Shown piece after piece: positions 1-64,000 of a DNA stretch of 64,000 nt. Under the pieces are notes generated by a model. The model searched no databases, was not told where the DNA came from, and saw only the letters and a list, made by a program, of their open reading frames with translations. The stretch covers positions 771,694 to 835,693 of the forward strand of contig JAGIBK010000001.1 in NCBI GenBank assembly GCA_017744355.1, written 5' to 3'. Each line of letters opens with the position of its first letter. Position 1 is the stretch's first letter. A program made the position numbers and the translations under genes. The stretch comes from a bacterium. GTDB taxonomy: Bacteria > Cyanobacteriota > Sericytochromatia > S15B-MN24 > UBA4093.

Positions 1-1
1 C

Positions 2-538
2 ATCTACACGCGCATCGGAGCGCTCGGCCGCAGCCTCAGGCTCAACTCGGCCGAGACGCTCGAGGACCTGGCCGTCATCGCCAAGGATTTCTTTGGTGCC
101 TCGCTGCCGCCGCTCGACGGCGAAAGTCCGGATGCCTACCGCAACCGAATCGGGCTCAGGCTCTTCCTCCCCGGTGGGACGCGCGATGCCCTCCGCGTCG
201 CTCTCACCCGGCTGCTCGGTCAGGCACCCGTCATCGTCGAGCCTTGGAATCCTGGCGACTGCGGAGCGTGGGACGGCCCGCTCGGGTGGGACGGTCCCGG
301 CCTTTGGGGCGACCTCGACCTCCCATGGCAGGGCTTCGTCCAGACCAAGCGCCCCTCTTCGTCCATCGCTGCCGATGGACCCGTGATCGGTGCGTGGGAC
401 GGTCTTGCCGGCTGGGATCAGTCGTTCCTCGGCTTCAACGACGCCTTGCGCTCCCAGATCACGCCCGACTCGGTCGTCTACGACGCCATCAACGCCGTGA
501 AGCCGGAGGGCGTCACCGTCTGGGTCCAGCTCAGCTGA
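2..538 (+). CDS. Phage baseplate/tail protein (gpJ/gpI-like), C-terminal part. It is 5'-truncated by the window edge.
   Basis: The frame-2 ORF is open from the window start to TGA at 536-538. It lies immediately upstream of a tail-fibre gene in P2-like order (baseplate, then fibre, then fibre assembly). The translation is W/G/D-rich and ends ...VTVWVQLS. Calling it a baseplate protein rests on gene context, not on a domain match. Confidence 0.4.
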   Translation: MYTRIGALGRSLRLNSAETLEDLAVIAKDFFGASLPPLDGESPDAYRNRIGLRLFLPGGTRDALRVALTRLLGQAPVIVEPWNPGDCGAWDGPLGWDGPGLWGDLDLPWQGFVQTKRPSSSIAADGPVIGAWDGLAGWDQSFLGFNDALRSQITPDSVVYDAINAVKPEGVTVWVQLS

Positions 539-550
539 CGAGGAGTCCTC

Positions 551-2107
551 ATGAACCGAAGAATCGTCTATACCGCCCAGATTCCCCTCTCGACCGACTT
601 CTTGCAAGCGCAGAAGGACGCCCTGCAGGCGATCGGTCAGTTGGCCCAAGACGTGCTGACCAGCAGTGGCTCGCCCGCTCTGCTGGTGGGTCTGGCATGC
701 ACGCCGACGAATCCGGCCAGCATGACGGTCGATCTCGGGCCCGGATCCGTCTACCAGCGAGGGGCGATGGATGGTACGGCCTTCGGCTCGCTCCTGGCTG
801 ACGCCACGTCCGTGATGCAGCAAGGATTCTCGACCACGAGCCGGAACCTCGGGGGCTTCGTGGCGCCGACCATCCAGGGCCAGACCATCGATTATCTGGT
901 CCAGGCCCAGTTCCAGCAGGTCGACGCTCGCCCCCTGGTGTTGCCGTACTACAACTCGGCGAATCCTCAGGTGCCACTCGTGGGGCCGGGGGGCAATGGC
1001 GCCTCCCAGTCGACCGACCGCACCGGCATCCTCGCCGTCCAGGTCGTGGCAGGTGCCGCCGCGGCCACGGGGACCCAGAACACGCCGCCCGTAACCTCCG
1101 GATGGCTCCCCGCCTACGTCGTCTCGGTCTCGTACGGCCAGACCAGCATCGGCGCGCCGAACATCACGGTCCACCCCCTGGCGCCATTCCTGGCCAGCTT
1201 GACGAGCCAGCATCACCTCGGTCTGCCAGGCTCCGCGCCCCAGATCGACCTGTCAAGCGAAGTACGGGGTAAGCTCCCCGGCTCGGCGATCGCCACCGAC
1301 GACAATGGGATCGCAACCGGAGTGAACGCCGAGAAGGTCGATGGATACACTGCGTCAGATCTGCTCTACAACGGATCGTTCGGCCAACCCCTGGCATCTG
1401 GGGGCGGCCTCACCCGTTCGGCCAACGGTTCACTACAGGCCGACTGGGACGATGGCACGCGTCAGACCAGCAAGATCCCGCGCGGGAATCACACCCATGC
1501 GAACGATGCCACCGGTGGTCTGAGCGGCGCCCCCTTCGCGAAGCTCGGCTCCGCATCCGGAGCGACGTCGGCCAACTCGACAGTGGTGCATGCCAATAGC
1601 GCGGACAGCGCCACCACCGCCGGCAGTGCCGGATCCGCGACGAGCGCCGGCAGCGCCACCTATGCACAGGCCCTCAAGCAATCCGGCCAGGGCATCCTCG
1701 GCATCGTTCAGAGCGGCGGCAAGGTCTATCTTTGGGGCAACACGGACTCCAACCAGAGCAGCGGGAACGCAGGGACGGTCCGGGTCTCCAACGCCGACTA
1801 CGCAGACAGTTCGGGCTCGACCGGCACCGCCGATGCCCTGGCCAATATGATGGATGGCGAAGGGGGAATCGGCCTCACCGAAACCAAGTTCAAGGCCTCG
1901 GGCTACTACTACAGCAACCTGAACTTCGTGGCCGTGAACGTGCCTTCGGGCCGGAGCTACGTCGGGGCGATCGCCTACCAGGACACCTACGACGGCGATC
2001 CCGGCGACACCGGGCACCGCCCGGGCATCTCCTTCGGGGGCAACAAGGTGACGACCGACTCGAACGGCAACTTCGGCGGACGGGTCGTGTACTTCTGGGG
2101 GGAATGA
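551..2107 (+). CDS. Phage tail-fibre protein (Gly/Ser/Thr/Ala-rich, 518 aa)
   Basis: ATG at 551 is preceded by a GAGGAG RBS. The protein has low complexity and G/S/T/A-rich segments (e.g. SADSATTAGSAGSATSAGSAT) typical of fibre shafts. It sits in a tail module next to a second fibre gene. Confidence 0.55.
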   Translation: MNRRIVYTAQIPLSTDFLQAQKDALQAIGQLAQDVLTSSGSPALLVGLACTPTNPASMTVDLGPGSVYQRGAMDGTAFGSLLADATSVMQQGFSTTSRNLGGFVAPTIQGQTIDYLVQAQFQQVDARPLVLPYYNSANPQVPLVGPGGNGASQSTDRTGILAVQVVAGAAAATGTQNTPPVTSGWLPAYVVSVSYGQTSIGAPNITVHPLAPFLASLTSQHHLGLPGSAPQIDLSSEVRGKLPGSAIATDDNGIATGVNAEKVDGYTASDLLYNGSFGQPLASGGGLTRSANGSLQADWDDGTRQTSKIPRGNHTHANDATGGLSGAPFAKLGSASGATSANSTVVHANSADSATTAGSAGSATSAGSATYAQALKQSGQGILGIVQSGGKVYLWGNTDSNQSSGNAGTVRVSNADYADSSGSTGTADALANMMDGEGGIGLTETKFKASGYYYSNLNFVAVNVPSGRSYVGAIAYQDTYDGDPGDTGHRPGISFGGNKVTTDSNGNFGGRVVYFWGE

Positions 2108-2109
2108 GA

Positions 2110-2616
2110 ATGATCCACTTCCACTGCTACCAGCAAGAGCCCGTCGCGTACGACGTGGGCTTCGACCCTGCGACCGGAGCGTTGAAGGTCTCGGGTGCCT
2201 TGATGGCCGAGATCGAGCTGACCACCGCCGACATCCGCACTCGCTACGGCGATGGCGACCTTCTGGTCTACGTCTGGTCGGACCCCTCAGGCAGCGTCTC
2301 CATCGGGGTCTTCCCGGGCGAAAAGAACACCGTGTCGGAGGCTCGGAAGGCCTTCCTGAAGGAGATGTGGACGACCCGGTGCCTGTTGCTCATGGCTGAC
2401 CTGCCGGTGGGCACGGGGACCTGGCTCGATCCGGGCATGCGCGTCGTCTCCATCTACTCCTACACGGATCCCAAGGCGAGCGGCCACACCATCGAGGTGT
2501 CGTCCAACGAGCCTGACGCCAAGCTCGATGCCTTCAGCAGGTACCTCCAGGACAACCCGCTGCGCATAGCCTGGGCGCTCGAGAAGGGAACGGTCATCAA
2601 TGCGAAGGCAGTATGA
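2110..2616 (+). CDS. Probable tail-fibre assembly/chaperone protein (169 aa)
   Basis: ATG at 2110 lies right after the fibre gene stop (2107). The size and position match P2 gpG-like fibre assembly proteins. The inference is positional only. Confidence 0.35.
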   Translation: MIHFHCYQQEPVAYDVGFDPATGALKVSGALMAEIELTTADIRTRYGDGDLLVYVWSDPSGSVSIGVFPGEKNTVSEARKAFLKEMWTTRCLLLMADLPVGTGTWLDPGMRVVSIYSYTDPKASGHTIEVSSNEPDAKLDAFSRYLQDNPLRIAWALEKGTVINAKAV

Positions 2617-2893
2617 CGCAGCCAAGGGCCTCACCTGGATCGATCCGACTATCACCCACTCTGACGTCCGCGCCGACACGCAGAAGCGATTCGAGCCCCT
2701 ACGGGACGAGCAGCTCAAGGCCCTCATGCTCCAGGTCGCCAAGATCTCCGAAGCCTCGGGCGTCGCTCTCGACCCCGTGTTCGCCTCCGCGCTCGAGGAA
2801 CGCATCCGCCTGATGGCCGATCACGCTCTCAGGAAGGCCAGCGCCGAACCGGACGGTGACGCGCCCGACGTCCATATCACCCATGTTGGCTGA
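2600..2893 (+). CDS. Hypothetical phage protein (97 aa)
   Basis: ORF with an ATG start that overlaps the preceding gene end (translational coupling). No recognisable domain. Confidence 0.35.
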   Translation: MRRQYDAAKGLTWIDPTITHSDVRADTQKRFEPLRDEQLKALMLQVAKISEASGVALDPVFASALEERIRLMADHALRKASAEPDGDAPDVHITHVG

Positions 2894-2895
2894 CC

Positions 2896-3291
2896 GTGGG
2901 GCCCCTGAATCCAGTCCTGGATCCCTGCCCCGATGACGACGGCGGGCCGGGAGGCCTCCAGCAGAGCAGCCTGGTCTACCTGACTACCCAAGATGCGGCG
3001 GCCGGCGTGATCGTTGGGCCGAGCGCCAATCAAGGCGGCTACCTTCGGCAGACCTGGACGCTCTGGCTCAATGGCGACGCCATCCCCGACGAAGTGAACG
3101 CCACCCTCTGGTCGAGCCCGGACGGTCATCTCTGGGCCCCCTGCGCCCAGTACCAGAAGCGCCTCCCCGGGCCCGGCGGTGACGTCTTCGACCTGCCCAT
3201 CGCCTCGTACTTCCACGTGACCGTCGACCGGACCTGGCCGGGGAGCCCGAATCGTCCCGCCGTGAACTCGGCGATTCAGAGCACGAGGTAA
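2896..3291 (+). CDS. Hypothetical phage protein (131 aa, GTG start)
   Basis: The GTG start lies 3 bp after the previous stop, so the genes are contiguous in the late operon. No recognisable domain. Confidence 0.35.
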   Translation: MGPLNPVLDPCPDDDGGPGGLQQSSLVYLTTQDAAAGVIVGPSANQGGYLRQTWTLWLNGDAIPDEVNATLWSSPDGHLWAPCAQYQKRLPGPGGDVFDLPIASYFHVTVDRTWPGSPNRPAVNSAIQSTR

Positions 3292-3294
3292 CCC

Positions 3295-3546
3295 ATGTTG
3301 ATCTCTCGCGACGGTAGTCAGACCGTCCAGCCGCCACGGCTCGACTTCCCCTTGTCCCCGCCCTCGACGTCGTTCGTCGTCGAGCACGGCTTCGGCCGCC
3401 GGCCGAACACCGTGACCGTTCTCGCCGACCGGGGCGGCGGACGCCTCAAGGTGGTCCATCCCACCATCCTCTTCGGCCCCGCCCCGGCCTTTGACGTCAC
3501 GATCGTGACCTCGGCGCCCTTCACCGGTCTGGCTCTCCTCACTTGA
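3295..3546 (+). CDS. Hypothetical phage protein (83 aa)
   Basis: ATG at 3295-3297, tightly packed in the operon. No domain. Confidence 0.3.
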   Translation: MLISRDGSQTVQPPRLDFPLSPPSTSFVVEHGFGRRPNTVTVLADRGGGRLKVVHPTILFGPAPAFDVTIVTSAPFTGLALLT

Positions 3547-3577
3547 CCCCCACCCCTCTCGCGAAAAGGAGTCTCGC

Positions 3578-5065
3578 ATGCCGCTTTCCGACGACCTCGA
3601 AATGTTGTCCCCCGTCCTGCTGCCCAACCACGACCCCACCAACCCCAACCACGCCACCCGCAAGAGCTGGGTGCAGGCCCAGGACGCCGCCACCCTCGCG
3701 TCCGCCCAGGCCTACACCGACGCAGAGACGTCGCGTGCCGAGGCGGCCGAGGCCTTACTGGCCCCGCTCGCGAATCCGACCTTCACGGGCACTCCCCAGG
3801 CCCCCACGCCGACGTCCGGGAACAACTCCGCTCAGCTGGCCACCACGGCCTTCGTGCAGGCGACGGTGGGCTCGGCGATCGCCGGTATCGACTGGAAGCG
3901 TCCGGTCTTCGCGGCCATCGCGACGGATCCCGCGAACCTGGCGGCCGTATCGCTGCCCCTCGGTGGGGCCGACGGCGCCGACCAGGTCGGTCAGCGAGTC
4001 GGCATCTTCTCGTCAAGCGTGAAGGCCGGCCTCTACACGATCGCATCCATCTCGGGCGGTGGAGGTGGCAGTGTCGCGCTCGCCGCAGGTGGCACCGTTT
4101 ACCATGCGGAACCCATTCCCGACCTCAAGGCGCCCGCGTTCACGGCCGTCGCTCCGGGATCGCCCGCGCCCGCCGCCGGCTCCTACACCCTCGACATGCA
4201 CCTCTCCTACGATGGCAACGGGACGTTCACCTATGACCTGTTCGTGTCGGGAGGACCGAACAGCTGGAGCAAGACCGCGGCTGGCAGCGGCACCTTCGGC
4301 GGCTTGGCCGTAGGGATCACGACGGTCACGGCCACGTTCCCCGATGCCTCCCAGGTCGTGCTGACGCTCGGTGACGGGTGGAACGGCACCGGCTCGACGA
4401 CCGTCGGGACCGATATCGACACGGGGTCCGGCTCGGCCTCGGCCCAGATCTCGGTCGACTCAGGTGCCCAGACCGCGTCCCTCGTGCGCGCGAGCGACAT
4501 GGACGAGGCCGCCGAATTCGACACCATGGTCATGGTCCCGGTCCAGTACGGCACGCTGGGTGGCCGGTGGTACTACCTGTCGGCCACGAGCGACACGCCC
4601 TTCGTCGTGGGCACGAGCATCGCGACCTGGACCCAGTTCATCACGGGTGCCGAACTCAGCGCCAGCATGGGCGTGCAGCTCGTCGGCAACGACATTCGAG
4701 CCGATCTGCTGTCGACCGGTGGGTTGGGTCTCGACGGCGACAGCCTGAAGATCCGTCTCCCGGCCGACTCGGGCCTCGCCACCGATGCCACCGGCCTTTT
4801 CGTGCCGCCGATGGGGATCAAGCCCGAGATGAAGGCGACGATGACCGCCAAGATCGGGGACGGGGTGAACACGACCTACGTCATCAACCACAACCTGGGG
4901 GTCGAGAACGTCGTGGCCGTGCTCAAGCGGCGCAGCGACAACAAGGTGATGGGGATCTTCCCCTACCTCACCGACGCCGACAACCTGACCCTCGTGTTCT
5001 CGGACCCGCCCACCCAGGATCAGTACGAGATCTTCATCGAGCCGGTGTCGGCCCGCATCGCCTGA
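3578..5065 (+). CDS. Phage tail-fibre protein with conserved N-terminal fibre motif (495 aa)
   Basis: The N-terminus contains the widely conserved tail-fibre/collar motif (LANPTFTGTPQAPTPTSGNNSAQLATTAFVQA) shared by P2 gpH-like fibres. The remainder is G/T/S-rich. Confidence 0.7.
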   Translation: MPLSDDLEMLSPVLLPNHDPTNPNHATRKSWVQAQDAATLASAQAYTDAETSRAEAAEALLAPLANPTFTGTPQAPTPTSGNNSAQLATTAFVQATVGSAIAGIDWKRPVFAAIATDPANLAAVSLPLGGADGADQVGQRVGIFSSSVKAGLYTIASISGGGGGSVALAAGGTVYHAEPIPDLKAPAFTAVAPGSPAPAAGSYTLDMHLSYDGNGTFTYDLFVSGGPNSWSKTAAGSGTFGGLAVGITTVTATFPDASQVVLTLGDGWNGTGSTTVGTDIDTGSGSASAQISVDSGAQTASLVRASDMDEAAEFDTMVMVPVQYGTLGGRWYYLSATSDTPFVVGTSIATWTQFITGAELSASMGVQLVGNDIRADLLSTGGLGLDGDSLKIRLPADSGLATDATGLFVPPMGIKPEMKATMTAKIGDGVNTTYVINHNLGVENVVAVLKRRSDNKVMGIFPYLTDADNLTLVFSDPPTQDQYEIFIEPVSARIA

Positions 5066-5129
5066 TCCGCGAACCGATCGAGAGGGAGCTCCACCGAGGT
5101 GGGGCTCCCTCCCCTCATGAGGAGCCGCC

Positions 5130-5528
5130 ATGAACCACGTCAAACCCACCTCGCCCAAGGCGAGCAGGCGCCGACCCGCGCTCGAACCCAACGTCATCGT
5201 CGATCCCGAGGCAGGAGTGCCCACCGGTCCTGCCGCCGTCGTCTCGGCCGGCCCTCTGGCGCCCACGAAGACCGTCGATGCAACGGGCGTCCGGACGGCG
5301 TCGACCGGCATCGAGCATCGCCTGCGCCAAAAGCACGCCGAGGTCCTCATCCTCAAAGGGGATGCGTATGGGCTGGCTATCCAGCTCGAGAGCCTCGAGA
5401 GCGAGTACGAGCTCAAGCGCAGCGAGCTGCGGCGAGCTTGGGAAGCCGCACAGCGAAAGATTCGCACGCTCGGCGCGGCAATCGAGGCCGAGGAGACCGC
5501 GCTCGCGCTGCTGAGCGGGTGCCAGTGA
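5130..5528 (+). CDS. Hypothetical coiled-coil protein (132 aa)
   Basis: ORF between the fibre gene and the lysis genes. The C-terminal half is predicted helical/coiled-coil (LESLESEYELKRSELRRAWEAAQRKIRTLGAAIEAEE). Confidence 0.3.
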   Translation: MNHVKPTSPKASRRRPALEPNVIVDPEAGVPTGPAAVVSAGPLAPTKTVDATGVRTASTGIEHRLRQKHAEVLILKGDAYGLAIQLESLESEYELKRSELRRAWEAAQRKIRTLGAAIEAEETALALLSGCQ

Positions 5529-5539
5529 GGGGTGATGGA

Positions 5540-6022
5540 ATGAGGATGACCTTCGGATGTCGCTGGGGCCTGGTCCTGGTGTCCATGCTGCTTGGCGGCT
5601 CGACCTTTCTGGACCCGCTGGATGCCCCCCTGTACCAGGTTCGAGGAACGACCATCGTCGATGGTCAGCGCAATGGGGCCTTCTCGGCGATCGCCGGCAC
5701 CACGGGGGCGTTTTCCAGCGCAGTTTCCATGGCGAACCTGACCATCGTCGGAGTCGCCGTGACGAAGACGGGGAACTTCCCGGCCGCGGCCGGCCAGGTC
5801 TTCGCCACGGGCACGACCACCCTCTGGCTTCCCCCGGCAGCTCAGACCCCCACCGGTCGCTTGCTATTCGTCTGGAACGTGGGATCCAACACGGTGACGC
5901 TGGCCGCCACGGGATCCGACACCGTGACGGTGTTCGGAGCGAACAACGCCCAGGCCGGTCCGAGGCATTCGATGCTGGCCATTTGCCATTCCTTGTCGAG
6001 CTGGATCGTCCAGGTGAACTGA
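5540..6022 (+). CDS. Secreted hypothetical protein (160 aa, signal peptide)
   Basis: An in-frame ATG at 5540 gives MRMTFGCRWGLVLVSMLLGGSTF, which is signal-peptide-like. The T/G/A-rich body suggests a beta-rich secreted or phage structural protein. The track ORF 5099..6022 has a long unsupported 5' extension. Confidence 0.4.
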   Translation: MRMTFGCRWGLVLVSMLLGGSTFLDPLDAPLYQVRGTTIVDGQRNGAFSAIAGTTGAFSSAVSMANLTIVGVAVTKTGNFPAAAGQVFATGTTTLWLPPAAQTPTGRLLFVWNVGSNTVTLAATGSDTVTVFGANNAQAGPRHSMLAICHSLSSWIVQVN

Positions 6023-6045
6023 CCTTCGGAGAAAGGAGACGATTC

Positions 6046-6456
6046 ATGCCGGAAGAACAGGGCCCTCAGGCCTGGTTCCACCGCATCGAGGGAATGGTGG
6101 AGGACCTGCACCGCGCCATCCTCGGAGACGTGAGGACGGGCGCCCCCGGGTTGCTCGAGGGCCATCGGGACCACGAGCGCCGCCTCACACACCTCGAGCA
6201 CGCGCAGCGCGAGGGCATGGGGCGGACGGAAGCCGTGGAGCGGCGCGTCTCCGTTCTCGAGCAGGCCCCTGCGAGAGCAGCCGAAGCCGAGGTTGCCGAG
6301 CGCCAGGAAGCGAAGCGCCTCGTTCGCCGGGAGTGGACCGGGGGGATCGTCCGCGCGATCGCGTCAGCCATCGTCGGGGGGCTCATCGGCGCTGCGTTGA
6401 TGGTCTGGAGCGTCATGCGCCACGTCGGCGGAAGTCTATTCCGCAACGGCCCATGA
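6046..6456 (+). CDS. XhlA-like lysis-associated membrane protein (136 aa)
   Basis: ATG at 6046 with a GAAAGGAGA RBS. There is an N-terminal coiled coil and a single C-terminal TM (GGIVRAIASAIVGGLIGAALMVWSV). The gene lies immediately upstream of the endolysin and holin, as XhlA does in PBSX-type lysis cassettes. Confidence 0.45.
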   Translation: MPEEQGPQAWFHRIEGMVEDLHRAILGDVRTGAPGLLEGHRDHERRLTHLEHAQREGMGRTEAVERRVSVLEQAPARAAEAEVAERQEAKRLVRREWTGGIVRAIASAIVGGLIGAALMVWSVMRHVGGSLFRNGP

Positions 6457-6574
6457 GCCGGGCGGAGACGGCCGAGCTGTGGCTTGGCATCGGGATCATC
6501 CTCCAGGGACTTTGGGGCTGTGCCGTCGGGCTGGCCCTTTTGCATTGCTGGGACTTGCACGGAAAGGAGCGCCC

Positions 6575-7090
6575 ATGCCGAACCGATTCTACACCGCCGC
6601 CGATTGCGGGCCGGGCGGAGATCTCACCAAGTGCCACCTGCTGCTCAGCGAGGTGCGGTGCCACGACGACGCGGGTGACCCGTGCGCCGACTGTGGCGGC
6701 GAGGTCAAGCTGCTGGTCGAGACCGCCTGGGGCTTCAAGGCCATCCGAGAGGCCCTTGGCCAGCCCATCAAGGTGACGTCGGGCTATCGCTGCCGCAAGC
6801 ACCAGGAACGGCTCTTCGAGGCTGCGGTCGCGAAGTACGGTTCCAGGTCCGAGGCCGCCAAGCGCGTCGCACCGCCCGGAGCTAGCCCCCATGAGTATGC
6901 CGCGGCCCTGGATTGCCACCAGAATGCCATGACCCCACGGGCCTTCCGGGACTTCGTAGCCAAGCTGTTGAGTGGCGATTGCCGACTCGGCCTGTACGAG
7001 AGCTTCGTCCACTTCGACCGGGCCCACTACCTGAACCCCAACCCCGACCCCGCTCACTTCCGCCGCGGGGCCAGGTGGGGCCGCGCCTGA
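6575..7090 (+). CDS. Endolysin, peptidase M15 family (L-alanyl-D-glutamate peptidase / VanY-like)
   Basis: ATG at 6575 with a GGAAAGGAG RBS. Zn-peptidase M15 signatures are present: SGYRC..H and H-x-x-G-x-A-x-D (GASPHEYAAALD). Position in the phage lysis cassette fits. Confidence 0.75.
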   Translation: MPNRFYTAADCGPGGDLTKCHLLLSEVRCHDDAGDPCADCGGEVKLLVETAWGFKAIREALGQPIKVTSGYRCRKHQERLFEAAVAKYGSRSEAAKRVAPPGASPHEYAAALDCHQNAMTPRAFRDFVAKLLSGDCRLGLYESFVHFDRAHYLNPNPDPAHFRRGARWGRA

Positions 7091-7103
7091 CAAGAGGTCC
7101 TCG

Positions 7104-7469
7104 ATGAATCATGAATACGCCTGGTGGGCGGCCTTGACGGCCGCCCTTTGCTCTCCCTCGCTCCCCATGCTCCTTTGGAAAGGATGGTCCACTTTGAACG
7201 CGATCTTCCCCTCGATCCTGAAGATCCTGTCTCTGGTCGGTTCCCTGATCGTCATCGCCGAGGATGCACTCGGCCCTGGCACCGGCGAGCAGAAGAAGGC
7301 GAAGGTCATCGCCGATGTGCAAGCCCGCTTGCCGGGGCTTGCTGGTCAGCTCGGTATCCCCGAGTGGGCGATCGCCGTGTTCACCAATTCGGGTGTTCTC
7401 GGGGTCCTGGTCGACTCTCTGGTGGCGGTCGCCCAGGCTGCCTTGCCACAGCGAGATCTGGTAAAATGA
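7104..7469 (+). CDS. Holin-like small membrane protein (121 aa, 3 predicted TM)
   Basis: Three hydrophobic helices and a charged C-terminus. The gene lies immediately downstream of the endolysin. Confidence 0.5.
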   Translation: MNHEYAWWAALTAALCSPSLPMLLWKGWSTLNAIFPSILKILSLVGSLIVIAEDALGPGTGEQKKAKVIADVQARLPGLAGQLGIPEWAIAVFTNSGVLGVLVDSLVAVAQAALPQRDLVK

Positions 7470-7502
7470 GGTGGCTCGTTATGACGTCGTGCTGGAGCCT
7501 GC

Positions 7503-7943
7503 ATGTCTACAAAGGAACAAGAGAACGCAGCTTGGATCATCGTCGCCGACCGCACCAACATGGAGCGGTGCGCCAAGCACGGCGTGTTCGGACTGAACGC
7601 CAAAGGGGTCCTGCTTCAGATGCGACCGGGCGACGCGCTTGTGGGATACATTCGCGGCGAAAAGGTCTTTGGAGCGCTCGGAGAGGTTACCAAGCCCTAT
7701 TTCCTTGACGACGAGCCGTTGTTCGAGGGCGGCCTCTATCCCGATCGAGTCGGCATTGAGCTCAAGGTCTTCCCAAGTGGCCAAGGGCTCGATGTCTGGT
7801 CGCTGATCGACGATCTGGCGTTCGCCTCGAACAAGGTCAACTGGTGGGCATCCTTTGCCGGAGGAATTCGCAGGATTCCGATGGCGGACTTTGAGAAGAT
7901 CAAGGCTGCCTTTTCGTCGGCCTCAAAGCTAATTCCGAGCTAG
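7503..7943 (+). CDS. Stand-alone EVE/PUA-like domain protein (146 aa)
   Basis: The sequence pattern matches EVE (PUA-like) domains: WIIV...GVFGL...MRPGDALVGYIRGEKVFGALGEVTKPYF...VGIELKVF...IPMADFEKI. The gene has distinctly lower GC than its flanks. Confidence 0.5.
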   Translation: MSTKEQENAAWIIVADRTNMERCAKHGVFGLNAKGVLLQMRPGDALVGYIRGEKVFGALGEVTKPYFLDDEPLFEGGLYPDRVGIELKVFPSGQGLDVWSLIDDLAFASNKVNWWASFAGGIRRIPMADFEKIKAAFSSASKLIPS

Positions 7944-7959
7944 CAGTCCCGCGAAGCTA

Positions 7960-10059
7960 TCACTTGGTCGCGTGATAGATGACTCGGCTTGGTTCACCCT
8001 GTGCAACTTGAGCGCTATTCAAGTCTGACCAGCGTTCGCCCAGAACATGCTGGGCAATGGTGGGTGGCAGGGCGGCCGAAAACTTCAACTCATCAATCGC
8101 CTTCTCCGGTACATTTGGCGTGAGGCTATCCGGAGAAAGGTTCGATAGGGCCGCCCGAACGGCTTCTGGATCCGCGTCTCGAAAGGAAATCGAATAGTTG
8201 TCCAAGCTCCGAACCGGCAGCCCTTGGGCCTCTAATCCATTTGCAAGCATGCGATTGGCGAGCATGCCCGCAAAGGTCCACCACCGAACGCGGCCCCGAA
8301 CATCCCGAACGATCGCCGTCTCGCCCTCTCGGCACCAATCATGGTCGCTCTGGACCTTGGCGAAGAGCTCCCGAGCCCGATTCGATAGCCACTCCTCCAC
8401 GTGATCACCCGCCAAGACGGCACGAATCGAGCGGCAAAGGGGGGCATGTAGCGCGAGCGAGGATCCCTCCCAGCGCGATTTACCGCCCTCCTTTGTCGGC
8501 TCCACCCACGCAATCCGGGCATTCCAGTCGATCTCGAGAATGACCCAGCTCCGGCCCCCCAACAACAGCGTCGGCGGGCGTCCTTCGCGCTCTTGGAATG
8601 ACGAGGGATGGACCTGCCCCAGTTCTGTGCGCCCATGCCGGATCACGAACAGCGGGGGGGCCGTGAAAGCTGAGACCAAGTCCATGAAGTGCTGCCGACC
8701 GAACAGTTGCTCGCCACGCTTGCCGAACCCAAGCAGCCCCTCATCCTCGAACAGGACTTCGGACTCGATCATGAACCCGAGAATCGTGGCGACGGCCTCT
8801 GGTGGCATCGCATGAAAGGCCGACATACAGTGCAGCCAGTCGTGCCACTCTGAGCGCGCAAGACCGCCCTCCTGCAGCACCAGCGCCATCACCTGTTGAG
8901 CGAAGAGGTGCCACGGATGAAGCGGTGAAACGGCAGGTTCAACGAAGCCTTGCTGCCAGAGCCGCAGGAGCCCTGCTGCGCGTAAGACCGCGTCGGGGTC
9001 CGTTGCGAGAAAGAGGCAGTTGCGCCGCGAACCGGCTCGCCTCCCGGTTCGCCCCATGCGCTGCAGGAAGGAGGAGACGGTTCGCGGCGCATCGATCTGA
9101 ATGACGCGGTCGAGGTCTCCCACATCCAGCCCCAGCTCCAGGGTGCTGGTCGCGACGATCACACAGTTCGTTCCTGCCGCGAAGGCGGCCTCCGCCCGTC
9201 GCCTCTCATCAAGCCCCAAGGATCCGTGTGAGACGTAGGTCTCCACTTCCAGCTGGCGCAATGAGGCGGCCAGGAGCTCGACGCGGGCCCGGCTGTCACA
9301 AAACACCAGACGCTTCTCGCCATGGTGCATGCGGCTGATGACCAGCGCCGCGTTCTCCAACGATCCCACGTAGTCGATGACGACCTCCGGGGCCTGTGAA
9401 GAGACTCCTTCCACCTTCACCACCTGTGCAGCCGGACGCTCGGCCCCAACCAGCCAGGTCGCCAGTTCCTCGGGATTGCCGACGGTGGCTGACAACCCCA
9501 CCCGCTGCAAGTCACGTCCCGCCAGTCGTCCGAGTCGCTCGAGCACCGCCATAAGATGCCAGCCACGATCGTCTCCAGCGAAGGCATGCAACTCATCGAT
9601 GATGATGGCCCGGAGCCCCCCGAAAAGCACCTCATGGTCACAACGGGTGGAAATGAGCATGGCTTCGAGCGACTCGGGGGTCGTCAGGAGGATGTCCGGC
9701 GGATCCTTGAGAATGCGCCGACGTTGGCTGTCGGAAATGTCGCCATGCCAGAGGGCTGCACGGCGCCCCAAGAGCGAGCAGTATTGCTGGATGCGTGGTT
9801 CGAGGTTGTTGAGCAGCGCCTTGATCGGACACACGTAGAGCACCGACAGGTGATGCCACTCCTCGCTGAGCATCTTCGAGAGGATGGGTATGACGGCTGC
9901 CTCGGTTTTTCCGCCCGCCGTCGGAGCGAGCAAGAGGATGGACCGTCCGTCCATGATTGGAGGAATCGAAGCCTCCTGAATGGGGCGCAGGCTCGCCCAA
10001 CCGAGCGAGTTGACCACGTGGTACTGGACGGCTGCGTGTAGACGGTCGAAGGGACTCAA
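7960..10059 (-). CDS. brxHI: BREX type 2 Lhr-like DEAD/DEAH helicase BrxHI
   Basis: Walker A LLLAPTAGGKTEAA and a DELH box. About 700 aa Lhr-like architecture. It is the last gene of the pglWXYZ-brxD cluster and overlaps brxD by 4 bp. Confidence 0.8.
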   Translation of the reverse strand: MSPFDRLHAAVQYHVVNSLGWASLRPIQEASIPPIMDGRSILLLAPTAGGKTEAAVIPILSKMLSEEWHHLSVLYVCPIKALLNNLEPRIQQYCSLLGRRAALWHGDISDSQRRRILKDPPDILLTTPESLEAMLISTRCDHEVLFGGLRAIIIDELHAFAGDDRGWHLMAVLERLGRLAGRDLQRVGLSATVGNPEELATWLVGAERPAAQVVKVEGVSSQAPEVVIDYVGSLENAALVISRMHHGEKRLVFCDSRARVELLAASLRQLEVETYVSHGSLGLDERRRAEAAFAAGTNCVIVATSTLELGLDVGDLDRVIQIDAPRTVSSFLQRMGRTGRRAGSRRNCLFLATDPDAVLRAAGLLRLWQQGFVEPAVSPLHPWHLFAQQVMALVLQEGGLARSEWHDWLHCMSAFHAMPPEAVATILGFMIESEVLFEDEGLLGFGKRGEQLFGRQHFMDLVSAFTAPPLFVIRHGRTELGQVHPSSFQEREGRPPTLLLGGRSWVILEIDWNARIAWVEPTKEGGKSRWEGSSLALHAPLCRSIRAVLAGDHVEEWLSNRARELFAKVQSDHDWCREGETAIVRDVRGRVRWWTFAGMLANRMLANGLEAQGLPVRSLDNYSISFRDADPEAVRAALSNLSPDSLTPNVPEKAIDELKFSAALPPTIAQHVLGERWSDLNSAQVAQGEPSRVIYHATK

Positions 10060-11393
10060 ATCTCTAGCTCGAGCTCGATGGCATTGACGCTGCCCCCCTC
10101 CGTCGCCGCGCGCTCGACACGCGAGAGCTCGGAGTCGGAGAGGTTGAGGCGATAGTCGCGACGGGGATCGAAGTCAGGGAAGAGGTCCACGCGGTCCAGG
10201 ACCTCGCCGACGAGCTTCTTGAGGAAGATTCGTGGCGCGACCCCCACCTTTCCCCCCAACTTCCCCGTCACCGATGCAGCGAGATCTGCGACATAGTCGT
10301 CTCCGACCAGGGTCTGGACCCGATCGGCGTGCGCCGAGTTCTGGGCGAACAGGTCGCGGACCCGCCGTCCGACCTGCTGCAGCCGGGCCATATCGAAAGC
10401 CGGGAGGCGTATCTGGACGGCTCGGGGGTTGTCCCAGCGCGCATCATCCAGGAACTCGACGTGAAGGCGCTGGGCGAGGGGCGCGAGACGCTGGACCCCC
10501 TGGGGGCCATCGTAGAAGGCGGGCGTCCCCGTGATGAGCAGGTACAGGCCAGGGAAGCGCCCCGCCTCGATCTCGTCCATGAGCTGTCGAAGGGCATTGA
10601 GGCTCTTCTCGCGAACATCCGACCGGACGCGCTGCAAGGTCTCGATCTCGTCGAGGACAAGCACGAGCCCCCCATGCCCCGAGTCTCGCAGGACGACCAG
10701 CAGCCCCTGCAAGAAGCTCAAGGCCGCGAAGTGGTCGAGATCCCCCTTGATGCCCGCTTGTCGCTTGACGCTCGCCGCAACGTTGGGTTGCCCTCCAAGC
10801 CATGCGATGAGGCCTTCGGCCGTCTCATTGTCGCCGGAGGCCACGGCTTCGCGGTACGCTCGCAGGCAGGCGGAAAATGCCGGCGCCGATCGGCTCACCT
10901 CCACGAGGCGCTTTTCCATGAGCGCATGGGTGGCGGCGAGCAGGCGCTTCTCGTCATCATCGGAAACTTCCCCGCTGGCGAGCACCGCCTCCTCCAGCGT
11001 GTAGAACCAGCCGTCGATGATCGATCGCAGCGCCCCCTGGCGACAGTCCGCCGTGCTTAGATGTTCGATGAGTCGCCGGTAGATCGTCTCCAGGCGATGC
11101 AACGGCGTCTCCTGCTCGGAGATTTGGACCTCGGCGGCCGCGAAGCCCTCTCGCTTGGCATATTCCTGGAACCATCGGGCGAAGAACGTCTTCCCACAGC
11201 CGTAATCACCGCGGAGCGCCTTGAAGAGGCCCCGTCCCGAGCGCAAGACTCCGAGCTCTTCCGTGAGGACCGGAACGAATCGTTCGAGGCCATTAGCCAG
11301 CGCATCGAGCCCCGTGGCCGGCACGGTGCCGCGTCGCAGGGCATCGAGGAGTTCGCCCCGACGTTGGGGGCTAAGATCGAGGTCGTAGGTCAT
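10056..11393 (-). CDS. brxD: BREX ATPase BrxD (DUF2791 family)
   Basis: GDYGCGKTF P-loop. The 445-aa size and the position between pglZ and brxHI are typical of type 2 BREX. Confidence 0.8.
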   Translation of the reverse strand: MTYDLDLSPQRRGELLDALRRGTVPATGLDALANGLERFVPVLTEELGVLRSGRGLFKALRGDYGCGKTFFARWFQEYAKREGFAAAEVQISEQETPLHRLETIYRRLIEHLSTADCRQGALRSIIDGWFYTLEEAVLASGEVSDDDEKRLLAATHALMEKRLVEVSRSAPAFSACLRAYREAVASGDNETAEGLIAWLGGQPNVAASVKRQAGIKGDLDHFAALSFLQGLLVVLRDSGHGGLVLVLDEIETLQRVRSDVREKSLNALRQLMDEIEAGRFPGLYLLITGTPAFYDGPQGVQRLAPLAQRLHVEFLDDARWDNPRAVQIRLPAFDMARLQQVGRRVRDLFAQNSAHADRVQTLVGDDYVADLAASVTGKLGGKVGVAPRIFLKKLVGEVLDRVDLFPDFDPRRDYRLNLSDSELSRVERAATEGGSVNAIELELEI

Positions 11394-14038
11394 GGCAGCT
11401 GAAATTGCTTCTTGAGCAAGGGGAGATCCAAGGTGACGATTTGAGCCGCCTCATCCAGGTCGAGGATGCGGAACCCCTCTACGTTGACGAGCTTCATGGC
11501 GGCGGTCAGGCATCCCCGCAGGCGCAGTTCGGAGAGTGCCAAGGCCTGTCCGAGCTGCGAGCGAGGCATCGCGAAGTTGGCCTTGTCTAAGGCGGCCAGC
11601 AGTTTCCGCATGCCATCCTCCGCAAGGCCCGCCTTGCCGGCGCGTGCCTTTTGATGCGCGTAAACGCTCGACTGGAGCAAGGCTTCCACCCAACTCACGG
11701 AGTCTAGTGGCGCAGCAAACGGTGCGAACAGGGGCAAGGCGGTCGGATCCAGGACCGCTTTCTTGGCGGGTTTGGCTGCGGGAACAGCCGGAACGACAGG
11801 CTCCCACTCGGACCACCAAGAAGGGCGCACATCGGAAGGGAGCGGCTTGAACGCCAACGCCTCCTCGCTTACAAGCACTCCCGCTCCGAACACGCCGACG
11901 GGCACAAGCATCTCCTGCGGTGTTGCACCGCCGTGGTAACCGTTCTTCTTGGCCGCGTACCTAACACCTTCGCTCCAGGGCGCAAGCATGTCTGGTCGGC
12001 CGAGAAGGGCCTGGATCCGTGGCCCCCGGACCTCAAGCTCACCGTCAGCGGGAGCCACGCCTCCCGACTTCCAGCGTTCGGCACCATCTCCCGGCAGCAA
12101 GGCCGTACCGTCCTCAAGGATGTGGCCATGGTCGCTCGTCAACACGACGATCCGGCCTGCCTGCCGGGCTTCATGCAAGAGAGCATCAAGGTCCCGGAAC
12201 TGGTCGAGTCGCCAGCGCAAGCGAACCTGATCCGACTTTGCGAGGTGGTCATCCACGGCGTTGAGCACCACGCCCACCACCCGGCGCCGTCGATCCGAAA
12301 TAGCTGCCCTAAGATCCGGGGCCAGGCCAAACTCGGCGGAGTCCTGGATCTGCGCCTTGTGAAAGAGCAATGGGGGTGCCGAGGGGGCCAGGCGAACTAG
12401 GTCGGGATGCGTCTCGAAGGCGCTCTTTTCGTCGGCGCTCTTGCCAAGCTTGAGGCTTCCTGAGAGCAAGCTCGAACGCCCGCACTCGGTCACGCTGGGC
12501 AAGGTGGTCAAGAGCATGGGAAAGCGTCTTCCCTGCGGGTCTCCGAGCTCGCACCAGCCGGCGCGCTCCACGGACTCCTGGACAGGGCGGAAAACGGCCA
12601 TGCTCATGCCGTCGAGCACCACCACGAGCAAGGGCGCCTGCTCAGCGAGGGGCGCCATGAGGCCGGTAAGGGCTTGCTCAATGGGCATCAGGTCCGGGCT
12701 CGCTGTCGGCGCGAGGTTCCAATCTGCAAGCAGGCACGCGAACTCCCGATTCTGGGCTTCGCGCCGCGACTTGACGGCTTTAAGCAGGACCGAGATCGCC
12801 TTCGAGACGCCCGCATGCTCATCGCCACCGATGAGCTGCGAGCGCGCCCAGTCGACGAAGCTCTCTTCCGACCGGTAGCGCGAGGCGGCCTGGGAAAGCG
12901 AGGCGCTCGCCGCAACGCTCGGGTTGCGCTCCACGTAGCGTGCGAGCCGAACGGCCATCTTGAGGCGCTCAAGGCGCTCGGCATGAAGCCGCGCATCCCG
13001 ATGGGCCTCGACTTCCTGCAAGAGAGATGCCACGTCCGATGCCGGCGACTTGCCTGTGGCGGCTGCCTCGAGGCGATCGGCGAAGAGGCCGAGGCGCGCG
13101 TGGAAGCCCATGGACAGCACGGAGCTCAAGCTAGCGAAGCCTTCCGCCTTGAGGTCAGCAAGCAGCCACTCCGCGTGCTGCAGCGTCGTGCGTGCCTGCG
13201 TCTCGGACAAGTCGTCCAGGAGCCCGATGGCTGCAACTGCCCACTGTTTTGCCATCTCCGGGGTCAAGGCGGCATCCCCGATCTGGGATTCCAGGCGGCC
13301 CTGTGCACGGATACCATCCGGTTCGGCCATCGCCTGCGAAGCGAAGAGGACCTCGCAGACGCACCCAATGGCGATGAGTTTGTCGCGGCTGGCGCCTTCT
13401 AGCGCTGCGCCCAGAACGTTCCCGAGCGGGCCGGCGGTCTCGGCAAAGCGTGAGCGGATAGCCGCTCTCACCTCTGGCTCGAGAGCGCCATATCGCGCCA
13501 TCGCGAGCGGATCGAGGCTCCACGCGAGAACCATAGCGGCGTCCGGCCGCCCCGTCGATAGTCCCAGTTCCAGCTTCAGCACCTGATCCCAGGCTGAATC
13601 CAGGCTCAAGATGCCGGCCGGAGACGGCGGATAGCCGCCGAGCGGCTCGAGGCGCAAGAGGCATTCAGCCATCCACGTGTGCTTGATCAGGCGCGGGTCC
13701 AGTTGCTTGGCCCGGAAGCGATCTTGCACCAGCTCCCACGGCTTGAGCCTTACGAGCTCGCGGCGAGGGAACCGGACCAGAATGTCTTGGGTGAGGTCGG
13801 CCTCGGTCAAGCGGGTAAGGACGGCCATTGGTGATGCCTCTGGACGCTCAGATAGGGCAACCGACACGGCCAGCGGTGTTTCGCAGACGGCTACCGTCCA
13901 GGTCTCGTTTCCGACCCGGAGCTCCGAAGCCCCTTGCCAGCCGTCCGGCGCATGGACCCCGATGACGGAGGCATCCGCTCGCTTGGCGCGAAGCGAGGCA
14001 ATGAGGGCCGAGAGCTGGGGACCCGAAAGCGCGCTCAC
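11390..14038 (-). CDS. pglZ: BREX alkaline-phosphatase-superfamily protein PglZ
   Basis: 882 aa. The C-terminal PglZ domain has the LTSDHGH metal-binding motif. Conserved order after pglY. Confidence 0.85.
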   Translation of the reverse strand: MSALSGPQLSALIASLRAKRADASVIGVHAPDGWQGASELRVGNETWTVAVCETPLAVSVALSERPEASPMAVLTRLTEADLTQDILVRFPRRELVRLKPWELVQDRFRAKQLDPRLIKHTWMAECLLRLEPLGGYPPSPAGILSLDSAWDQVLKLELGLSTGRPDAAMVLAWSLDPLAMARYGALEPEVRAAIRSRFAETAGPLGNVLGAALEGASRDKLIAIGCVCEVLFASQAMAEPDGIRAQGRLESQIGDAALTPEMAKQWAVAAIGLLDDLSETQARTTLQHAEWLLADLKAEGFASLSSVLSMGFHARLGLFADRLEAAATGKSPASDVASLLQEVEAHRDARLHAERLERLKMAVRLARYVERNPSVAASASLSQAASRYRSEESFVDWARSQLIGGDEHAGVSKAISVLLKAVKSRREAQNREFACLLADWNLAPTASPDLMPIEQALTGLMAPLAEQAPLLVVVLDGMSMAVFRPVQESVERAGWCELGDPQGRRFPMLLTTLPSVTECGRSSLLSGSLKLGKSADEKSAFETHPDLVRLAPSAPPLLFHKAQIQDSAEFGLAPDLRAAISDRRRRVVGVVLNAVDDHLAKSDQVRLRWRLDQFRDLDALLHEARQAGRIVVLTSDHGHILEDGTALLPGDGAERWKSGGVAPADGELEVRGPRIQALLGRPDMLAPWSEGVRYAAKKNGYHGGATPQEMLVPVGVFGAGVLVSEEALAFKPLPSDVRPSWWSEWEPVVPAVPAAKPAKKAVLDPTALPLFAPFAAPLDSVSWVEALLQSSVYAHQKARAGKAGLAEDGMRKLLAALDKANFAMPRSQLGQALALSELRLRGCLTAAMKLVNVEGFRILDLDEAAQIVTLDLPLLKKQFQLP

Positions 14039-17000
14039 TTAGCCTCCACCATCTGGTAAACGGCCCAGGTGATGTCGATCTCGGTCTCGGGGGGAGCCGA
14101 CTTCAGCTGGTTTACGAGGTCCATGAGCAGCGTGGCAGCCTCGGCGGCTGGCATGGCGACCTTCTCTTGTCGGGGCTGGACCACTTGGCGCTTCTTGCCC
14201 TTCGGCAGGGGAGGCGCGGGAGGCGGGGGCGGGGGGATCAGCTCCTTGAGGATGCGGTGGGTAAGACGCTCAGCCTCCTTGAGCTTGTCCGAGAGCTTGT
14301 GGACATGCTCGTCACAGCGCAACGCCTCGTTGATGAGATCGAAGACGGGCTTCGCCTTTTCCTCGGGAACGTTGGTCAGGAGCTCGAAGGTGCTCCATGG
14401 CCCCCCCTCGAGGGTTCGGTGCAGCGCCTCGGCCTTGGCCATCGCGACGGCTAGAGCCGCCTCGGGGACGTTGAGCGGAGTCTTGGCGAAGGTCTCGACC
14501 ACCGCGTCCTTGCCGGCCGTGCTCAGAGCGCTCAACAGGCCGTGGGCGGCCTGGGCCGTTTGGTGACGTGCCGAGTCGGAAGGCTGAAGCCGTCGCTCTG
14601 CAAGACGGGTCTGGAGCTCCTTGAGGTAGAGGCTCACAGGCATCTGGAGAGCTTGAGGCTTGGCCTTGAGCTCCTCGATGAGCTTGGCGACGTTGGTGGC
14701 GCTGGGCAAGGACGACACCGTCGAGCCGAACAAGTTGGCTGCACGGCTGGCTGCCACACGCCAGGTCTCCTCGTCGGGTAGCGCCTGCTCGCGCAGCTCG
14801 TAGGCATTCTGGAGGTCTTCCATGGAGGGCGTCACGGTGACGCCGTTCATGTGGAAGATCCGGTTGGTCTGGGCAGCGAAGACCAGGATCGAGAGGTTTT
14901 GCAGCTCAGTGCTTAAGCCGCGCGGTTGCGGCTCATCGAGCCACTCCCTCAGCTGTCGAACCGACGGAGCCGCAATGCCCTTTTCGGAACACTTTCGGGT
15001 GAAGAAGCTCTTCCATTCGTCGCCCAGAACGAAGTGAGTCTCGCCCATGGCCCCGAGCTTGAGGGGAACGGCTATCTTGCGCATCTCATCCCGGACAGTG
15101 CGATCGACCTCGATGCGGCCGTCCTTCTCCTGGGTGGCCTTCAGTACGACTTCCAGGACCCTCTTGAGGCTGGGGCGCTTGATCTCCGTCTCGAAGCGGG
15201 GATGGTCGGGATAGTCATGATCGAGGGCCTGCTCGCACAGATGCTGAAGGCAGTCCTGGAAGCCGGACCCTACCGGCGGTTGGGGCTTGAAGCCCGGCAT
15301 CAGGGACCAGTAGTGCTCATCGAGCTCGAGCGCATGATCGATCCCGTTGGTCCGCATCTGAGCGATGCCATACCCTTCGAGCAAGCAGTTGATGATGCGC
15401 TGCCGCAGTTGCTGGCGCTGATTGTCGAGCAGGAGTCTTGCTTGTTCACGCTCAAGCTGGGTGAGGTTGGCGCTGTTCTCCTGTAGCTTGGTCCCCTGGA
15501 GCAGGTACTCAATCACGACCAGCTTGCCAAGGTCTTCCATGGCAGGCCGGTTGAAGAAGGATGGTAGCCACACGAGCGTGCGCGTAGCCTCGCCCGACTC
15601 CTGAACCTCCAGCACCTTGGCGCGATCGTCCTTCGGGCCATGGTCGTCCCGGTCGAAGGGGTAGTCGATGACCACCCGCCAGCCTTCCGACTGAGTCTTC
15701 AGAGCTTCGGCAGTCATTTCGCGGACGTTGGCGAACGTCAAATCGATCGTGCGCCGGGTGCCCCGCCAGAGGATCTCTTTGCGGTTGAAGAAGCCTTCTT
15801 GGGCCACTTCCTTGAACTGTTCGAAGAGCAACTCCTTGATCTTGGCGATGCGGTTGCTGGTGTTGTCCGCGCTCTTGGCGTTTTCGAGGATCGCATCGGT
15901 ATCGACCCCCGAGAGCTGGAGGGCGATGGTCGGGTTTGGCCCCTCGCCGGAGATCTTGATCTCACCGACCCTCGCCGCCCATGCCTGGAACTTGCGCAGG
16001 ACAATCTGAGCCTCCTGTCCTGCGATCGGAGACTTGATCGTGCCGTGGTTGAGCGCAGCGAGGCGCAGCGGGGTGAGGTTGCCGAGCACCTCGACGTCCG
16101 GAGCCAGGCTCGCCAGGATCAGGGTCTTGATCAAGCGGGCGTCGTTGGTGAAGCGCTTGGCGACGTCAGCTAGAGCGGTGCCATCGGCCACAGCCTCGGC
16201 GGTGACCTGATGCTCCTCCTCGAGCATGGGCTTGAGCTTCTGCTCGTAGAGCTTCACGGCCGTCTCGAAGGTTAGGCGCATCCCCTTGGAGAAGGGTTCA
16301 GCCCCCTCCTGGATGACGTCGAAGAGATCGCCCACGGGCACGACCTCGCCCACTTCGAGGGTATCACGCTTGTTGACCAAAAGCTGGATCATCAGCTTGA
16401 GCGCCGTGCGCTCGCGTTGCAGGACCGACGAGAGAGAGACTAATGCCCGGACCAGCGCGGGGCTGAAGGGGTAGAGCTTGCGGAAGTCGTCCTGGTTGCT
16501 ATTCCGGGTGAGCAGGGTGCTCATGATTTCTTCCCGAGCCTTGGCGGTCTTGGCGAAGGCCTCGTCCAGGATGCGTCGGGCCTCTTCGGACTTGGGCTTG
16601 AGGACGCGCTTCTCGGCGATGGCCGGGAGGTTACGGTCCTCAAGGGTAATCTCGTCGAAGCGGGCGTTCCACCACGTGAGGACGTCCGCGAAGCCGAGCT
16701 GCTCGGCGCCGGGCAGGTGCTCACCCACCAGCTCGCGCAGGTCCCGCTGGCGCGCGATGAAGCTGACGATGGGGATGGGGCGCTCCGAAGACTGGGCCTC
16801 CACCAGCTTCGCGACCTTCTGGCCCTCGCGATTGACGAAGTCGATGTCCGAGGCATGGCTCGCGAGCCACAGGATCAGCTCGTCGAGGAATAGAATGACC
16901 GCGTCGTAGCCCAAGGACTGCGCATGCTTGGACATGATGGAGAGGCCTTCGTCCAGGGAGACGAAGCCTCCGTCCGTGTGGCTCGCCAGGTCCTTAGCCT

Positions 17001-17670
17001 GCTGGAAGAAGGTGTCCACCAGCTTACCGACTAGGCGTGTCCGGTCGTCCGAGGTCGCCGGGGCGCTGAGGGCCGCATCGAAGGTCTCCGCATCCCATGA
17101 AGCCAGGCTGCCCCAGCCGGAGTCCTCATCCGATCCTAACGCGGCAAAGAAGGCCTCGTCGCCCATGCGCGCGCGCAGGGCCTGGGCGTCGCGGAAGAGC
17201 GCGTCGGCCAGGTAGAAGCCCGGGGTGGGGGCGTCGGGATGGACCTTGGCCACGTACTTGGCGTACTGGTCCAGGATGCCCGCCTCGAGGCTCCGTGCCC
17301 CGATCATGTGGTAGGGCACGACGAGGAATTTCCTGCCCTCGGTCCACGCATTGCTCTGGCTGACAACACCCGCTAGCTCAGGGACAGAGCGGGCAGTCGG
17401 ATTGTTCTGCAGTAGCAGGGTAAGGACCGCCATGAAGTGGCTCTTACCGCTACCAAAGCTTCCATGAAGGTATGCGCCCTTGCTGGTGTTGGCATCCAGC
17501 CCGCTCTTGACCAGGCTCATGGCCTGCTCGAAGCACTTGGCGAGCTGGGGTGTGACCACGTAGGACCCGAGGGTCGCCTCCGGGTGAACCACGCCGTCGG
17601 TGAGCTTGAGGACGAAGTCGCCCTGGTGGACGCGCTCGGGGATAGAGAAGATTTCGTTGATAGTCGTCAT
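14035..17670 (-). CDS. pglY: BREX large ATPase PglY/BrxC
   Basis: 1211 aa. N-terminal P-loop GSFGSGKSHFMAVL characteristic of BrxC/PglY (DUF499). Position between pglX and pglZ. Confidence 0.85.
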   Translation of the reverse strand: MTTINEIFSIPERVHQGDFVLKLTDGVVHPEATLGSYVVTPQLAKCFEQAMSLVKSGLDANTSKGAYLHGSFGSGKSHFMAVLTLLLQNNPTARSVPELAGVVSQSNAWTEGRKFLVVPYHMIGARSLEAGILDQYAKYVAKVHPDAPTPGFYLADALFRDAQALRARMGDEAFFAALGSDEDSGWGSLASWDAETFDAALSAPATSDDRTRLVGKLVDTFFQQAKDLASHTDGGFVSLDEGLSIMSKHAQSLGYDAVILFLDELILWLASHASDIDFVNREGQKVAKLVEAQSSERPIPIVSFIARQRDLRELVGEHLPGAEQLGFADVLTWWNARFDEITLEDRNLPAIAEKRVLKPKSEEARRILDEAFAKTAKAREEIMSTLLTRNSNQDDFRKLYPFSPALVRALVSLSSVLQRERTALKLMIQLLVNKRDTLEVGEVVPVGDLFDVIQEGAEPFSKGMRLTFETAVKLYEQKLKPMLEEEHQVTAEAVADGTALADVAKRFTNDARLIKTLILASLAPDVEVLGNLTPLRLAALNHGTIKSPIAGQEAQIVLRKFQAWAARVGEIKISGEGPNPTIALQLSGVDTDAILENAKSADNTSNRIAKIKELLFEQFKEVAQEGFFNRKEILWRGTRRTIDLTFANVREMTAEALKTQSEGWRVVIDYPFDRDDHGPKDDRAKVLEVQESGEATRTLVWLPSFFNRPAMEDLGKLVVIEYLLQGTKLQENSANLTQLEREQARLLLDNQRQQLRQRIINCLLEGYGIAQMRTNGIDHALELDEHYWSLMPGFKPQPPVGSGFQDCLQHLCEQALDHDYPDHPRFETEIKRPSLKRVLEVVLKATQEKDGRIEVDRTVRDEMRKIAVPLKLGAMGETHFVLGDEWKSFFTRKCSEKGIAAPSVRQLREWLDEPQPRGLSTELQNLSILVFAAQTNRIFHMNGVTVTPSMEDLQNAYELREQALPDEETWRVAASRAANLFGSTVSSLPSATNVAKLIEELKAKPQALQMPVSLYLKELQTRLAERRLQPSDSARHQTAQAAHGLLSALSTAGKDAVVETFAKTPLNVPEAALAVAMAKAEALHRTLEGGPWSTFELLTNVPEEKAKPVFDLINEALRCDEHVHKLSDKLKEAERLTHRILKELIPPPPPPAPPLPKGKKRQVVQPRQEKVAMPAAEAATLLMDLVNQLKSAPPETEIDITWAVYQMVEAK

Positions 17671-17682
17671 GTGAACGCCTCT

Positions 17683-20600
17683 TTAGTTACTCACCGATGC
17701 GCGCCGACCACGGCGAGCCGCAGTAGCCGGCGGTTTCCAAGCCTTGAGGTCGCTGACCGTGAGCTGATGCAGGTGAAGCTGCTCGAGGAGGTAGCCCTCG
17801 AAGAAATCCCCCATCCGCTGATCGTACTCGGGATCGATTTCGTTGTGCCATTGCTTAAGCCAAGGGGTCAGCTCCTGGAGGCCGGCGAAAAGGGGAGTCA
17901 GTCGCTCGGCACTCCACCCTTCGTTGGTCACGATCTGGGTCAGGTAGCTGGTGAGGGCACGGGCTTGCCGTAGGTGGTCCCAGCCCGCCCAACCGACAAG
18001 CAGGCTCGGATCCCCGTCACGAGAACAGTGAGGATAGCTTATGAAGCGCTCCTTAGGCACATCCAGGGCTCCCCGAAGGCGCCAGTAGGTCGCGCTAAGG
18101 AAATCCGCCGACTTGTATTTTGGCGGGGGGGGGATGGTACCCACGTCCTCACCGGCATCCTCGCGGCGCTGTAGCTCCCATGTGCGCTCCCAGACGGCCC
18201 GATGGCGTAGACCCGATTCCTTGTAGCGCAAGACAGGTAGGAAGGGTACGCTTTCGCTCTCAACGAGCTCCGCGACGAGCCGGCGCAGATCGACACCCTC
18301 ATGGCCGACGTAAAGTTCAGCAACCTGGAGGAACTCCGCGTCGGTCTGGGCTTTAGAGGCCAGGTCGTAAACGGTCTGGGGCATTGGGTCTTCATTTGCC
18401 CAGTAGCGGGGATCCTCCAGCCGGTCGATCAGCCACTCGCGCAGGGCCTCCTTTTCGAGTTCCTCCCATGCGGGGGTGTTCCAGCGGCGCTTGTACTCAG
18501 GCTTTTCGATCAGGGCGATATTTCGATCTGACTCGATCAGCGCGATCCGCTTCTCGACGACCGACTTGTAATCATCAGGCCAATGAGTAGGTATTTCGGT
18601 AACAGGAGTAGATCGGTGGCTTTCGAACCAAGCCGTCTCAAGCTCCCCGGCTGCCATTTGTCGGGCCATGACAATCTCGAAGGCCCGTTCGCCAAGTCGT
18701 ACCTCGGGAGGATTAGGATGCGTCAAGTCCTCCTCCGATAGACTATATAGACGATAGCAATGCCAATCAATCTCCTCTTGTATGGCGATCATTCCATGCA
18801 TGGATTTTGTGGCAACCGTATGAGCTCTATCAAGCTCATTTCGATCCAGAACACCATTTTCTGTTAACTTGCTCGGCAAATTCGCGGCGTATTGCTGAGC
18901 AAAATAATCAAGCTGTCTGGTCAAAGCAAGGGGACTTGTCCTGCTTAGTGGAAACTGACCAACCTTTGTGCCGTCGAATTCGTATCGGTTTTCCCAATCC
19001 AAGGTCCCCTTATTGGCATCCTTAGGAAAGCATACCTGTTTTAGCCAAAAGCATGCAATTGAGCTGTTTAGTACACCTAACAGCTTGAGGTGATCGTCCT
19101 CGGAAGCAGTAGATCCAAGCTTAATGACGGGTGCTGTTTGCTTGAAGACCTTCCCACCACGATCAAGCACGAAGTGGTTGTGGGTAGCGACGAAGGCAAA
19201 CACGATTGATAGCGGGAGTTTGTTTCTTTCGATCGGAATCTGATGATACTCGTAATATGGACGGCCGACTTGTTTGTAGGTTTGTTTTCCAAAAGCGGCT
19301 CGGCTTGCCAGTGTGGCTCGATAGTTCCACAAACAGGATGTTGCTATTCCTTCTGGAGCCAATCCAACATTGCCATCATAAGGAAAGAAAATAAGCTGCG
19401 GGGCCTGAAGTGACCACTCACGAACCCCATCGCCGACCGCCATCTGCCGGATATGTTGCTTTGACACGCTACGCGCACGAAGTGCCGAAAGGAAGAACGC
19501 CTCTTCCTCACTCACGATACAACCGAACCCGATACTGGCGACCTGGTCGTCGAGCGCCCCCCCCCCGGCATTGGCGTCGATAAATTCCTTGAGCTCAGCG
19601 GCACCACCTCCCCCGATGCTCCACGGATGCTTTGCCAATGTATTTCGATCGACGTCTGCTACGCTGACGAACTCGCCGGTACTACCCGGCTGGTCCACGA
19701 GTGTACAAATCTGCTGCCACACAAGACCTTTGGCAGGATCTTCCGGAGTGCCTGGCTCGCCCTTGATCCCCATCACCACGCGGATCGCTTGCGCCACCGG
19801 CCCCCTGTGCCTACCAAGGAGGATAACGGTTGGCGTGTTGTGGCCGGGAATTGAAGCGCCAGCCGTAGAGATTGCGTGCGTAAGATCCTGCCTGGGCAGG
19901 AATTCTTCGATCAGCTTCTTGCCAAATTCCCGCTTCATGAAAGAATCTGCAGTGATCATCCCAACGAAACCTGCGGACTGGCTGTCCACGCCGACAATCG
20001 CGAGGTCGAAGAAGCGTTCCGTGAATGGAACTCCAAGCGAATACTTGCGATGGCAAGTTGCGTAAAGTTCCCGATACTTAGCATTGATGGCTGGATCTGA
20101 GGCCGTGATGTACGGGGGATTACCGACCACGGCATGGTACTGCTGGCCAAGAATACGGTTGAGCTCAGCAAGATCCTCTGCTTGGAAGGAATGGCCATAT
20201 CCAGTCTGCTCGAGCCGCTCAGAACCTCCATATACCTCTGAGAAGGCAAAGAGCCTGTCGAATCGCTTGCCATGAAGCAGGCTATCGCCTGTAGCTAAGC
20301 TGATTTTAAAATCTGGCGCCTCTTTCAGCGTTTGCACAAGGCTGGCCTTGAGCGCTGCAATTAGCAGGCGAAAGCGTGCAATTGCCACCGCAAACGGATT
20401 CAGGTCCACCCCGTAGACCCCATTCAGCGCGCGCTGTGCAAGCTCCCTTTCGGGAATAGCGGGTTCAGCCTTGAACCAGCGATCCAGTAGACGCTCGAAT
20501 GCCCCAAGCAGGAAGTGCCCCGACCCGCACGTCGGATCGATGAGCCGAGTTTCCTTCAAGCCGAACTCTTCTAACGCGGGATCGAGCGTGCGATCGAGGA

Positions 20601-21231
20601 TGAACTCCTCGACGAACTCGGGCGTCTGAAGCAACGCATATCGCTTGCGTGCCGACTCCGAGAGGTCCTGGTAGAGATCCCCCAGAAAACGCGTCCGCCA
20701 CTCGGGATCCGTAAAGTCGTGAACCAATTCGCCGGTTTCGGGAACAATGCTCCGCCAAAACAGGAGGAGATCCTTGGCCATGTCCCCAGAAATTGAATAT
20801 GCCCAGAGCGGGTTATGATCCGGATCATACAGGGGAGCAGCCACCTTGAACTGGCGCACCCGCTCGAAGACATCTTGCAGATAGTCGCGGTCGCTCGCCA
20901 TCGGTTGCTTCCGGAAAAAAGCTTCCTGTGCATCCGAGGCCTCCTGCCGACGGTCTCCCGGTCCAGAGATCATGGGGTCGATGAGGCCATTGTCCTCCAG
21001 AAAGCGTACAAAGACGCATCCGAGCAACCAAGCCACCGCCGCCTGGGTGAGTACCCCGTCGCGCCAGACCTCGAAGGCCTCGGCCGTCCGCCCCGCCGCG
21101 CGGGCTGCGTCATACTCGCCTCGTAGCGTTGCACCCATTGACTCGTCGGTCTCGGAGCGCGATCGGAGATCGTCTTCGAGGCGAGTGCAACGGCGCTGCA
21201 AGTCAGTGAGTAGGCGCTTGGGATCAATCAC
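17683..21231 (-). CDS. pglX: BREX N6-adenine DNA methyltransferase PglX
   Basis: 1182 aa. Catalytic NPPY motif (VVGNPPYITA), an AdoMet-binding region, and a long C-terminal specificity region. Position between pglW and pglY. Confidence 0.85.
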   Translation of the reverse strand: MIDPKRLLTDLQRRCTRLEDDLRSRSETDESMGATLRGEYDAARAAGRTAEAFEVWRDGVLTQAAVAWLLGCVFVRFLEDNGLIDPMISGPGDRRQEASDAQEAFFRKQPMASDRDYLQDVFERVRQFKVAAPLYDPDHNPLWAYSISGDMAKDLLLFWRSIVPETGELVHDFTDPEWRTRFLGDLYQDLSESARKRYALLQTPEFVEEFILDRTLDPALEEFGLKETRLIDPTCGSGHFLLGAFERLLDRWFKAEPAIPERELAQRALNGVYGVDLNPFAVAIARFRLLIAALKASLVQTLKEAPDFKISLATGDSLLHGKRFDRLFAFSEVYGGSERLEQTGYGHSFQAEDLAELNRILGQQYHAVVGNPPYITASDPAINAKYRELYATCHRKYSLGVPFTERFFDLAIVGVDSQSAGFVGMITADSFMKREFGKKLIEEFLPRQDLTHAISTAGASIPGHNTPTVILLGRHRGPVAQAIRVVMGIKGEPGTPEDPAKGLVWQQICTLVDQPGSTGEFVSVADVDRNTLAKHPWSIGGGGAAELKEFIDANAGGGALDDQVASIGFGCIVSEEEAFFLSALRARSVSKQHIRQMAVGDGVREWSLQAPQLIFFPYDGNVGLAPEGIATSCLWNYRATLASRAAFGKQTYKQVGRPYYEYHQIPIERNKLPLSIVFAFVATHNHFVLDRGGKVFKQTAPVIKLGSTASEDDHLKLLGVLNSSIACFWLKQVCFPKDANKGTLDWENRYEFDGTKVGQFPLSRTSPLALTRQLDYFAQQYAANLPSKLTENGVLDRNELDRAHTVATKSMHGMIAIQEEIDWHCYRLYSLSEEDLTHPNPPEVRLGERAFEIVMARQMAAGELETAWFESHRSTPVTEIPTHWPDDYKSVVEKRIALIESDRNIALIEKPEYKRRWNTPAWEELEKEALREWLIDRLEDPRYWANEDPMPQTVYDLASKAQTDAEFLQVAELYVGHEGVDLRRLVAELVESESVPFLPVLRYKESGLRHRAVWERTWELQRREDAGEDVGTIPPPPKYKSADFLSATYWRLRGALDVPKERFISYPHCSRDGDPSLLVGWAGWDHLRQARALTSYLTQIVTNEGWSAERLTPLFAGLQELTPWLKQWHNEIDPEYDQRMGDFFEGYLLEQLHLHQLTVSDLKAWKPPATAARRGRRASVSN

Positions 21232-21244
21232 AGGGTTTCTCCGT

Positions 21245-24200
21245 TCAGGGCGTAGGCACGAGCGTGGAGCGATGGCGGTTTTCGAGCCAGGCGTGAGGAA
21301 TGCGAACCCACTCCGAGGCCGTTATCAGGGGGACAGCTTGCCTCTCTAGCTTGGGGGCGGTGCTTTGATCGTCCGATGCAATGAGCACCAAGTAGCCAGG
21401 GGCGCCGGAATCGGAACGAGCACAGTCGTCACGCAGGCGCTCGAGCAACTCCATGTGATCGTACCGGGCGATGAGCGCGTTCTCGACCATGAGGACAGGG
21501 GTGGAACTGGTCGACAGTTCTTGCTCGACCTCACCCATGGCCCGCTTCACCAGGCCCCGCAGGTTGCGCCAAGCGTTCGAGTCACGAGGTGTCCCATCAG
21601 CCGAAACGACCACCTCCCATTTGGCACCCACCGCCTGAGCCGCCGAGCGCAACTTGCGCACTAGGAGCGACTCGAAACTGACGCGATGCACCTCGAAGCG
21701 CTTCGTGATCTCGGCCTCGGCCCGTAGCAGATACTTGGGCTCGATGGCGAGCAAGAGAAAACGCCGGTCGGTGACGGCCCGCTCCAAGCGGGTTTCGAAG
21801 GCCCGAGCATCCAGGATCTCATCCGAGGGCAAGTTCTCGTGGGCCGAGGCGGTGCTCAGACGGTGCAAGGTGGAGGAAGACGCACCCACGAGGTGAATCC
21901 GGGTGGCGTAGGCTCCCCGTCCATCCAGTGCGACGTGATCCCACTCCATTTCGACCCCGGCGGCCTTGATCAGCTCGTCCAGCTGCGGACGCCCCGGCAA
22001 GGGAGCCGCCTCAGGGTAACGGCTCATAACGCGGTCTTGGACCTGTTTGACCGTCAACTCCTTAGGCCCAACGATAGCTCCCGCCCCAAGACGCAGCGCA
22101 CGATCAGCGCCCATGCCACGGGGATAAAGCTCCATGCGGCTGGACAGGCATGCCAATCGAGAGGCAGAACGAGCCAGCAAAAGGCATCGCTCGGGCGTCA
22201 GCTTAGCCATCGCCTCGGGAACAGGCACCGCTTGCAACTCTTCGAGCACCCGCTGCGGGGTCAGGAGAGGATCCGCCGCGGCAAGCTCATCTGCCTTTTC
22301 GCCCAGGCGCTCTGCGTACTGCGCGCGAGCCGACGCAGAATCCGCGAAGGCAGGTGACAAATCCCCGGTCGCGGCGAGGAACAAATGCGCTTTACCGCGA
22401 TAGAGGACGACCTGAGCCTTCTCGCGCACCGTCTCGACCTCGAGCGCGGCGCGAATCGCCGCCACCGCAAGTCGGGTCCGCACGGGCTCCTCGCTAATGG
22501 AGCCCCGCTGGGTCAGAATCGCTGCCGCCAGCTCCTCGCCAGTCATGATGCCGCCATGGCGTTCCAGGATGTCCCCGACATCCTTCCTCAACGCCGTCAT
22601 CCACGTATCGTCCCAGCGCTTGCGCGCGCGCTCAAGCACACTTTCGACCGTCGCTCGCGACACAGCCAGGCGTTCGGCTACGTCTCCCAATGGAAGCCAA
22701 GCGCCAATCCGCTCGTCGAGTCCAAGAATGGCCCTCAACACGGGAATCTCAACATCATCCAAGCGATCGTGGACCAGACGCCGCGAGAGTCGATCAACGC
22801 TCCAGCTCCGGGGATCGGTCTTGATGTCCTCGCTCGACGCTCCAACCTCGGCGTCAACCGCTTCGGGAAAGCGCTTTGCGAGACGCTCGGCCAGATCGCG
22901 AACGTCTTTGATGGTCTTGTTGCCAATCCCCTTGTTGCGGTAGAGGCGAATGCGGGGAAGCGCAATCACCTGCCGTACCGTGGCAGCTCCGAGGCGATCG
23001 AGCGAGCTCAGGATGCGAGGGCTGAGTCCCAGTGAGGCGAGTGGCGAGTCGAGGGTGGCCGAGGCGATGGCCCGATCGAGATCGAAGCCACCGTCGTGAT
23101 CCGTGGTGACCGTCGGTTTGTCGACTTGCTCGAAGACGCGGCGCCATGCCTTGAGCATCTGCTCGGCATTCTCGAAGCGGCGGCGGTAGTCGCTGTGCAG
23201 GGCTTTGGCGAAGAAGTCGGCCAGATCCTCGCGAACCGAAGGGTCGAAGAGGTTGGCATCGAGCGAAACCTCCACCGCGAGAGAGCCCGGGTCGGACTGG
23301 CCGTCTCCCCAAGTCGGGAGTACGCCGGTCGCCATCTCGTAGAGAGTCACACCGGCTGCGAAGCGCTCCGCGTAGAGATCCCAGCGGGGCGGAGTGCGGC
23401 GGCGGAGGAAGGGGTCCAGGTAGGGCGGCGTGCCCGCCCGTAGGTTCTCGACTGGGGTGCCCGAGAGAGAGAAGTCGAAGAGCACCAGCGTGCGTCGGCC
23501 GTTGCGCGTCTCGCCGATGGCGATGTTATCCGGCTTGATGTCCCGGTGCGAGATGCCCTGGGCCTCGAGGTAGGCCACCGCCAAAAGGAGCTCCTCACCG
23601 AAGCGCTCCAGCAAGTCCATGGAGAGGCGCCCCTCGTCGCGGAGCCGTTGCGCCATGGTCTCGCCAGCTCCCGACTGAGTGAGGTGGAGCGCCGCATGAC
23701 CGCTGATTTCGAGGACCTCGTTGAGCGCCACCAGGTGCTGGTGACGCAGGCCCTTAAGCAATTCTCCCTCTTGCCGGATGCGGTCGTTCTGCGCCGGATC
23801 CAGGGCGATCTTGAGGACGCCCTCCTTGCCATCGCGCTCGACCCAGAGGGCGACACTGGTCGCCCCTTTGCCGAGGGGACGCTTGACCACGAAGCCGCCC
23901 TCTAACTTGTCGCCCGGCTTGGCCTCCAGGGGGTTGGCTACGGCCTCGGGATCGGGCGCCGTGATGGCCTCTTCGAGTTGGTAGAGAAGATCCAGGAACT
24001 CGTCCACCGACCCCAAGCGTAGGTCCACGGCTGGAGAGGTGCTGAACTGGATGAGATCTGTGAGTTCCATGCTGGCGCCGTCCAGCGCGTCCTCGATGCG
24101 CAAGCCGTTGCCCGTGGCACATTTGGTCTGAAGCTCATGCAGGCTGGAGGCCGGCGGACGCCCAGAAAAGACGTGGTAAGCAATGGCTCCGAGCGAGAAG

Positions 24201-25456
24201 ACATCCAGCTTGACGCCATCGAATGCCATTCCCGCCAGCGACTCAGGCGCCTGATACAAGAGGCTTTGCGGATCCCCGAACAGGCTCAGGTGCATGCAGC
24301 CTTCCAGGGTGGGGCGCTGGTTGGTCAGGGTATCGCTCGAGCGCTTACCGGCTTGCCAGTCGAAAACCTTGAGGGTCCGATCCTGCGTCTCAGGCTTCGA
24401 AACCAGAACGGTTTGAGGGCTAAGGGCACGGTGGTAGATACGGTGGCGGTGCGCGAACTGCAAGGTCTCGGCAAGCACGCGAACGATGCGAATCCGCTCG
24501 CCCATATCGAGCTTGTCCAGATGCTCGCGCAGAAAGAAGTCGAGACGCTGCGCGTCGGGGTCGTGCTCGAACAGCACGGCCGGTCCCCGCTCGTGCTCGG
24601 TGAAATCGCTGGCCTTGAGAATTCCTGGGTAACTGATCCCGTCGAAAAGCAGGAACTCGCGCTCAGCCGCCTGTCTCCGCTCCACCCGCGAGAGTTCCGA
24701 TGCCTGCAAGGCATTTGGATAAAGGCGGACGCGTCGTAAGACCTTCGGCATGGCGACGTGGTGGGCCGCCCAGTCTTGGTAGGCATCGGTCTCGAGCAAC
24801 AGCTGATCCAGAAGGTAATCGCCGATGCGGCGGCTGCGCTGCGACGGCCGGATCCCCGCCTGGTCCATGGCGCGGGCGAAAGCCCGAGAAACCTCCGCCT
24901 CAAGCGCCCAATGGGCGGGACTTGGCAGGCCCGTTCGGCTATCGACCTCGCCCTTGAGCACCTCCATGATGCTCGGGCGCCCATCGCGCTGGGCCTCGGC
25001 CCGCAAAAATACGCTCGTTCGCCCGGTCTCCGTCAGTTCGCAGCGGAGATCCGGCGCCGACAGGAAGATCACCGGATCGACATAGGGGATGCGAACCTTC
25101 TTGAGCGCCGTTTGGCGAGAGAGGAGGCTCTTGAGCTTCTTCGACTTGCGGTCGGCCAAGAGCAACGGGTTGTCATCCGCCCGGGCTTTGCCGTCTAGAG
25201 ACCAGGTCCATGTACCGCCGTCCCCTTGAAGCAGGCCGGGGCGACTCTTGATCTCGACCAGGAATACCTTGTAGCGGGAGACCACGAGGAGGTCTACCTC
25301 GTTGAGGCTGCCGTCCTCGGCGATGAACTCGAAGTTGCTCCACGCTCGGAACGGTTCGCCATCTGGAAGTCGTTCACGGATGTAGGCCAACGCCTCGCGT
25401 TCCCAGGGGAACTCGGACTCAGAAACGACCGTCCATCGGCTGTTAGAGTTGCTCAT
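21245..25456 (-). CDS. pglW: BREX serine/threonine kinase PglW (N-terminal NERD/PD-(D/E)xK-like domain + kinase)
   Basis: 1403 aa. Hanks-type kinase catalytic loop HRDIKPDNIAIG. The N-terminus carries the NERD-like motif (EVDLLVV...LVEIKS). It is the first gene of the type 2 BREX operon. Confidence 0.85.
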   Translation of the reverse strand: MSNSNSRWTVVSESEFPWEREALAYIRERLPDGEPFRAWSNFEFIAEDGSLNEVDLLVVSRYKVFLVEIKSRPGLLQGDGGTWTWSLDGKARADDNPLLLADRKSKKLKSLLSRQTALKKVRIPYVDPVIFLSAPDLRCELTETGRTSVFLRAEAQRDGRPSIMEVLKGEVDSRTGLPSPAHWALEAEVSRAFARAMDQAGIRPSQRSRRIGDYLLDQLLLETDAYQDWAAHHVAMPKVLRRVRLYPNALQASELSRVERRQAAEREFLLFDGISYPGILKASDFTEHERGPAVLFEHDPDAQRLDFFLREHLDKLDMGERIRIVRVLAETLQFAHRHRIYHRALSPQTVLVSKPETQDRTLKVFDWQAGKRSSDTLTNQRPTLEGCMHLSLFGDPQSLLYQAPESLAGMAFDGVKLDVFSLGAIAYHVFSGRPPASSLHELQTKCATGNGLRIEDALDGASMELTDLIQFSTSPAVDLRLGSVDEFLDLLYQLEEAITAPDPEAVANPLEAKPGDKLEGGFVVKRPLGKGATSVALWVERDGKEGVLKIALDPAQNDRIRQEGELLKGLRHQHLVALNEVLEISGHAALHLTQSGAGETMAQRLRDEGRLSMDLLERFGEELLLAVAYLEAQGISHRDIKPDNIAIGETRNGRRTLVLFDFSLSGTPVENLRAGTPPYLDPFLRRRTPPRWDLYAERFAAGVTLYEMATGVLPTWGDGQSDPGSLAVEVSLDANLFDPSVREDLADFFAKALHSDYRRRFENAEQMLKAWRRVFEQVDKPTVTTDHDGGFDLDRAIASATLDSPLASLGLSPRILSSLDRLGAATVRQVIALPRIRLYRNKGIGNKTIKDVRDLAERLAKRFPEAVDAEVGASSEDIKTDPRSWSVDRLSRRLVHDRLDDVEIPVLRAILGLDERIGAWLPLGDVAERLAVSRATVESVLERARKRWDDTWMTALRKDVGDILERHGGIMTGEELAAAILTQRGSISEEPVRTRLAVAAIRAALEVETVREKAQVVLYRGKAHLFLAATGDLSPAFADSASARAQYAERLGEKADELAAADPLLTPQRVLEELQAVPVPEAMAKLTPERCLLLARSASRLACLSSRMELYPRGMGADRALRLGAGAIVGPKELTVKQVQDRVMSRYPEAAPLPGRPQLDELIKAAGVEMEWDHVALDGRGAYATRIHLVGASSSTLHRLSTASAHENLPSDEILDARAFETRLERAVTDRRFLLLAIEPKYLLRAEAEITKRFEVHRVSFESLLVRKLRSAAQAVGAKWEVVVSADGTPRDSNAWRNLRGLVKRAMGEVEQELSTSSTPVLMVENALIARYDHMELLERLRDDCARSDSGAPGYLVLIASDDQSTAPKLERQAVPLITASEWVRIPHAWLENRHRSTLVPTP

Positions 25457-25489
25457 CCGAACGCAGTAGATCCTCTCTTGATATCTCTA

Positions 25490-25500
25490 ACAGAATTATA
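25490..25500 (-). promoter_or_regulatory. Putative -10 element (TATAAT on the - strand) upstream of pglW
   Basis: The + strand ...agaattatact... reverse-complements to AGTATAATTCT, about 35-40 bp upstream of the pglW start, inside an AT-richer intergenic segment. Confidence 0.3.
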
Positions 25501-25594
25501 CTGGCGCCAGGCCTCAGTTGCTAGGTCCCAGGGCAGGCGTTCTTCCAAGACCTGCCGTCAATCTGGCGTCACTGGAGAAGTGTGGCCCGCCCCT

Positions 25595-25834
25595 CTAGCG
25601 AAGATGGCCAATTTTGCCCTCCTGACGAAGCCCCTCCGCAATGGCTTGCATAACCTCCGCTAAGTCCACTGTGCGCTCAAAGTCCACCACCGCCAGGTCC
25701 GGTAGGGGATCCATTTGCTCAACCTCGGCCTCAGTGAAGGCGATCTCGACGTCGTAGCCGCGAGCCTTGAGCTGCTCCTTGAGAAATTCGAGCAAGTCGG
25801 GGCGTGGGTCGACAATCGCGATCCGTAAAGGCAT
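25595..25834 (-). CDS. Small receiver (CheY)-like fragment protein, 79 aa
   Basis: RIAIVDPRPDLLEFL...DLAVVDFE resembles the N-terminal two-thirds of a response-regulator receiver domain. It is truncated relative to a full roughly 120-aa receiver. Confidence 0.3.
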   Translation of the reverse strand: MPLRIAIVDPRPDLLEFLKEQLKARGYDVEIAFTEAEVEQMDPLPDLAVVDFERTVDLAEVMQAIAEGLRQEGKIGHLR

Positions 25835-26025
25835 CGTGCGTTCTCCTTCGGATGGCTGCCCGTTTGCTGGGCTAGCGACAGCAGACTGTCGAGCCCTTTA
25901 CCGGGGACTGTCCACCACGTCGACAAGGGTGCTCGACCTGCACTGATTCAGCTTCACCCGTTAGCAGCAGGCTCAGTTGGCAAGCCCCGACAGTACCATA
26001 CCCGTGGTTACCCCCGCCCTCCAGG

Positions 26026-27159
26026 TCAAGCGGGTTTTTCAATCTCAGGGAAGCTGCTTAATGTCAACAGTCGCGCCCGGATATCCTTCGACGAGGCGGT
26101 CAGATCCACTGTGGCGAAGCGAATCTGGTGGCCCTGGATTACGACGCTTTCGTCCACACTGGCCCCTGCCGAAGGATGCAGCAACATGCCGAAGGCCTGG
26201 TCGGCCATAGGGTCACCTCGATCCACCTGGGACCGCAGATAAGCGTAGATCTGGTAGAGGTATCCGCTTCGCAGAGTTGCATCGCTGTACCATCCCTTCG
26301 CCAAGATGGTCGTGAACTTGGTGTCGATGACAATGCGTCGGTTCGTCGGCACGTGCTCCAGGATCACATCGGTCCGCATGGCAGGCAGGATGGCATCGAT
26401 TCCAGGGGTCTTGGCTTCGATGGCCCACCCCAGCGGGGCGCCCGTCCGCACCCGCCACCCCTGAGGAGTGAGCGTCACAGCGTAGAAGCCCCCGACGGCC
26501 TTCTCAAAAAGGCGGCGCACCCAAGTCTCCTCGCGCTCGGGCTGAAGCATGGCGTTAGGGCCCGCCGCCTCGGTGGGTAACGCCAGATCAAAGGCCAGTT
26601 TGGCCGCAGCTACCATGAATCGATCGGCGGTGTCGTTGCGCCCGAAGCGATCGGCGCTGATCTGGGCCCGGGTCGGAGGATTGCCGGACACCCCCATCGC
26701 TCGCAGGTCGCCCGCCATGGAGCGACAGCGGTGCGCCAATTCTGGGCGCCGAACCAGTCGGGCGATCTTCTCCAGGGCGGCTCGGACAAAACGGTTGCGC
26801 GGCGTATCGACCGTCAACTCGTCGAAATGGCAGGCCACCAGCCCCCGGGACAGAAGTTGCCGCCGCTCGGTGCCGATCAGGTCGATCCGACCTCGAACCC
26901 GGTTCAAGACGGCGTCCCGCGATTGGTAGCCATACGTGAGCTGACGGCGCTGCCGCTGTTCGACCGCCTGAGCCAGGATCTCCGCGACCAGGCCCGGCAA
27001 GTCCTCCAGGTCGTCCTCCTGACCGAGCGAACCATCGCCCCGAGTTCGATAGAGCTCCGAAGCGTAGAGCATCAGCAGCCAGAGGTTGCGCACCGGGATG
27101 CGGCCGATGAATCCGGCCGCATCCGAAGCTATCTCCTGCGCCGCCAAGGAGCTGCTCAT
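26026..27159 (-). CDS. mcrC: Type IV restriction endonuclease subunit McrC
   Basis: The N-terminal IPVRNLWLLMLYA matches the McrC IPIRNLYYMLTYA region. C-terminal PD-(D/E)xK core VIDTKFT and YLYQIYAYL follow the E. coli McrC pattern. 4-bp overlap with mcrB. Confidence 0.8.
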   Translation of the reverse strand: MSSSLAAQEIASDAAGFIGRIPVRNLWLLMLYASELYRTRGDGSLGQEDDLEDLPGLVAEILAQAVEQRQRRQLTYGYQSRDAVLNRVRGRIDLIGTERRQLLSRGLVACHFDELTVDTPRNRFVRAALEKIARLVRRPELAHRCRSMAGDLRAMGVSGNPPTRAQISADRFGRNDTADRFMVAAAKLAFDLALPTEAAGPNAMLQPEREETWVRRLFEKAVGGFYAVTLTPQGWRVRTGAPLGWAIEAKTPGIDAILPAMRTDVILEHVPTNRRIVIDTKFTTILAKGWYSDATLRSGYLYQIYAYLRSQVDRGDPMADQAFGMLLHPSAGASVDESVVIQGHQIRFATVDLTASSKDIRARLLTLSSFPEIEKPA

Positions 27160-29408
27160 TCCCAGTCCTTCAGCAGCAGCTCGCGGGCCTTTTTGGCCTC
27201 GGCGGGCGAGTCGAACCAGTACTCCTCCAACAACGGTCCAATCTCGGTCTCGACGACCTGGCGGAACCAGGAGCGGGTCTCACCCGGTTCGAGGGGGTAC
27301 GGGGGCGTCACGTAGCTATGTCCAACGCGGAACTGCTTGCCCAGCCGGGCATCCCCGGCGATGGTCGCATTGCAGACTTCTAGCCGCGCCTCGATGTCGT
27401 TCGCTAGGTCGGCCTCGAGCCCGCAGTGTTGGGTGACCCAGTCGCGCCACGCCGGACCCAGGCGCGGCTCCAGATCCGCGAAGGCGAAGCGACGCCTCAG
27501 GGCCAGATCGACCAGTGCCAGTGAGCGGTCGGCGATGTTCATCGTGCCGATCACGTGGAGGTTTTCCGGGATATGGACGGGGCGGCGTACCCCATCTGCA
27601 TCGGGATAGCAGAGCTCGAGCGCCTCGCTGGGCGTACGTTTACCGGCCTCCAGTAGCGTTAGCAACTCGCCGAAGATCTGCGCGGGGTTGCCGCGGTTGA
27701 TCTCCTCGATGACCACGACAAAGCGTGACATTGGAGCCTTGGCTGCCGCCTTGATGGCTTCCATGAAGATGCCGTCGGCCAGGGAAAGTTTGCCGTCGCC
27801 CGTGGGGCGCCAGCCGCGCACGAAGTCCTCGTAGGACAGGTTCGGATGGAACTGCACCGCTCGAACCTTGCTCTCGTCCTTCTGGCCGATCAGGGAAAAG
27901 GCCAGGCGCTTGGCCAGCCAGGTCTTGCCCGTACCGGGCGGGCCCTGGAGGATCAGGTTCTTCTTGGTCCGTAGTCGCACGAGCAGCTGGTCAAGCTCCT
28001 TCCGGGTGAGGAAGCAGCCCTCCTGCAGCACGTCGTCGATCGAGTAGGGCACCAAGGACTCGGCCTTCTGCACGAGTCCGGGATCTTCATCCTCGGATTC
28101 GTCGGTGGGGTCCGTGGATGGCTGCGATGGAGTCGTCGCGCTGGGGTCCTTGTAATGCCAGGCCGACAGTGAGAGCTCCGGAAAGGAATGGGCCGGGTAC
28201 GAGGGCTCCTGGAAACGTGGGATCAGGGCGTCCATGATCGCCAGGTAGTCGGTGGCGTTACAGAGGCCCTTCGGGCCATGCCGCTCGATGGGCACGCCGA
28301 GCTTCTTGGTGATGTAGAGCTTGGAGCCGCTGTCGAGGCTGAGAAACGACCAAGGTCGGATCCAGTACAATCCGAAGGTGAGGTTCCAGGCCACCAGTGG
28401 GCGTCCGTTGGCATGGTCAAAGGCCAGGGAGAAGCGCGCACGAGCTTCCTCATCGTCCGATTCCGCGAAAGCCAGCGCGGCGGCAAACAGCGCCCAGAGC
28501 GAATCGATGTGGTCCGGGGTGCGGGCACTCTCCCTGGGAAAGTACCAGGACTTTAGGTTGTTCAGTACGGGTATGCCCTCGAAGGATTCCGGGATCGGCT
28601 CCTCGACGCCCAGGAACTGGCCCAGTTCCTTCATGATGATGCGCCGATTTGCATCAGTGATGCCCCGATTGAACAACCCCATGACCGTGAACGGGCAGAT
28701 ATCTCTCAGGAAGCCCGTCGTGCCGTCGGGATACTCGTCTTGCGACAGATGGCCCAGGCCTTCGACGTGCTGGGCGATGCCTTGAATGGCTTCGAGCAGC
28801 GGCTTGCGATCGTCCCGATATGCCAGCAGCTTGTCGGCGATCGCCTCGTAGAACTTCGTCCACCCAAAGCGCTTCGCCTCCGGCGCCTGGGTCCCGAACC
28901 GCTCTCGCCAGAACGGTGCGTTGCAGAAGCGGGCGTAGTCCTGCGTATCGCCCTCGAAGGCGAACGCGATCAAGCCGTCGGTCATCCAGTCGCCGGCCTG
29001 CACTCGCCAGATGGTCGCCCGGTGGGTGTAGAAGTACCACTCTCGGGCCGGGGTGACCGGCATCCAGTCCACTCGCACCCGCTGGCCGTCGTTCAAGTTC
29101 TCGACGATCGTTCCAATGGCCTTGATGGCCATCACCGAGACGGACAGACCACGATTGTCGAAGGGAAGCCCGTGTTTGCGGACGTAGGACGATTTGATGG
29201 CGATCCGGTCGCCGGGCCGCATCGACCTGACGAGCTCGAGATACTTGTCATCGTAGCCGTTCTCCCAGACGCCTTCCGCCAGGAACCGCGCCGTGTGGTC
29301 ATCCGTGTCGTTGTAAAAGGCACCGACGAACCAGGCTGTCGGGTGCTTCACCGACTCCACGGTAGCGGTGGCAAGGGACGATGGGCTCAGCTGTTCTTCT
29401 GCGTTCAC
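27156..29408 (-). CDS. mcrB: McrB-family GTP-dependent AAA+ subunit with long N-terminal DNA-recognition extension (750 aa)
   Basis: Walker A LILQGPPGTGKTW. Walker B VVVIEEINRGN. McrB signature IGTMNIADRS. About 430 aa N-terminal region of unassigned fold precedes the GTPase. Confidence 0.8.
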   Translation of the reverse strand: MNAEEQLSPSSLATATVESVKHPTAWFVGAFYNDTDDHTARFLAEGVWENGYDDKYLELVRSMRPGDRIAIKSSYVRKHGLPFDNRGLSVSVMAIKAIGTIVENLNDGQRVRVDWMPVTPAREWYFYTHRATIWRVQAGDWMTDGLIAFAFEGDTQDYARFCNAPFWRERFGTQAPEAKRFGWTKFYEAIADKLLAYRDDRKPLLEAIQGIAQHVEGLGHLSQDEYPDGTTGFLRDICPFTVMGLFNRGITDANRRIIMKELGQFLGVEEPIPESFEGIPVLNNLKSWYFPRESARTPDHIDSLWALFAAALAFAESDDEEARARFSLAFDHANGRPLVAWNLTFGLYWIRPWSFLSLDSGSKLYITKKLGVPIERHGPKGLCNATDYLAIMDALIPRFQEPSYPAHSFPELSLSAWHYKDPSATTPSQPSTDPTDESEDEDPGLVQKAESLVPYSIDDVLQEGCFLTRKELDQLLVRLRTKKNLILQGPPGTGKTWLAKRLAFSLIGQKDESKVRAVQFHPNLSYEDFVRGWRPTGDGKLSLADGIFMEAIKAAAKAPMSRFVVVIEEINRGNPAQIFGELLTLLEAGKRTPSEALELCYPDADGVRRPVHIPENLHVIGTMNIADRSLALVDLALRRRFAFADLEPRLGPAWRDWVTQHCGLEADLANDIEARLEVCNATIAGDARLGKQFRVGHSYVTPPYPLEPGETRSWFRQVVETEIGPLLEEYWFDSPAEAKKARELLLKDWE

Positions 29409-29495
29409 GTCGTATCCTCGTATTCGATGCTCGGGTAATATGCTCGATGCTTGATTATGGCCATACGATCGGATAAATGGGTCAGGTACGCTAAC

Positions 29496-30923
29496 TCAGT
29501 CAGGTTCCCTCTCTGTGTTCTGCCCCCAGAATGCCAGGTCATGGTCCTCCAGGCCCCTGCGATAGAGATCCCAGGCGAGTCGCTCGATGACCTCACGCAT
29601 CGCCAGGCGATCTCGCCAGCGCGAGGGGATCGCCTCGACACCGTAGTAGGCTCCAGCCAGCTGGCCCGCAATCGCCGCCGTCGTGTCGGCATCGTGACCC
29701 AGGTTCACGGCCAGCAGGACCGTATCCTCGAAGCTCTCCGCGCGATCGAAGGCCCAGAGTGCCGCTTCAAGAGACTCCACAACGTAGCCGGTTCCTCGGA
29801 TCTCCGGAGGCTGCTTGCGCTTGAAGGAGCCCTGGGCAATCGTTGCGATTTCCGCGCAGAGCGGATGCGCCTGGTAGTAACCGTCGATGGGGCTGAAGAC
29901 AGGCGCCAGCAGATCCTCCTTCCCGTACCCCTTGAGGGCACCAATCAGGAGCCCGCTGAAGAAGCGGCAAGCATCCACGGCCGTCGTGGCACCGTGTGTC
30001 ACGCGCGAACTCTCGCCGGCCAGGTGGATGGCCGTGGCAGGGTCCTGGTACAGGAACAGCGGCAGTGGTGCGAGACGCATCAGGGAGCCGTTGCCCGCCT
30101 TGCGGGGGTCCGTGGATCCGGCGACTGGATTGCCCGCGGACTCGAAGGCCTCGAGAGCCTCCCGGACGGTCACGCCGATATCGAAGCACCGCCCCGTGCT
30201 ACTCAGGTATCCTTCGCGGTACCAGCGCAGATAGCGCTTCATCTGTGACTCGGGTTGGAACCCATCTTCGATCAAGCTCTCGGCCAGGCACAGGGCCATC
30301 GAGGTGTCATCCGTCCACTGCCCGGGCGCGAGGCGGAACGGGCCGCCACCGACCATGTCGACGACCGGCTCGAACCGCCCGGGAGTCTGGAATTCGACCG
30401 TCGTGCCCAGCGCATCGCCGACCGCGAGTCCCAAGAGGGCGCCGAGGAATCTTCCCGAGAGATCCGAGGGCCGCTCTCGGTCACGATCAGGACGGCTCCC
30501 CATGAACATGGGGTCACCAAGCCCGGGATTTTGCAGACGCTCTCGCAGCGCATGATACTGGGAGCGCCACTCTGCCTCGGGGGGGAGGTCGCCCGTATGG
30601 TGGGTCCCGCGGCAAGTGTGGTAAAGCGTCAACCACACGTCGAGGATCCCACCGATCCAGGTGCCGGTACGGGTGTAGATCTGCGTTCGGGCGCGGGCCA
30701 GTTCGCTGATGTCACCGTAGCCGAACTCCGTGGCCAGGTCGTAACCCCGGATGGCGAGGTGGAGGACCCAGTATTCATCGAACGTGGGGTCCAGGGGCAG
30801 GGCCGAGAGATCACCGTGGAAGAATGAGGCCATGGCTGGCCGGATCCGGTCGAGGAAGTCGTCGACTGGATATAGATAGACTCGGCGGCGATCCCGGGTG
30901 GTGCGCATTACGGGCTCCTTCAC
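29496..30923 (-). CDS. ADP-ribosylglycohydrolase (DraG/ARH family) with about 150-aa N-terminal domain of unknown function
   Basis: ARH motifs GALLGLAVGDALG, GQWTDDTSMALCL, GNGSLMRLAP and GHDADTTAAIAGQLAG. The N-terminal 150 aa have no recognisable similarity. The GTG start overlaps the upstream exonuclease stop (GTGA). Confidence 0.75.
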   Translation of the reverse strand: MKEPVMRTTRDRRRVYLYPVDDFLDRIRPAMASFFHGDLSALPLDPTFDEYWVLHLAIRGYDLATEFGYGDISELARARTQIYTRTGTWIGGILDVWLTLYHTCRGTHHTGDLPPEAEWRSQYHALRERLQNPGLGDPMFMGSRPDRDRERPSDLSGRFLGALLGLAVGDALGTTVEFQTPGRFEPVVDMVGGGPFRLAPGQWTDDTSMALCLAESLIEDGFQPESQMKRYLRWYREGYLSSTGRCFDIGVTVREALEAFESAGNPVAGSTDPRKAGNGSLMRLAPLPLFLYQDPATAIHLAGESSRVTHGATTAVDACRFFSGLLIGALKGYGKEDLLAPVFSPIDGYYQAHPLCAEIATIAQGSFKRKQPPEIRGTGYVVESLEAALWAFDRAESFEDTVLLAVNLGHDADTTAAIAGQLAGAYYGVEAIPSRWRDRLAMREVIERLAWDLYRRGLEDHDLAFWGQNTEREPD

Positions 30924-31681
30924 GTTTCCTGAGTTTGCACCGGAAGGCGCACGCTGTCCTCACGAGCACCCGGGCGCGGCAAGCCATGCGCGATCCTGAC
31001 CAGCGCCGCAATTTGCTTGGGCGATAGATAACCCTTGAGCTGATACTGCCCCTCGCAGGATGCCAGGAAGGAGTTGCCCGGCAGGGCCTTTTGAGCCTCG
31101 TCCAGGAGCAAGGGAAACAGGGTCCCCGCCCGGGCCCGTTCCACCAGTTCGGGAGCCTCGGCGAGAAAGCGAGATAGGACCTGGGCGGTGGCCCTGACGT
31201 CACCCAGCGCGTCGTGTGCCTCATGAGGAAGCCCATAGTAGGCGGTAAGGGTTTCAAGGCGCGCATCGGCAGTTAGTTCCCGGGCCTGGAGGTGGACCCG
31301 GGCCACATGGACGGTGTCGATGAAGTCCGTCCGACGCGGAACCTCAAGGCCGAGTCGACCCTCGCAGGCGCGCAGGAAGTCCAGGTCGAAGCCGATGTTG
31401 TGGCCCACCACAACGGGTAGCTCCGAGAGGGTGCCCACGTAGTCGGCGAGCATGCCGAAGGCCTGCCGTGGCTCCATCGCATGGGTGAAGTCCTCGAGGG
31501 TCCTCCCCTGGATGGCGAGCGCTTCCTCAGTGACCGTCTCGGGTCGCTGAGGCCGAATCAGGGTCGCGAAAGCCGCCAACTCTCGCAGCGAGTCATCCAG
31601 CAGCAGAGCCGCCACTTGGGTGGGCTCGTGCTCGGTCGGGTCCAGCCCCGTCGTCTCGAAGTCGAGAACAAGATACTTCAT
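30920..31681 (-). CDS. DEDDh 3'-5' exonuclease (DnaQ/Pol III epsilon-like) with C-terminal extension
   Basis: Exo I YLVLDFETTGLDP. Exo II VVGHNIGFDLDFL. Exo III HDALGDVRA. An ATG (MKYLV) at about 31681 overlaps the AddA-like stop by 4 bp. The track ORF extends to a GTG at 31756. Confidence 0.75.
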   Translation of the reverse strand: MKYLVLDFETTGLDPTEHEPTQVAALLLDDSLRELAAFATLIRPQRPETVTEEALAIQGRTLEDFTHAMEPRQAFGMLADYVGTLSELPVVVGHNIGFDLDFLRACEGRLGLEVPRRTDFIDTVHVARVHLQARELTADARLETLTAYYGLPHEAHDALGDVRATAQVLSRFLAEAPELVERARAGTLFPLLLDEAQKALPGNSFLASCEGQYQLKGYLSPKQIAALVRIAHGLPRPGAREDSVRLPVQTQET

Positions 31682-34600
31682 GTGCTGGTCCCTGCCGCCT
31701 GGGAGGTCGGCGCCGAGGCGGTGATCGCGCTGGGGCACAGCAGGACATAGGGGCACCCGGGACAGGTCCTCGGTGAAGGAAGCGCCTCGAACCGGCCTTC
31801 TCCGATGGATTGCACGATCGCGGCGGCCTGGGCGCCTGCCGCCTCAAGTCGATCGGGCGTGAACTCGTGCAGCGTCCCGTGCTGCAAATAGGCCAACAGG
31901 CCTCGAGGCTTGCCGACCGCCCGCGTGTAGACCCAGAGCTGCATGGCATGGTGATCGGGGTCCATCACCCGGTCGGTCTTGTAGTCCAGGATGAAGTCGG
32001 GACCGATGGCGTCCACCACCCCCTTCAGCTCCAGGCCCCCGAGACTTAGCGTGATGGGACGTTCCCGCTCGGAGATGGCCTCCCGCACCTCCCGGAACAC
32101 CTCTTCGCTCCGGAAGGAGCGGGCAAAGCGCAAGGCCGTCTCGACGAGATCGGGAGCGAGGTCGGAGACATGCGGGGCGAGCGCCGCCGCCTCGTCGAGG
32201 TCGAGTTCCAGGGCCAGGTGTGCGGCCGTACCCACCCGGTTCGCATGGGGGACCGGCACCGGCAGGGGCGGCGCAAGCTCCGTCGCATCATCCGAGGGCA
32301 CTGCCCCGTGGGGACCGACCTCCTCGCTACCGGGATGGCCATCGACGTAGCGATAGGCAAAGGCTCTCGGACACCGTGCAAACACAGCCAGCGCCGTGAC
32401 CGGCAGCTCGCTCAGCACCGTCCCCAGGGGCTGCTCGAACCAGCGGGCAGGAAGCGGGACCGGATCCAACGGTCCAGGCAACGGGGGCCGCTCGTCACCG
32501 GGCTGCGGCTGGACCTCGTCGATAACTAGCCCGGCCTCTTCGAGACCCGGCGCCAGAAAAGCCAGGGCGCCCTTGACCGGGTCGGGGGCCGTCAGCAGCA
32601 GGCGATCGCGGACCCGAGTCAGGGCCACGTAGAAAATCCGGCGCTCCTCCGCCTCCTCGCGTTCCTGCACGCGTCGTTTGTGGAGCTTCAACCGCAGGGG
32701 CTCCTGCGAATTACCCTCCTCGTCCTTGAACTTCAGCCCCACGCCCAGCTCCGCATCGAAGCGGATCCGGGTCCGATCGGCCGGCTTGTCGGCCGTGAGG
32801 TTGGGCACCACGACCACCGGCCATTCCAGACCCTTGGCGGCATGGATGGTCATGAGCAGCACCGCGTTGCCTGCCTCCAGAGCGGGTCGATCGAGCTCGA
32901 TCTCGGCCTCGCTCAGGCGTCGGATGCGGCGTACGACCGTCAAGACGTCCTGCGCGCCACGCTCGAGCCGACGTACCTGGTCGATCAAGCCGCTCCAGTC
33001 CGCCAGGCGCCGGTGCGCGCCCGGCATCCCTGCCAGCACCGCACTGTAGCCGGTGAGCCGATCCGCCAGTTGCAACAAGCGGCTGGGCGGCTCGCTGCGC
33101 TGGTCCAGGAGTTCCTGCAGAATGTCGCGCGCCGTCACCAGATCGGGCTCGCTTGATGCCTCCACCACCTGCCACCAGCTGCTCGCGCCGCGTGCGTCGG
33201 CCGCGCGATGCAGGACGGCATCCGAGACGGCGAAGAACGGGCTACGCAGGATCGCCACCAGGGCCTGGTCATCGCGCCGATCCGCCAGAAAGCGAAGCAG
33301 CGCGGTCCCGTCCAGTGCCTCGCGGGTGGCGAGCAGGTCGCTGCCTCGGGCCAGGGTTGTTGGTATGCCCTCCGCGGCCAGGGCCTCCTCGTAGATCGCC
33401 AGCGGCGCTCCCGTCCGGCACAGCACCGCGACATCCCCCCACCTCATCGGGCGCAGCTCGCCCGCGCCCTTGTCATGCAGGAGCAGACCTTCCTCATGCC
33501 AGGCCTTGAGGCGCCGGGCGATATGGCGAGCCTCAATGCGGCGTCTCGCCTCCACATCTCCGGCAGCCGCCTTGGGGACGTGAGCGGCCTCCAGGTGCGG
33601 CAGATCATGAGGGACACTTCGCTGACCCACGAGATCCTGGCGCAGACTTCCGAGCGACGGGCCACATACCCGGTTGATGATCTCGAGAAGCGGACCGTGC
33701 GTGCGGAAACTCTCCTTGAGGCTCACGCGATCGCCCCCGCGTCCGGCGATCGCCTCGGCCATCCGACCGAACACCGTCACGTCGGCACGGCGGAACCCGT
33801 AGATCGACTGCTTCTCGTCGCCCACGATCGTGAGAATCGCGCCCTCGGTGAGCAGGTTCAGCAGGCGGGCCTGGACCGGGTTGGTGTCCTGTACCTCGTC
33901 GAGCAGAAAAGCCCGCCAGCGACTCCAGTAGTAGGCAAGAACCTCGGGGTGCTCCAGGGCGCGCAGGGCATGGACCTCGAGATCGCCGAAGTCCAGTACC
34001 CGCTCCTGAGCCTTGGCCGCCGTGAGGTGGCCCCGGATCTGAGCGAAGGCCTGGCGCAAGGCCGGGACCATTTCCGCCAGCACGTCGTCGAGCGCGCCGG
34101 GCTCGAGCCACAACAACGACTCCTGGGACAGCAGGTCCCGAACCTCGCTCAGGGCCTTTTTGACCTCCTCGTATTGCTCGGGGTCCCAGCCCTTCTTGCT
34201 CCCGACATTGAGCTTGATGCCCAGCACCGGCGCGAAGTCCGGCCACGGTGCTCCGGCAGTCCGTCGTGCCAGGGCATCAGTCAGAGCCAGGGTTTCGACC
34301 CGCTGGGTTTCCCTGAGACCATCGCCCGCGCAGCGTCTCAGGGCACTCACGGCTTCTTGCCACGGGTCCGAGGTGATCAACCTGGCCACGAGGGATTCGC
34401 GTTCGGCAGACAGCACGGCGGGGAGATCAAGTGGATCCCTGGCCAGTGCCTCTTCGGCCGTCAGGGGATCGGCGCCGAAAGCCTCCATGGCGGCCCGCAG
34501 CAGGTCCGACGGAATTGAGTCCTGGATCTCGGCGGGCAGGCCAGCGATCGCTTCGTCTAACTGTTCCAACGCCCAGATGGGGCCCTCGGGCCGATCTTCC

Positions 34601-34950
34601 AGGATGGTGAAATCGGCCGGAACCCCGGCCGCATCGGGGTGCTCGCGGCAGATCCGGGCGGCGAGGGCGTGCATGGTCATGATGGGCGCCGCCTCCAGCT
34701 CCACGGCCACCTGAGGCGCGAAGGGTGGCTGAGCAGCGGCGACGTCCTTGCGAATCCGGGATCGCATTTCGGCTGCGGCCATGTCCGTGAACGTGGTGGC
34801 CACGATCTCGAGCGGCGAGAGGCCATGCGTCCGCAACAGCTGCAGGTAGCGCGCCGAGAGCATGTGTGTCTTGCCGGTACCGGCTCCCGCCGTGACGCAC
34901 ACATCCCCGGGTGCCTCGACGGCACGTTGCTGGTCGAGCGTGAGTGGCAT
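31678..34950 (-). CDS. AddA/AdnB-like helicase-nuclease: UvrD-family SF1 helicase + C-terminal RecB-family nuclease with 4-Cys cluster
   Basis: Motif I VTAGAGTGKTHML. 1090 aa. C-terminal RecB nuclease motif ILDYKTDR. Cysteines (FARCPRAF...CPGCPYVLLC) suggest an Fe-S staple. Confidence 0.8.
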   Translation of the reverse strand: MPLTLDQQRAVEAPGDVCVTAGAGTGKTHMLSARYLQLLRTHGLSPLEIVATTFTDMAAAEMRSRIRKDVAAAQPPFAPQVAVELEAAPIMTMHALAARICREHPDAAGVPADFTILEDRPEGPIWALEQLDEAIAGLPAEIQDSIPSDLLRAAMEAFGADPLTAEEALARDPLDLPAVLSAERESLVARLITSDPWQEAVSALRRCAGDGLRETQRVETLALTDALARRTAGAPWPDFAPVLGIKLNVGSKKGWDPEQYEEVKKALSEVRDLLSQESLLWLEPGALDDVLAEMVPALRQAFAQIRGHLTAAKAQERVLDFGDLEVHALRALEHPEVLAYYWSRWRAFLLDEVQDTNPVQARLLNLLTEGAILTIVGDEKQSIYGFRRADVTVFGRMAEAIAGRGGDRVSLKESFRTHGPLLEIINRVCGPSLGSLRQDLVGQRSVPHDLPHLEAAHVPKAAAGDVEARRRIEARHIARRLKAWHEEGLLLHDKGAGELRPMRWGDVAVLCRTGAPLAIYEEALAAEGIPTTLARGSDLLATREALDGTALLRFLADRRDDQALVAILRSPFFAVSDAVLHRAADARGASSWWQVVEASSEPDLVTARDILQELLDQRSEPPSRLLQLADRLTGYSAVLAGMPGAHRRLADWSGLIDQVRRLERGAQDVLTVVRRIRRLSEAEIELDRPALEAGNAVLLMTIHAAKGLEWPVVVVPNLTADKPADRTRIRFDAELGVGLKFKDEEGNSQEPLRLKLHKRRVQEREEAEERRIFYVALTRVRDRLLLTAPDPVKGALAFLAPGLEEAGLVIDEVQPQPGDERPPLPGPLDPVPLPARWFEQPLGTVLSELPVTALAVFARCPRAFAYRYVDGHPGSEEVGPHGAVPSDDATELAPPLPVPVPHANRVGTAAHLALELDLDEAAALAPHVSDLAPDLVETALRFARSFRSEEVFREVREAISERERPITLSLGGLELKGVVDAIGPDFILDYKTDRVMDPDHHAMQLWVYTRAVGKPRGLLAYLQHGTLHEFTPDRLEAAGAQAAAIVQSIGEGRFEALPSPRTCPGCPYVLLCPSAITASAPTSQAAGTST

Positions 34951-37569
34951 TCAGGCCTCCTTTCGCCCGAGTCGAGCGCCGGCCCGGCAAACCACCCCGT
35001 GCTCGCAGTACTCGCAAGCTGCCCGCTTGAGGTCAGGCGCAACGGGGAAGTGCCCTTCTTCCAGGTGGGCCTTCAACCGGCTCAAGAGCAGTTCCAGGGC
35101 CGGCTCGTCAACCTCGGCCCTGTGTCGCTTGGGCTTCGAGAGGGTGTAGTACGAGGCCTCCCGCACCGCCACGCCGGGGTACAGGGCCGGCGCCGCCGCC
35201 TCGATGTAGATGGGAAGTTGCAGGTCGATGGTGTTCTTGCGCGAGGCGTCCTGGGCCTTGCCGTAGATTGCGCTGCCGGCCTTGTAGTCGAGGATGACCA
35301 GCTCGCCACCAACGCGATCGATGCGGTCCACCTGCCCCTGGACCTTGAACCCCCTCCATTCCCCCTTGAAGTGGCCCTCGGTGGCGGCGATTTCGCCCCC
35401 CGCGTCGAGGAACCCCTCGTGCAGGACGGCGCGGCGCAGCACCGTCAGGTGCTCCTCCCGGCGGGCATCCCAGCCGGGAAGGTCGGACAGACGATATCCC
35501 AGCTCCGGAACGAGCTCGCCTTCGGCCTCCAGCATAGAGGCCTCGAGACGATCGAGCACGGATTGGCGCGGGTCGGTCGCTCCGATGGCCGCACGGCAGG
35601 CCAGCTCGAGGGTCTTGTGGTAGAGCAGCCCCCGGACCTGAGGCTCGATGCCCTCGATCGCCTCGTCAGGCTCCTTGATCCGCAGGACCTTTTGGGCATA
35701 CCAGCGGAAGGGACACTGCCCGAGGGATGAGAGCTGGCTGGCGCTAAAGGTTCGCCGGCGCCAGTCCACCGGGATCCCGGAGGTGCCGTCGTGAGGGTTG
35801 GCCTCCCGGAGCGAACCCGGCGCCTCCCGGCGGCGCTCGATGGCGAGCGCCATCCTGGCCCTCGCCAGCACGGCGTCTTCGTCCGCGTAGTCGGACAGGA
35901 TCTTGATCCGGCGTCCCTCCTCGGGGCTCGCGACCGGAACCTCGGGAGTTTCGAGCTTGATGCCGAGCCATCCGAAGGCCGGGCTGGGCAGGCGAGCTTT
36001 GCCCGCCTGGAGGCGAGAGCAGGTGAACGTCAGCGTCTCGGAGGCCACGGTGAGCAGCGAGTCGAACGTGAGCCGCTCCCGTCGGGCGGCAGACGTTGCG
36101 GTCTCGAGCGGAAGGCCGGCTGTCTCGAGGCGCTGGCGGGTGATGAAGTCCAGCACGGGATCGTCGTTCAGGCGCGCGGGAAGCTCGTCTTCCGCCGTCC
36201 CGATTACGAAAAGGTGCTTCACTCGTGCGCCAAAGAGCGCCAGCGGAGTATGCAGGCCCACGCCCCCCCGGGCGGGATGGGCCGGGGTCGTCAGGATGCT
36301 CAGGGCCTCCCGGACCTCCTGGAGGAACTCCGCCCGCGAGCGAGAAGAGGTATCTCGTTCGCCCAGAAGATCCAACGCTCGCGTGAACCGGCCCACGGCG
36401 ATCGTCTCGGCCGCCCAGTGGCGCGCACGCCGGACGATGCCCAGGCGCTGCAGCAGAACGCGCAGACGCTGGGCCCATTCCAATCCCGTGGCCGCCTCAG
36501 GCCAGACCAGTTCCTGGGTTGGCACCCCCAGCGCGGCCCACTCGTCGGGCCCATGGGGATGACTGGCTCGGGCCTCGAGACGCTTCTCGCCGTTGAGCGC
36601 CCGGCACAGCGGATGGCCCAGCAGTCGAAACGTGGGTTCGAAGGGAAGGTTTGTCTCGATCACCTCGGTGAGCAGACCCAGCCAGTGCCCGAAGCGAGTT
36701 TCTGAGAGCGGAATCTGGTACTCGGCATGGACCGGCACCCCATGTTCGGCGGCGATTGCGAGCACCAACGGTCCGTGGGCTGCATCGTCGCGGGCCGCGA
36801 TCGCGACCTCGGCGGGCGATGTCCCACCTAGCAGGAGCTCCTTGACATGGGCCAGCACGGCTCGTACCTCGGCCACCTGGTCCGCTAACTGCCAACCCCG
36901 CATTGTCGAGGGGCGCTGCGGCGCTTCCAGGTCGGCACGTTGCACCCGCCAGCCGGCTTGCTCAAACCGCTCGGCAAGGGCCACGTTCTCGTGAACCGCG
37001 TCGTGCTCACCTCCCGGTAGGATCAGGGCCGAGCCGGGAGCCGCCAACGCCAGCAGGAACGCTTCCTCATCGCGCCCCAGGCGCGGGTAACCGGTCACCA
37101 GCACCGACTGCCGCTTCACGGAGCCTTGAATCGCCAGCCAGTAGGTCTCGGCAGGATCATGGAGCCTCAGCTCACGAAGGCGAGCGAGGTAACCCTGGAC
37201 GAACCGAGCGACCTGCTGAACCCGGGGATCGTCGAATGCTGCAAGTTGTTCGAGGTCCAGTCCGGCGCGCAGCACCTCGGCCACGACGGGGGCCAGGCGG
37301 CGTGCGGTGCCAGCCGGGTCCGGGAACCCATGGGCAAGTGCGAGGTCACGCAGAAGGTGTGGCGCCGTGAGGGCATCGATGGCCGTCCGACCAGCGCGGG
37401 CGAGCAGACCCTGCGCCAGGCGTTGGAGGCTGACGTGTGGCACTCCGAGGGCCCGTGCGGCACGAGGATTGGGGGTCACGACCAGGCGACCAGGCACCAG
37501 GGCGGTTGCCTGAGGGTGCGGCGCCGATGTGAGGTAGAGGGTGGGGTTCGCCTCCCGTTCAGCCGTCAT
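34951..37569 (-). CDS. AddB-like subunit: degenerate helicase-like N-terminus + RecB-family nuclease with Fe-S cysteines
   Basis: 872 aa and no Walker A. C-terminal ILDYKAGSA nuclease motif. Cys pattern CPFRW...CEYCEHGVVC typical of the AddB iron staple. Directly abuts the AddA-like gene. Confidence 0.7.
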   Translation of the reverse strand: MTAEREANPTLYLTSAPHPQATALVPGRLVVTPNPRAARALGVPHVSLQRLAQGLLARAGRTAIDALTAPHLLRDLALAHGFPDPAGTARRLAPVVAEVLRAGLDLEQLAAFDDPRVQQVARFVQGYLARLRELRLHDPAETYWLAIQGSVKRQSVLVTGYPRLGRDEEAFLLALAAPGSALILPGGEHDAVHENVALAERFEQAGWRVQRADLEAPQRPSTMRGWQLADQVAEVRAVLAHVKELLLGGTSPAEVAIAARDDAAHGPLVLAIAAEHGVPVHAEYQIPLSETRFGHWLGLLTEVIETNLPFEPTFRLLGHPLCRALNGEKRLEARASHPHGPDEWAALGVPTQELVWPEAATGLEWAQRLRVLLQRLGIVRRARHWAAETIAVGRFTRALDLLGERDTSSRSRAEFLQEVREALSILTTPAHPARGGVGLHTPLALFGARVKHLFVIGTAEDELPARLNDDPVLDFITRQRLETAGLPLETATSAARRERLTFDSLLTVASETLTFTCSRLQAGKARLPSPAFGWLGIKLETPEVPVASPEEGRRIKILSDYADEDAVLARARMALAIERRREAPGSLREANPHDGTSGIPVDWRRRTFSASQLSSLGQCPFRWYAQKVLRIKEPDEAIEGIEPQVRGLLYHKTLELACRAAIGATDPRQSVLDRLEASMLEAEGELVPELGYRLSDLPGWDARREEHLTVLRRAVLHEGFLDAGGEIAATEGHFKGEWRGFKVQGQVDRIDRVGGELVILDYKAGSAIYGKAQDASRKNTIDLQLPIYIEAAAPALYPGVAVREASYYTLSKPKRHRAEVDEPALELLLSRLKAHLEEGHFPVAPDLKRAACEYCEHGVVCRAGARLGRKEA

Positions 37570-38207
37570 GGGTGCACCGGACGCTTCTGCGATGGGACCA
37601 CCGCCACCAGCTCGGACGGGGCCGCCACATAGAAGAGGGCGATATCGAGGTCCTGGGCCTCGCCCCGGACCAGATCCAAGGCGCTTTCTGTCATTCGCTC
37701 ATTGGCATCTCGTGCCGAATCGATCACCAGCATCGCCAGCTGCGGGATTGAGGCAGGCGCACGATGGGCAATCTCTTGACCCAGGGCATGCAGCTTCCTG
37801 AGGTCCTTGAGCACTTCCCCCGGGGATAGGCGTCCTTTGTCGCGCTCAGAGGCCTTGCTCTCCAGGGCCAGTAGCATCTGGCGCAGGGTATTGTCGCGGT
37901 TCCGGCGCCGCCAGTCGGCTTCGATGCCCTCGGCGAAAATGACCACATCCGGGATGGGCTCGAACCCTCCGCGGTAGCCCTCGGCCTTTCGCCGGTCGAG
38001 TTGCCGGAACAGCGTCGTCTTGGGACGCGGAATCCAGATCTTGACGTTCATTCCCAGCTGCTCGAGGGGAACCTGACCGTGCACGCGCAGTGCGTGGTAA
38101 ACCATCGCTTGGTAGTGCTGCTCCGAGCCGAGGACTGCGCAGCATTCCGTCGCGATAACCGGGAGAGCACGCTTTAAGGCTGTTAGTGCGTCTTTGGGCG
38201 TCTTCAT
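37566..38207 (-). CDS. Small PD-(D/E)xK-like hypothetical protein (213 aa)
   Basis: Candidate restriction-endonuclease-fold core (EPIPDVVIF ... LALESK). First structural gene downstream of the WYL regulator. 4-bp overlap with the AddB-like start. Confidence 0.35.
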   Translation of the reverse strand: MKTPKDALTALKRALPVIATECCAVLGSEQHYQAMVYHALRVHGQVPLEQLGMNVKIWIPRPKTTLFRQLDRRKAEGYRGGFEPIPDVVIFAEGIEADWRRRNRDNTLRQMLLALESKASERDKGRLSPGEVLKDLRKLHALGQEIAHRAPASIPQLAMLVIDSARDANERMTESALDLVRGEAQDLDIALFYVAAPSELVAVVPSQKRPVHP

Positions 38208-38258
38208 TGCTGCGTCCTCGAGAAAGGCGTGGGGCGTCGAAGGTGACGAGCTTCTTTC

Positions 38259-39263
38259 TTAAGTAACCATCGATTGCTTCTTGAATGGGTCAGGCTGGTT
38301 GACCTCCGTCGGCGCGAGTTCCGAGGCCATTCGGGCGATGGTGGCCTGAACCTCGGCAACCACAAAGTCGGGCTCGACCACCCGGGCCTGACCGCCGTAG
38401 GACAGAATCCTGCGCACGGCCCGCAAAGGAATGCTCTCCTTGATGGCCACCAGACGGCTGCCGTCAGGCGTCTCCTCAAGGACTCGCAGGCGCTGGGGAA
38501 CCCTCTGGAACCCCGAGGCCATCGACGCCGAGAGCCAGATCTGAAACTCAAAGGCTGGGACCTGATCCAGCGAGACTGGGGTATCGAGCACCTCGACAGC
38601 CGGGCTGGTCTTGGTGGAGCAGAAGCGATCCAGGCGGAATTCCCGGTTCTTGTGCCACTCCGTGCTGCCCTCGGCCTCGGGGCAGTGCGCATGGAGGTAC
38701 AGAAAGCCGTCCTGCCAGGTTAGATAGGCCCGGTCCACCAGGTACCGCTTGGGTTCGCGGTTCAGTGGACGATAGGTCAGGCGCATCATGCGGCCGGTCT
38801 GAATGCCATGCTGAAGGCTGTCGAGGACCTGCGCGTCGTAGGCCGTGTTGCCCGTCCTCAGGAGGCGACCGGTGTAGGGATCAGACAGGCCTTCGCGAAC
38901 CGAGGCAGGCACTCGCTCGAATAGCGTGCGAAGGCGCTCCGCTTCCGGCAACTTGAGATCCTCGAATAGCGCCACGGCGGTCTGCAGGGCCGCCGCTTCC
39001 TCGTTGTTGGCGAACAGCTCCAGGTGCCCCATGTCCAGCTCATAGGCCTGCTTGGTCAGCTTGTCGCCGGGGCCTAGCGGACGAAAGCCAATGCCCAGCT
39101 TGCGCAACGCCTTGACGTCGGCCGAGATTGAGGCTTCCGAGAGCCCGGCATCCGTCTCGTAGTCCGAAGACAGTTCCAGTAGGCGGCTGAGAACCTCACC
39201 CCGAAACAAGGGGCCAGTAAGCAGCATCTTGAGGATGTTCCAGCGGCGTTCGAACGCGTCCAT
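38259..39263 (-). CDS. WYL-domain transcriptional regulator (wHTH + WYL; BrxR/CapW-like)
   Basis: N-terminal HTH (ERRWNILKMLLTG...VLSRLLELS). Central WYL-type motif (YLVDRAYLTWQDGFLYLHAHC). The ATG at 39263 has a GAAGGGGG RBS. The track ORF extends to a TTG at 39329. Confidence 0.7.
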   Translation of the reverse strand: MDAFERRWNILKMLLTGPLFRGEVLSRLLELSSDYETDAGLSEASISADVKALRKLGIGFRPLGPGDKLTKQAYELDMGHLELFANNEEAAALQTAVALFEDLKLPEAERLRTLFERVPASVREGLSDPYTGRLLRTGNTAYDAQVLDSLQHGIQTGRMMRLTYRPLNREPKRYLVDRAYLTWQDGFLYLHAHCPEAEGSTEWHKNREFRLDRFCSTKTSPAVEVLDTPVSLDQVPAFEFQIWLSASMASGFQRVPQRLRVLEETPDGSRLVAIKESIPLRAVRRILSYGGQARVVEPDFVVAEVQATIARMASELAPTEVNQPDPFKKQSMVT

Positions 39264-39398
39264 CGCGCCCCCCTTCGACGAATTTGCATGAATTAGCTTG
39301 CTTGACCCATTCGTACCCCAACCGATCAAAACTAACCCTCGTTCGCTACCAAAACATCATGGCAACCGGAGTAGATTCGGTTTCGAGCGGAGGAATCA

Positions 39399-40367
39399 AT
39401 GCTAGACGTGAAGGTCAAGTCGGACACGATCTGGGTCGGCGAGCACTTCTCGGTCGACTTTCAGCGGACCCTGCGCATTCCTGACGACGGGATCGTCTAT
39501 CCGCTACCGCCCGGCCTGAGTCGCTTTCCCGTGCGCAGGGTCGACGACTACCTCGACCGAGTGCCGCCTGCCTGGCGTGAGCACGGTGGCGTCTTCATTC
39601 CCATGTACCAGCGAGAGGCGCTCTGGCTCTGCTTCGGCGGCTCCTACTGGAAGCCCCACGCGGTTAAGATCGCCATCGGCAAGATCAACGTGGTGACCGG
39701 TAGGGGCTGGGCTCAGCCCCTCGAGGAATCCCCTCAGGATTACCTCGTCTGCCCGGATCAGCCCTGGCTCGATGGGATCAATGCCGGGGAGGGGATGATT
39801 CGCCAGTTCGTCGCCATGCCGCTCGGCCAGGGGTACACCGTCGAGGGACAGCTCACCGGCGCCGAGAAACATGGAGGCATCCAGCTCATCGCCTTCGCCC
39901 CGAAGCCGGGGCGTTTTCCCGACGAGCCGCCGCGGGTCGAGACCTGCGATTACCTGGTTTGCGAGAGCGCGGCCGCACCGAGCATGGGCCTAGCGGCCGG
40001 CGGCAAGATGACCCAGAAGATCTATGCGGACGAGTACGGTCTCGACACCTGGGACCAGGAGAACTACGGGCGGGTGTTCATCCACATCGTCGACAGCATG
40101 GTGTTCCGGGAGATCACAGGGGAAGAACCGCCTCCCACGCCCGTCACGGCGAAGACCTACGCCCAATATCACCTGCCCTGGTTCTCCCTCTATGACGAAC
40201 TGAAGCAGGACCTACCGCCCTCGGGCATCCTCAAGGGGGTGAAGTCTGTCAAACAGGTCGACGTCGAGAAGGGCCACCAACCGCAGCAAGACGACAGCTC
40301 GGTGCCGGTGGACAATATCGTCAAGCTAGGCAAGAAGCCAAACACGGTCCGGGACGGCGAGTGGTAG
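39399..40367 (+). CDS. Hypothetical protein (322 aa), divergent from the WYL regulator
   Basis: Long ORF. No domain recognised by eye. Confidence 0.35.
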   Translation: MLDVKVKSDTIWVGEHFSVDFQRTLRIPDDGIVYPLPPGLSRFPVRRVDDYLDRVPPAWREHGGVFIPMYQREALWLCFGGSYWKPHAVKIAIGKINVVTGRGWAQPLEESPQDYLVCPDQPWLDGINAGEGMIRQFVAMPLGQGYTVEGQLTGAEKHGGIQLIAFAPKPGRFPDEPPRVETCDYLVCESAAAPSMGLAAGGKMTQKIYADEYGLDTWDQENYGRVFIHIVDSMVFREITGEEPPPTPVTAKTYAQYHLPWFSLYDELKQDLPPSGILKGVKSVKQVDVEKGHQPQQDDSSVPVDNIVKLGKKPNTVRDGEW

Positions 40368-40438
40368 CCGTGCTGCCGCTGGGTGTCCCGATTGTCTTCC
40401 CGAGCCCTCAATTCAACTCACAAAGGAGTTCCCGCGCC

Positions 40439-40861
40439 ATGCGAAGTCCCATACTCCCGCTCCTCACGACCGCGATGCTGGTCTTGGGATCGACCGCTCT
40501 TTCTGGTTGTAACGCCCTCTCCGGAATCTCCTCGTTGCCCGGCGTATCCTCGGTCGTTCCGGCGCCCAGCATCGATGGCGACTGGCTGGTGGTGCGTCCC
40601 GGATTCTCGACCTTCAGCCTCTCGCTTTACGAGAAGGGCGGGAAGATCACGGGTTCGGCTGGGACCGAACCCTATACGAATCCGCTGGCCGGTACCCGGA
40701 CGGGGAACAAGGTCGAGTTCGTCATCACCTTCAAGGACAGCACGACCGTCACCTACAGCGGGGACCTCAGCTCCGACGGTTCCCAGATCACGGGCGTCAT
40801 CGGCTCGGGTAGCTCAGCAGCCGATACCTTCACCGCCAACAAAAAGTCCTCCTCGCGCTGA
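40439..40861 (+). CDS. Lipoprotein (about 140 aa)
   Basis: AAAGGAG RBS. MRSPILPLLTTAMLVLGSTALSGC forms a signal peptide with a lipobox Cys. S/T/G-rich body. Confidence 0.5.
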   Translation: MRSPILPLLTTAMLVLGSTALSGCNALSGISSLPGVSSVVPAPSIDGDWLVVRPGFSTFSLSLYEKGGKITGSAGTEPYTNPLAGTRTGNKVEFVITFKDSTTVTYSGDLSSDGSQITGVIGSGSSAADTFTANKKSSSR

Positions 40862-40887
40862 AGCACAGCTGCGGAAAGGCCCGGTGA

Positions 40888-41727
40888 TTGATGCGCGACG
40901 ACGAGGAATTGTCGATCGATCCTGGTGATGACGAGCAGGGGCAAGATCTGATCGCCGAGATCGAGGCCCTCTGGGAGCAGCTCCAAGACGGGCTGCCCCC
41001 AGAGGAGCGTACGAATTTCGAGGGGACCCCGCGTTCGGTGTTCGCAATCGGCACAGCTACTCAACTTCGGTTGTTCGTCGAACCCGACCTCCCCGCCGTG
41101 CCCGGCCTCGATGCGCACGAGTTGTTTGACGAAACGGTCCCCCTGGAGGCCAGCCTCCAGAAGCTTTGTCGCTGGATTGCTGCCCGCCGCGGCAAGCGAT
41201 GCACGGCCCGGCAGCGATCCCTTCTCCGGTGGCATCTCGAGACCCGGGCGGCGGCGATCCCCCTTCACCTGGTCTTCGAAGGGGAGCCATCCATGCAGGT
41301 CACCATCCTCAACCCCGCAGCGAGCCGGGACTGGGACGATGAGGTCCCGGTCCTCGACGGCTGGCATGAGGAGCAGTTTCTGCGCCGGTTCTCGGGGATC
41401 CGCGAGAAGACCCTCGACTACCTCCAAGATGCCGAGAGCAAGTACATGGTGTTGCTGGGCTTGGAGCCCTGGCACACGTTCTACGCGACCGAGGTCGACT
41501 TCCTGCACGAGGTCGCAAGCTACGAGCTCATCATCACGCTCGGCCGATCCGGCCTGGTGGAGCATGTGCAGGAGGCTTTTGCCTACCTCGTGGCGAGAGA
41601 CCGGGGGATCGATGCCGAAACCGCGGCGACCTTCCAGCGATTCAAGCTGCTCTACCTGTTCGCCAAGGGTCTGGCGACCGACGACGAGATCCCGTCGCTT
41701 GACGATGAAGACGAGGTCCTGTTCTGA
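40888..41727 (+). CDS. Hypothetical acidic cytoplasmic protein (279 aa)
   Basis: Long ORF, D/E-rich. No domain recognised. Confidence 0.35.
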   Translation: MMRDDEELSIDPGDDEQGQDLIAEIEALWEQLQDGLPPEERTNFEGTPRSVFAIGTATQLRLFVEPDLPAVPGLDAHELFDETVPLEASLQKLCRWIAARRGKRCTARQRSLLRWHLETRAAAIPLHLVFEGEPSMQVTILNPAASRDWDDEVPVLDGWHEEQFLRRFSGIREKTLDYLQDAESKYMVLLGLEPWHTFYATEVDFLHEVASYELIITLGRSGLVEHVQEAFAYLVARDRGIDAETAATFQRFKLLYLFAKGLATDDEIPSLDDEDEVLF

Positions 41728-41728
41728 G

Positions 41729-42238
41729 ATGGCGGAGATAGGGCTGCTCCTGTGCCTGGTCATGGCGGCGTTCTCGTTGGTGTTCTGGGTGACCGGCGCC
41801 GCGATCGCCTGGGTCGGCGAGTTGCTGGACTTGCTGATCAGTTGTGGCAAGAGGGCTGCGAAGCCGGACCGCGGGCGGCATCGTAGGCCGTTGATAACAC
41901 GCTACCCTGCGACAGCCCTGGGAACGAGACCTTACGACTACCTCCTGGTGGAAGCGGCTCGGCACTACTTCCGGAGGGTCAACGATCGTCACCAGGAGAT
42001 ATTGGCAGCGTTGCCGGCCCCTGACAGTGACAGGCGCCGTGCTCTGGACGATTTCGACTTGGCGCGGGCGCACGAGATGGCCACCCTTGGTTTCCTGGTC
42101 GGCAGGATTGTAGCCTCGAGGGAATCGGAAGATGAAGACACTTCGATGACGGCTACGATGACTGAAGGTCGCCGACGGCGACAGCTTGCCTGCCATGCCT
42201 ATCAGGGCTATCGTAATCATCGGCGTGCAGTTTTCTGA
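41729..42238 (+). CDS. Hypothetical membrane-anchored protein (169 aa)
   Basis: ATG 2 bp after the previous stop. N-terminal TM (IGLLLCLVMAAFSLVFWVTGAAIAWV). Confidence 0.35.
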   Translation: MAEIGLLLCLVMAAFSLVFWVTGAAIAWVGELLDLLISCGKRAAKPDRGRHRRPLITRYPATALGTRPYDYLLVEAARHYFRRVNDRHQEILAALPAPDSDRRRALDDFDLARAHEMATLGFLVGRIVASRESEDEDTSMTATMTEGRRRRQLACHAYQGYRNHRRAVF

Positions 42239-42253
42239 GCAAGGTAAGGTGCC

Positions 42254-44617
42254 ATGCGGTTACGCTCGTTCCCTCTTCCCGAATACGTCAAGGACCGGCA
42301 CGTCTGCTTCCGGGATCCTTGTCGTGATTTCCTGGTAATTGCCACTCCCGAGGAGCGCGTGAGGCAAAATGTACTCCGAACCTTGATGGAGGGCTACGGC
42401 TACCCACAGGAAGCACTTCGCACTGAACTGAAGATGGCTCGCGGCAAGGCCGACCCGCGTCGCTCGGATGTCGTCGCCATGGTCCCGGGGCCCGACTCCG
42501 AGCTTAATGTTCCCTTCCTCGTGGTTGAGTGCAAGCGTCCAGGAATCATGCTGGGCCAGGAGGTAATCGAACAGGGCAACTACTATGTGGGCAAGCTGGG
42601 AGCCTCTTTCCTGGTGCTTACAAATGGCCAGGAGTCCACGCCCTATGCAGTGACTCGCGAGGGGCTGCGAAAAGTTGCCGACATCCCCACCTTTGAACAG
42701 GCATGCAGCGGCACTGGCTGGGAGGCTCGCTACATGGTGGAGCCCAGCTATGTGCGGCCCAGCATGGGGCAATTACGGGACGACGAGTGGGTGGGCGAGG
42801 TCTTCGCGGACCACATCGGGGCCGATACCCCCCGCGAGCTTTGGGCGTCGATCGCCAACTTGACCTCCTTGTTCTACGTTGATGAGCCGCTCTTCACTTC
42901 ACCCATCGACGCTCCGGCCGGCTATAGATTGGTCGAGGATTGGGGAGCCCGGATGCATCGCTTTACAAATGCCGGCGGCGGAGATTGGCCCGGTTGGTAC
43001 CGTAGCCTGCTGGTGCGCGATCGCGAAGGTGGCGACCATCTTGTCAGGCTTGCCCTGATGGCCAGCGCAAAAACTGAACACGACCTTCACTGGGGGAACA
43101 TCGCGGGCCGCACCTACCTGCTGGTAGCCGTCAGCGACTTCTTCGCCACCCACAACGCCCTGCAACTCAACGTCAACACCCACTGGGAGCTAGATTCCGC
43201 ACAACGGGTGGTTCGGGTTTCGCACTCGGGGGCCATGAGTGGCCGCGGCTCCTACAAGCATGAGCGAGTCGTCTCATGGGTGGCACAACATGCCCCAGAA
43301 CTGGTCGAGCAAGACCTTGTGATGCTGGGTAGCTTCCCGGTCGAGCGGCTGCTGGAATGGCAGGACATCGAGCTGTTGGTTGCCAATCTATGTGTCTACG
43401 CTCTGTTGCGTGACGGGTTGCGGAGCGAGGAGAAGCCCGGTGCAAAGCGAGGGACTCCTTCCAAACCTGCGATTCGGGAAAGTCTGGCCGCTGCGATCGC
43501 CGATCCTACAAAGCGTGATCTCCCAAACCGCAGCGGACACACGCCCCTGATGCAAGCCGCCTTCCGGGGCTACGATGACCTCGTGGCCTGCGCGCTGGAC
43601 GCAGGGACGTGCCTCGATACGCAGGACCTCGCCGGAATGTCAGCCCTAATGCATGCCGCCAGCAAGGGACGGCTTGCGGCCGTCGAGCGACTGATGGCAG
43701 CCGGCGCTAACCCAGACCTGATCAGTAGGGATTCCCAGAGCGCCCTTCACCTGGCGATCGAGGGGGGATTCGGGGATGTCGTCAAGGCTCTGGTCGGCGC
43801 TGGTGCTTCCACGACGATCCGCGACGGCCAAGGAGTAGATGCCTTGCTGTCCGCCATCTACGCGGACCTCGAAACGATCGCATGCTGGCTTATCTCCCGG
43901 AGCGTGTGCCTGCAGACCCGCAGCGAGGGGGGGCAGAATCCGCTGCATGCCGCGGCCCAACAGGGCCACCTAGAGGTCGCCAGACTACTCGTGGCTGCTG
44001 GCCTGGAGGTCGATCCGCGCGATCGCGAGGGCTGGACACCGCTGATGTTCGCCGCACAGCAAGGACACTTCGAGGTGCTCCGTTTGCTTCTTGATGCCGG
44101 AGCCGACCCTCACGCCACCTGTTCGGACACCGAGGATCCGGTGGTGAATTTTGCCGCCGATGGCGACAGCCCCGCGGCGCTCGATCTGTTATTGGCCAGA
44201 GGTGCTGATCCCTTTCAACCGAACAAGGAGGGTCGAGCCGCCCTGGCAATCGCTGCCTCGGCTGGTCAGGTCCCGAATCTGGTGCGCCTCCTGGCTCTAT
44301 CCCATGATCTGGAAGTAAGGGGCGACGATGGCGCCACTCCCCTAATGCTGGCTACTGCCGGTGGGCACCTGGGCGCCGTGGAAGTCTTGATTCGGGCAGG
44401 CGCAGATCTCGAAGCTCACGACAACGAGGGACTGACCGCCCTCCACATAGCGGTCGCCTGCTGTCAACTCGATTCGTTCCGGTGCCTTCTGGCTCACGGG
44501 GCCAATGCCCATGCCCTCACCGCGGAAGGAAAGACTCCACTTGATCTCGCGCGGAACGCCGGTTGGCGGGAGTTCGAGCAGGTTCTGATATTGGAGGAAA
44601 GTCGGGGAGTGTGGTGA
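42254..44617 (+). CDS. HSDR_N-type PD-(D/E)xK nuclease domain fused to about 10 ankyrin repeats (787 aa)
   Basis: The N-terminal 140 aa match the type I R-subunit N-terminal nuclease domain pattern (RSDVVAM...FLVVECKRP...LVLTNG). The C-terminal 350 aa are tandem ANK repeats (GHTPLMQAA..., G.SALMHAASKG..., GQNPLHAAAQQGHLEVARLL...). Confidence 0.7.
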   Translation: MRLRSFPLPEYVKDRHVCFRDPCRDFLVIATPEERVRQNVLRTLMEGYGYPQEALRTELKMARGKADPRRSDVVAMVPGPDSELNVPFLVVECKRPGIMLGQEVIEQGNYYVGKLGASFLVLTNGQESTPYAVTREGLRKVADIPTFEQACSGTGWEARYMVEPSYVRPSMGQLRDDEWVGEVFADHIGADTPRELWASIANLTSLFYVDEPLFTSPIDAPAGYRLVEDWGARMHRFTNAGGGDWPGWYRSLLVRDREGGDHLVRLALMASAKTEHDLHWGNIAGRTYLLVAVSDFFATHNALQLNVNTHWELDSAQRVVRVSHSGAMSGRGSYKHERVVSWVAQHAPELVEQDLVMLGSFPVERLLEWQDIELLVANLCVYALLRDGLRSEEKPGAKRGTPSKPAIRESLAAAIADPTKRDLPNRSGHTPLMQAAFRGYDDLVACALDAGTCLDTQDLAGMSALMHAASKGRLAAVERLMAAGANPDLISRDSQSALHLAIEGGFGDVVKALVGAGASTTIRDGQGVDALLSAIYADLETIACWLISRSVCLQTRSEGGQNPLHAAAQQGHLEVARLLVAAGLEVDPRDREGWTPLMFAAQQGHFEVLRLLLDAGADPHATCSDTEDPVVNFAADGDSPAALDLLLARGADPFQPNKEGRAALAIAASAGQVPNLVRLLALSHDLEVRGDDGATPLMLATAGGHLGAVEVLIRAGADLEAHDNEGLTALHIAVACCQLDSFRCLLAHGANAHALTAEGKTPLDLARNAGWREFEQVLILEESRGVW

Positions 44618-44716
44618 AACGCCTAGCCAGACCGGCTATTCCAAGCAAACAGCGACTCATCAAGCCCTCACCCCGTAGGGCTATGAAGCTCGGGGAACAG
44701 AGCACGGACTCGATGC

Positions 44717-45334
44717 GTGATAGGAACTGATATGACCCAGGAAAATGGCTCGCCAGCAGGAAGGGCAAGGGAATGGACACTGGCTGGGCTGGCAACCGCA
44801 CTTGCTGCCGTGGCTGCCCTGCTTTGGGTTGGCGGCATCCTCGTTCAGTTGGCCAACCACAAAGCCCAGCCCGAGCTGGTCGTGGCCGAGATCTTGGCAG
44901 CCGAACTGCTTGCAGTGGCTGGCCTCTTGGCCCTGATGATCCGCCAGCACGCCATCAGCTTGGACGGACCAACCCGACTGGCTCTCGCGAGCTGCTTGGT
45001 GGTCGCTAACATGGTCCTCTTGCCCAGCCCGTCCCCGACCGGCATTATCGGAATGGTCCTGTTGTTATGGGGGATCGTGTTCTTGATGCTCCTGAGTGGC
45101 GGATTCTCGGCACTCCTCCGGCCAACACCCTATGCGATCCGGACCGGCACCGAAGCCAGTGGCTGTGCTGCCGCGTTGTACTCTCCCCTGCTCCTGTTTC
45201 CGCTGGGGTTGGCGTCCGCACTGATCTATACTGTTATGGGACGGATGCTGCTGATCTTCTTTGTTGGGGTCGGCCTCTTGGTGTTCGGGGCCTGTTTCCT
45301 CAAAGCCGCCCTGGAGGAGCGCTCTCAACCCTGA
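44717..45334 (+). CDS. Polytopic inner-membrane protein (about 5 TM, 205 aa)
   Basis: Multiple hydrophobic helices. No domain recognised. Confidence 0.4.
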   Translation: MIGTDMTQENGSPAGRAREWTLAGLATALAAVAALLWVGGILVQLANHKAQPELVVAEILAAELLAVAGLLALMIRQHAISLDGPTRLALASCLVVANMVLLPSPSPTGIIGMVLLLWGIVFLMLLSGGFSALLRPTPYAIRTGTEASGCAAALYSPLLLFPLGLASALIYTVMGRMLLIFFVGVGLLVFGACFLKAALEERSQP

Positions 45335-45372
45335 TGCAGGGTGCGGAGCAACGAAGGACAAGAGGGAGGACC

Positions 45373-46083
45373 ATGACTGGCGTTCGTAGAGGTACCGGTA
45401 GACGACAGGCGCGGGAGGGCGAGATCGGTCAGGCCGAGATTCGCCGCGATGTTGCCGCCTGGTCCCGCGAGCAGCTGGAGCAGTTCGCCATCGTGCAGAT
45501 CCTCAGCAGCACTGTGCTGCGCGATCGCCTGCGCCGCAAGCTGGCCGTGACTCGCAGTCCCGCTGCTGCGCTGGAACAGCTCATCGCCGACGTTGATCGG
45601 GTCCTGGACGTTGACTTCATCGAGAGGCGCGAGGTTCGATCGTTCATCGACGATCTCGATGAACTCCTGGCGGCCATCGAGACCATGGCGGAGGTTGCGC
45701 CCGAGCAGGCGGTTGATGCCGCCCTGCACTTCCTCGAGGCGATCCCCCGGGTCTTTGAACGCGTCTACGACGAGTGCGAGCTGGCGACGTTCTGCTCGGA
45801 GCTGGCAACCCTTGCTGTGAAGCTCGCTGCTCGCTCGTCCCGGGGCATCTGGACTACAGGACAGAAGCTCGTGAAGGCGTACCTGACTGACGACTACGGG
45901 CGGTTTGACGAAGTGCCAGAGATCATGGCCAAGGCCCAACTCGATCGGGATCAGCGCTTGGCGCTCGCCGGCATCCTCGAATCCGAGGCCGCTCGGCTTG
46001 ACCAGTTCCAGGGCGCTCGTCTAACAGCTGCAGCCCATCGCTTGCGACTTGCCCGGGGCCCGCGGCGGAAGGTTTCGACATAG
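45373..46083 (+). CDS. Hypothetical alpha-helical protein (236 aa)
   Basis: ATG at 45373 with an AGGGAGGA RBS. No domain recognised. Confidence 0.35.
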   Translation: MTGVRRGTGRRQAREGEIGQAEIRRDVAAWSREQLEQFAIVQILSSTVLRDRLRRKLAVTRSPAAALEQLIADVDRVLDVDFIERREVRSFIDDLDELLAAIETMAEVAPEQAVDAALHFLEAIPRVFERVYDECELATFCSELATLAVKLAARSSRGIWTTGQKLVKAYLTDDYGRFDEVPEIMAKAQLDRDQRLALAGILESEAARLDQFQGARLTAAAHRLRLARGPRRKVST

Positions 46084-46123
46084 GCGCTGTCTTGCACGCC
46101 CCCGGAGCCATGCGGAATCAGGG

Positions 46124-47032
46124 CTAATCCTCCTGGCCGAGCATCGTCCTGGCCTGCTTGCAGAACTCCTCCCAGGACAGCGCGCCCATCTGAACCTCGT
46201 CCTCCCACTCCCGGAGCTGCTCCACGATGTCGCTGTCCTCGAACCAGTCATCGAGCAGGTCATGGAGCTCTCGGAGGTTGGGAACGCGGGGGCCATCGAG
46301 CAGGGTGCGAACATCGGCGAGCAACTCCCGAAGAAGCCTCGCCTCCTCCTGTTTCGACGTTTCGTCCCGCAGCCCGTACTTCACCAGCAGCAAGTCGAGG
46401 CCCTCTTCCTCCTCCAGGGCGGTCCGCGCATCATCGGTGCCCCATTCGCCGCCGCATGAGAAGGCCAGTAGCTTGGTGCTGCTCCACATCAGGTGGCCAA
46501 GGTGAGACATCAGCTGCTCCTTGAAGGCCACTGGCAAGTCTGGCGTCCGATCGAGCAACCGCTGGATGTAGCGCACGTCCCTGACCTGATCGCTGGTCTT
46601 CTCGATGCACCAGGAGCTCATGTCGAACTGGAACTCCGGCGAGTGCAACTCGAACCGCTTGGTGCGGATGGGGGTGCCCAAATACGGCAGGAGCATGGCG
46701 CTCACGACGTAGGTGACGTCCTCGTCCTTCACGGTCCAGTACAGCGCCAGGATGCCTGTACCACCACCCGTCAGCCTTCCGGGCGTGAGCGAGACGAACG
46801 GTCCACTGCCGATCCCCTCGCCGGTCCAGATATCGCCGGCCCATCCTGCGGTACGCGCCTCCACCTGGGCTTCCTCGATGATGCCGAAGGCATGGGCCTT
46901 TCGCTCGGCGGACCCGGGCTCGTCCCCGGCCAGGCAGGCCAGGTAGGGCTCGAGTGCCAGGTTGGCAGGTAACGCGTCGGCGCCCTCGAGACGGTAGACG
47001 TAGCGGAGATGGAGCTTCGGCTCGGCTTGCAT
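46124..47032 (-). CDS. Hypothetical protein (302 aa)
   Basis: Long ORF on the opposite strand with an acidic C-terminal tail. No domain recognised. Confidence 0.35.
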   Translation of the reverse strand: MQAEPKLHLRYVYRLEGADALPANLALEPYLACLAGDEPGSAERKAHAFGIIEEAQVEARTAGWAGDIWTGEGIGSGPFVSLTPGRLTGGGTGILALYWTVKDEDVTYVVSAMLLPYLGTPIRTKRFELHSPEFQFDMSSWCIEKTSDQVRDVRYIQRLLDRTPDLPVAFKEQLMSHLGHLMWSSTKLLAFSCGGEWGTDDARTALEEEEGLDLLLVKYGLRDETSKQEEARLLRELLADVRTLLDGPRVPNLRELHDLLDDWFEDSDIVEQLREWEDEVQMGALSWEEFCKQARTMLGQED

Positions 47033-47501
47033 GTCTTGCCTCCAAGGGGCCGGGCGGTGGATAGAGCATAGATTTTAGCACGGTCAGCCGAATGCGCCGC
47101 GAAGGCTTTCCTCAGTGTCCGGCAGGAAGCTCGCCTCGGACTTCGACCTCGGCATCCTCCTTCTGCAACACTTCGGCGATGACGCGCGTCGTCACTGCCT
47201 CGAGGTGCTCGCTTGGATTCCCGAGACCCAAGCAGGCCAGCTTGACCAGCTGTAAGGTGCATGGACTGCAGTTGCGGCCCCTGCTGCGTCTCGCACGAGG
47301 TCCTAGCCGATCCTGTTACCTGACGCCCCCAGGCGCAGTGTGGCCGGCGTTTGACCTTTCAGGTGGCTTAGAATTTCGGAGAGCCCCGAGAGTTCCAGGC
47401 CAGATTAGCCCCGGCTCCTGTCTCTACCCCCTGTTTGGTTGGCTGGTTTTGCGGTAACCTTGTAGCCAAGGGTAGATTCCGAGGTCGCAGGGGCTATAAC
47501 A

Positions 47502-50441
47502 ATGTTTGCCAACAATCGTAAAGAGCTGAACCTGGTGAATCCGCCCGAGGGCAAGAAGGGCCTACGGGAAAGCCAGCTCGGTGCCGTGATGGCGGCAACC
47601 TCCCACTTCACGGTCAACCGGGACCCTGCGCTCATCTGCATGCCGACCGGGTCGGGCAAGACCGCGGTCCTGATGGCGCTCTGCTATCTCTTGTCAGCGA
47701 AAAAGGTTCTGCTCATCACGCCAAGTCAGCTCGTCCGCAGGCAGATCGCTAAGGATTTCAGCGAGCTTGCGACGCTTCAGCGGATCGGGCTGCTGCCTAC
47801 GACTGTCGCCGCACCCCGGGTCATTGAGGTGAAGAACCGGGTCAAGGACGAGGCCGCCTGGCAGAAGCTGCTGGCTGAGTACGACGTGCTGGTTGCAACC
47901 CCCAACAGCGTCAGCCCCTCGACGAAGAGTGGCATCTCGCCGCCACCAGATGGCGCCTTCGACGTCGTTCTTGTTGATGAGGCTCACCATAGCCGAGCGA
48001 AGACCTGGGCGGATCTGCTTGCGCAGTTTCCGACTGCGAAGCAGATTCTCTTGACCGCAACGCCTTTCAGGCGCGACGGGCGCGACATTCGCGCCCGCTT
48101 TGTCTACAACTACCCCTTGCGCAAGGCGGTCGAAGACGAGACCTTCGGCGAGATCCAGTACGTGCCCATCGACGTGGAACCGGAAAAGGTGGACCGGGAG
48201 ATAGCCAAAAAGGTCGAAGCGATTTTTTTGGAGGACAAGAAGGCGGGCCTCGAGCATCGCGTCATCGTGCGCACCAGCCGCAAAGACCGGGCTGATGAGC
48301 TGTATGACCTCTACAAAACGCACGCCCCCAGCCTGCGGCTCGCGGTCGTGAGCAGCAATAAGTCGATGGCGGTTATCGAAAAGGCCATCGACGGACTCGA
48401 GAAGGGCGACCTGGATGGCATCATTTGCGTCGACATGTTGGGTGAGGGCTTTGATATGCCCAATCTCAAGATCGCGGGCCTGCATGCCCCCCATAAGTCG
48501 CTGGCCATAACGCTCCAGTTCATCGGTCGGTTTGCTCGAACCATTGTCAAGCAGAGCGGCCAGAAAATCGGCCCGGCCAAGTTCGTGGCGGCGCTCAATG
48601 ACATGGAGATCGAGAAGGAGAAGCTCTTCAGGGAAGACGCCGATTGGAAGCGCATCATCGTAGATCTCAGCGAGAAGCGTATCGGCACGGAGCTTTCGAC
48701 CCAGGAGTTCTTTGAGGCGTTCGATGTGCTCAAGGAGCCGATGGATGCCGACGTGCCGCAGTACCTCTCCAAGACGAGCTTCCGACCTTTCTGCCACGTC
48801 AAGGTCTTTGAGGTCGTGGGTGGGTTCGCCCTGCGCGCGAGTCTTGATTCGCCCAATCACGACGTGCTGTTCCATGAGATCAGCGTCAAGCATCAGACCG
48901 CAGTCATTGTCTGGGCAACCCGCAAGAAGCCAAAGTGGCTGAAAGACGATGTCTTGAGCAATGTCACCCACGAGATGGTCGTCGTCCACTACGACCCGAC
49001 AACCCGGTTGATGTTCGTTTGCTCCACCGACCGAAGGGAGGAGTTCTACGCGCACGTCCTCAGTCAGTTCGTGGGGGGGATGTACCGCGAGCTGCCCTTG
49101 ACGGTGCTCCGGCGGGCGATGGCCGGTTGGACGGACGAGCGGTTCAGTAGCGTAGGCATGCGTAGTCGCCGCTTCCGGACCGGCACCGAGTCCTATCAGA
49201 TCAAGGCGGGCTCGAATACTCAGCTGGCCGTACATGCGTCGGACGGCCAGAACTACGTGGGGGGGCATCATGTCGGCAGCGGCAAGAACGAGAAGGGCCA
49301 GACCGTCTTGCTGGGGCTCAGCGGCACGTCCAAGATGTGGACGATCAAGTACGTTCCAATACCTGAGCTTATCGAGTGGTGCGATGAGCTCGCTGTAAAG
49401 GTTTCCGACGAGACCCATGACCAAGCAAAGTTACCACTCGGGGACGTCTTCGAGTACGGTGAGCAAATTACAGCATTCCCCAATGGCCTGGATCCGTTTG
49501 CCGGCGAATGGCACATGGATGTCTTCAAGAATGGGCACCGGGCGAGACTCGTCGACAGCAATGGCTCTTCAACTGTAGCGCCGCTTCAGGACCTCGAGTT
49601 GCAGGTTGATCCTAAGCAGAGCACCACCAACCGACTCGTGTTCACCATTGGCAAGGGCTCCACCAACGTCGAATTCGATTTGGTCCTCAAGCCCTTCCCG
49701 ACGTTCTCTGTGACCCCAGGCCAATCTTGCGCCTTGTACGCGTGCCACGGGCAAGACGTAGACGGCGACTTCGTGACCTACCTCAACGGAAAGCCGCCTG
49801 TCTTCTACTTTGAGGATATGTCCTCCCTCGCACAGAAAGATGTCTACGTGGCTCGCAAGACCGACGTTGTCCATTTCCCTGTCGGCCGGCTAGATTGCGT
49901 TGACTGGAAGGTCGCCAAGGTAGACATTCGGCAAGAAGTGACCACGTCGAAGGTGGGGCACACCTCGATCCACGACCATTTGAAGAAGGCGCTTTTGCCC
50001 TTGTTCGACGTGCTCATCTACGACCAAGGTGCAGGCGAGGTGGCCGACTTCATCGGATTCGAGAATGGGGCGACACCCCGCGTCGTACTCTACCACTGCA
50101 AGGGCTCGGGCAAGACCACAGCAGGTAGCCGGGTCGACGACCTCTATGAGGTTTGCGGTCAGGCCATCAAATCCGTTCAATGGGCAGATAAGCGCCGTTT
50201 GCTCGAGAACCTCAATAACACCAACCGCAAGGTCAGGCAGTACCTCAAGGGGACGGCCGCGGACGCCCAAGCCATCGTAGCGGCGATTGGCGGCCGTGAC
50301 TTCGCTCTCGAAATCGTCATCGTCCAACCAGGGCTCAAATCCAAGCCCAAGGTCGTGGACCGTCTTGCCCGCCTCCTCGGTGCTGTAGATGAGCATCTCC
50401 ACTCCAGTACGGGCTCTCAGCTGCGGGTGATGTGTTCCTGA
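47502..50441 (+). CDS. SF2 DEAH-box helicase with C-terminal PD-(D/E)xK/NERD-like nuclease-type domain (979 aa)
   Basis: Motif I CMPTGSGKTAV. Motif II VLVDEAHH. Motif III LLTATP. Motif VI QFIGRFART. C-terminal candidate nuclease core (FDVLIYDQGAGEVADF...VVLYHCKGSG). Confidence 0.7.
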   Translation: MFANNRKELNLVNPPEGKKGLRESQLGAVMAATSHFTVNRDPALICMPTGSGKTAVLMALCYLLSAKKVLLITPSQLVRRQIAKDFSELATLQRIGLLPTTVAAPRVIEVKNRVKDEAAWQKLLAEYDVLVATPNSVSPSTKSGISPPPDGAFDVVLVDEAHHSRAKTWADLLAQFPTAKQILLTATPFRRDGRDIRARFVYNYPLRKAVEDETFGEIQYVPIDVEPEKVDREIAKKVEAIFLEDKKAGLEHRVIVRTSRKDRADELYDLYKTHAPSLRLAVVSSNKSMAVIEKAIDGLEKGDLDGIICVDMLGEGFDMPNLKIAGLHAPHKSLAITLQFIGRFARTIVKQSGQKIGPAKFVAALNDMEIEKEKLFREDADWKRIIVDLSEKRIGTELSTQEFFEAFDVLKEPMDADVPQYLSKTSFRPFCHVKVFEVVGGFALRASLDSPNHDVLFHEISVKHQTAVIVWATRKKPKWLKDDVLSNVTHEMVVVHYDPTTRLMFVCSTDRREEFYAHVLSQFVGGMYRELPLTVLRRAMAGWTDERFSSVGMRSRRFRTGTESYQIKAGSNTQLAVHASDGQNYVGGHHVGSGKNEKGQTVLLGLSGTSKMWTIKYVPIPELIEWCDELAVKVSDETHDQAKLPLGDVFEYGEQITAFPNGLDPFAGEWHMDVFKNGHRARLVDSNGSSTVAPLQDLELQVDPKQSTTNRLVFTIGKGSTNVEFDLVLKPFPTFSVTPGQSCALYACHGQDVDGDFVTYLNGKPPVFYFEDMSSLAQKDVYVARKTDVVHFPVGRLDCVDWKVAKVDIRQEVTTSKVGHTSIHDHLKKALLPLFDVLIYDQGAGEVADFIGFENGATPRVVLYHCKGSGKTTAGSRVDDLYEVCGQAIKSVQWADKRRLLENLNNTNRKVRQYLKGTAADAQAIVAAIGGRDFALEIVIVQPGLKSKPKVVDRLARLLGAVDEHLHSSTGSQLRVMCS

Positions 50442-50767
50442 ACCCCAGCCAACCGATGAAATAGAATGAATCAGTTAATGTGACCCATAGTGGGGTTTGT
50501 TGGCCGATATTGATGGTGGAGGTGACTACCAGTAAATGGGGGCAGGTCCGGCGGTGTGCACCAAGGATAGCCTTGCCATGAGACTCGATCGTCGCCAGGC
50601 GTGACAGTTCGAAGCCAGATGCGCAGCCCCATTCCAAAAGGGCGGATGGATCAGGCCGCAAGCTAAGCTGCGCACTGTTCGCGCGCCTTTTTGGACTAGC
50701 AAATGTTAACCCTTCAGCTGTATCGGGTACACCAAGGTGCCGCCCACTGAATCGAGAGGGTAGAACG

Positions 50768-52036
50768 ATGACCAACAACTTTGAAGAGCGCCTCAAGAAC
50801 GTGCGTGATCTTCTCCGATCCACCGATGAGATGTTCGAAAACGCCGTAAGCTATCTCCCGAAGGACATCCAGAAATTTATCCGTGAACAGGTCTACGACC
50901 GCCTTTTTGGTGAGCTAAGGGAGTCTATCGTTCAGTCTCGCCCGCCCCGCATCATGGTCATCGGACGTACGGGCCACGGCAAGTCGTCGTTCATCAATGC
51001 CCTGGCGGGGCGGAGGGTTGCCGAAACCAGCAAGGATAGACCTGGTCAGCACCAAGCCGAGGAGCATCCCATCGTCTTTCCAAGTGGGTTCTCATGGAAC
51101 GTAATTGACTCCCGCGGGCTTTTCGATGCGACGACTCCGGATGGGGCCAGCGAAACGAATGCCGCAGACACCCTAAAGAGAGACTTGGAAACGTACGATC
51201 CTGATGTAATCATCCACGTTCTGCCGGCGAACGAGCGAGCAATCAGCGAGGACCTAACGGTCTTCCGTCGCTTCCAGGATGGATTCCGGGTCTCAAAGCC
51301 AACCATCATAGTCTTGAACAAGGCCGACGCAGTCAATCCGCTTAGAGCCTGGCCTCCCGAGGCATACCCCCAGAAGGCCGGCGAGTTGTTGGCCCACATG
51401 CGATACCTTGCCGATGAAGTTCTGCGGGTCGAGCACGAGGATCTCGTGGAAGATAGACCCTTCTTGGGATTCTTGGTAAAGGACAGCGCGTATCAGGCAA
51501 TCATTCCCGTGGCGTCTTACCGTGAGGAAGGCGAAGAAGAGTGCGTTTGGAACCATGATTTGGTTCGTTCATTCATCGGTAATGTTCTGCCCAAAAGTGC
51601 TCAGTTCTCCTTTTACGTTGCGCAGAACAACATGAGCTTATTGCGTGAGTACACAGACAACATCATAAACTCGTTTGTTGTTGCAGCGGGAGGGGTTGGC
51701 GGCACTCCGATACCCGTTGCCGATATTGTCGTTCTTACACCTCTGCAAATGCTGATGATCGCTCTAATTGGAACAATGGCCGGACGTCCTCCGTCGATGG
51801 ACACCGCGACGGAGTTCCTTGCCGCGGCTGGCGTCAATGTGGGCGTCGGACTTGGACTACGGGCCGCTGCCCAAACCATCTTGAGGGTCTTCCCGCCGAC
51901 TGCCCCTTTCGCTCCCTTTATCAGCGCGGGCGTCGCGTCACAGGGAACCTTGGCCTTGGGCAAGGCGGCACAGGCGTACTTCTTCAAGGATGTGACTGAT
52001 CCCGGAGGTGCCGGAAAAGTCCCCGTTACACCGTAG
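50768..52036 (+). CDS. P-loop GTPase with C-terminal DUF697-like hydrophobic domain (422 aa)
   Basis: G1 IMVIGRTGHGKSSFINALAG. G3 DSRG. G4 LNKAD. The C-terminal G/A-rich hydrophobic region resembles DUF697. Lower GC than its surroundings. Confidence 0.6.
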   Translation: MTNNFEERLKNVRDLLRSTDEMFENAVSYLPKDIQKFIREQVYDRLFGELRESIVQSRPPRIMVIGRTGHGKSSFINALAGRRVAETSKDRPGQHQAEEHPIVFPSGFSWNVIDSRGLFDATTPDGASETNAADTLKRDLETYDPDVIIHVLPANERAISEDLTVFRRFQDGFRVSKPTIIVLNKADAVNPLRAWPPEAYPQKAGELLAHMRYLADEVLRVEHEDLVEDRPFLGFLVKDSAYQAIIPVASYREEGEEECVWNHDLVRSFIGNVLPKSAQFSFYVAQNNMSLLREYTDNIINSFVVAAGGVGGTPIPVADIVVLTPLQMLMIALIGTMAGRPPSMDTATEFLAAAGVNVGVGLGLRAAAQTILRVFPPTAPFAPFISAGVASQGTLALGKAAQAYFFKDVTDPGGAGKVPVTP

Positions 52037-52229
52037 GGACACGGTCGTCTGCCTACGGGAACCGCCTATGAAGTAACGGGCATGCGAACCTGCATCTTCC
52101 AAACACCCTTCAAACGGTGGATGTCGCAGATCAATTGCTTGATCTCGGCTGGCAGCCGCGCCAGAGCTTGATTCGACGGGCAACCATGATGACAGAACAC
52201 CCAGCGGCTCGGTTTAGCGAGTCTGGACC

Positions 52230-52280
52230 CACCGTTGACATCGTAGAGGTCACTGGTTCGAATCCAGTTGTGCCCACTAA
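52230..52280 (+). other. tRNA 3'-half remnant (T-arm + acceptor 3' strand): putative integration att repeat
   Basis: ...gtagaggtc ACTGG TTCGAAT CCAGT tgtgccc a. This gives a canonical T-stem/loop (TTCGAAT) and a 7-nt acceptor 3' strand. No complementary 5' acceptor strand (gggcaca) lies upstream. The 3' tail is cta, not CCA. Confidence 0.45.
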
Positions 52281-52543
52281 AGAACCCCGGATTAGCGATT
52301 CATCTCGCTTTCCGGGGTTCTTTCTTTGCGGAAGCCGAGTTCAAGGCCCAGCCGCCAAGTTCGCATCGACCCGCCCCCGCCTCCTCTGCGAGAAAAATTC
52401 TGGTGGAGGCGCGATTTAACAAGAGGCGAGAAAGCGTTAGCGTTCAGTCATCTGCAGGATGTCTACCTTGGTGTGTGACCTTGCCCCGGGAGGCCCGAGC
52501 GCCGAACCCGTTTCCGCTTCGGCCCCCACAAGAGGAGGCAACC

Positions 52544-53335
52544 ATGTGTCGTTCGGGATGGCTTGTCGGCCTGTGTGCCGTGGGGATCGCTTGCATGACC
52601 GGCTGCGCCGGGATACCTGGCACGTCGAGTGGGGACCTCAGCGGGGCCCAGTCCGGCTTTGCGCTCACCGTCCCGGCCCCAGACGGCTATCAGGGCACCG
52701 GCGATCTGAGCATGCGCTTCACAATGCCCCGTGGTACGGACTACGAGCTCGCGGCCCTCGGCTCGGACATCGAGCGGATTGACGTCATCCTCACCGCACA
52801 GGGCGCCATCTCCTTGCCCCCAGGCATCCCGCTGCCGTTCCCCGCCTCGCAACCCAAAGGGATGCCGACCCATCCGAGCACGGAGCCCGTGAACGCTCCG
52901 CCCCTGCCCCCGAAGGACCTGGAAACATTTCCCAACATCCTGACCGACCCGCCGCCCCCGGGGGCTCCCACCACTCCTTACCCTGTTCCCGCACCGCCCC
53001 CCCGCCTGGAGAAGCCCTTGTATCATCCCAACGTGCTCGCCAAGGCGTCCATCAGCCGCGGTGAGCTGGACAAAGGTCAAGGAGATGTCGTCTTCAACGG
53101 CCTAAAGGCCGGGGTCTACGGTATCGAGCTCGTGGCGTTCGGCCGAGATGGCCAGCAGATCGCCACCTCCATGCAGAGCGCGACGATCCGCGACGGACAA
53201 ACCGTCAGCGTGAACGCCACCTTCCCCCTCGGCGGACAGGGAAGCGGGACCAACGTCACCACGAGCGTCACGACCGGCCCCGGAACTCTGGTTTCAGCAA
53301 GCGCCGGAGGCGAGGTCCCCCCCGCGCGCCCATAA
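52544..53335 (+). CDS. Proline-rich lipoprotein (263 aa)
   Basis: AGGAGG RBS. MCRSGWLVGLCAVGIACMTGC is a lipoprotein signal. Pro-rich linker (PPLPPKDL...PPPPGAPTTPYPVPAPPP). Confidence 0.5.
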   Translation: MCRSGWLVGLCAVGIACMTGCAGIPGTSSGDLSGAQSGFALTVPAPDGYQGTGDLSMRFTMPRGTDYELAALGSDIERIDVILTAQGAISLPPGIPLPFPASQPKGMPTHPSTEPVNAPPLPPKDLETFPNILTDPPPPGAPTTPYPVPAPPPRLEKPLYHPNVLAKASISRGELDKGQGDVVFNGLKAGVYGIELVAFGRDGQQIATSMQSATIRDGQTVSVNATFPLGGQGSGTNVTTSVTTGPGTLVSASAGGEVPPARP

Positions 53336-53574
53336 CGGCCCGAGAGGCAGGTCTGTCGCGGGCGATCGCCGAAGCGGGTCTCGGAGGCCTCCTCCGCAAC
53401 CCGCTTCCTTGGGAAGAATGTTTTCTCAACCTGCTCGTATTAAACGAATGGAACCGCGTGGATCAACGACGAGCATGGCGACCGACAGGATTCCTTGTTG
53501 CCCCCTGAGCGTCGCAACCGGCTGAAGCGCTCCGAGGAGCGCAGCTGCCAGGCGCAAAGTGAAGGTCAAGCACC

Positions 53575-56193
53575 TCACAACAGGACTTGTACATACCCTT
53601 CCGTTCCGTGAACCCGGATTCTTTGCCCGTCTTTTATCAGTTTGGTCGCATTCTCCACGCCGACGACGGCGGGCAAGCCATACTCCCGGGCAATGACGGA
53701 TCCGTGGGTCATCAAGCCGCCCACCTCGGTGACAAGGCCTTTCAAGGATACGAACAAAGGCGTCCAGCTCGGGTCGGTGAAAGAAGTGACCAGGATATCT
53801 CCCGCTTCGAGGTTGGCATCTTTCAGGCTCGAAACGACACGAGCCCGTCCCTCGACGACTCCGGAAGAAACGGGAAGTCCGGCGATCGCATCGGCAGGGA
53901 GGTCCTCTCGTTTGTACGCACCCGCCAGGATTTCACCTTCAGACGTGAGCACTCGCGGTGGCGTGAGTCTTTCAAATACTCCAAACGCGACTTTTCGTTC
54001 GCTAATGATCGAGTCATCGAGCTCCTTGGTGCGTACGACTTCACGGAACTCCTCGAAGGTGAGGTAGTAAATATCTTCTTTCTCTCGGGTCACGTTGGCG
54101 GCCACGAGTCGTTCAGCTTCTTTCAGAAGCGCCTGCTTATAAACGAAGTACCGACTCACGATGCCGTATTTAGGATATTCACGGTAGCCGCTGAGATTTC
54201 GGACGAGGTTGATCATCCGTTTCGTCTCTTCGACTTTTTCCTCGCCATCCGGCAATTGCTTCACGCGCTCCAAGAGCTCATGCGCTTTGTCCAAGGCCTC
54301 TTGTCGCCCTTTCTCGAATTTCTGGTGGCTGGCATGAGGCGCAAAGTTCTGGATATTCCCGAGAATCATCGGGACGAGCGTGGTGGGCCTTTCCATCCAC
54401 CGCGGTCTGGTGATATCGATCTCACCGGCACACCGCATGCCGTATTTCTGGAGATAGGCCTGGATGGCTTCTCGGGCTTCTCGACCACCTTCGAGGTTCA
54501 TCAGTTCCTCAAAGAACCGATCATCGGTGGCATGCGGTAAGTAGCTGATGACCTCTGGATAGGGACGGATCACATCCGAGACATCCAGCAACTCTAGCCC
54601 CATCTCCGAGGTGATGTTGTTGGGGACGGCTTGAGAAAGCTTGTCTGCTACGTTTTTCTCTCCCAGCCACTCCTGCATCTTATCGTTGAGCCAGAATGCC
54701 GCATTCATCGCCGTGATGATCACGCCCAGGCTTTGCGGGTCGGCCATGAGTTTTCTCAGCTGCTGGATGTCTTCCAGGATGAAATCAAATAGCTCGGATC
54801 CTGATCTTGCCTGGATATCCTGTTTCAAGGCGTCGAGCGATGCTTGAGTGCTTCCAATCAAGTCAGAAACGGTCTCCGGATCGTAGTCGTTCAAGGTCTG
54901 AAGCGTCGCAGGCGATAAGCCTGGATGGCCTTTGCCGGAACTCGGTCCCTGGGGCTCCTCTTGGTGCAATTGGATAAAATCCCCTCGCTCCAAGAGGGTC
55001 GTCAGGGCATCCTTGATGAGCGGATCGGATTTTCCCAGGCCATTCACGATCATGCCGCGCTTGGCAGGAGAAGCCAGTTCCTGCGTGATGTCGACGAACA
55101 GGCGTCCACCTGCTTCAAACATGGGGCGAGCAGCCGTCAACTGGAAGAACGACAGCCCCAGGGGTTTCATGGGGTCGGTCATCATCTGCTGATGCCCGAC
55201 GGAGACATAGACGCGGTTTTCTTTATCACCGGCCTCGGGGATGGGGTACAGCGTCGTGATCGGCCGACTCTGGACGATATGAAACGCATCATCTGCCAGG
55301 CACCATTCGATGTCCTGGGGCTGGCCGAAATGTTCTTCGAGCTTTCGCCCCAAGCGCTCGAGCCGCAAAATCTGCTCATCCGTGAGCGCTTGCCGATTTT
55401 GCAGCGCTGGCGGGATCTCCCGTTCTTTCGTACCGCCGTCTTTCAAAGCATCGTACGATAGCCTTTTGGCAGCTATCTTCTTGTCGATGATCTTGCCATC
55501 ACGCAGTTTGTAGGTGTCGGGGTTCACCAGGCCGGAAACCAGGGCCTCACCGAGACCGAAACTCGCTTCAATGGCGGACGCCTTCCGATTGGATGTGACA
55601 GGGTCGGCCGTGAACAAGGTTCCCGCCGCCTCCGGGATGATCATCTCCTGGACGACGACAGAGAGATGAACCTTGCGGTGGTCGTAGCCGTTTTGAAGGC
55701 GATAGGCAACCGCTCTCTCGGTGAAGAGCGAGGCCCAGCACTTGCTGATGTGCCGGAGGATGGATTCGCATCCGATGATGTTCAAATAAGTATCGTGCTG
55801 CCCGGCGAAGGAGGCCGTCGGCAGATCCTCTGCCGTTGCGCTGGATCGTACGGCATAGGCGTTTTTCGCTCCGAGCCTGGAGAGATGACGGGTGATCGCT
55901 TCCTGGATGTCTTCGGGGATGGTAAGGCCTTCGATGATCCTGCGAATTCTGCCGCTCAAGCCGCTGATTTCAGCCCGATCTTCGATGTTCAGAAGCGATA
56001 ACTGGTCAAGAAGCTCCAGGACCGACGGCGTTTCCTCGATGATTCGCTTGTAGGCTTCGGTCGTGACACAGAATCCCTCTGGTACGCGGAGGCCTTCCAC
56101 CCGGGAGATTTCACCCAAGTTCGCACCCTTGCCGCCTACAGCCAGGAAGCTTGTTTTGTCGATGTCCTGAAAGCCCAGAACGTATGAACTCAT
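53575..56193 (-). CDS. Rifampicin phosphotransferase-like PEP-utilising enzyme (PEP synthase family, 872 aa)
   Basis: N-terminal ATP-grasp/PPDK_N-like region. C-terminal swivelling phosphohistidine domain GGLMTHGSVIAREYGLPAVVG at the extreme C-terminus. Size matches the Rph family. Low GC. Confidence 0.65.
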   Translation of the reverse strand: MSSYVLGFQDIDKTSFLAVGGKGANLGEISRVEGLRVPEGFCVTTEAYKRIIEETPSVLELLDQLSLLNIEDRAEISGLSGRIRRIIEGLTIPEDIQEAITRHLSRLGAKNAYAVRSSATAEDLPTASFAGQHDTYLNIIGCESILRHISKCWASLFTERAVAYRLQNGYDHRKVHLSVVVQEMIIPEAAGTLFTADPVTSNRKASAIEASFGLGEALVSGLVNPDTYKLRDGKIIDKKIAAKRLSYDALKDGGTKEREIPPALQNRQALTDEQILRLERLGRKLEEHFGQPQDIEWCLADDAFHIVQSRPITTLYPIPEAGDKENRVYVSVGHQQMMTDPMKPLGLSFFQLTAARPMFEAGGRLFVDITQELASPAKRGMIVNGLGKSDPLIKDALTTLLERGDFIQLHQEEPQGPSSGKGHPGLSPATLQTLNDYDPETVSDLIGSTQASLDALKQDIQARSGSELFDFILEDIQQLRKLMADPQSLGVIITAMNAAFWLNDKMQEWLGEKNVADKLSQAVPNNITSEMGLELLDVSDVIRPYPEVISYLPHATDDRFFEELMNLEGGREAREAIQAYLQKYGMRCAGEIDITRPRWMERPTTLVPMILGNIQNFAPHASHQKFEKGRQEALDKAHELLERVKQLPDGEEKVEETKRMINLVRNLSGYREYPKYGIVSRYFVYKQALLKEAERLVAANVTREKEDIYYLTFEEFREVVRTKELDDSIISERKVAFGVFERLTPPRVLTSEGEILAGAYKREDLPADAIAGLPVSSGVVEGRARVVSSLKDANLEAGDILVTSFTDPSWTPLFVSLKGLVTEVGGLMTHGSVIAREYGLPAVVGVENATKLIKDGQRIRVHGTEGYVQVLL

Positions 56194-56656
56194 GTCTTTC
56201 GCTCCTTTGGGAATCCTCTCATCAGTACCCGGATTTCAGCTCGTCCATCTCGGTGAAAGCCGGCACCAGCAGGCCATCATGCGGTAAGCCCCCCCGGTTG
56301 CGGCAAGCCCCCTCGCAAGGTATATACTTATAGTGGGGAAAGCTTCTCTATCCCTCTTGGATCAGGCGTGCGACTCCACTCGGGGTTTCTCTCAGCCGCC
56401 CACACACCTTCTTACGATGTCCTGGTGACAGCTCGAAACTCGTCCAGCCAGGCTCACTCACCCCCCGGAACTGCGATTCGTTTCGCTTTCCGGGGGGTTT
56501 CCTATCTAGACATACTGATTCTCGCTTGCCATCCGATCTGCAAGCATATTGCTCGGATGATCACTCGATGCGCGGTCCAAGGACCATTCCTCTGAAAGCC
56601 TGAAGCAGCGACATCCTTCCGAAAGCCTACAATGAGATTACGATGGAGGAATCACC

Positions 56657-57394
56657 ATGGATTTGAACATTCAGGGAAAACGCGCGCTGGTCATGGGCGC
56701 CTCGAGCGGCCTTGGCCGAGCGATCGCAAAGGCGCTGGTCGATGAGGGCGTGAAAGTGGCTATCTGCGCGAGGGGCGAGGCACGTCTCTTGGAGACGGCC
56801 AACGCGATCGGAGCAGAGCTGGCTTTGACTTGCGATCTCGCTCAGCCGGGCGGCGCGGAAGCCCTCATGCGCCAAGTCATCGAGCGCTTGGGCGGGATCG
56901 ACATTCTCGTGACGAATACCGGCGGGCCGCCTAAGGGGAACTTTGCCGATCTGTCTGCCGGAGCATGGCAAACGGGATTCTCCGGTCTTTGGATGAGCGC
57001 GGTGGAGGCCATTCGCGTGGCCCTCCCCGGAATGAAAGCGCGCCAGTGGGGGCGTATTCTGCTGGTTACCTCGGTTGCCGCCAAAGAGCCCTTGGCAGGT
57101 CTGACCGTCTCCAACGCCCTGCGAGCTGGACTTTTGGGGCTGACCAACAGCCTCAGCCGAGAAGTGGCGGCGGAAGGGATCACCGTTAACGCCCTCATGC
57201 CGGGTTATACCAAGACCGAGCGATTGGCGGAACTCGGGATCCCCGACGAGTCCTTGACGGATCAGATCCCAGCCGGACGACTGGGACGCCCGGAAGAGTT
57301 GGGAGCCCTGGCGGCCTTCTTGGCTTCCGAACAGGCAAGCTACATCACGGGCCAGGCGATCGCTTGTGACGGTGGCTATCTGAGAAGTATCTAA
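56657..57394 (+). CDS. Short-chain dehydrogenase/reductase (SDR) family oxidoreductase
   Basis: Coenzyme-binding motif GASSGLGRAIA. NTGG motif. 245-aa classical SDR. Confidence 0.8.
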   Translation: MDLNIQGKRALVMGASSGLGRAIAKALVDEGVKVAICARGEARLLETANAIGAELALTCDLAQPGGAEALMRQVIERLGGIDILVTNTGGPPKGNFADLSAGAWQTGFSGLWMSAVEAIRVALPGMKARQWGRILLVTSVAAKEPLAGLTVSNALRAGLLGLTNSLSREVAAEGITVNALMPGYTKTERLAELGIPDESLTDQIPAGRLGRPEELGALAAFLASEQASYITGQAIACDGGYLRSI

Positions 57395-57460
57395 CGGGAC
57401 TTCAGCCATCCCCGAGGAAACTTTCTAGCCTCATCCTGCCAAATTTGGCAGCCTGTTGTG

Positions 57461-57978
57461 TTAATACAACAAGCTGCCTTTTTTGTTGTGGCTCTGGAAG
57501 AAGCCTTTTGCCGATTTGGCACCTTCCGGATCGATCTCAAAGGGTTGTGCCGAAGACGGCAGACGTTTGATGTCGCGCTTCGGCGGCAGGCCAAACTGCC
57601 TCATGTATTTGCGGCTGAACTGGGATGGGCTGACGTAGCCAAGCCGCAAGGCAGCACGACTGGCATCGAGGTCCTCGACGAGCATCAAGCGCCGCGCTTC
57701 CTGGAGGCGCAACTGCTTCAGGAACTGCAAAGGGCTCATCGAGGTGCTCTCGCGGAAGTAATGGTGCATCGACGAGGGCTCATTGCTGCCCTGCTGGCGA
57801 GTTCCTCCACGCTGAGTGGCTCGGCGTAGTGTTGAGGGAATGGGATCGCAAGGTCCACATTGCCGCTGCCCCAACGTGCAAACTTGGCGGCCATCTCCGA
57901 GCGCAATGCCGCAGTATCCAGGCGTTGCGCGTGATGTCTGATCGCATCGCTCATCCCGCTTTTCTCCGTTCGGTCCAT
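57461..57978 (-). pseudogene. AraC-family regulator remnant: frameshifted, N-terminal sensor domain lost
   Basis: The two AraC HTH halves lie in different frames. [15 protein letters not shown] is in ORF 57736..57978. [28 protein letters not shown] is in ORF 57461..57874. Only about 55 aa lie upstream, so there is no sensor domain. Confidence 0.55.
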
Positions 57979-58172
57979 CGGCTAACCCCGTGCGGCCGTA
58001 TACCTCGTCTCATGGCGCACCTTTGCTGGTCGTGGAGGATTGTGCAAGAAGTCTGGAGGATTCACCTACTTTGTTCGCCCTCCCCTGAGTACGATGACCT
58101 CGCCCTTTCGGTGGCCTTGAGCACCCGGGAGGCTCCCCAATCGTCTTCTAGCGACCAAGAGGAGGACTGAGG

Positions 58173-58580
58173 ATGAAACTCCAGCGCAGCGGTTCACAGC
58201 CCTCCGTGAAAGGACCGGCTGAAAACTTCACCGGCAACGTCCGCATCGATCCCCTGTTCCAGGCTCCCGGTCCGGGTAGCGTTAGCGGATCCTATGTCAC
58301 CTTCGAACCAGGGGCCCGCTCGGCCTGGCACACGCACCCGCTGGGCCAGACCCTGATCGTGACGGCCGGCTGCGGCTACGTTCAGAGCGAGGGCGGCCCG
58401 CTCAAGGTCATCCGGCCAGGGGACGTGGTCAGCTGCCCACCCAATGAGAAGCACTGGCACGGTGCCTCGCCGACCACGGGCATGACCCACATCGCCATTC
58501 AGGAGGCGCTTAACGGCAAAGCCGTCGAATGGCTGGAAAAGGTCAGCGACGAAACGTACTACGCCACCCCCGAGGCGTGA
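58173..58580 (+). CDS. Cupin-domain protein (135 aa)
   Basis: Two-His cupin motifs ([14 protein letters not shown]... [10 protein letters not shown]). Confidence 0.6.
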
Positions 58581-58594
58581 GAAAGGAATCCCCC

Positions 58595-58918
58595 ATGTCC
58601 GACAACCGACCGCCCTCTGCTGCTCAGAAGCAGTTCGGAGAAATCGCGCCAAAGCTCGCAGAGCTGACCGACCGGGTGCTGTTCGGCGAGGTGTGGCCTG
58701 GCCCGGAGCTCTCCCAGCGCGATCGCAGCCTGGTGACCGTCACGGCCTTGATTGCGGGCGGGCACACCGAACAGCTGCCGTTTCACATGAACCGGGCCCT
58801 TGAGAACGGGGTGACGCGAGACGAGATCATCGGCATCATCACTCACCTCGCGTTTTATGCCGGATGGCCTCGGGCCATGTCCGCCATTCAAGTCGCAAAG
58901 GAAGTCCTCACGAAATAG
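58595..58918 (+). CDS. Carboxymuconolactone decarboxylase (AhpD-like, CMD) family protein (107 aa)
   Basis: The CMD-family pattern (EVWPGPELSQRDRSLVTVTALIAGGHTEQLPFHMNRALENGVTRDEI...HLAFYAGWP) is present. ATG at 58595. Confidence 0.6.
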   Translation: MSDNRPPSAAQKQFGEIAPKLAELTDRVLFGEVWPGPELSQRDRSLVTVTALIAGGHTEQLPFHMNRALENGVTRDEIIGIITHLAFYAGWPRAMSAIQVAKEVLTK

Positions 58919-58988
58919 GCGGCCAAACGGTGTAGCACAACCCAAGACACCGATCGCTATCGTCTTTGAACAGACAAGGAGTATCACC

Positions 58989-59090
58989 ATGCGAGCAACG
59001 ATCCTGTACGGACCACGCGACGTGCGTTTTGAAGCGCGAGACGAAAGGAGCGGGGGTGTCCACGAATCGGAGCAAGGCCACTCTGGCTGA
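58989..59090 (+). pseudogene. Zn-dependent alcohol dehydrogenase N-terminal stub (33 aa)
   Basis: Strong AAGGAG RBS and MRATILYGPRDVRFE, a classic Zn-ADH N-terminus. The ORF terminates after 33 codons. Confidence 0.35.
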
Positions 59091-59239
59091 CCTCCTGATC
59101 GCGTCACCTCCGCCACGATGCTTCAGGCGGTAGGCCTATTCCAAGCAGGCTTTACGGTGGGGCACGACGGGCATTGTGGACCAACAATGACGGAGGTAGT
59201 GTATCGGCGCCAAAAGCACATGCATGGAGGAGGTTCCGC

Positions 59240-59827
59240 ATGAAAGCAAGCAGTCTGGCCGCATTAGCCCTCATGTCAGCAGGTTGCGCTGCCCAGGCCC
59301 CGACGATCGGCCAGACCCCGGAAAGCAAGCCGGCGCCGACCGTTGCCCATGTCACTGCCGAAAACCCGCCTGCCAATACCGATCGCGCCGTGGCCATGGG
59401 GCCGATGGGCCAGCCGAGCATGGGCCGATCGAGAGGCGGGCCTGGAATGGGGCGATCGAGAGGCGGGCCGGGCATAAGGCAGGGCAACTTTCCGCGCGCG
59501 AGAGGGCGGTACCTGCCCCCCACGACCTTCATGGGTCCAGCGCAGCCGGTTCCGATGGGGCCATTTGACGTGACCCCCGGCCGCGCGCCCCAGACCCAGG
59601 ATGAATGGGACTACGTCCTTTCCCGCCTCTCCTGGGGCCAGAAGATGACCTTGATCAACCAGATAAAGGGGCAAGTCGGCATGCAACCCTCCGTCTTCCC
59701 GCCTTACAGCGGCCCGCCTACCAGCGCGCCGCAAGATCCCTGGGCGGGGCGGGGCGGCATCCGCAGCACTCCCGATACGACGTTCCTCCCGCCGCAGCCG
59801 CAGCCAGTTCCGGTGACCGGCGAGTAG
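59240..59827 (+). CDS. Lipoprotein with tandem MGRSRGGPG repeat (about 196 aa)
   Basis: GGAGGAGG RBS. MKASSLAALALMSAGC is a lipoprotein signal. A direct DNA repeat encodes MGRSRGGPG twice. Confidence 0.5.
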   Translation: MKASSLAALALMSAGCAAQAPTIGQTPESKPAPTVAHVTAENPPANTDRAVAMGPMGQPSMGRSRGGPGMGRSRGGPGIRQGNFPRARGRYLPPTTFMGPAQPVPMGPFDVTPGRAPQTQDEWDYVLSRLSWGQKMTLINQIKGQVGMQPSVFPPYSGPPTSAPQDPWAGRGGIRSTPDTTFLPPQPQPVPVTGE

Positions 59828-60363
59828 CCGCTCACTTGGGAAGTAAGCGGAACCCATGCCAGGCTCGGTGATGAGGTGTGTGCTCCGGAAGGAGACACTC
59901 GTCCAGCCAAGCCCACTCACAACCCCCTGGAAAAGACCAGGGGGGCTTTTCTTTTGGTTAGAAATCAAGCAGGTCATCGAGGTGCTCCAACACAAGCATT
60001 CATTCCTGGTATTCTTGCGCCCGAGGATCTGTGGCAGCCGGTGCAACACACCACCCAGCAACCACGAGAGACGGACGTTTCGCAGGGTCACGCCATCTCC
60101 TCACCCCGGTTCCTCAACGCAGTTGGGCACGCTTGACGATGGTACGTCCAGATCGCTTCGGTCGAGTGGATCATGTCTGCAACGCTAACCAGATGAAACG
60201 TGTCCCGTATCATCTAGCGCTTGGTGTCGCTCATCTTCAATCAAGCCCTTCTGCACGCATGATTAGGCGTCTTGCTGACGGCTCTCATCATTTCAATGTT
60301 GTAACGTCTTGACATTCTTGAAGAACACACCTCGCTCGTTGAAGCCGAAACACCTGTGACTTC

Positions 60364-61203
<840 letters not shown>

Positions 61204-61415
61204 CGATGCTTCAGAAATTAGGGTGAGCGTTTTCTCGACGAGCCCAGTGCTGGATTCAAGGCCCAGGTAGAGATACCTGGGCCTCTTCTTGTTCGCCTAG
61301 CCAGGATTGACGTTCTTCCGAAAAAAAGATCCTGCTGAAAGGTCCATGCTTCGCTTACCACGGCCGAGGCGTAAAGGCCGTGCATGGATGCCCCCTTGCA
61401 CGCCGGGCACGGTAC

Positions 61416-62549
61416 TCAGAGTCTGCCCTGGCCCCGCAGCGCTTGGTCCAGGTCCGCGCATAGGTCCTCGGGGTGTTCCAACCCCACGGACAGCCGTAGC
61501 AAGTTGACCGGGGTTTTAGTGGACGGGCCTTCAATCGAAGCCCTGTGCTCGATCAGGCTCTCGAATCCACCCAGGCTCGTCGCTCTCGTGAACAAGCGGA
61601 CGCGGGCCGCCACCGCCATGGCTTCGTCATGGCCACCCTTGACCTGGAAGGAGAGCATCCCGCCGAAAGCGCGCATCTGACGGGCGGCAATGTCGTGGCC
61701 TGGATGCGTGGGCAGGCCCGGATAATGGACGAGCTCGACGGCCGGGTGGGCGTCAAGGAAGCCGGCCAAGGCCATCGCATGATCGGCGTGGGCGCGCATG
61801 CGAAGTGGCAAGGTCCGCAGCCCGCGCAGCGCCAACCAGGCCTCGAACGGCGAGGGCACCGCGCCGGCCTGAATCTGAAGCTCCCGGATACGCTTGAACA
61901 GTGGCGTGGCGCTCTTCGAGACGACCATTCCACCCAGCACGTCGTGGTGGCCCCCGATGTATTTGGTCGTCGCATGCACCACGAGGTCGACCCCGAGGTC
62001 GAGCGGCCGCTGGAAGATGGGCGTGCACCAGGTGTTGTCGCAGGCCACGGCCGCACCGCTCGCCTTGGCCAAGGCCACAACCGCGGCAATGTTCGTGACT
62101 TTCAGCAACGGGTTGGACGGCGTTTCGATCCAGACCAGGCGGGTGGGCGTCTCCAATGCCTCCCGCACCTGGGCGAGGTCGTCCATATCCACGAAGGCCA
62201 CGTCGAGGCCCCAGGGCAGGAAGACATCCCGCAGAATCTTGCCGACGCCCATGTAGGCGTCATTCGGCGCAACGACTCGATCACCGGGCGCGAGTGCTTG
62301 GAAGACGGCAGTCGCCGCGGCCATGCCGGAGGAGAAAGCTGCCGCGGCTTCGCCGCCTTCGAGCAGGGCCATCGCTTCTTCCAGTGCCGCGCGGTTGGGG
62401 TTGGAGTCTCGGCTGTACTCGAAGCCGCGCGGGTACTCCCCCGACGGGTCACGCTCAAAGGTGGTCGACAGCGAGATAGGCGGGGCGATCGCCCCCGTCG
62501 CAGGATCAGGACGTTGGGCCGCATGGACGGCGAGAGTCTCGAGATGCAC
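61416..62549 (-). CDS. PLP-dependent Cys/Met-metabolism enzyme (cystathionine gamma-synthase/beta-lyase / O-succinylhomoserine sulfhydrylase family)
   Basis: PLP-lysine region HATTKYIGGHHDVLGG. 377-aa fold-type I. Cannot distinguish MetB, MetC and MetZ from sequence alone. Confidence 0.8.
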   Translation of the reverse strand: MHLETLAVHAAQRPDPATGAIAPPISLSTTFERDPSGEYPRGFEYSRDSNPNRAALEEAMALLEGGEAAAAFSSGMAAATAVFQALAPGDRVVAPNDAYMGVGKILRDVFLPWGLDVAFVDMDDLAQVREALETPTRLVWIETPSNPLLKVTNIAAVVALAKASGAAVACDNTWCTPIFQRPLDLGVDLVVHATTKYIGGHHDVLGGMVVSKSATPLFKRIRELQIQAGAVPSPFEAWLALRGLRTLPLRMRAHADHAMALAGFLDAHPAVELVHYPGLPTHPGHDIAARQMRAFGGMLSFQVKGGHDEAMAVAARVRLFTRATSLGGFESLIEHRASIEGPSTKTPVNLLRLSVGLEHPEDLCADLDQALRGQGRL

Positions 62550-62602
62550 GGTGATTCACTCTTTCTTTAAGGGCAGCGCTTCAACCAGGAATACAGGCTC
62601 GC

Positions 62603-63250
62603 TCATGGGCGCACCAGCCCGGTGAACGAGACACCTTCAGCCAGCTGGCTATCCGGCACTGGCGCCTCCATCGTCAGCTTGAGCGGCACCACGCCGGCCC
62701 AGACCGGAAGCGCATAATCGTCCTCATCATCGACAGGGCCCCCCGTGCGGATCTTGGCGGATGCCTCGGCGATCGGCAGCGCCAAGACCATCGTGCCGGC
62801 GAGCTCGGCAGAGCTAGGTTGGCGTGCCACCTCCCAGCGCCCTGGGGTCAGGTGTTCGGTGAGCGCCCGCAGCGCTTCTCGCTTGGCGCTTTCGTCCTCC
62901 ACGAGACTCGCCTGGCCGAAGACAACCACAGAGCGATAGTTCATGGAGTGGTGAAACGCCGAGCGTGCCAGAACCAAGCCATCGAGGAGGGTGACGGAGA
63001 GGCAGACATCCGCGCCAGCCCTGAGCGTTCGCAAGAGACGGCTTGCGGCAGCGCCATGGAGGTAAAGCGTCTCATCTATCCGAGCGTAGGCCATGGGGAT
63101 CACGAAAGGCTGGCCGTCGGCGACAAACCCGACATGGCCGACAAGGCCCTCATCCAGGATGGCGTGGACCACCTCTCGATCGTAGGCGGCTCGCTTGGCT
63201 CTGCGCTTGATGGTTGAGCGCTCGGTGGGCGGATAAATCCGGTCGGTCAT
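62603..63250 (-). CDS. Pyridoxamine 5'-phosphate oxidase-like FMN-binding protein (215 aa)
   Basis: ATG at 63250 with an AGGAGA RBS. PNPOx-like split-barrel pattern. The track ORF has an unsupported 61-codon 5' extension. Confidence 0.55.
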   Translation of the reverse strand: MTDRIYPPTERSTIKRRAKRAAYDREVVHAILDEGLVGHVGFVADGQPFVIPMAYARIDETLYLHGAAASRLLRTLRAGADVCLSVTLLDGLVLARSAFHHSMNYRSVVVFGQASLVEDESAKREALRALTEHLTPGRWEVARQPSSAELAGTMVLALPIAEASAKIRTGGPVDDEDDYALPVWAGVVPLKLTMEAPVPDSQLAEGVSFTGLVRP

Positions 63251-63395
63251 GGGGCATCTCCTGGGACGAGGGGGGTGAACGAGAAGCAGACCTGGCTTTC
63301 GCAGCCCAAGCTGCACGGTTAGAATAAGGCGAAGATTGGTCTGGCAAAATAGCCAATTTCTTCTTAAACCACCAAGCCATTGCGAGGTATCCGCC

Positions 63396-64000
63396 GTGGA
63401 GCTGTCCCTCACGCTCGACAACGCCGCCCCCACGCCGCTGTACCACCAGCTCTACGAGGCGTTACGCCAGGCCATCCTGTCGCGACGATTGGCGCCGGGC
63501 GATCGCCTTCCCTCGACGCGAGACCTGGCCAACGCACTTGCAGTCTCGCGCACGACCGTCACCGTCGCCTACGATCAGCTCTTCGCTGAGGGCTACCTCG
63601 TGGCCCGCACCGGCGCCGGCACCTTCGTAAGCAGTGAGTTGCCCGATGCGTTGCTCAAGCCCGCGGCACCCGAGTTTGCCGCTCCGGCCACTCGTCCGCC
63701 ACTGCCCCTCTCCGCCTATGGGGTTCGCCTGGCATCAGCGGGCCCCCTGCGCGGCGCGAGTCACCCCGCGGCCATCACCTTCGGCCACTACGGCCGCCCA
63801 GCCCTCGATGAGTTTCCCATCGACATCTGGCGCCGGCTGATGCTGCGCCATGCCCGCTCAGGACGCGCACCGCTCGGCTATACCGAAGACGCCCAGGGCC
63901 ATGCCCCTTTGCGTGAGGCCTTGGCGACGTACCTGCAACGATCACGGGCCGTACGCTGCACCCCCGAGCAGATCGTGATTGTTGGCGGTTCGCAGCAGGG
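63396..64000 (+). CDS. MocR/PdxR-type GntR-family regulator (HTH + aminotransferase-like domain), 3'-truncated by the window edge
   Basis: GntR wHTH (PLYHQLYEALRQAILSRRLAPGDRLPSTRDLANALAVSRTTV) followed by an aminotransferase class I/II start. Divergent from the PNPOx-like gene. Confidence 0.7.
   Translation, partial: MELSLTLDNAAPTPLYHQLYEALRQAILSRRLAPGDRLPSTRDLANALAVSRTTVTVAYDQLFAEGYLVARTGAGTFVSSELPDALLKPAAPEFAAPATRPPLPLSAYGVRLASAGPLRGASHPAAITFGHYGRPALDEFPIDIWRRLMLRHARSGRAPLGYTEDAQGHAPLREALATYLQRSRAVRCTPEQIVIVGGSQQ

Follow-up and report, generated by a model that had tools for sequence, protein, structure and literature searches.

A candidate single-gene SF2 helicase-nuclease with an RdgC-like domain and a hypervariable domain in a bacterial defence island

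The Res subunit of Type III restriction enzymes has an N-terminal ResIII motor and a C-terminal PD-(D/E)xK nuclease in about 970 aa, and SauUSI is a Type IV ATP-dependent restriction enzyme in which the nuclease, of the PLD family, is N-terminal and the reader, DUF3427, is C-terminal. In Sinorhizobium meliloti, the single gene Hna encodes a protein of 845 aa with an N-terminal SF2 ATPase, of which the core is DinG/XPD-like and the Arch domain reduced, and a C-terminal PD-(D/E)xK nuclease; its distribution is broad and patchy and its activity is controlled by the ATPase (PMC13381803). HmaA of Halomonas meridiana, a protein of 1183 aa, joins a Snf2 helicase to a C-terminal PD-(D/E)xK nuclease of the NOV_C (PF13020)/DUF3883 type with the residues D...ExK...E; this one protein suffices for defence, and it is found in an insertion hotspot of defence genes (PMC11232893). 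In Hachiman and Nhi, a helicase is coupled to a nuclease and the state of DNA is sensed (PMC12278908). The helicase of Nhi belongs to SF1 (PMC11232893).

We analysed a window of 64,000 nucleotides (contig JAGIBK010000001.1), in which the gene for a 979-aa protein lies inside a defence island together with BREX type 2 and McrBC (Table 1). This gene and the GTPase gene downstream (422 aa) both start with ATG, are on the same strand and are 326 bp apart, which agrees with the coordinates given in the original prediction. The lower GC content that it reported for both genes was also found, with 0.56-0.58 over 48-52 kb compared to 0.60-0.69 over 30-47 kb of the window. The two reading frames are real genes and not chance ORFs, as shown by the more than 2,600 homologues of the helicase, which have a uniform length of ~965-1000 aa.

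Table 1. Features of the helicase gene and its downstream neighbour, in positions of the window
Feature	Position	Strand	Description or basis
Helicase, whole gene	47502..50441	+	SF2 helicase/translocase, RdgC-like, variable beta and PD-(D/E)xK-fold nuclease domains in a single polypeptide
SF2 motor, aa ~20-355	47559..48566	+	Pfam ResIII and Helicase_C
Helical linker, aa ~361-405	48582..48716	+	Two long helices, AF2 model
RdgC-like alpha/beta domain, aa ~406-640	48717..49421	+	AF2 model, Foldseek
Hypervariable all-beta domain, aa ~661-795	49482..49886	+	~12 beta strands, AF2 model
PD-(D/E)xK-fold nuclease domain, aa ~800-979	49899..50438	+	AF2 model, Foldseek, invariant residues
Helicase/GTPase intergenic gap, outside the helicase unit	50442..50767	.	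No Rfam match, no special folding
G-domain GTPase with DUF697-like tail, independent neighbour	50768..52036	+	Pfam MMR_HSR1

The SF2 motor is complete, as had been predicted. Pfam ResIII (E 8e-25) and Helicase_C (E 5e-8) both matched above their cut-offs, with further matches to DEAD (7e-14) and SWI2_SNF2 (2e-13). The motor carries MPTGSGKT as Walker A (K53), DEAH at 159-162, TATP, and QFIGRFAR with Q339, R343 and R346 as motif VI; Walker A, DEAH, motif III, motif VI and the two RecA-like domains of a ResIII-type SF2 enzyme are all present. K53, D159, E160, H162, T187, Q339, R343 and R346 are invariant in 116/116 relatives, the set over which we counted residue invariance throughout. The nearest PDB sequences were SauUSI (7clg, the best at E 9e-9), HsdR (3h1t), RadD and XPB. 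The protein had no full-length match in PADLOC, where it had been proposed for a check, and its PADLOC matches were confined to the helicase core: REase_III reached E 2e-4 over aa 155-258 only (~100 residues), far under family level, and HamB reached E 0.026. The core also matched REase_I and EcoAI HsdR weakly.

Like Hna, the protein is the product of a single gene with an SF2 motor, a C-terminal PD-(D/E)xK fold and a patchy spread. However, we rejected membership in Hna, because the core is ResIII/HsdR/RadD-like and not DinG/XPD-like (the typeIV_DinG match is marginal, over ~75 residues) and the protein is 979 aa long; the RdgC-like and variable beta domains are a further difference. HmaA shares with it the SF2 motor and the C-terminal PD-(D/E)xK fold, and was rejected because there was no NOV_C/DUF3883 match and the SNF2-rel_dom score of 23.7 bits fell under the 24.9 cut-off. 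With SauUSI (~950 aa) the protein shares the arrangement of motor, nuclease and recognition domain in one polypeptide without a cognate methyltransferase, although its nuclease domain is C-terminal and of the PD-(D/E)xK fold, and no DUF3427 match was found in Pfam. The joining of a helicase to a nuclease resembles the functional logic of Hachiman and Nhi. However, Hachiman consists of two genes, a HamA (DUF1837) nuclease and a HamB helicase, whereas this is a single gene with no DUF1837 match, and its motor is of SF2, unlike that of Nhi. The likeness to single-protein helicase-nuclease defence genes that was noted in the original prediction is supported by the SF2 motor together with the C-terminal nuclease fold, and we regard the protein as a candidate single-gene ATP-dependent helicase-nuclease of defence, of the kind of Hna, Nhi, HmaA and SauUSI.

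The tail of 600 residues behind the motor had no sequence match in Pfam, PADLOC, NCBIfam or PDB. Its AlphaFold models are confident, with pLDDT of 88 for the RdgC-like region and 95 for the nuclease domain. In the latter (aa 800-979), a helix at 823-834 is followed by strands at 837-840, 850-854 and 860-866, a helix at 878-895 and then a strand. FokI was the best Foldseek match (prob 0.99, TMq 0.42-0.44), and XPF, SfsA, Mus81, Exo5 and BsmI matched more weakly. Of the PD-(D/E)xK/NERD-like signature that had been seen in this region (VLIYDQGAGEVADF at aa 837-850 and LYHCKG at aa 863-868), the PD-(D/E)xK core was borne out by the model and Foldseek, and the NERD part was not. None of the 18 C-terminal domains of the family searched against Pfam by hmmscan at E<=10 had a match, including NERD, HamA/DUF1837 and Mrr, and the full 979-aa protein had no match to these three at E<=1. 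The domain is like the cleavage domain of FokI in its fold and in the spacing from D849 to H865, which is 16, compared to 17 from D450 to D467 in FokI. However, a sequence relationship was not detectable, and hhalign of the domain profile against an approximate FokI cleavage-domain sequence gave no signal. Furthermore, His replaces the second Asp, and FokI has no motor.

The motif of this domain is D...HxK, in which the (D/E) position of (D/E)xK is taken by the invariant H865. This is unusual, and with the lack of a sequence match to any nuclease family it could mean that the fold is degenerate and non-catalytic, with a DNA-binding or regulatory function in a protein that is only a translocase or remodeller. 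We consider this very unlikely. D841, E846, D849, H865, K867 and Q887 are invariant in 116/116 relatives, and such strict invariance among sequences at 30-40% identity argues for an active site; conserved acidic and lysine residues, whose absence the original prediction had named as evidence against itself, are therefore present. In the model, D849 lies where beta2 begins, beta3 carries H865-C-K867, and the next helix bears E883 and Q887. In Cfr10I-type enzymes, an acid on a helix takes the place of the missing active-site acid. E883, which is E or D in 114/116 relatives, could stand in for the missing acid of (D/E)xK in the same way.

Between the linker and the nuclease domain are two further domains. 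Foldseek matched aa ~406-640 with RdgC of E. coli and P. aeruginosa (2owl/2owy, prob 0.99-1.0, E 7.5e-4) and with RdgC-like proteins of phages (prob 0.94-1.0). The TM-scores were low (0.2-0.47), and Pfam RdgC had no sequence match in the protein. We thus assign this region, with moderate confidence and on the basis of its modelled structure, to a putative RdgC-like DNA-binding fold. Although the modelled fold resembles that of bacterial and phage RdgC, RdgC itself is free-standing, has ~300 aa and lacks enzymatic partner domains, and the comparison does not account for the invariant His/Tyr/Lys/Ser residues of the domain; H432, G552, Y565, G588-H589 and W613 are invariant in the 116 relatives. 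In contrast, the beta domain has no invariant column and averages 20% identity to the query, while the motor averages 51% and the nuclease domain 36%. A recognition module under arms-race selection would be expected to show such hypervariability, and the beta domain is a candidate specificity or recognition module.

The family spans many phyla and is also carried on plasmids. Its architecture of ~970 aa is fixed, and the tail recurs in ~1,200 clusters at 50% identity, in nearly all cases at residues ~357-975. Our literature search found no publication on it. Its distribution is patchy, without synteny over 80 loci; when a conserved neighbour was sought in these loci, which come from many phyla, there was none, and the best non-self cluster was seen in 7/80. 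The surroundings are rich in mobile and defence genes. HsdM/HsdR, AbiEi/AbiEii, tyrosine and serine recombinases and IS3 recur nearby, closer relatives adjoin an MmeI-like R-M gene and a Bub ubiquitin-like system, and by raw frequency the commonest PADLOC families among 128 immediate neighbours were Type I MTase and REase, GajB, BrxHI, AbiEi, SoFic and MTase_II. Near-full-length copies are present in 53 plasmid records, and one copy adjoins IS66 on a P. aeruginosa megaplasmid, while the family is essentially missing from phage genomes. Nucleotide homology to the relatives at 85% and 70% stops within 9 bp (<=9 bp) of the borders of the helicase ORF. This confinement to the ORF, with a GC content under that of the flanks, suggests gene-sized horizontal transfer.

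It is possible in principle that the protein is a housekeeping or stress-related helicase-nuclease of DNA repair and recombination, in which the RdgC-like module modulates recombination intermediates. The fold comes from a recombination-associated protein, RadD and XPB are among the nearest helicase cores, and many named hosts tolerate radiation or desiccation (Deinococcus, Rubrobacter including R. radiotolerans, Hymenobacter, Spirosoma and Adhaeribacter radiodurans). However, this explanation is unlikely in view of the patchy distribution without synteny, the copies on plasmids and beside IS elements and recombinases, and the R-M, Abi, BREX and Bub neighbours. The hypervariable domain and the apparent gene-sized transfer are also atypical of core repair genes.

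The protein might instead be an orphan restriction subunit, like Type III Res or Type I HsdR, that depends on an unlinked methyltransferase or specificity partner. Its domain order and size are those of Type III Res (e.g. EcoP15I Res), the core has the weak restriction matches described above, a homologue is entered in one UniRef record as 'Restriction endonuclease subunit R', and M and R genes of Type I systems turn up repeatedly in the vicinity. Type III Res acts only as part of a complex with a Mod methyltransferase from an adjacent gene, whereas this gene has no linked Mod; we rejected membership in Type III Res because the 80 loci had no conserved neighbour and the REase_III match was short and weak. 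A methyltransferase is not conserved beside the gene, and Pfam had no match for the nuclease tail. No RdgC-like or beta domain of this kind is known from Res or HsdR. An orphan subunit is thus distinctly unlikely.

The original prediction had also suggested that the helicase and the GTPase could form a two-gene system. In such a system the GTPase might act, for example, as a sensor or membrane effector. The G domain of the GTPase matched Pfam MMR_HSR1 (E 3e-11) and contains G1 GRTGHGKS, G3 DSRG and G4 NKAD; behind it is a hydrophobic, Gly/Ala-rich tail, in which DUF697 matched weakly (aa 290-408, E 0.016), under the Pfam cut-off; several homologues have precomputed DUF697 matches. The genes are adjacent on one strand, both are GC-poorer than their surroundings and within the defence island, and GTPase homologues are found in defence-rich spots (a Bacillus R-M/McrBC island, and beside Abi_2). 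However, tblastn found the GTPase in 0/86 other helicase loci and the helicase in 0/8 other GTPase loci, the locus in the window being left out of both counts. The GTPase homologues, ~30 clusters compared to ~1,200 for the helicase, occur in unrelated contexts and never adjoin this helicase. Downstream of the helicase, the relatives at 70%, 47% and 42% have different genes, and homology to the 85% relative ends 3 bp after the stop codon; the gap shares no homology with what lies downstream in that relative. The gap contains a weak terminator-like hairpin with a T-run at 50669-50695; it had no match in Rfam and folded no better than shuffled sequences (z -0.23). Cooperation of the two genes is extremely unlikely, and comparative genomics already brings it close to refutation. 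The GTPase is an independent gene and a chance neighbour of the helicase.

We consider it probable that the 979-aa gene encodes a self-contained ATP-dependent helicase/translocase-nuclease, most likely an enzyme of anti-phage or anti-plasmid defence. The analysis shows its domain anatomy, conserved residues, fixed architecture, lack of a constant partner and surroundings rich in mobile and defence genes; we infer that DNA is the substrate, and that translocation, dimeric cleavage and a role in defence belong to the protein. The N-terminal ResIII-type motor would bind DNA and translocate on ATP. RdgC is a ring-shaped dimer, and the RdgC-like domain may clamp or encircle the DNA and would probably drive dimerisation. 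The hypervariable beta domain would provide the recognition of a target or trigger, and the C-terminal FokI-like domain would cleave the DNA, with a putative active site made of D849, H865-x-K867 and E883, and with D841 and E846 close by. As in FokI, a double-strand break would probably require two copies. The gene has neither a methyltransferase nor any other partner as a constant neighbour, and a linked modification enzyme therefore cannot be what separates self from non-self. Discrimination would have to depend on modification, as in Type IV enzymes, or, in the manner of Hna, Nhi and Hachiman, on a phage protein or the structure of the DNA.

More tentatively, this protein may be the founding member of a family of defence nucleases, widespread but unnamed, each of them a single ATP-dependent protein. 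In these, an RdgC-like DNA ring and a hypervariable recognition domain would couple an SF2 translocase to a FokI-like nuclease with a non-canonical D...HxK active site, and the enzymes would be restriction-like and methyltransferase-independent, with the specificity set by the beta domain. If this is true, the ~1,200 clusters would represent methyltransferase-independent, restriction-like enzymes spread across many phyla and plasmids.

The helicase gene is a real and intact member of a large, unnamed family of helicase-nucleases whose combination of domains is unusual. Its ORF (47502-50441, + strand, 979 aa) and that of the GTPase (50768-52036, + strand, 422 aa) were found where the original prediction had placed them, with 326 bp between them, and the lower GC content claimed for this region was confirmed (0.56-0.58 at 48-52 kb versus 0.60-0.69 for the preceding 17 kb). 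The motor is a complete SF2 helicase (aa 20-350; Pfam ResIII 8e-25, DEAD 7e-14, Helicase_C 5e-8), and all of its motif residues are invariant in an alignment of 116 full-length relatives, 30-85% identical, that were collected from 80 genome loci and from database matches. The closest curated families of the motor were Type I HsdR/EcoAI, RadD, XPB and Hef, all far under the family cut-offs, and the closest PDB sequences were SauUSI (7clg), an HsdR fragment, RadD and XPB. Because the motor is of the ResIII/HsdR/RadD-like type, it would be suited to translocation on, or remodelling of, dsDNA. PADLOC matches were confined to this helicase core (REase_I, PbeA, mREase_IV and similar models), and none of the PADLOC models matched the full-length protein.

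The 600-residue tail had no match among Pfam, NCBIfam, PADLOC and PDB sequences, and was studied as a structural model (aa 361-979, from a 50-sequence alignment; pLDDT 88.1, pTM 0.83). For its middle domain, the sole PDB match in Foldseek at E<=0.001 was RdgC (2owl_B, E 7.5e-4); further RdgC chains (2owl_A and 2owy_A) followed at E 2-3e-3, the RdgC matches having probabilities of 0.99-1.0 over about 300 aligned columns, and in BFVD the models matched were of phage 'recombination-associated protein RdgC' (probability 0.94-1.0). Because the matches in both databases are RdgC, the modelled domain at about aa 405-640 is assigned an RdgC-like fold, with modest TM-scores. H432, G552, Y565, G588, H589 and W613 are invariant in this domain among the 116 relatives. 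The strictly invariant polar residues H432, Y565, H589 and W613 lie within aa 432-613 (window ~48795-49340), where E563, S607 and K611 are nearly invariant. Polar residues kept this strictly are more suggestive of an active site or a ligand-binding site than of a surface for generic DNA binding. Between the RdgC-like domain and the C-terminal domain sits an all-beta domain (about aa 661-795), which has a mean identity of 20% and no invariant column, the corresponding means being 51% in the motor and 36% in the nuclease domain.

The C-terminal domain, modelled separately (aa 785-979; pLDDT 95.2, pTM 0.92), matched three FokI chains best (Foldseek probability 0.99, E 5e-3 to 9e-3, TMq 0.42-0.44), and at lower probability XPF, SfsA, Mus81-Eme1, Exo5 and BsmI, all of which are PD-(D/E)xK enzymes. 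In the model, a helix (823-834) and a strand (837-840) precede D849 and the strand 850-854, and these are followed by a strand at 860-866 with H865-C-K867 and a helix at 878-895 that carries E883 and Q887; this predicted order fits the canonical PD-(D/E)xK core. E812, D841, E846, D849, H865, K867, Q887, Q942 and P943 are invariant in the tail of all 116 relatives, and position 883 is E or D in 114 of them. Since conserved acidic and lysine residues are present, the nuclease-like C-terminus of the original prediction stands, with the caveat that the candidate motif reads D...HxK, not D...(D/E)xK. In Cfr10I-type enzymes a helix-borne Glu stands in for the strand-borne acid, and by analogy E883 may be positioned to take the role of the missing acid here. 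A catalytically dead tail, to which the departure from the usual motif might point, is improbable in our view given residues so strictly kept. The families proposed for the domain did not hold, as no Pfam signal for NERD, DUF1837/HamA or Mrr appeared even at E<=10. The nuclease-domain profile gave only noise against PDB sequences. In hhalign it showed no signal against the FokI cleavage-domain sequence (approximate), and therefore the relationship to FokI is at the level of the fold only.

The family is large and its layout is fixed. Database homologues of the full-length helicase number more than 2,600 and vary very little in length, and an exhaustive phmmer search with aa 361-979 against 1.84 billion representatives returned 1,198 clusters. 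Of the top 150 tail matches, most measure ~950-1030 aa and carry the tail at residues ~357-975; about 40 were of 400-900 aa and started mid-protein, which looks like truncation. A search with a profile of just the nuclease domain recovered short pieces that lack Pfam domains and, as the single exception, a protein of 309 aa that has nucleotidyltransferase domains and lies on a 1.1-kb contig; it revealed no other domain combination. It is from the uniform layout and the lack of other combinations in these searches that we take the architecture to be fixed. Seven proteins of the family (P0298, P0321, P0346, P0352, P0357, P0359 and P0399; 136-301 aa) cover the nuclease-domain region only and lie on long contigs or in complete genomes; each may be either the remnant of a pseudogene or a nuclease in its own right. 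Our literature search (RdgC-like/FokI-like helicase defence proteins, COG1061) found nothing relevant to the family, which is thus unnamed in the literature searched and in PADLOC models to 2023, and may have received a name more recently.

When one genome per species was scanned, at least 577 relatives were found, in Firmicutes, Bacteroidota, Proteobacteria, Planctomycetota, Acidobacteriota, Deinococcota and other phyla. We clustered all ORFs of 80 loci, which included 10 kb on each side if the contig was long enough, and no neighbour was conserved, the top cluster being an ABC-type ATPase in 7 of the 80. Nucleotide homology to the relatives of 85% and 70% identity spans 47493-50444, essentially the ORF alone. 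The upstream 121-aa ORF (47092-47457) was rejected as a partner; its translation is rich in Arg, Pro and Ser and looks spurious, none of the loci has a homologue, and Pfam gave no match. The DUF3892 gene that precedes the 70% relative was likewise dismissed, being absent from the window. We consider it unlikely that the protein is an orphan restriction subunit that acts with an unlinked partner.

The neighbours that recur in the 80 loci are tyrosine and serine recombinases, IS3 transposases, HsdM/HsdR and AbiEi/AbiEii. Among 128 directly adjacent proteins, the commonest PADLOC families were Type I MTase and REase, GajB, BrxHI, AbiEi, SoFic and MTase_II, each with 2-3 proteins as raw counts. 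The 47% relative is near an MmeI-like Type IIL R-M enzyme, and a 280-aa ORF overlaps its 3' end by 17 nt (L093). At L094 (6955-9607), a distance of 3.6 kb separates the 42% relative from a Bub-type operon (Multi_ubiq, Prok-E2_E, ThiF and BubE) and a kinase-TPR-HTH trio, and the 70% relative is downstream of a BrnT toxin. Near-full-length copies occur in 53 plasmid records, including P. aeruginosa megaplasmids where they are beside IS66, and the family is essentially absent from phage genomes. A role in repair or recombination would agree with the likeness to RadD and RdgC, and in these mobile and defence-rich settings we regard it as unlikely, if slightly less so than the orphan subunit.

We consider it reasonably probable that the helicase is a single-gene defence helicase-nuclease. 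In its mode of action it resembles Hna, HmaA, Nhi and SauUSI, which are helicase-nucleases made of a single protein, and its layout is that of a Type III Res subunit, but by their defining features it could be assigned to none of these. Identity with Hna was rejected, as the known Hna is an 845-aa DinG-like protein (PMC13381803), and so was identity with HmaA, an 1183-aa protein with Snf2 and NOV_C (PMC11232893); the Nhi helicase is of SF1 (PMC11232893). The protein is most likely a stand-alone ATP-dependent DNA translocase-nuclease. Its RdgC-like domain may serve as a DNA clamp and possibly dimerise the enzyme, and dimerisation would bring two FokI-like domains together, with one strand cut by each. 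The hypervariable beta domain is a natural candidate for recognition of the target or trigger. Since no methyltransferase is linked, self and non-self would be discriminated by modification (Type IV-like, as in SauUSI), or by DNA structure or a phage protein (as in Hna, Nhi and Hachiman). New helicase-nuclease defence genes turn up regularly.

The GTPase is an unrelated neighbour of the helicase. It is an intact G protein with G1, G3 and G4, a Gly/Ala-rich hydrophobic tail and a weak DUF697 match, from a small family of about 30 clusters. The original prediction had suggested that the two genes could form one system. However, tblastn found this GTPase in none of the 80 helicase loci, no SF2 helicase was present in seven independent GTPase contexts, and in the 95 pooled loci the genes were together solely at the window's own locus. 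Co-occurrence being nil elsewhere, the two-gene hypothesis is unsupported. The 326-bp gap holds a weak terminator-like hairpin and showed no Rfam match, unusual fold or repeats, and a sigma-70 scan found no promoter. A partnership of the two genes is, to us, highly improbable. Three of the seven contexts, on two Leptospirales contigs and in a third assembly (GCA_964585735.1), share an uncharacterised six-gene operon in which the GTPase has ~40% identity to that of the window (L084 3901-10383, L085 3870-10422, L087 3882-10425). Its order is Ser/Thr kinase, an unknown protein (~485 aa), an adenylosuccinate-synthetase-like protein (~500 aa), GTPase, Zn-ribbon (~95 aa) and a second unknown protein (~250 aa); the kinase, synthetase-like and Zn-ribbon partners were sought as components of the window and none is there. 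In the other contexts, the GTPase is alone in an R-M/McrBC/HNH island of Bacillus sinesaloumensis (L086), beside an Abi_2 gene (L088), or among metabolic genes (two contexts). With a tail that acts on membranes, it might be a defence candidate in its own right.

The window is a defence island. The four-gene run in it may represent either AddAB in a housekeeping role or a module associated with defence; its PDDEXK_1 pair consists of a UvrD-type helicase with a C-terminal PDDEXK_1 (1090 aa, AddA-like) and an 872-aa AddB-like protein. The HSDR_N_2-ankyrin gene is preceded by uncharacterised ORFs at 39399-40367 and 41111-42238 and followed by the gene of a DUF6880 protein (45067-46083). The ORF that follows the GTPase is probably a lipoprotein whose real start is an internal Met near 52544; with translation from there, a signal peptide of the lipoprotein type (…GIACMTGC…) lies ahead of the Pro-rich region. 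The layout of the PPDK_N protein is that of rifampin phosphotransferase/PEP-synthase-like enzymes.

Other features of the window and their coordinates
Feature	Position	Strand	Remarks
BREX type 2 (Pgl-type), complete	7960-25456	-	PADLOC E 0 to 1e-203
PglW	21245-25456	-	BREX type 2, PADLOC
PglX	17683-21231	-	BREX type 2, PADLOC; region low GC (0.54-0.56)
BrxC/PglY	14035-17670	-	BREX type 2, PADLOC
PglZ	11390-14038	-	BREX type 2, PADLOC
BrxD	10056-11393	-	BREX type 2, PADLOC
BrxHI	7960-10059	-	BREX type 2, PADLOC
McrBC-like pair	26026-29408	-	750-aa AAA_5 (McrB-like) and 377-aa McrC (PF10117)
Four-gene run	29496-37569	-	ADP-ribosylglycohydrolase (475 aa), RNase T/DEDDh exonuclease (278 aa), two PDDEXK_1 proteins
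WYL/WCX regulator	38259-39329		After the four-gene run
HSDR_N_2-ankyrin protein, 787 aa	42254-44617	+	N-terminal HSDR_N_2 (PD-(D/E)xK-like), many ankyrin repeats; PADLOC candidate PDC-M72A, E 4e-54
355-aa TTG ORF	52268-53335	+	Next downstream of GTPase; Pro-rich region; no Pfam match
872-aa PPDK_N protein	53575-56193	-	PPDK_N at N-terminus, PEP-utilizers swivel domain at extreme C-terminus

For the window, the proposed two-gene system is corrected to a stand-alone gene and an unrelated GTPase. The helicase family is common and unannotated, two-thirds of the protein being without a Pfam or PADLOC model, and its joining of RdgC-like and FokI-like domains is unusual. We know of no earlier enzymatic context for an RdgC-like fold; if the helicase is a defence enzyme, it would provide the first, and would add to the known systems a common one that consists of a single gene and escapes the annotation tools now in use. 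A motor joined to a FokI-like cleavage domain via a hypervariable domain would also bear on how targets are chosen, and possibly on engineering.
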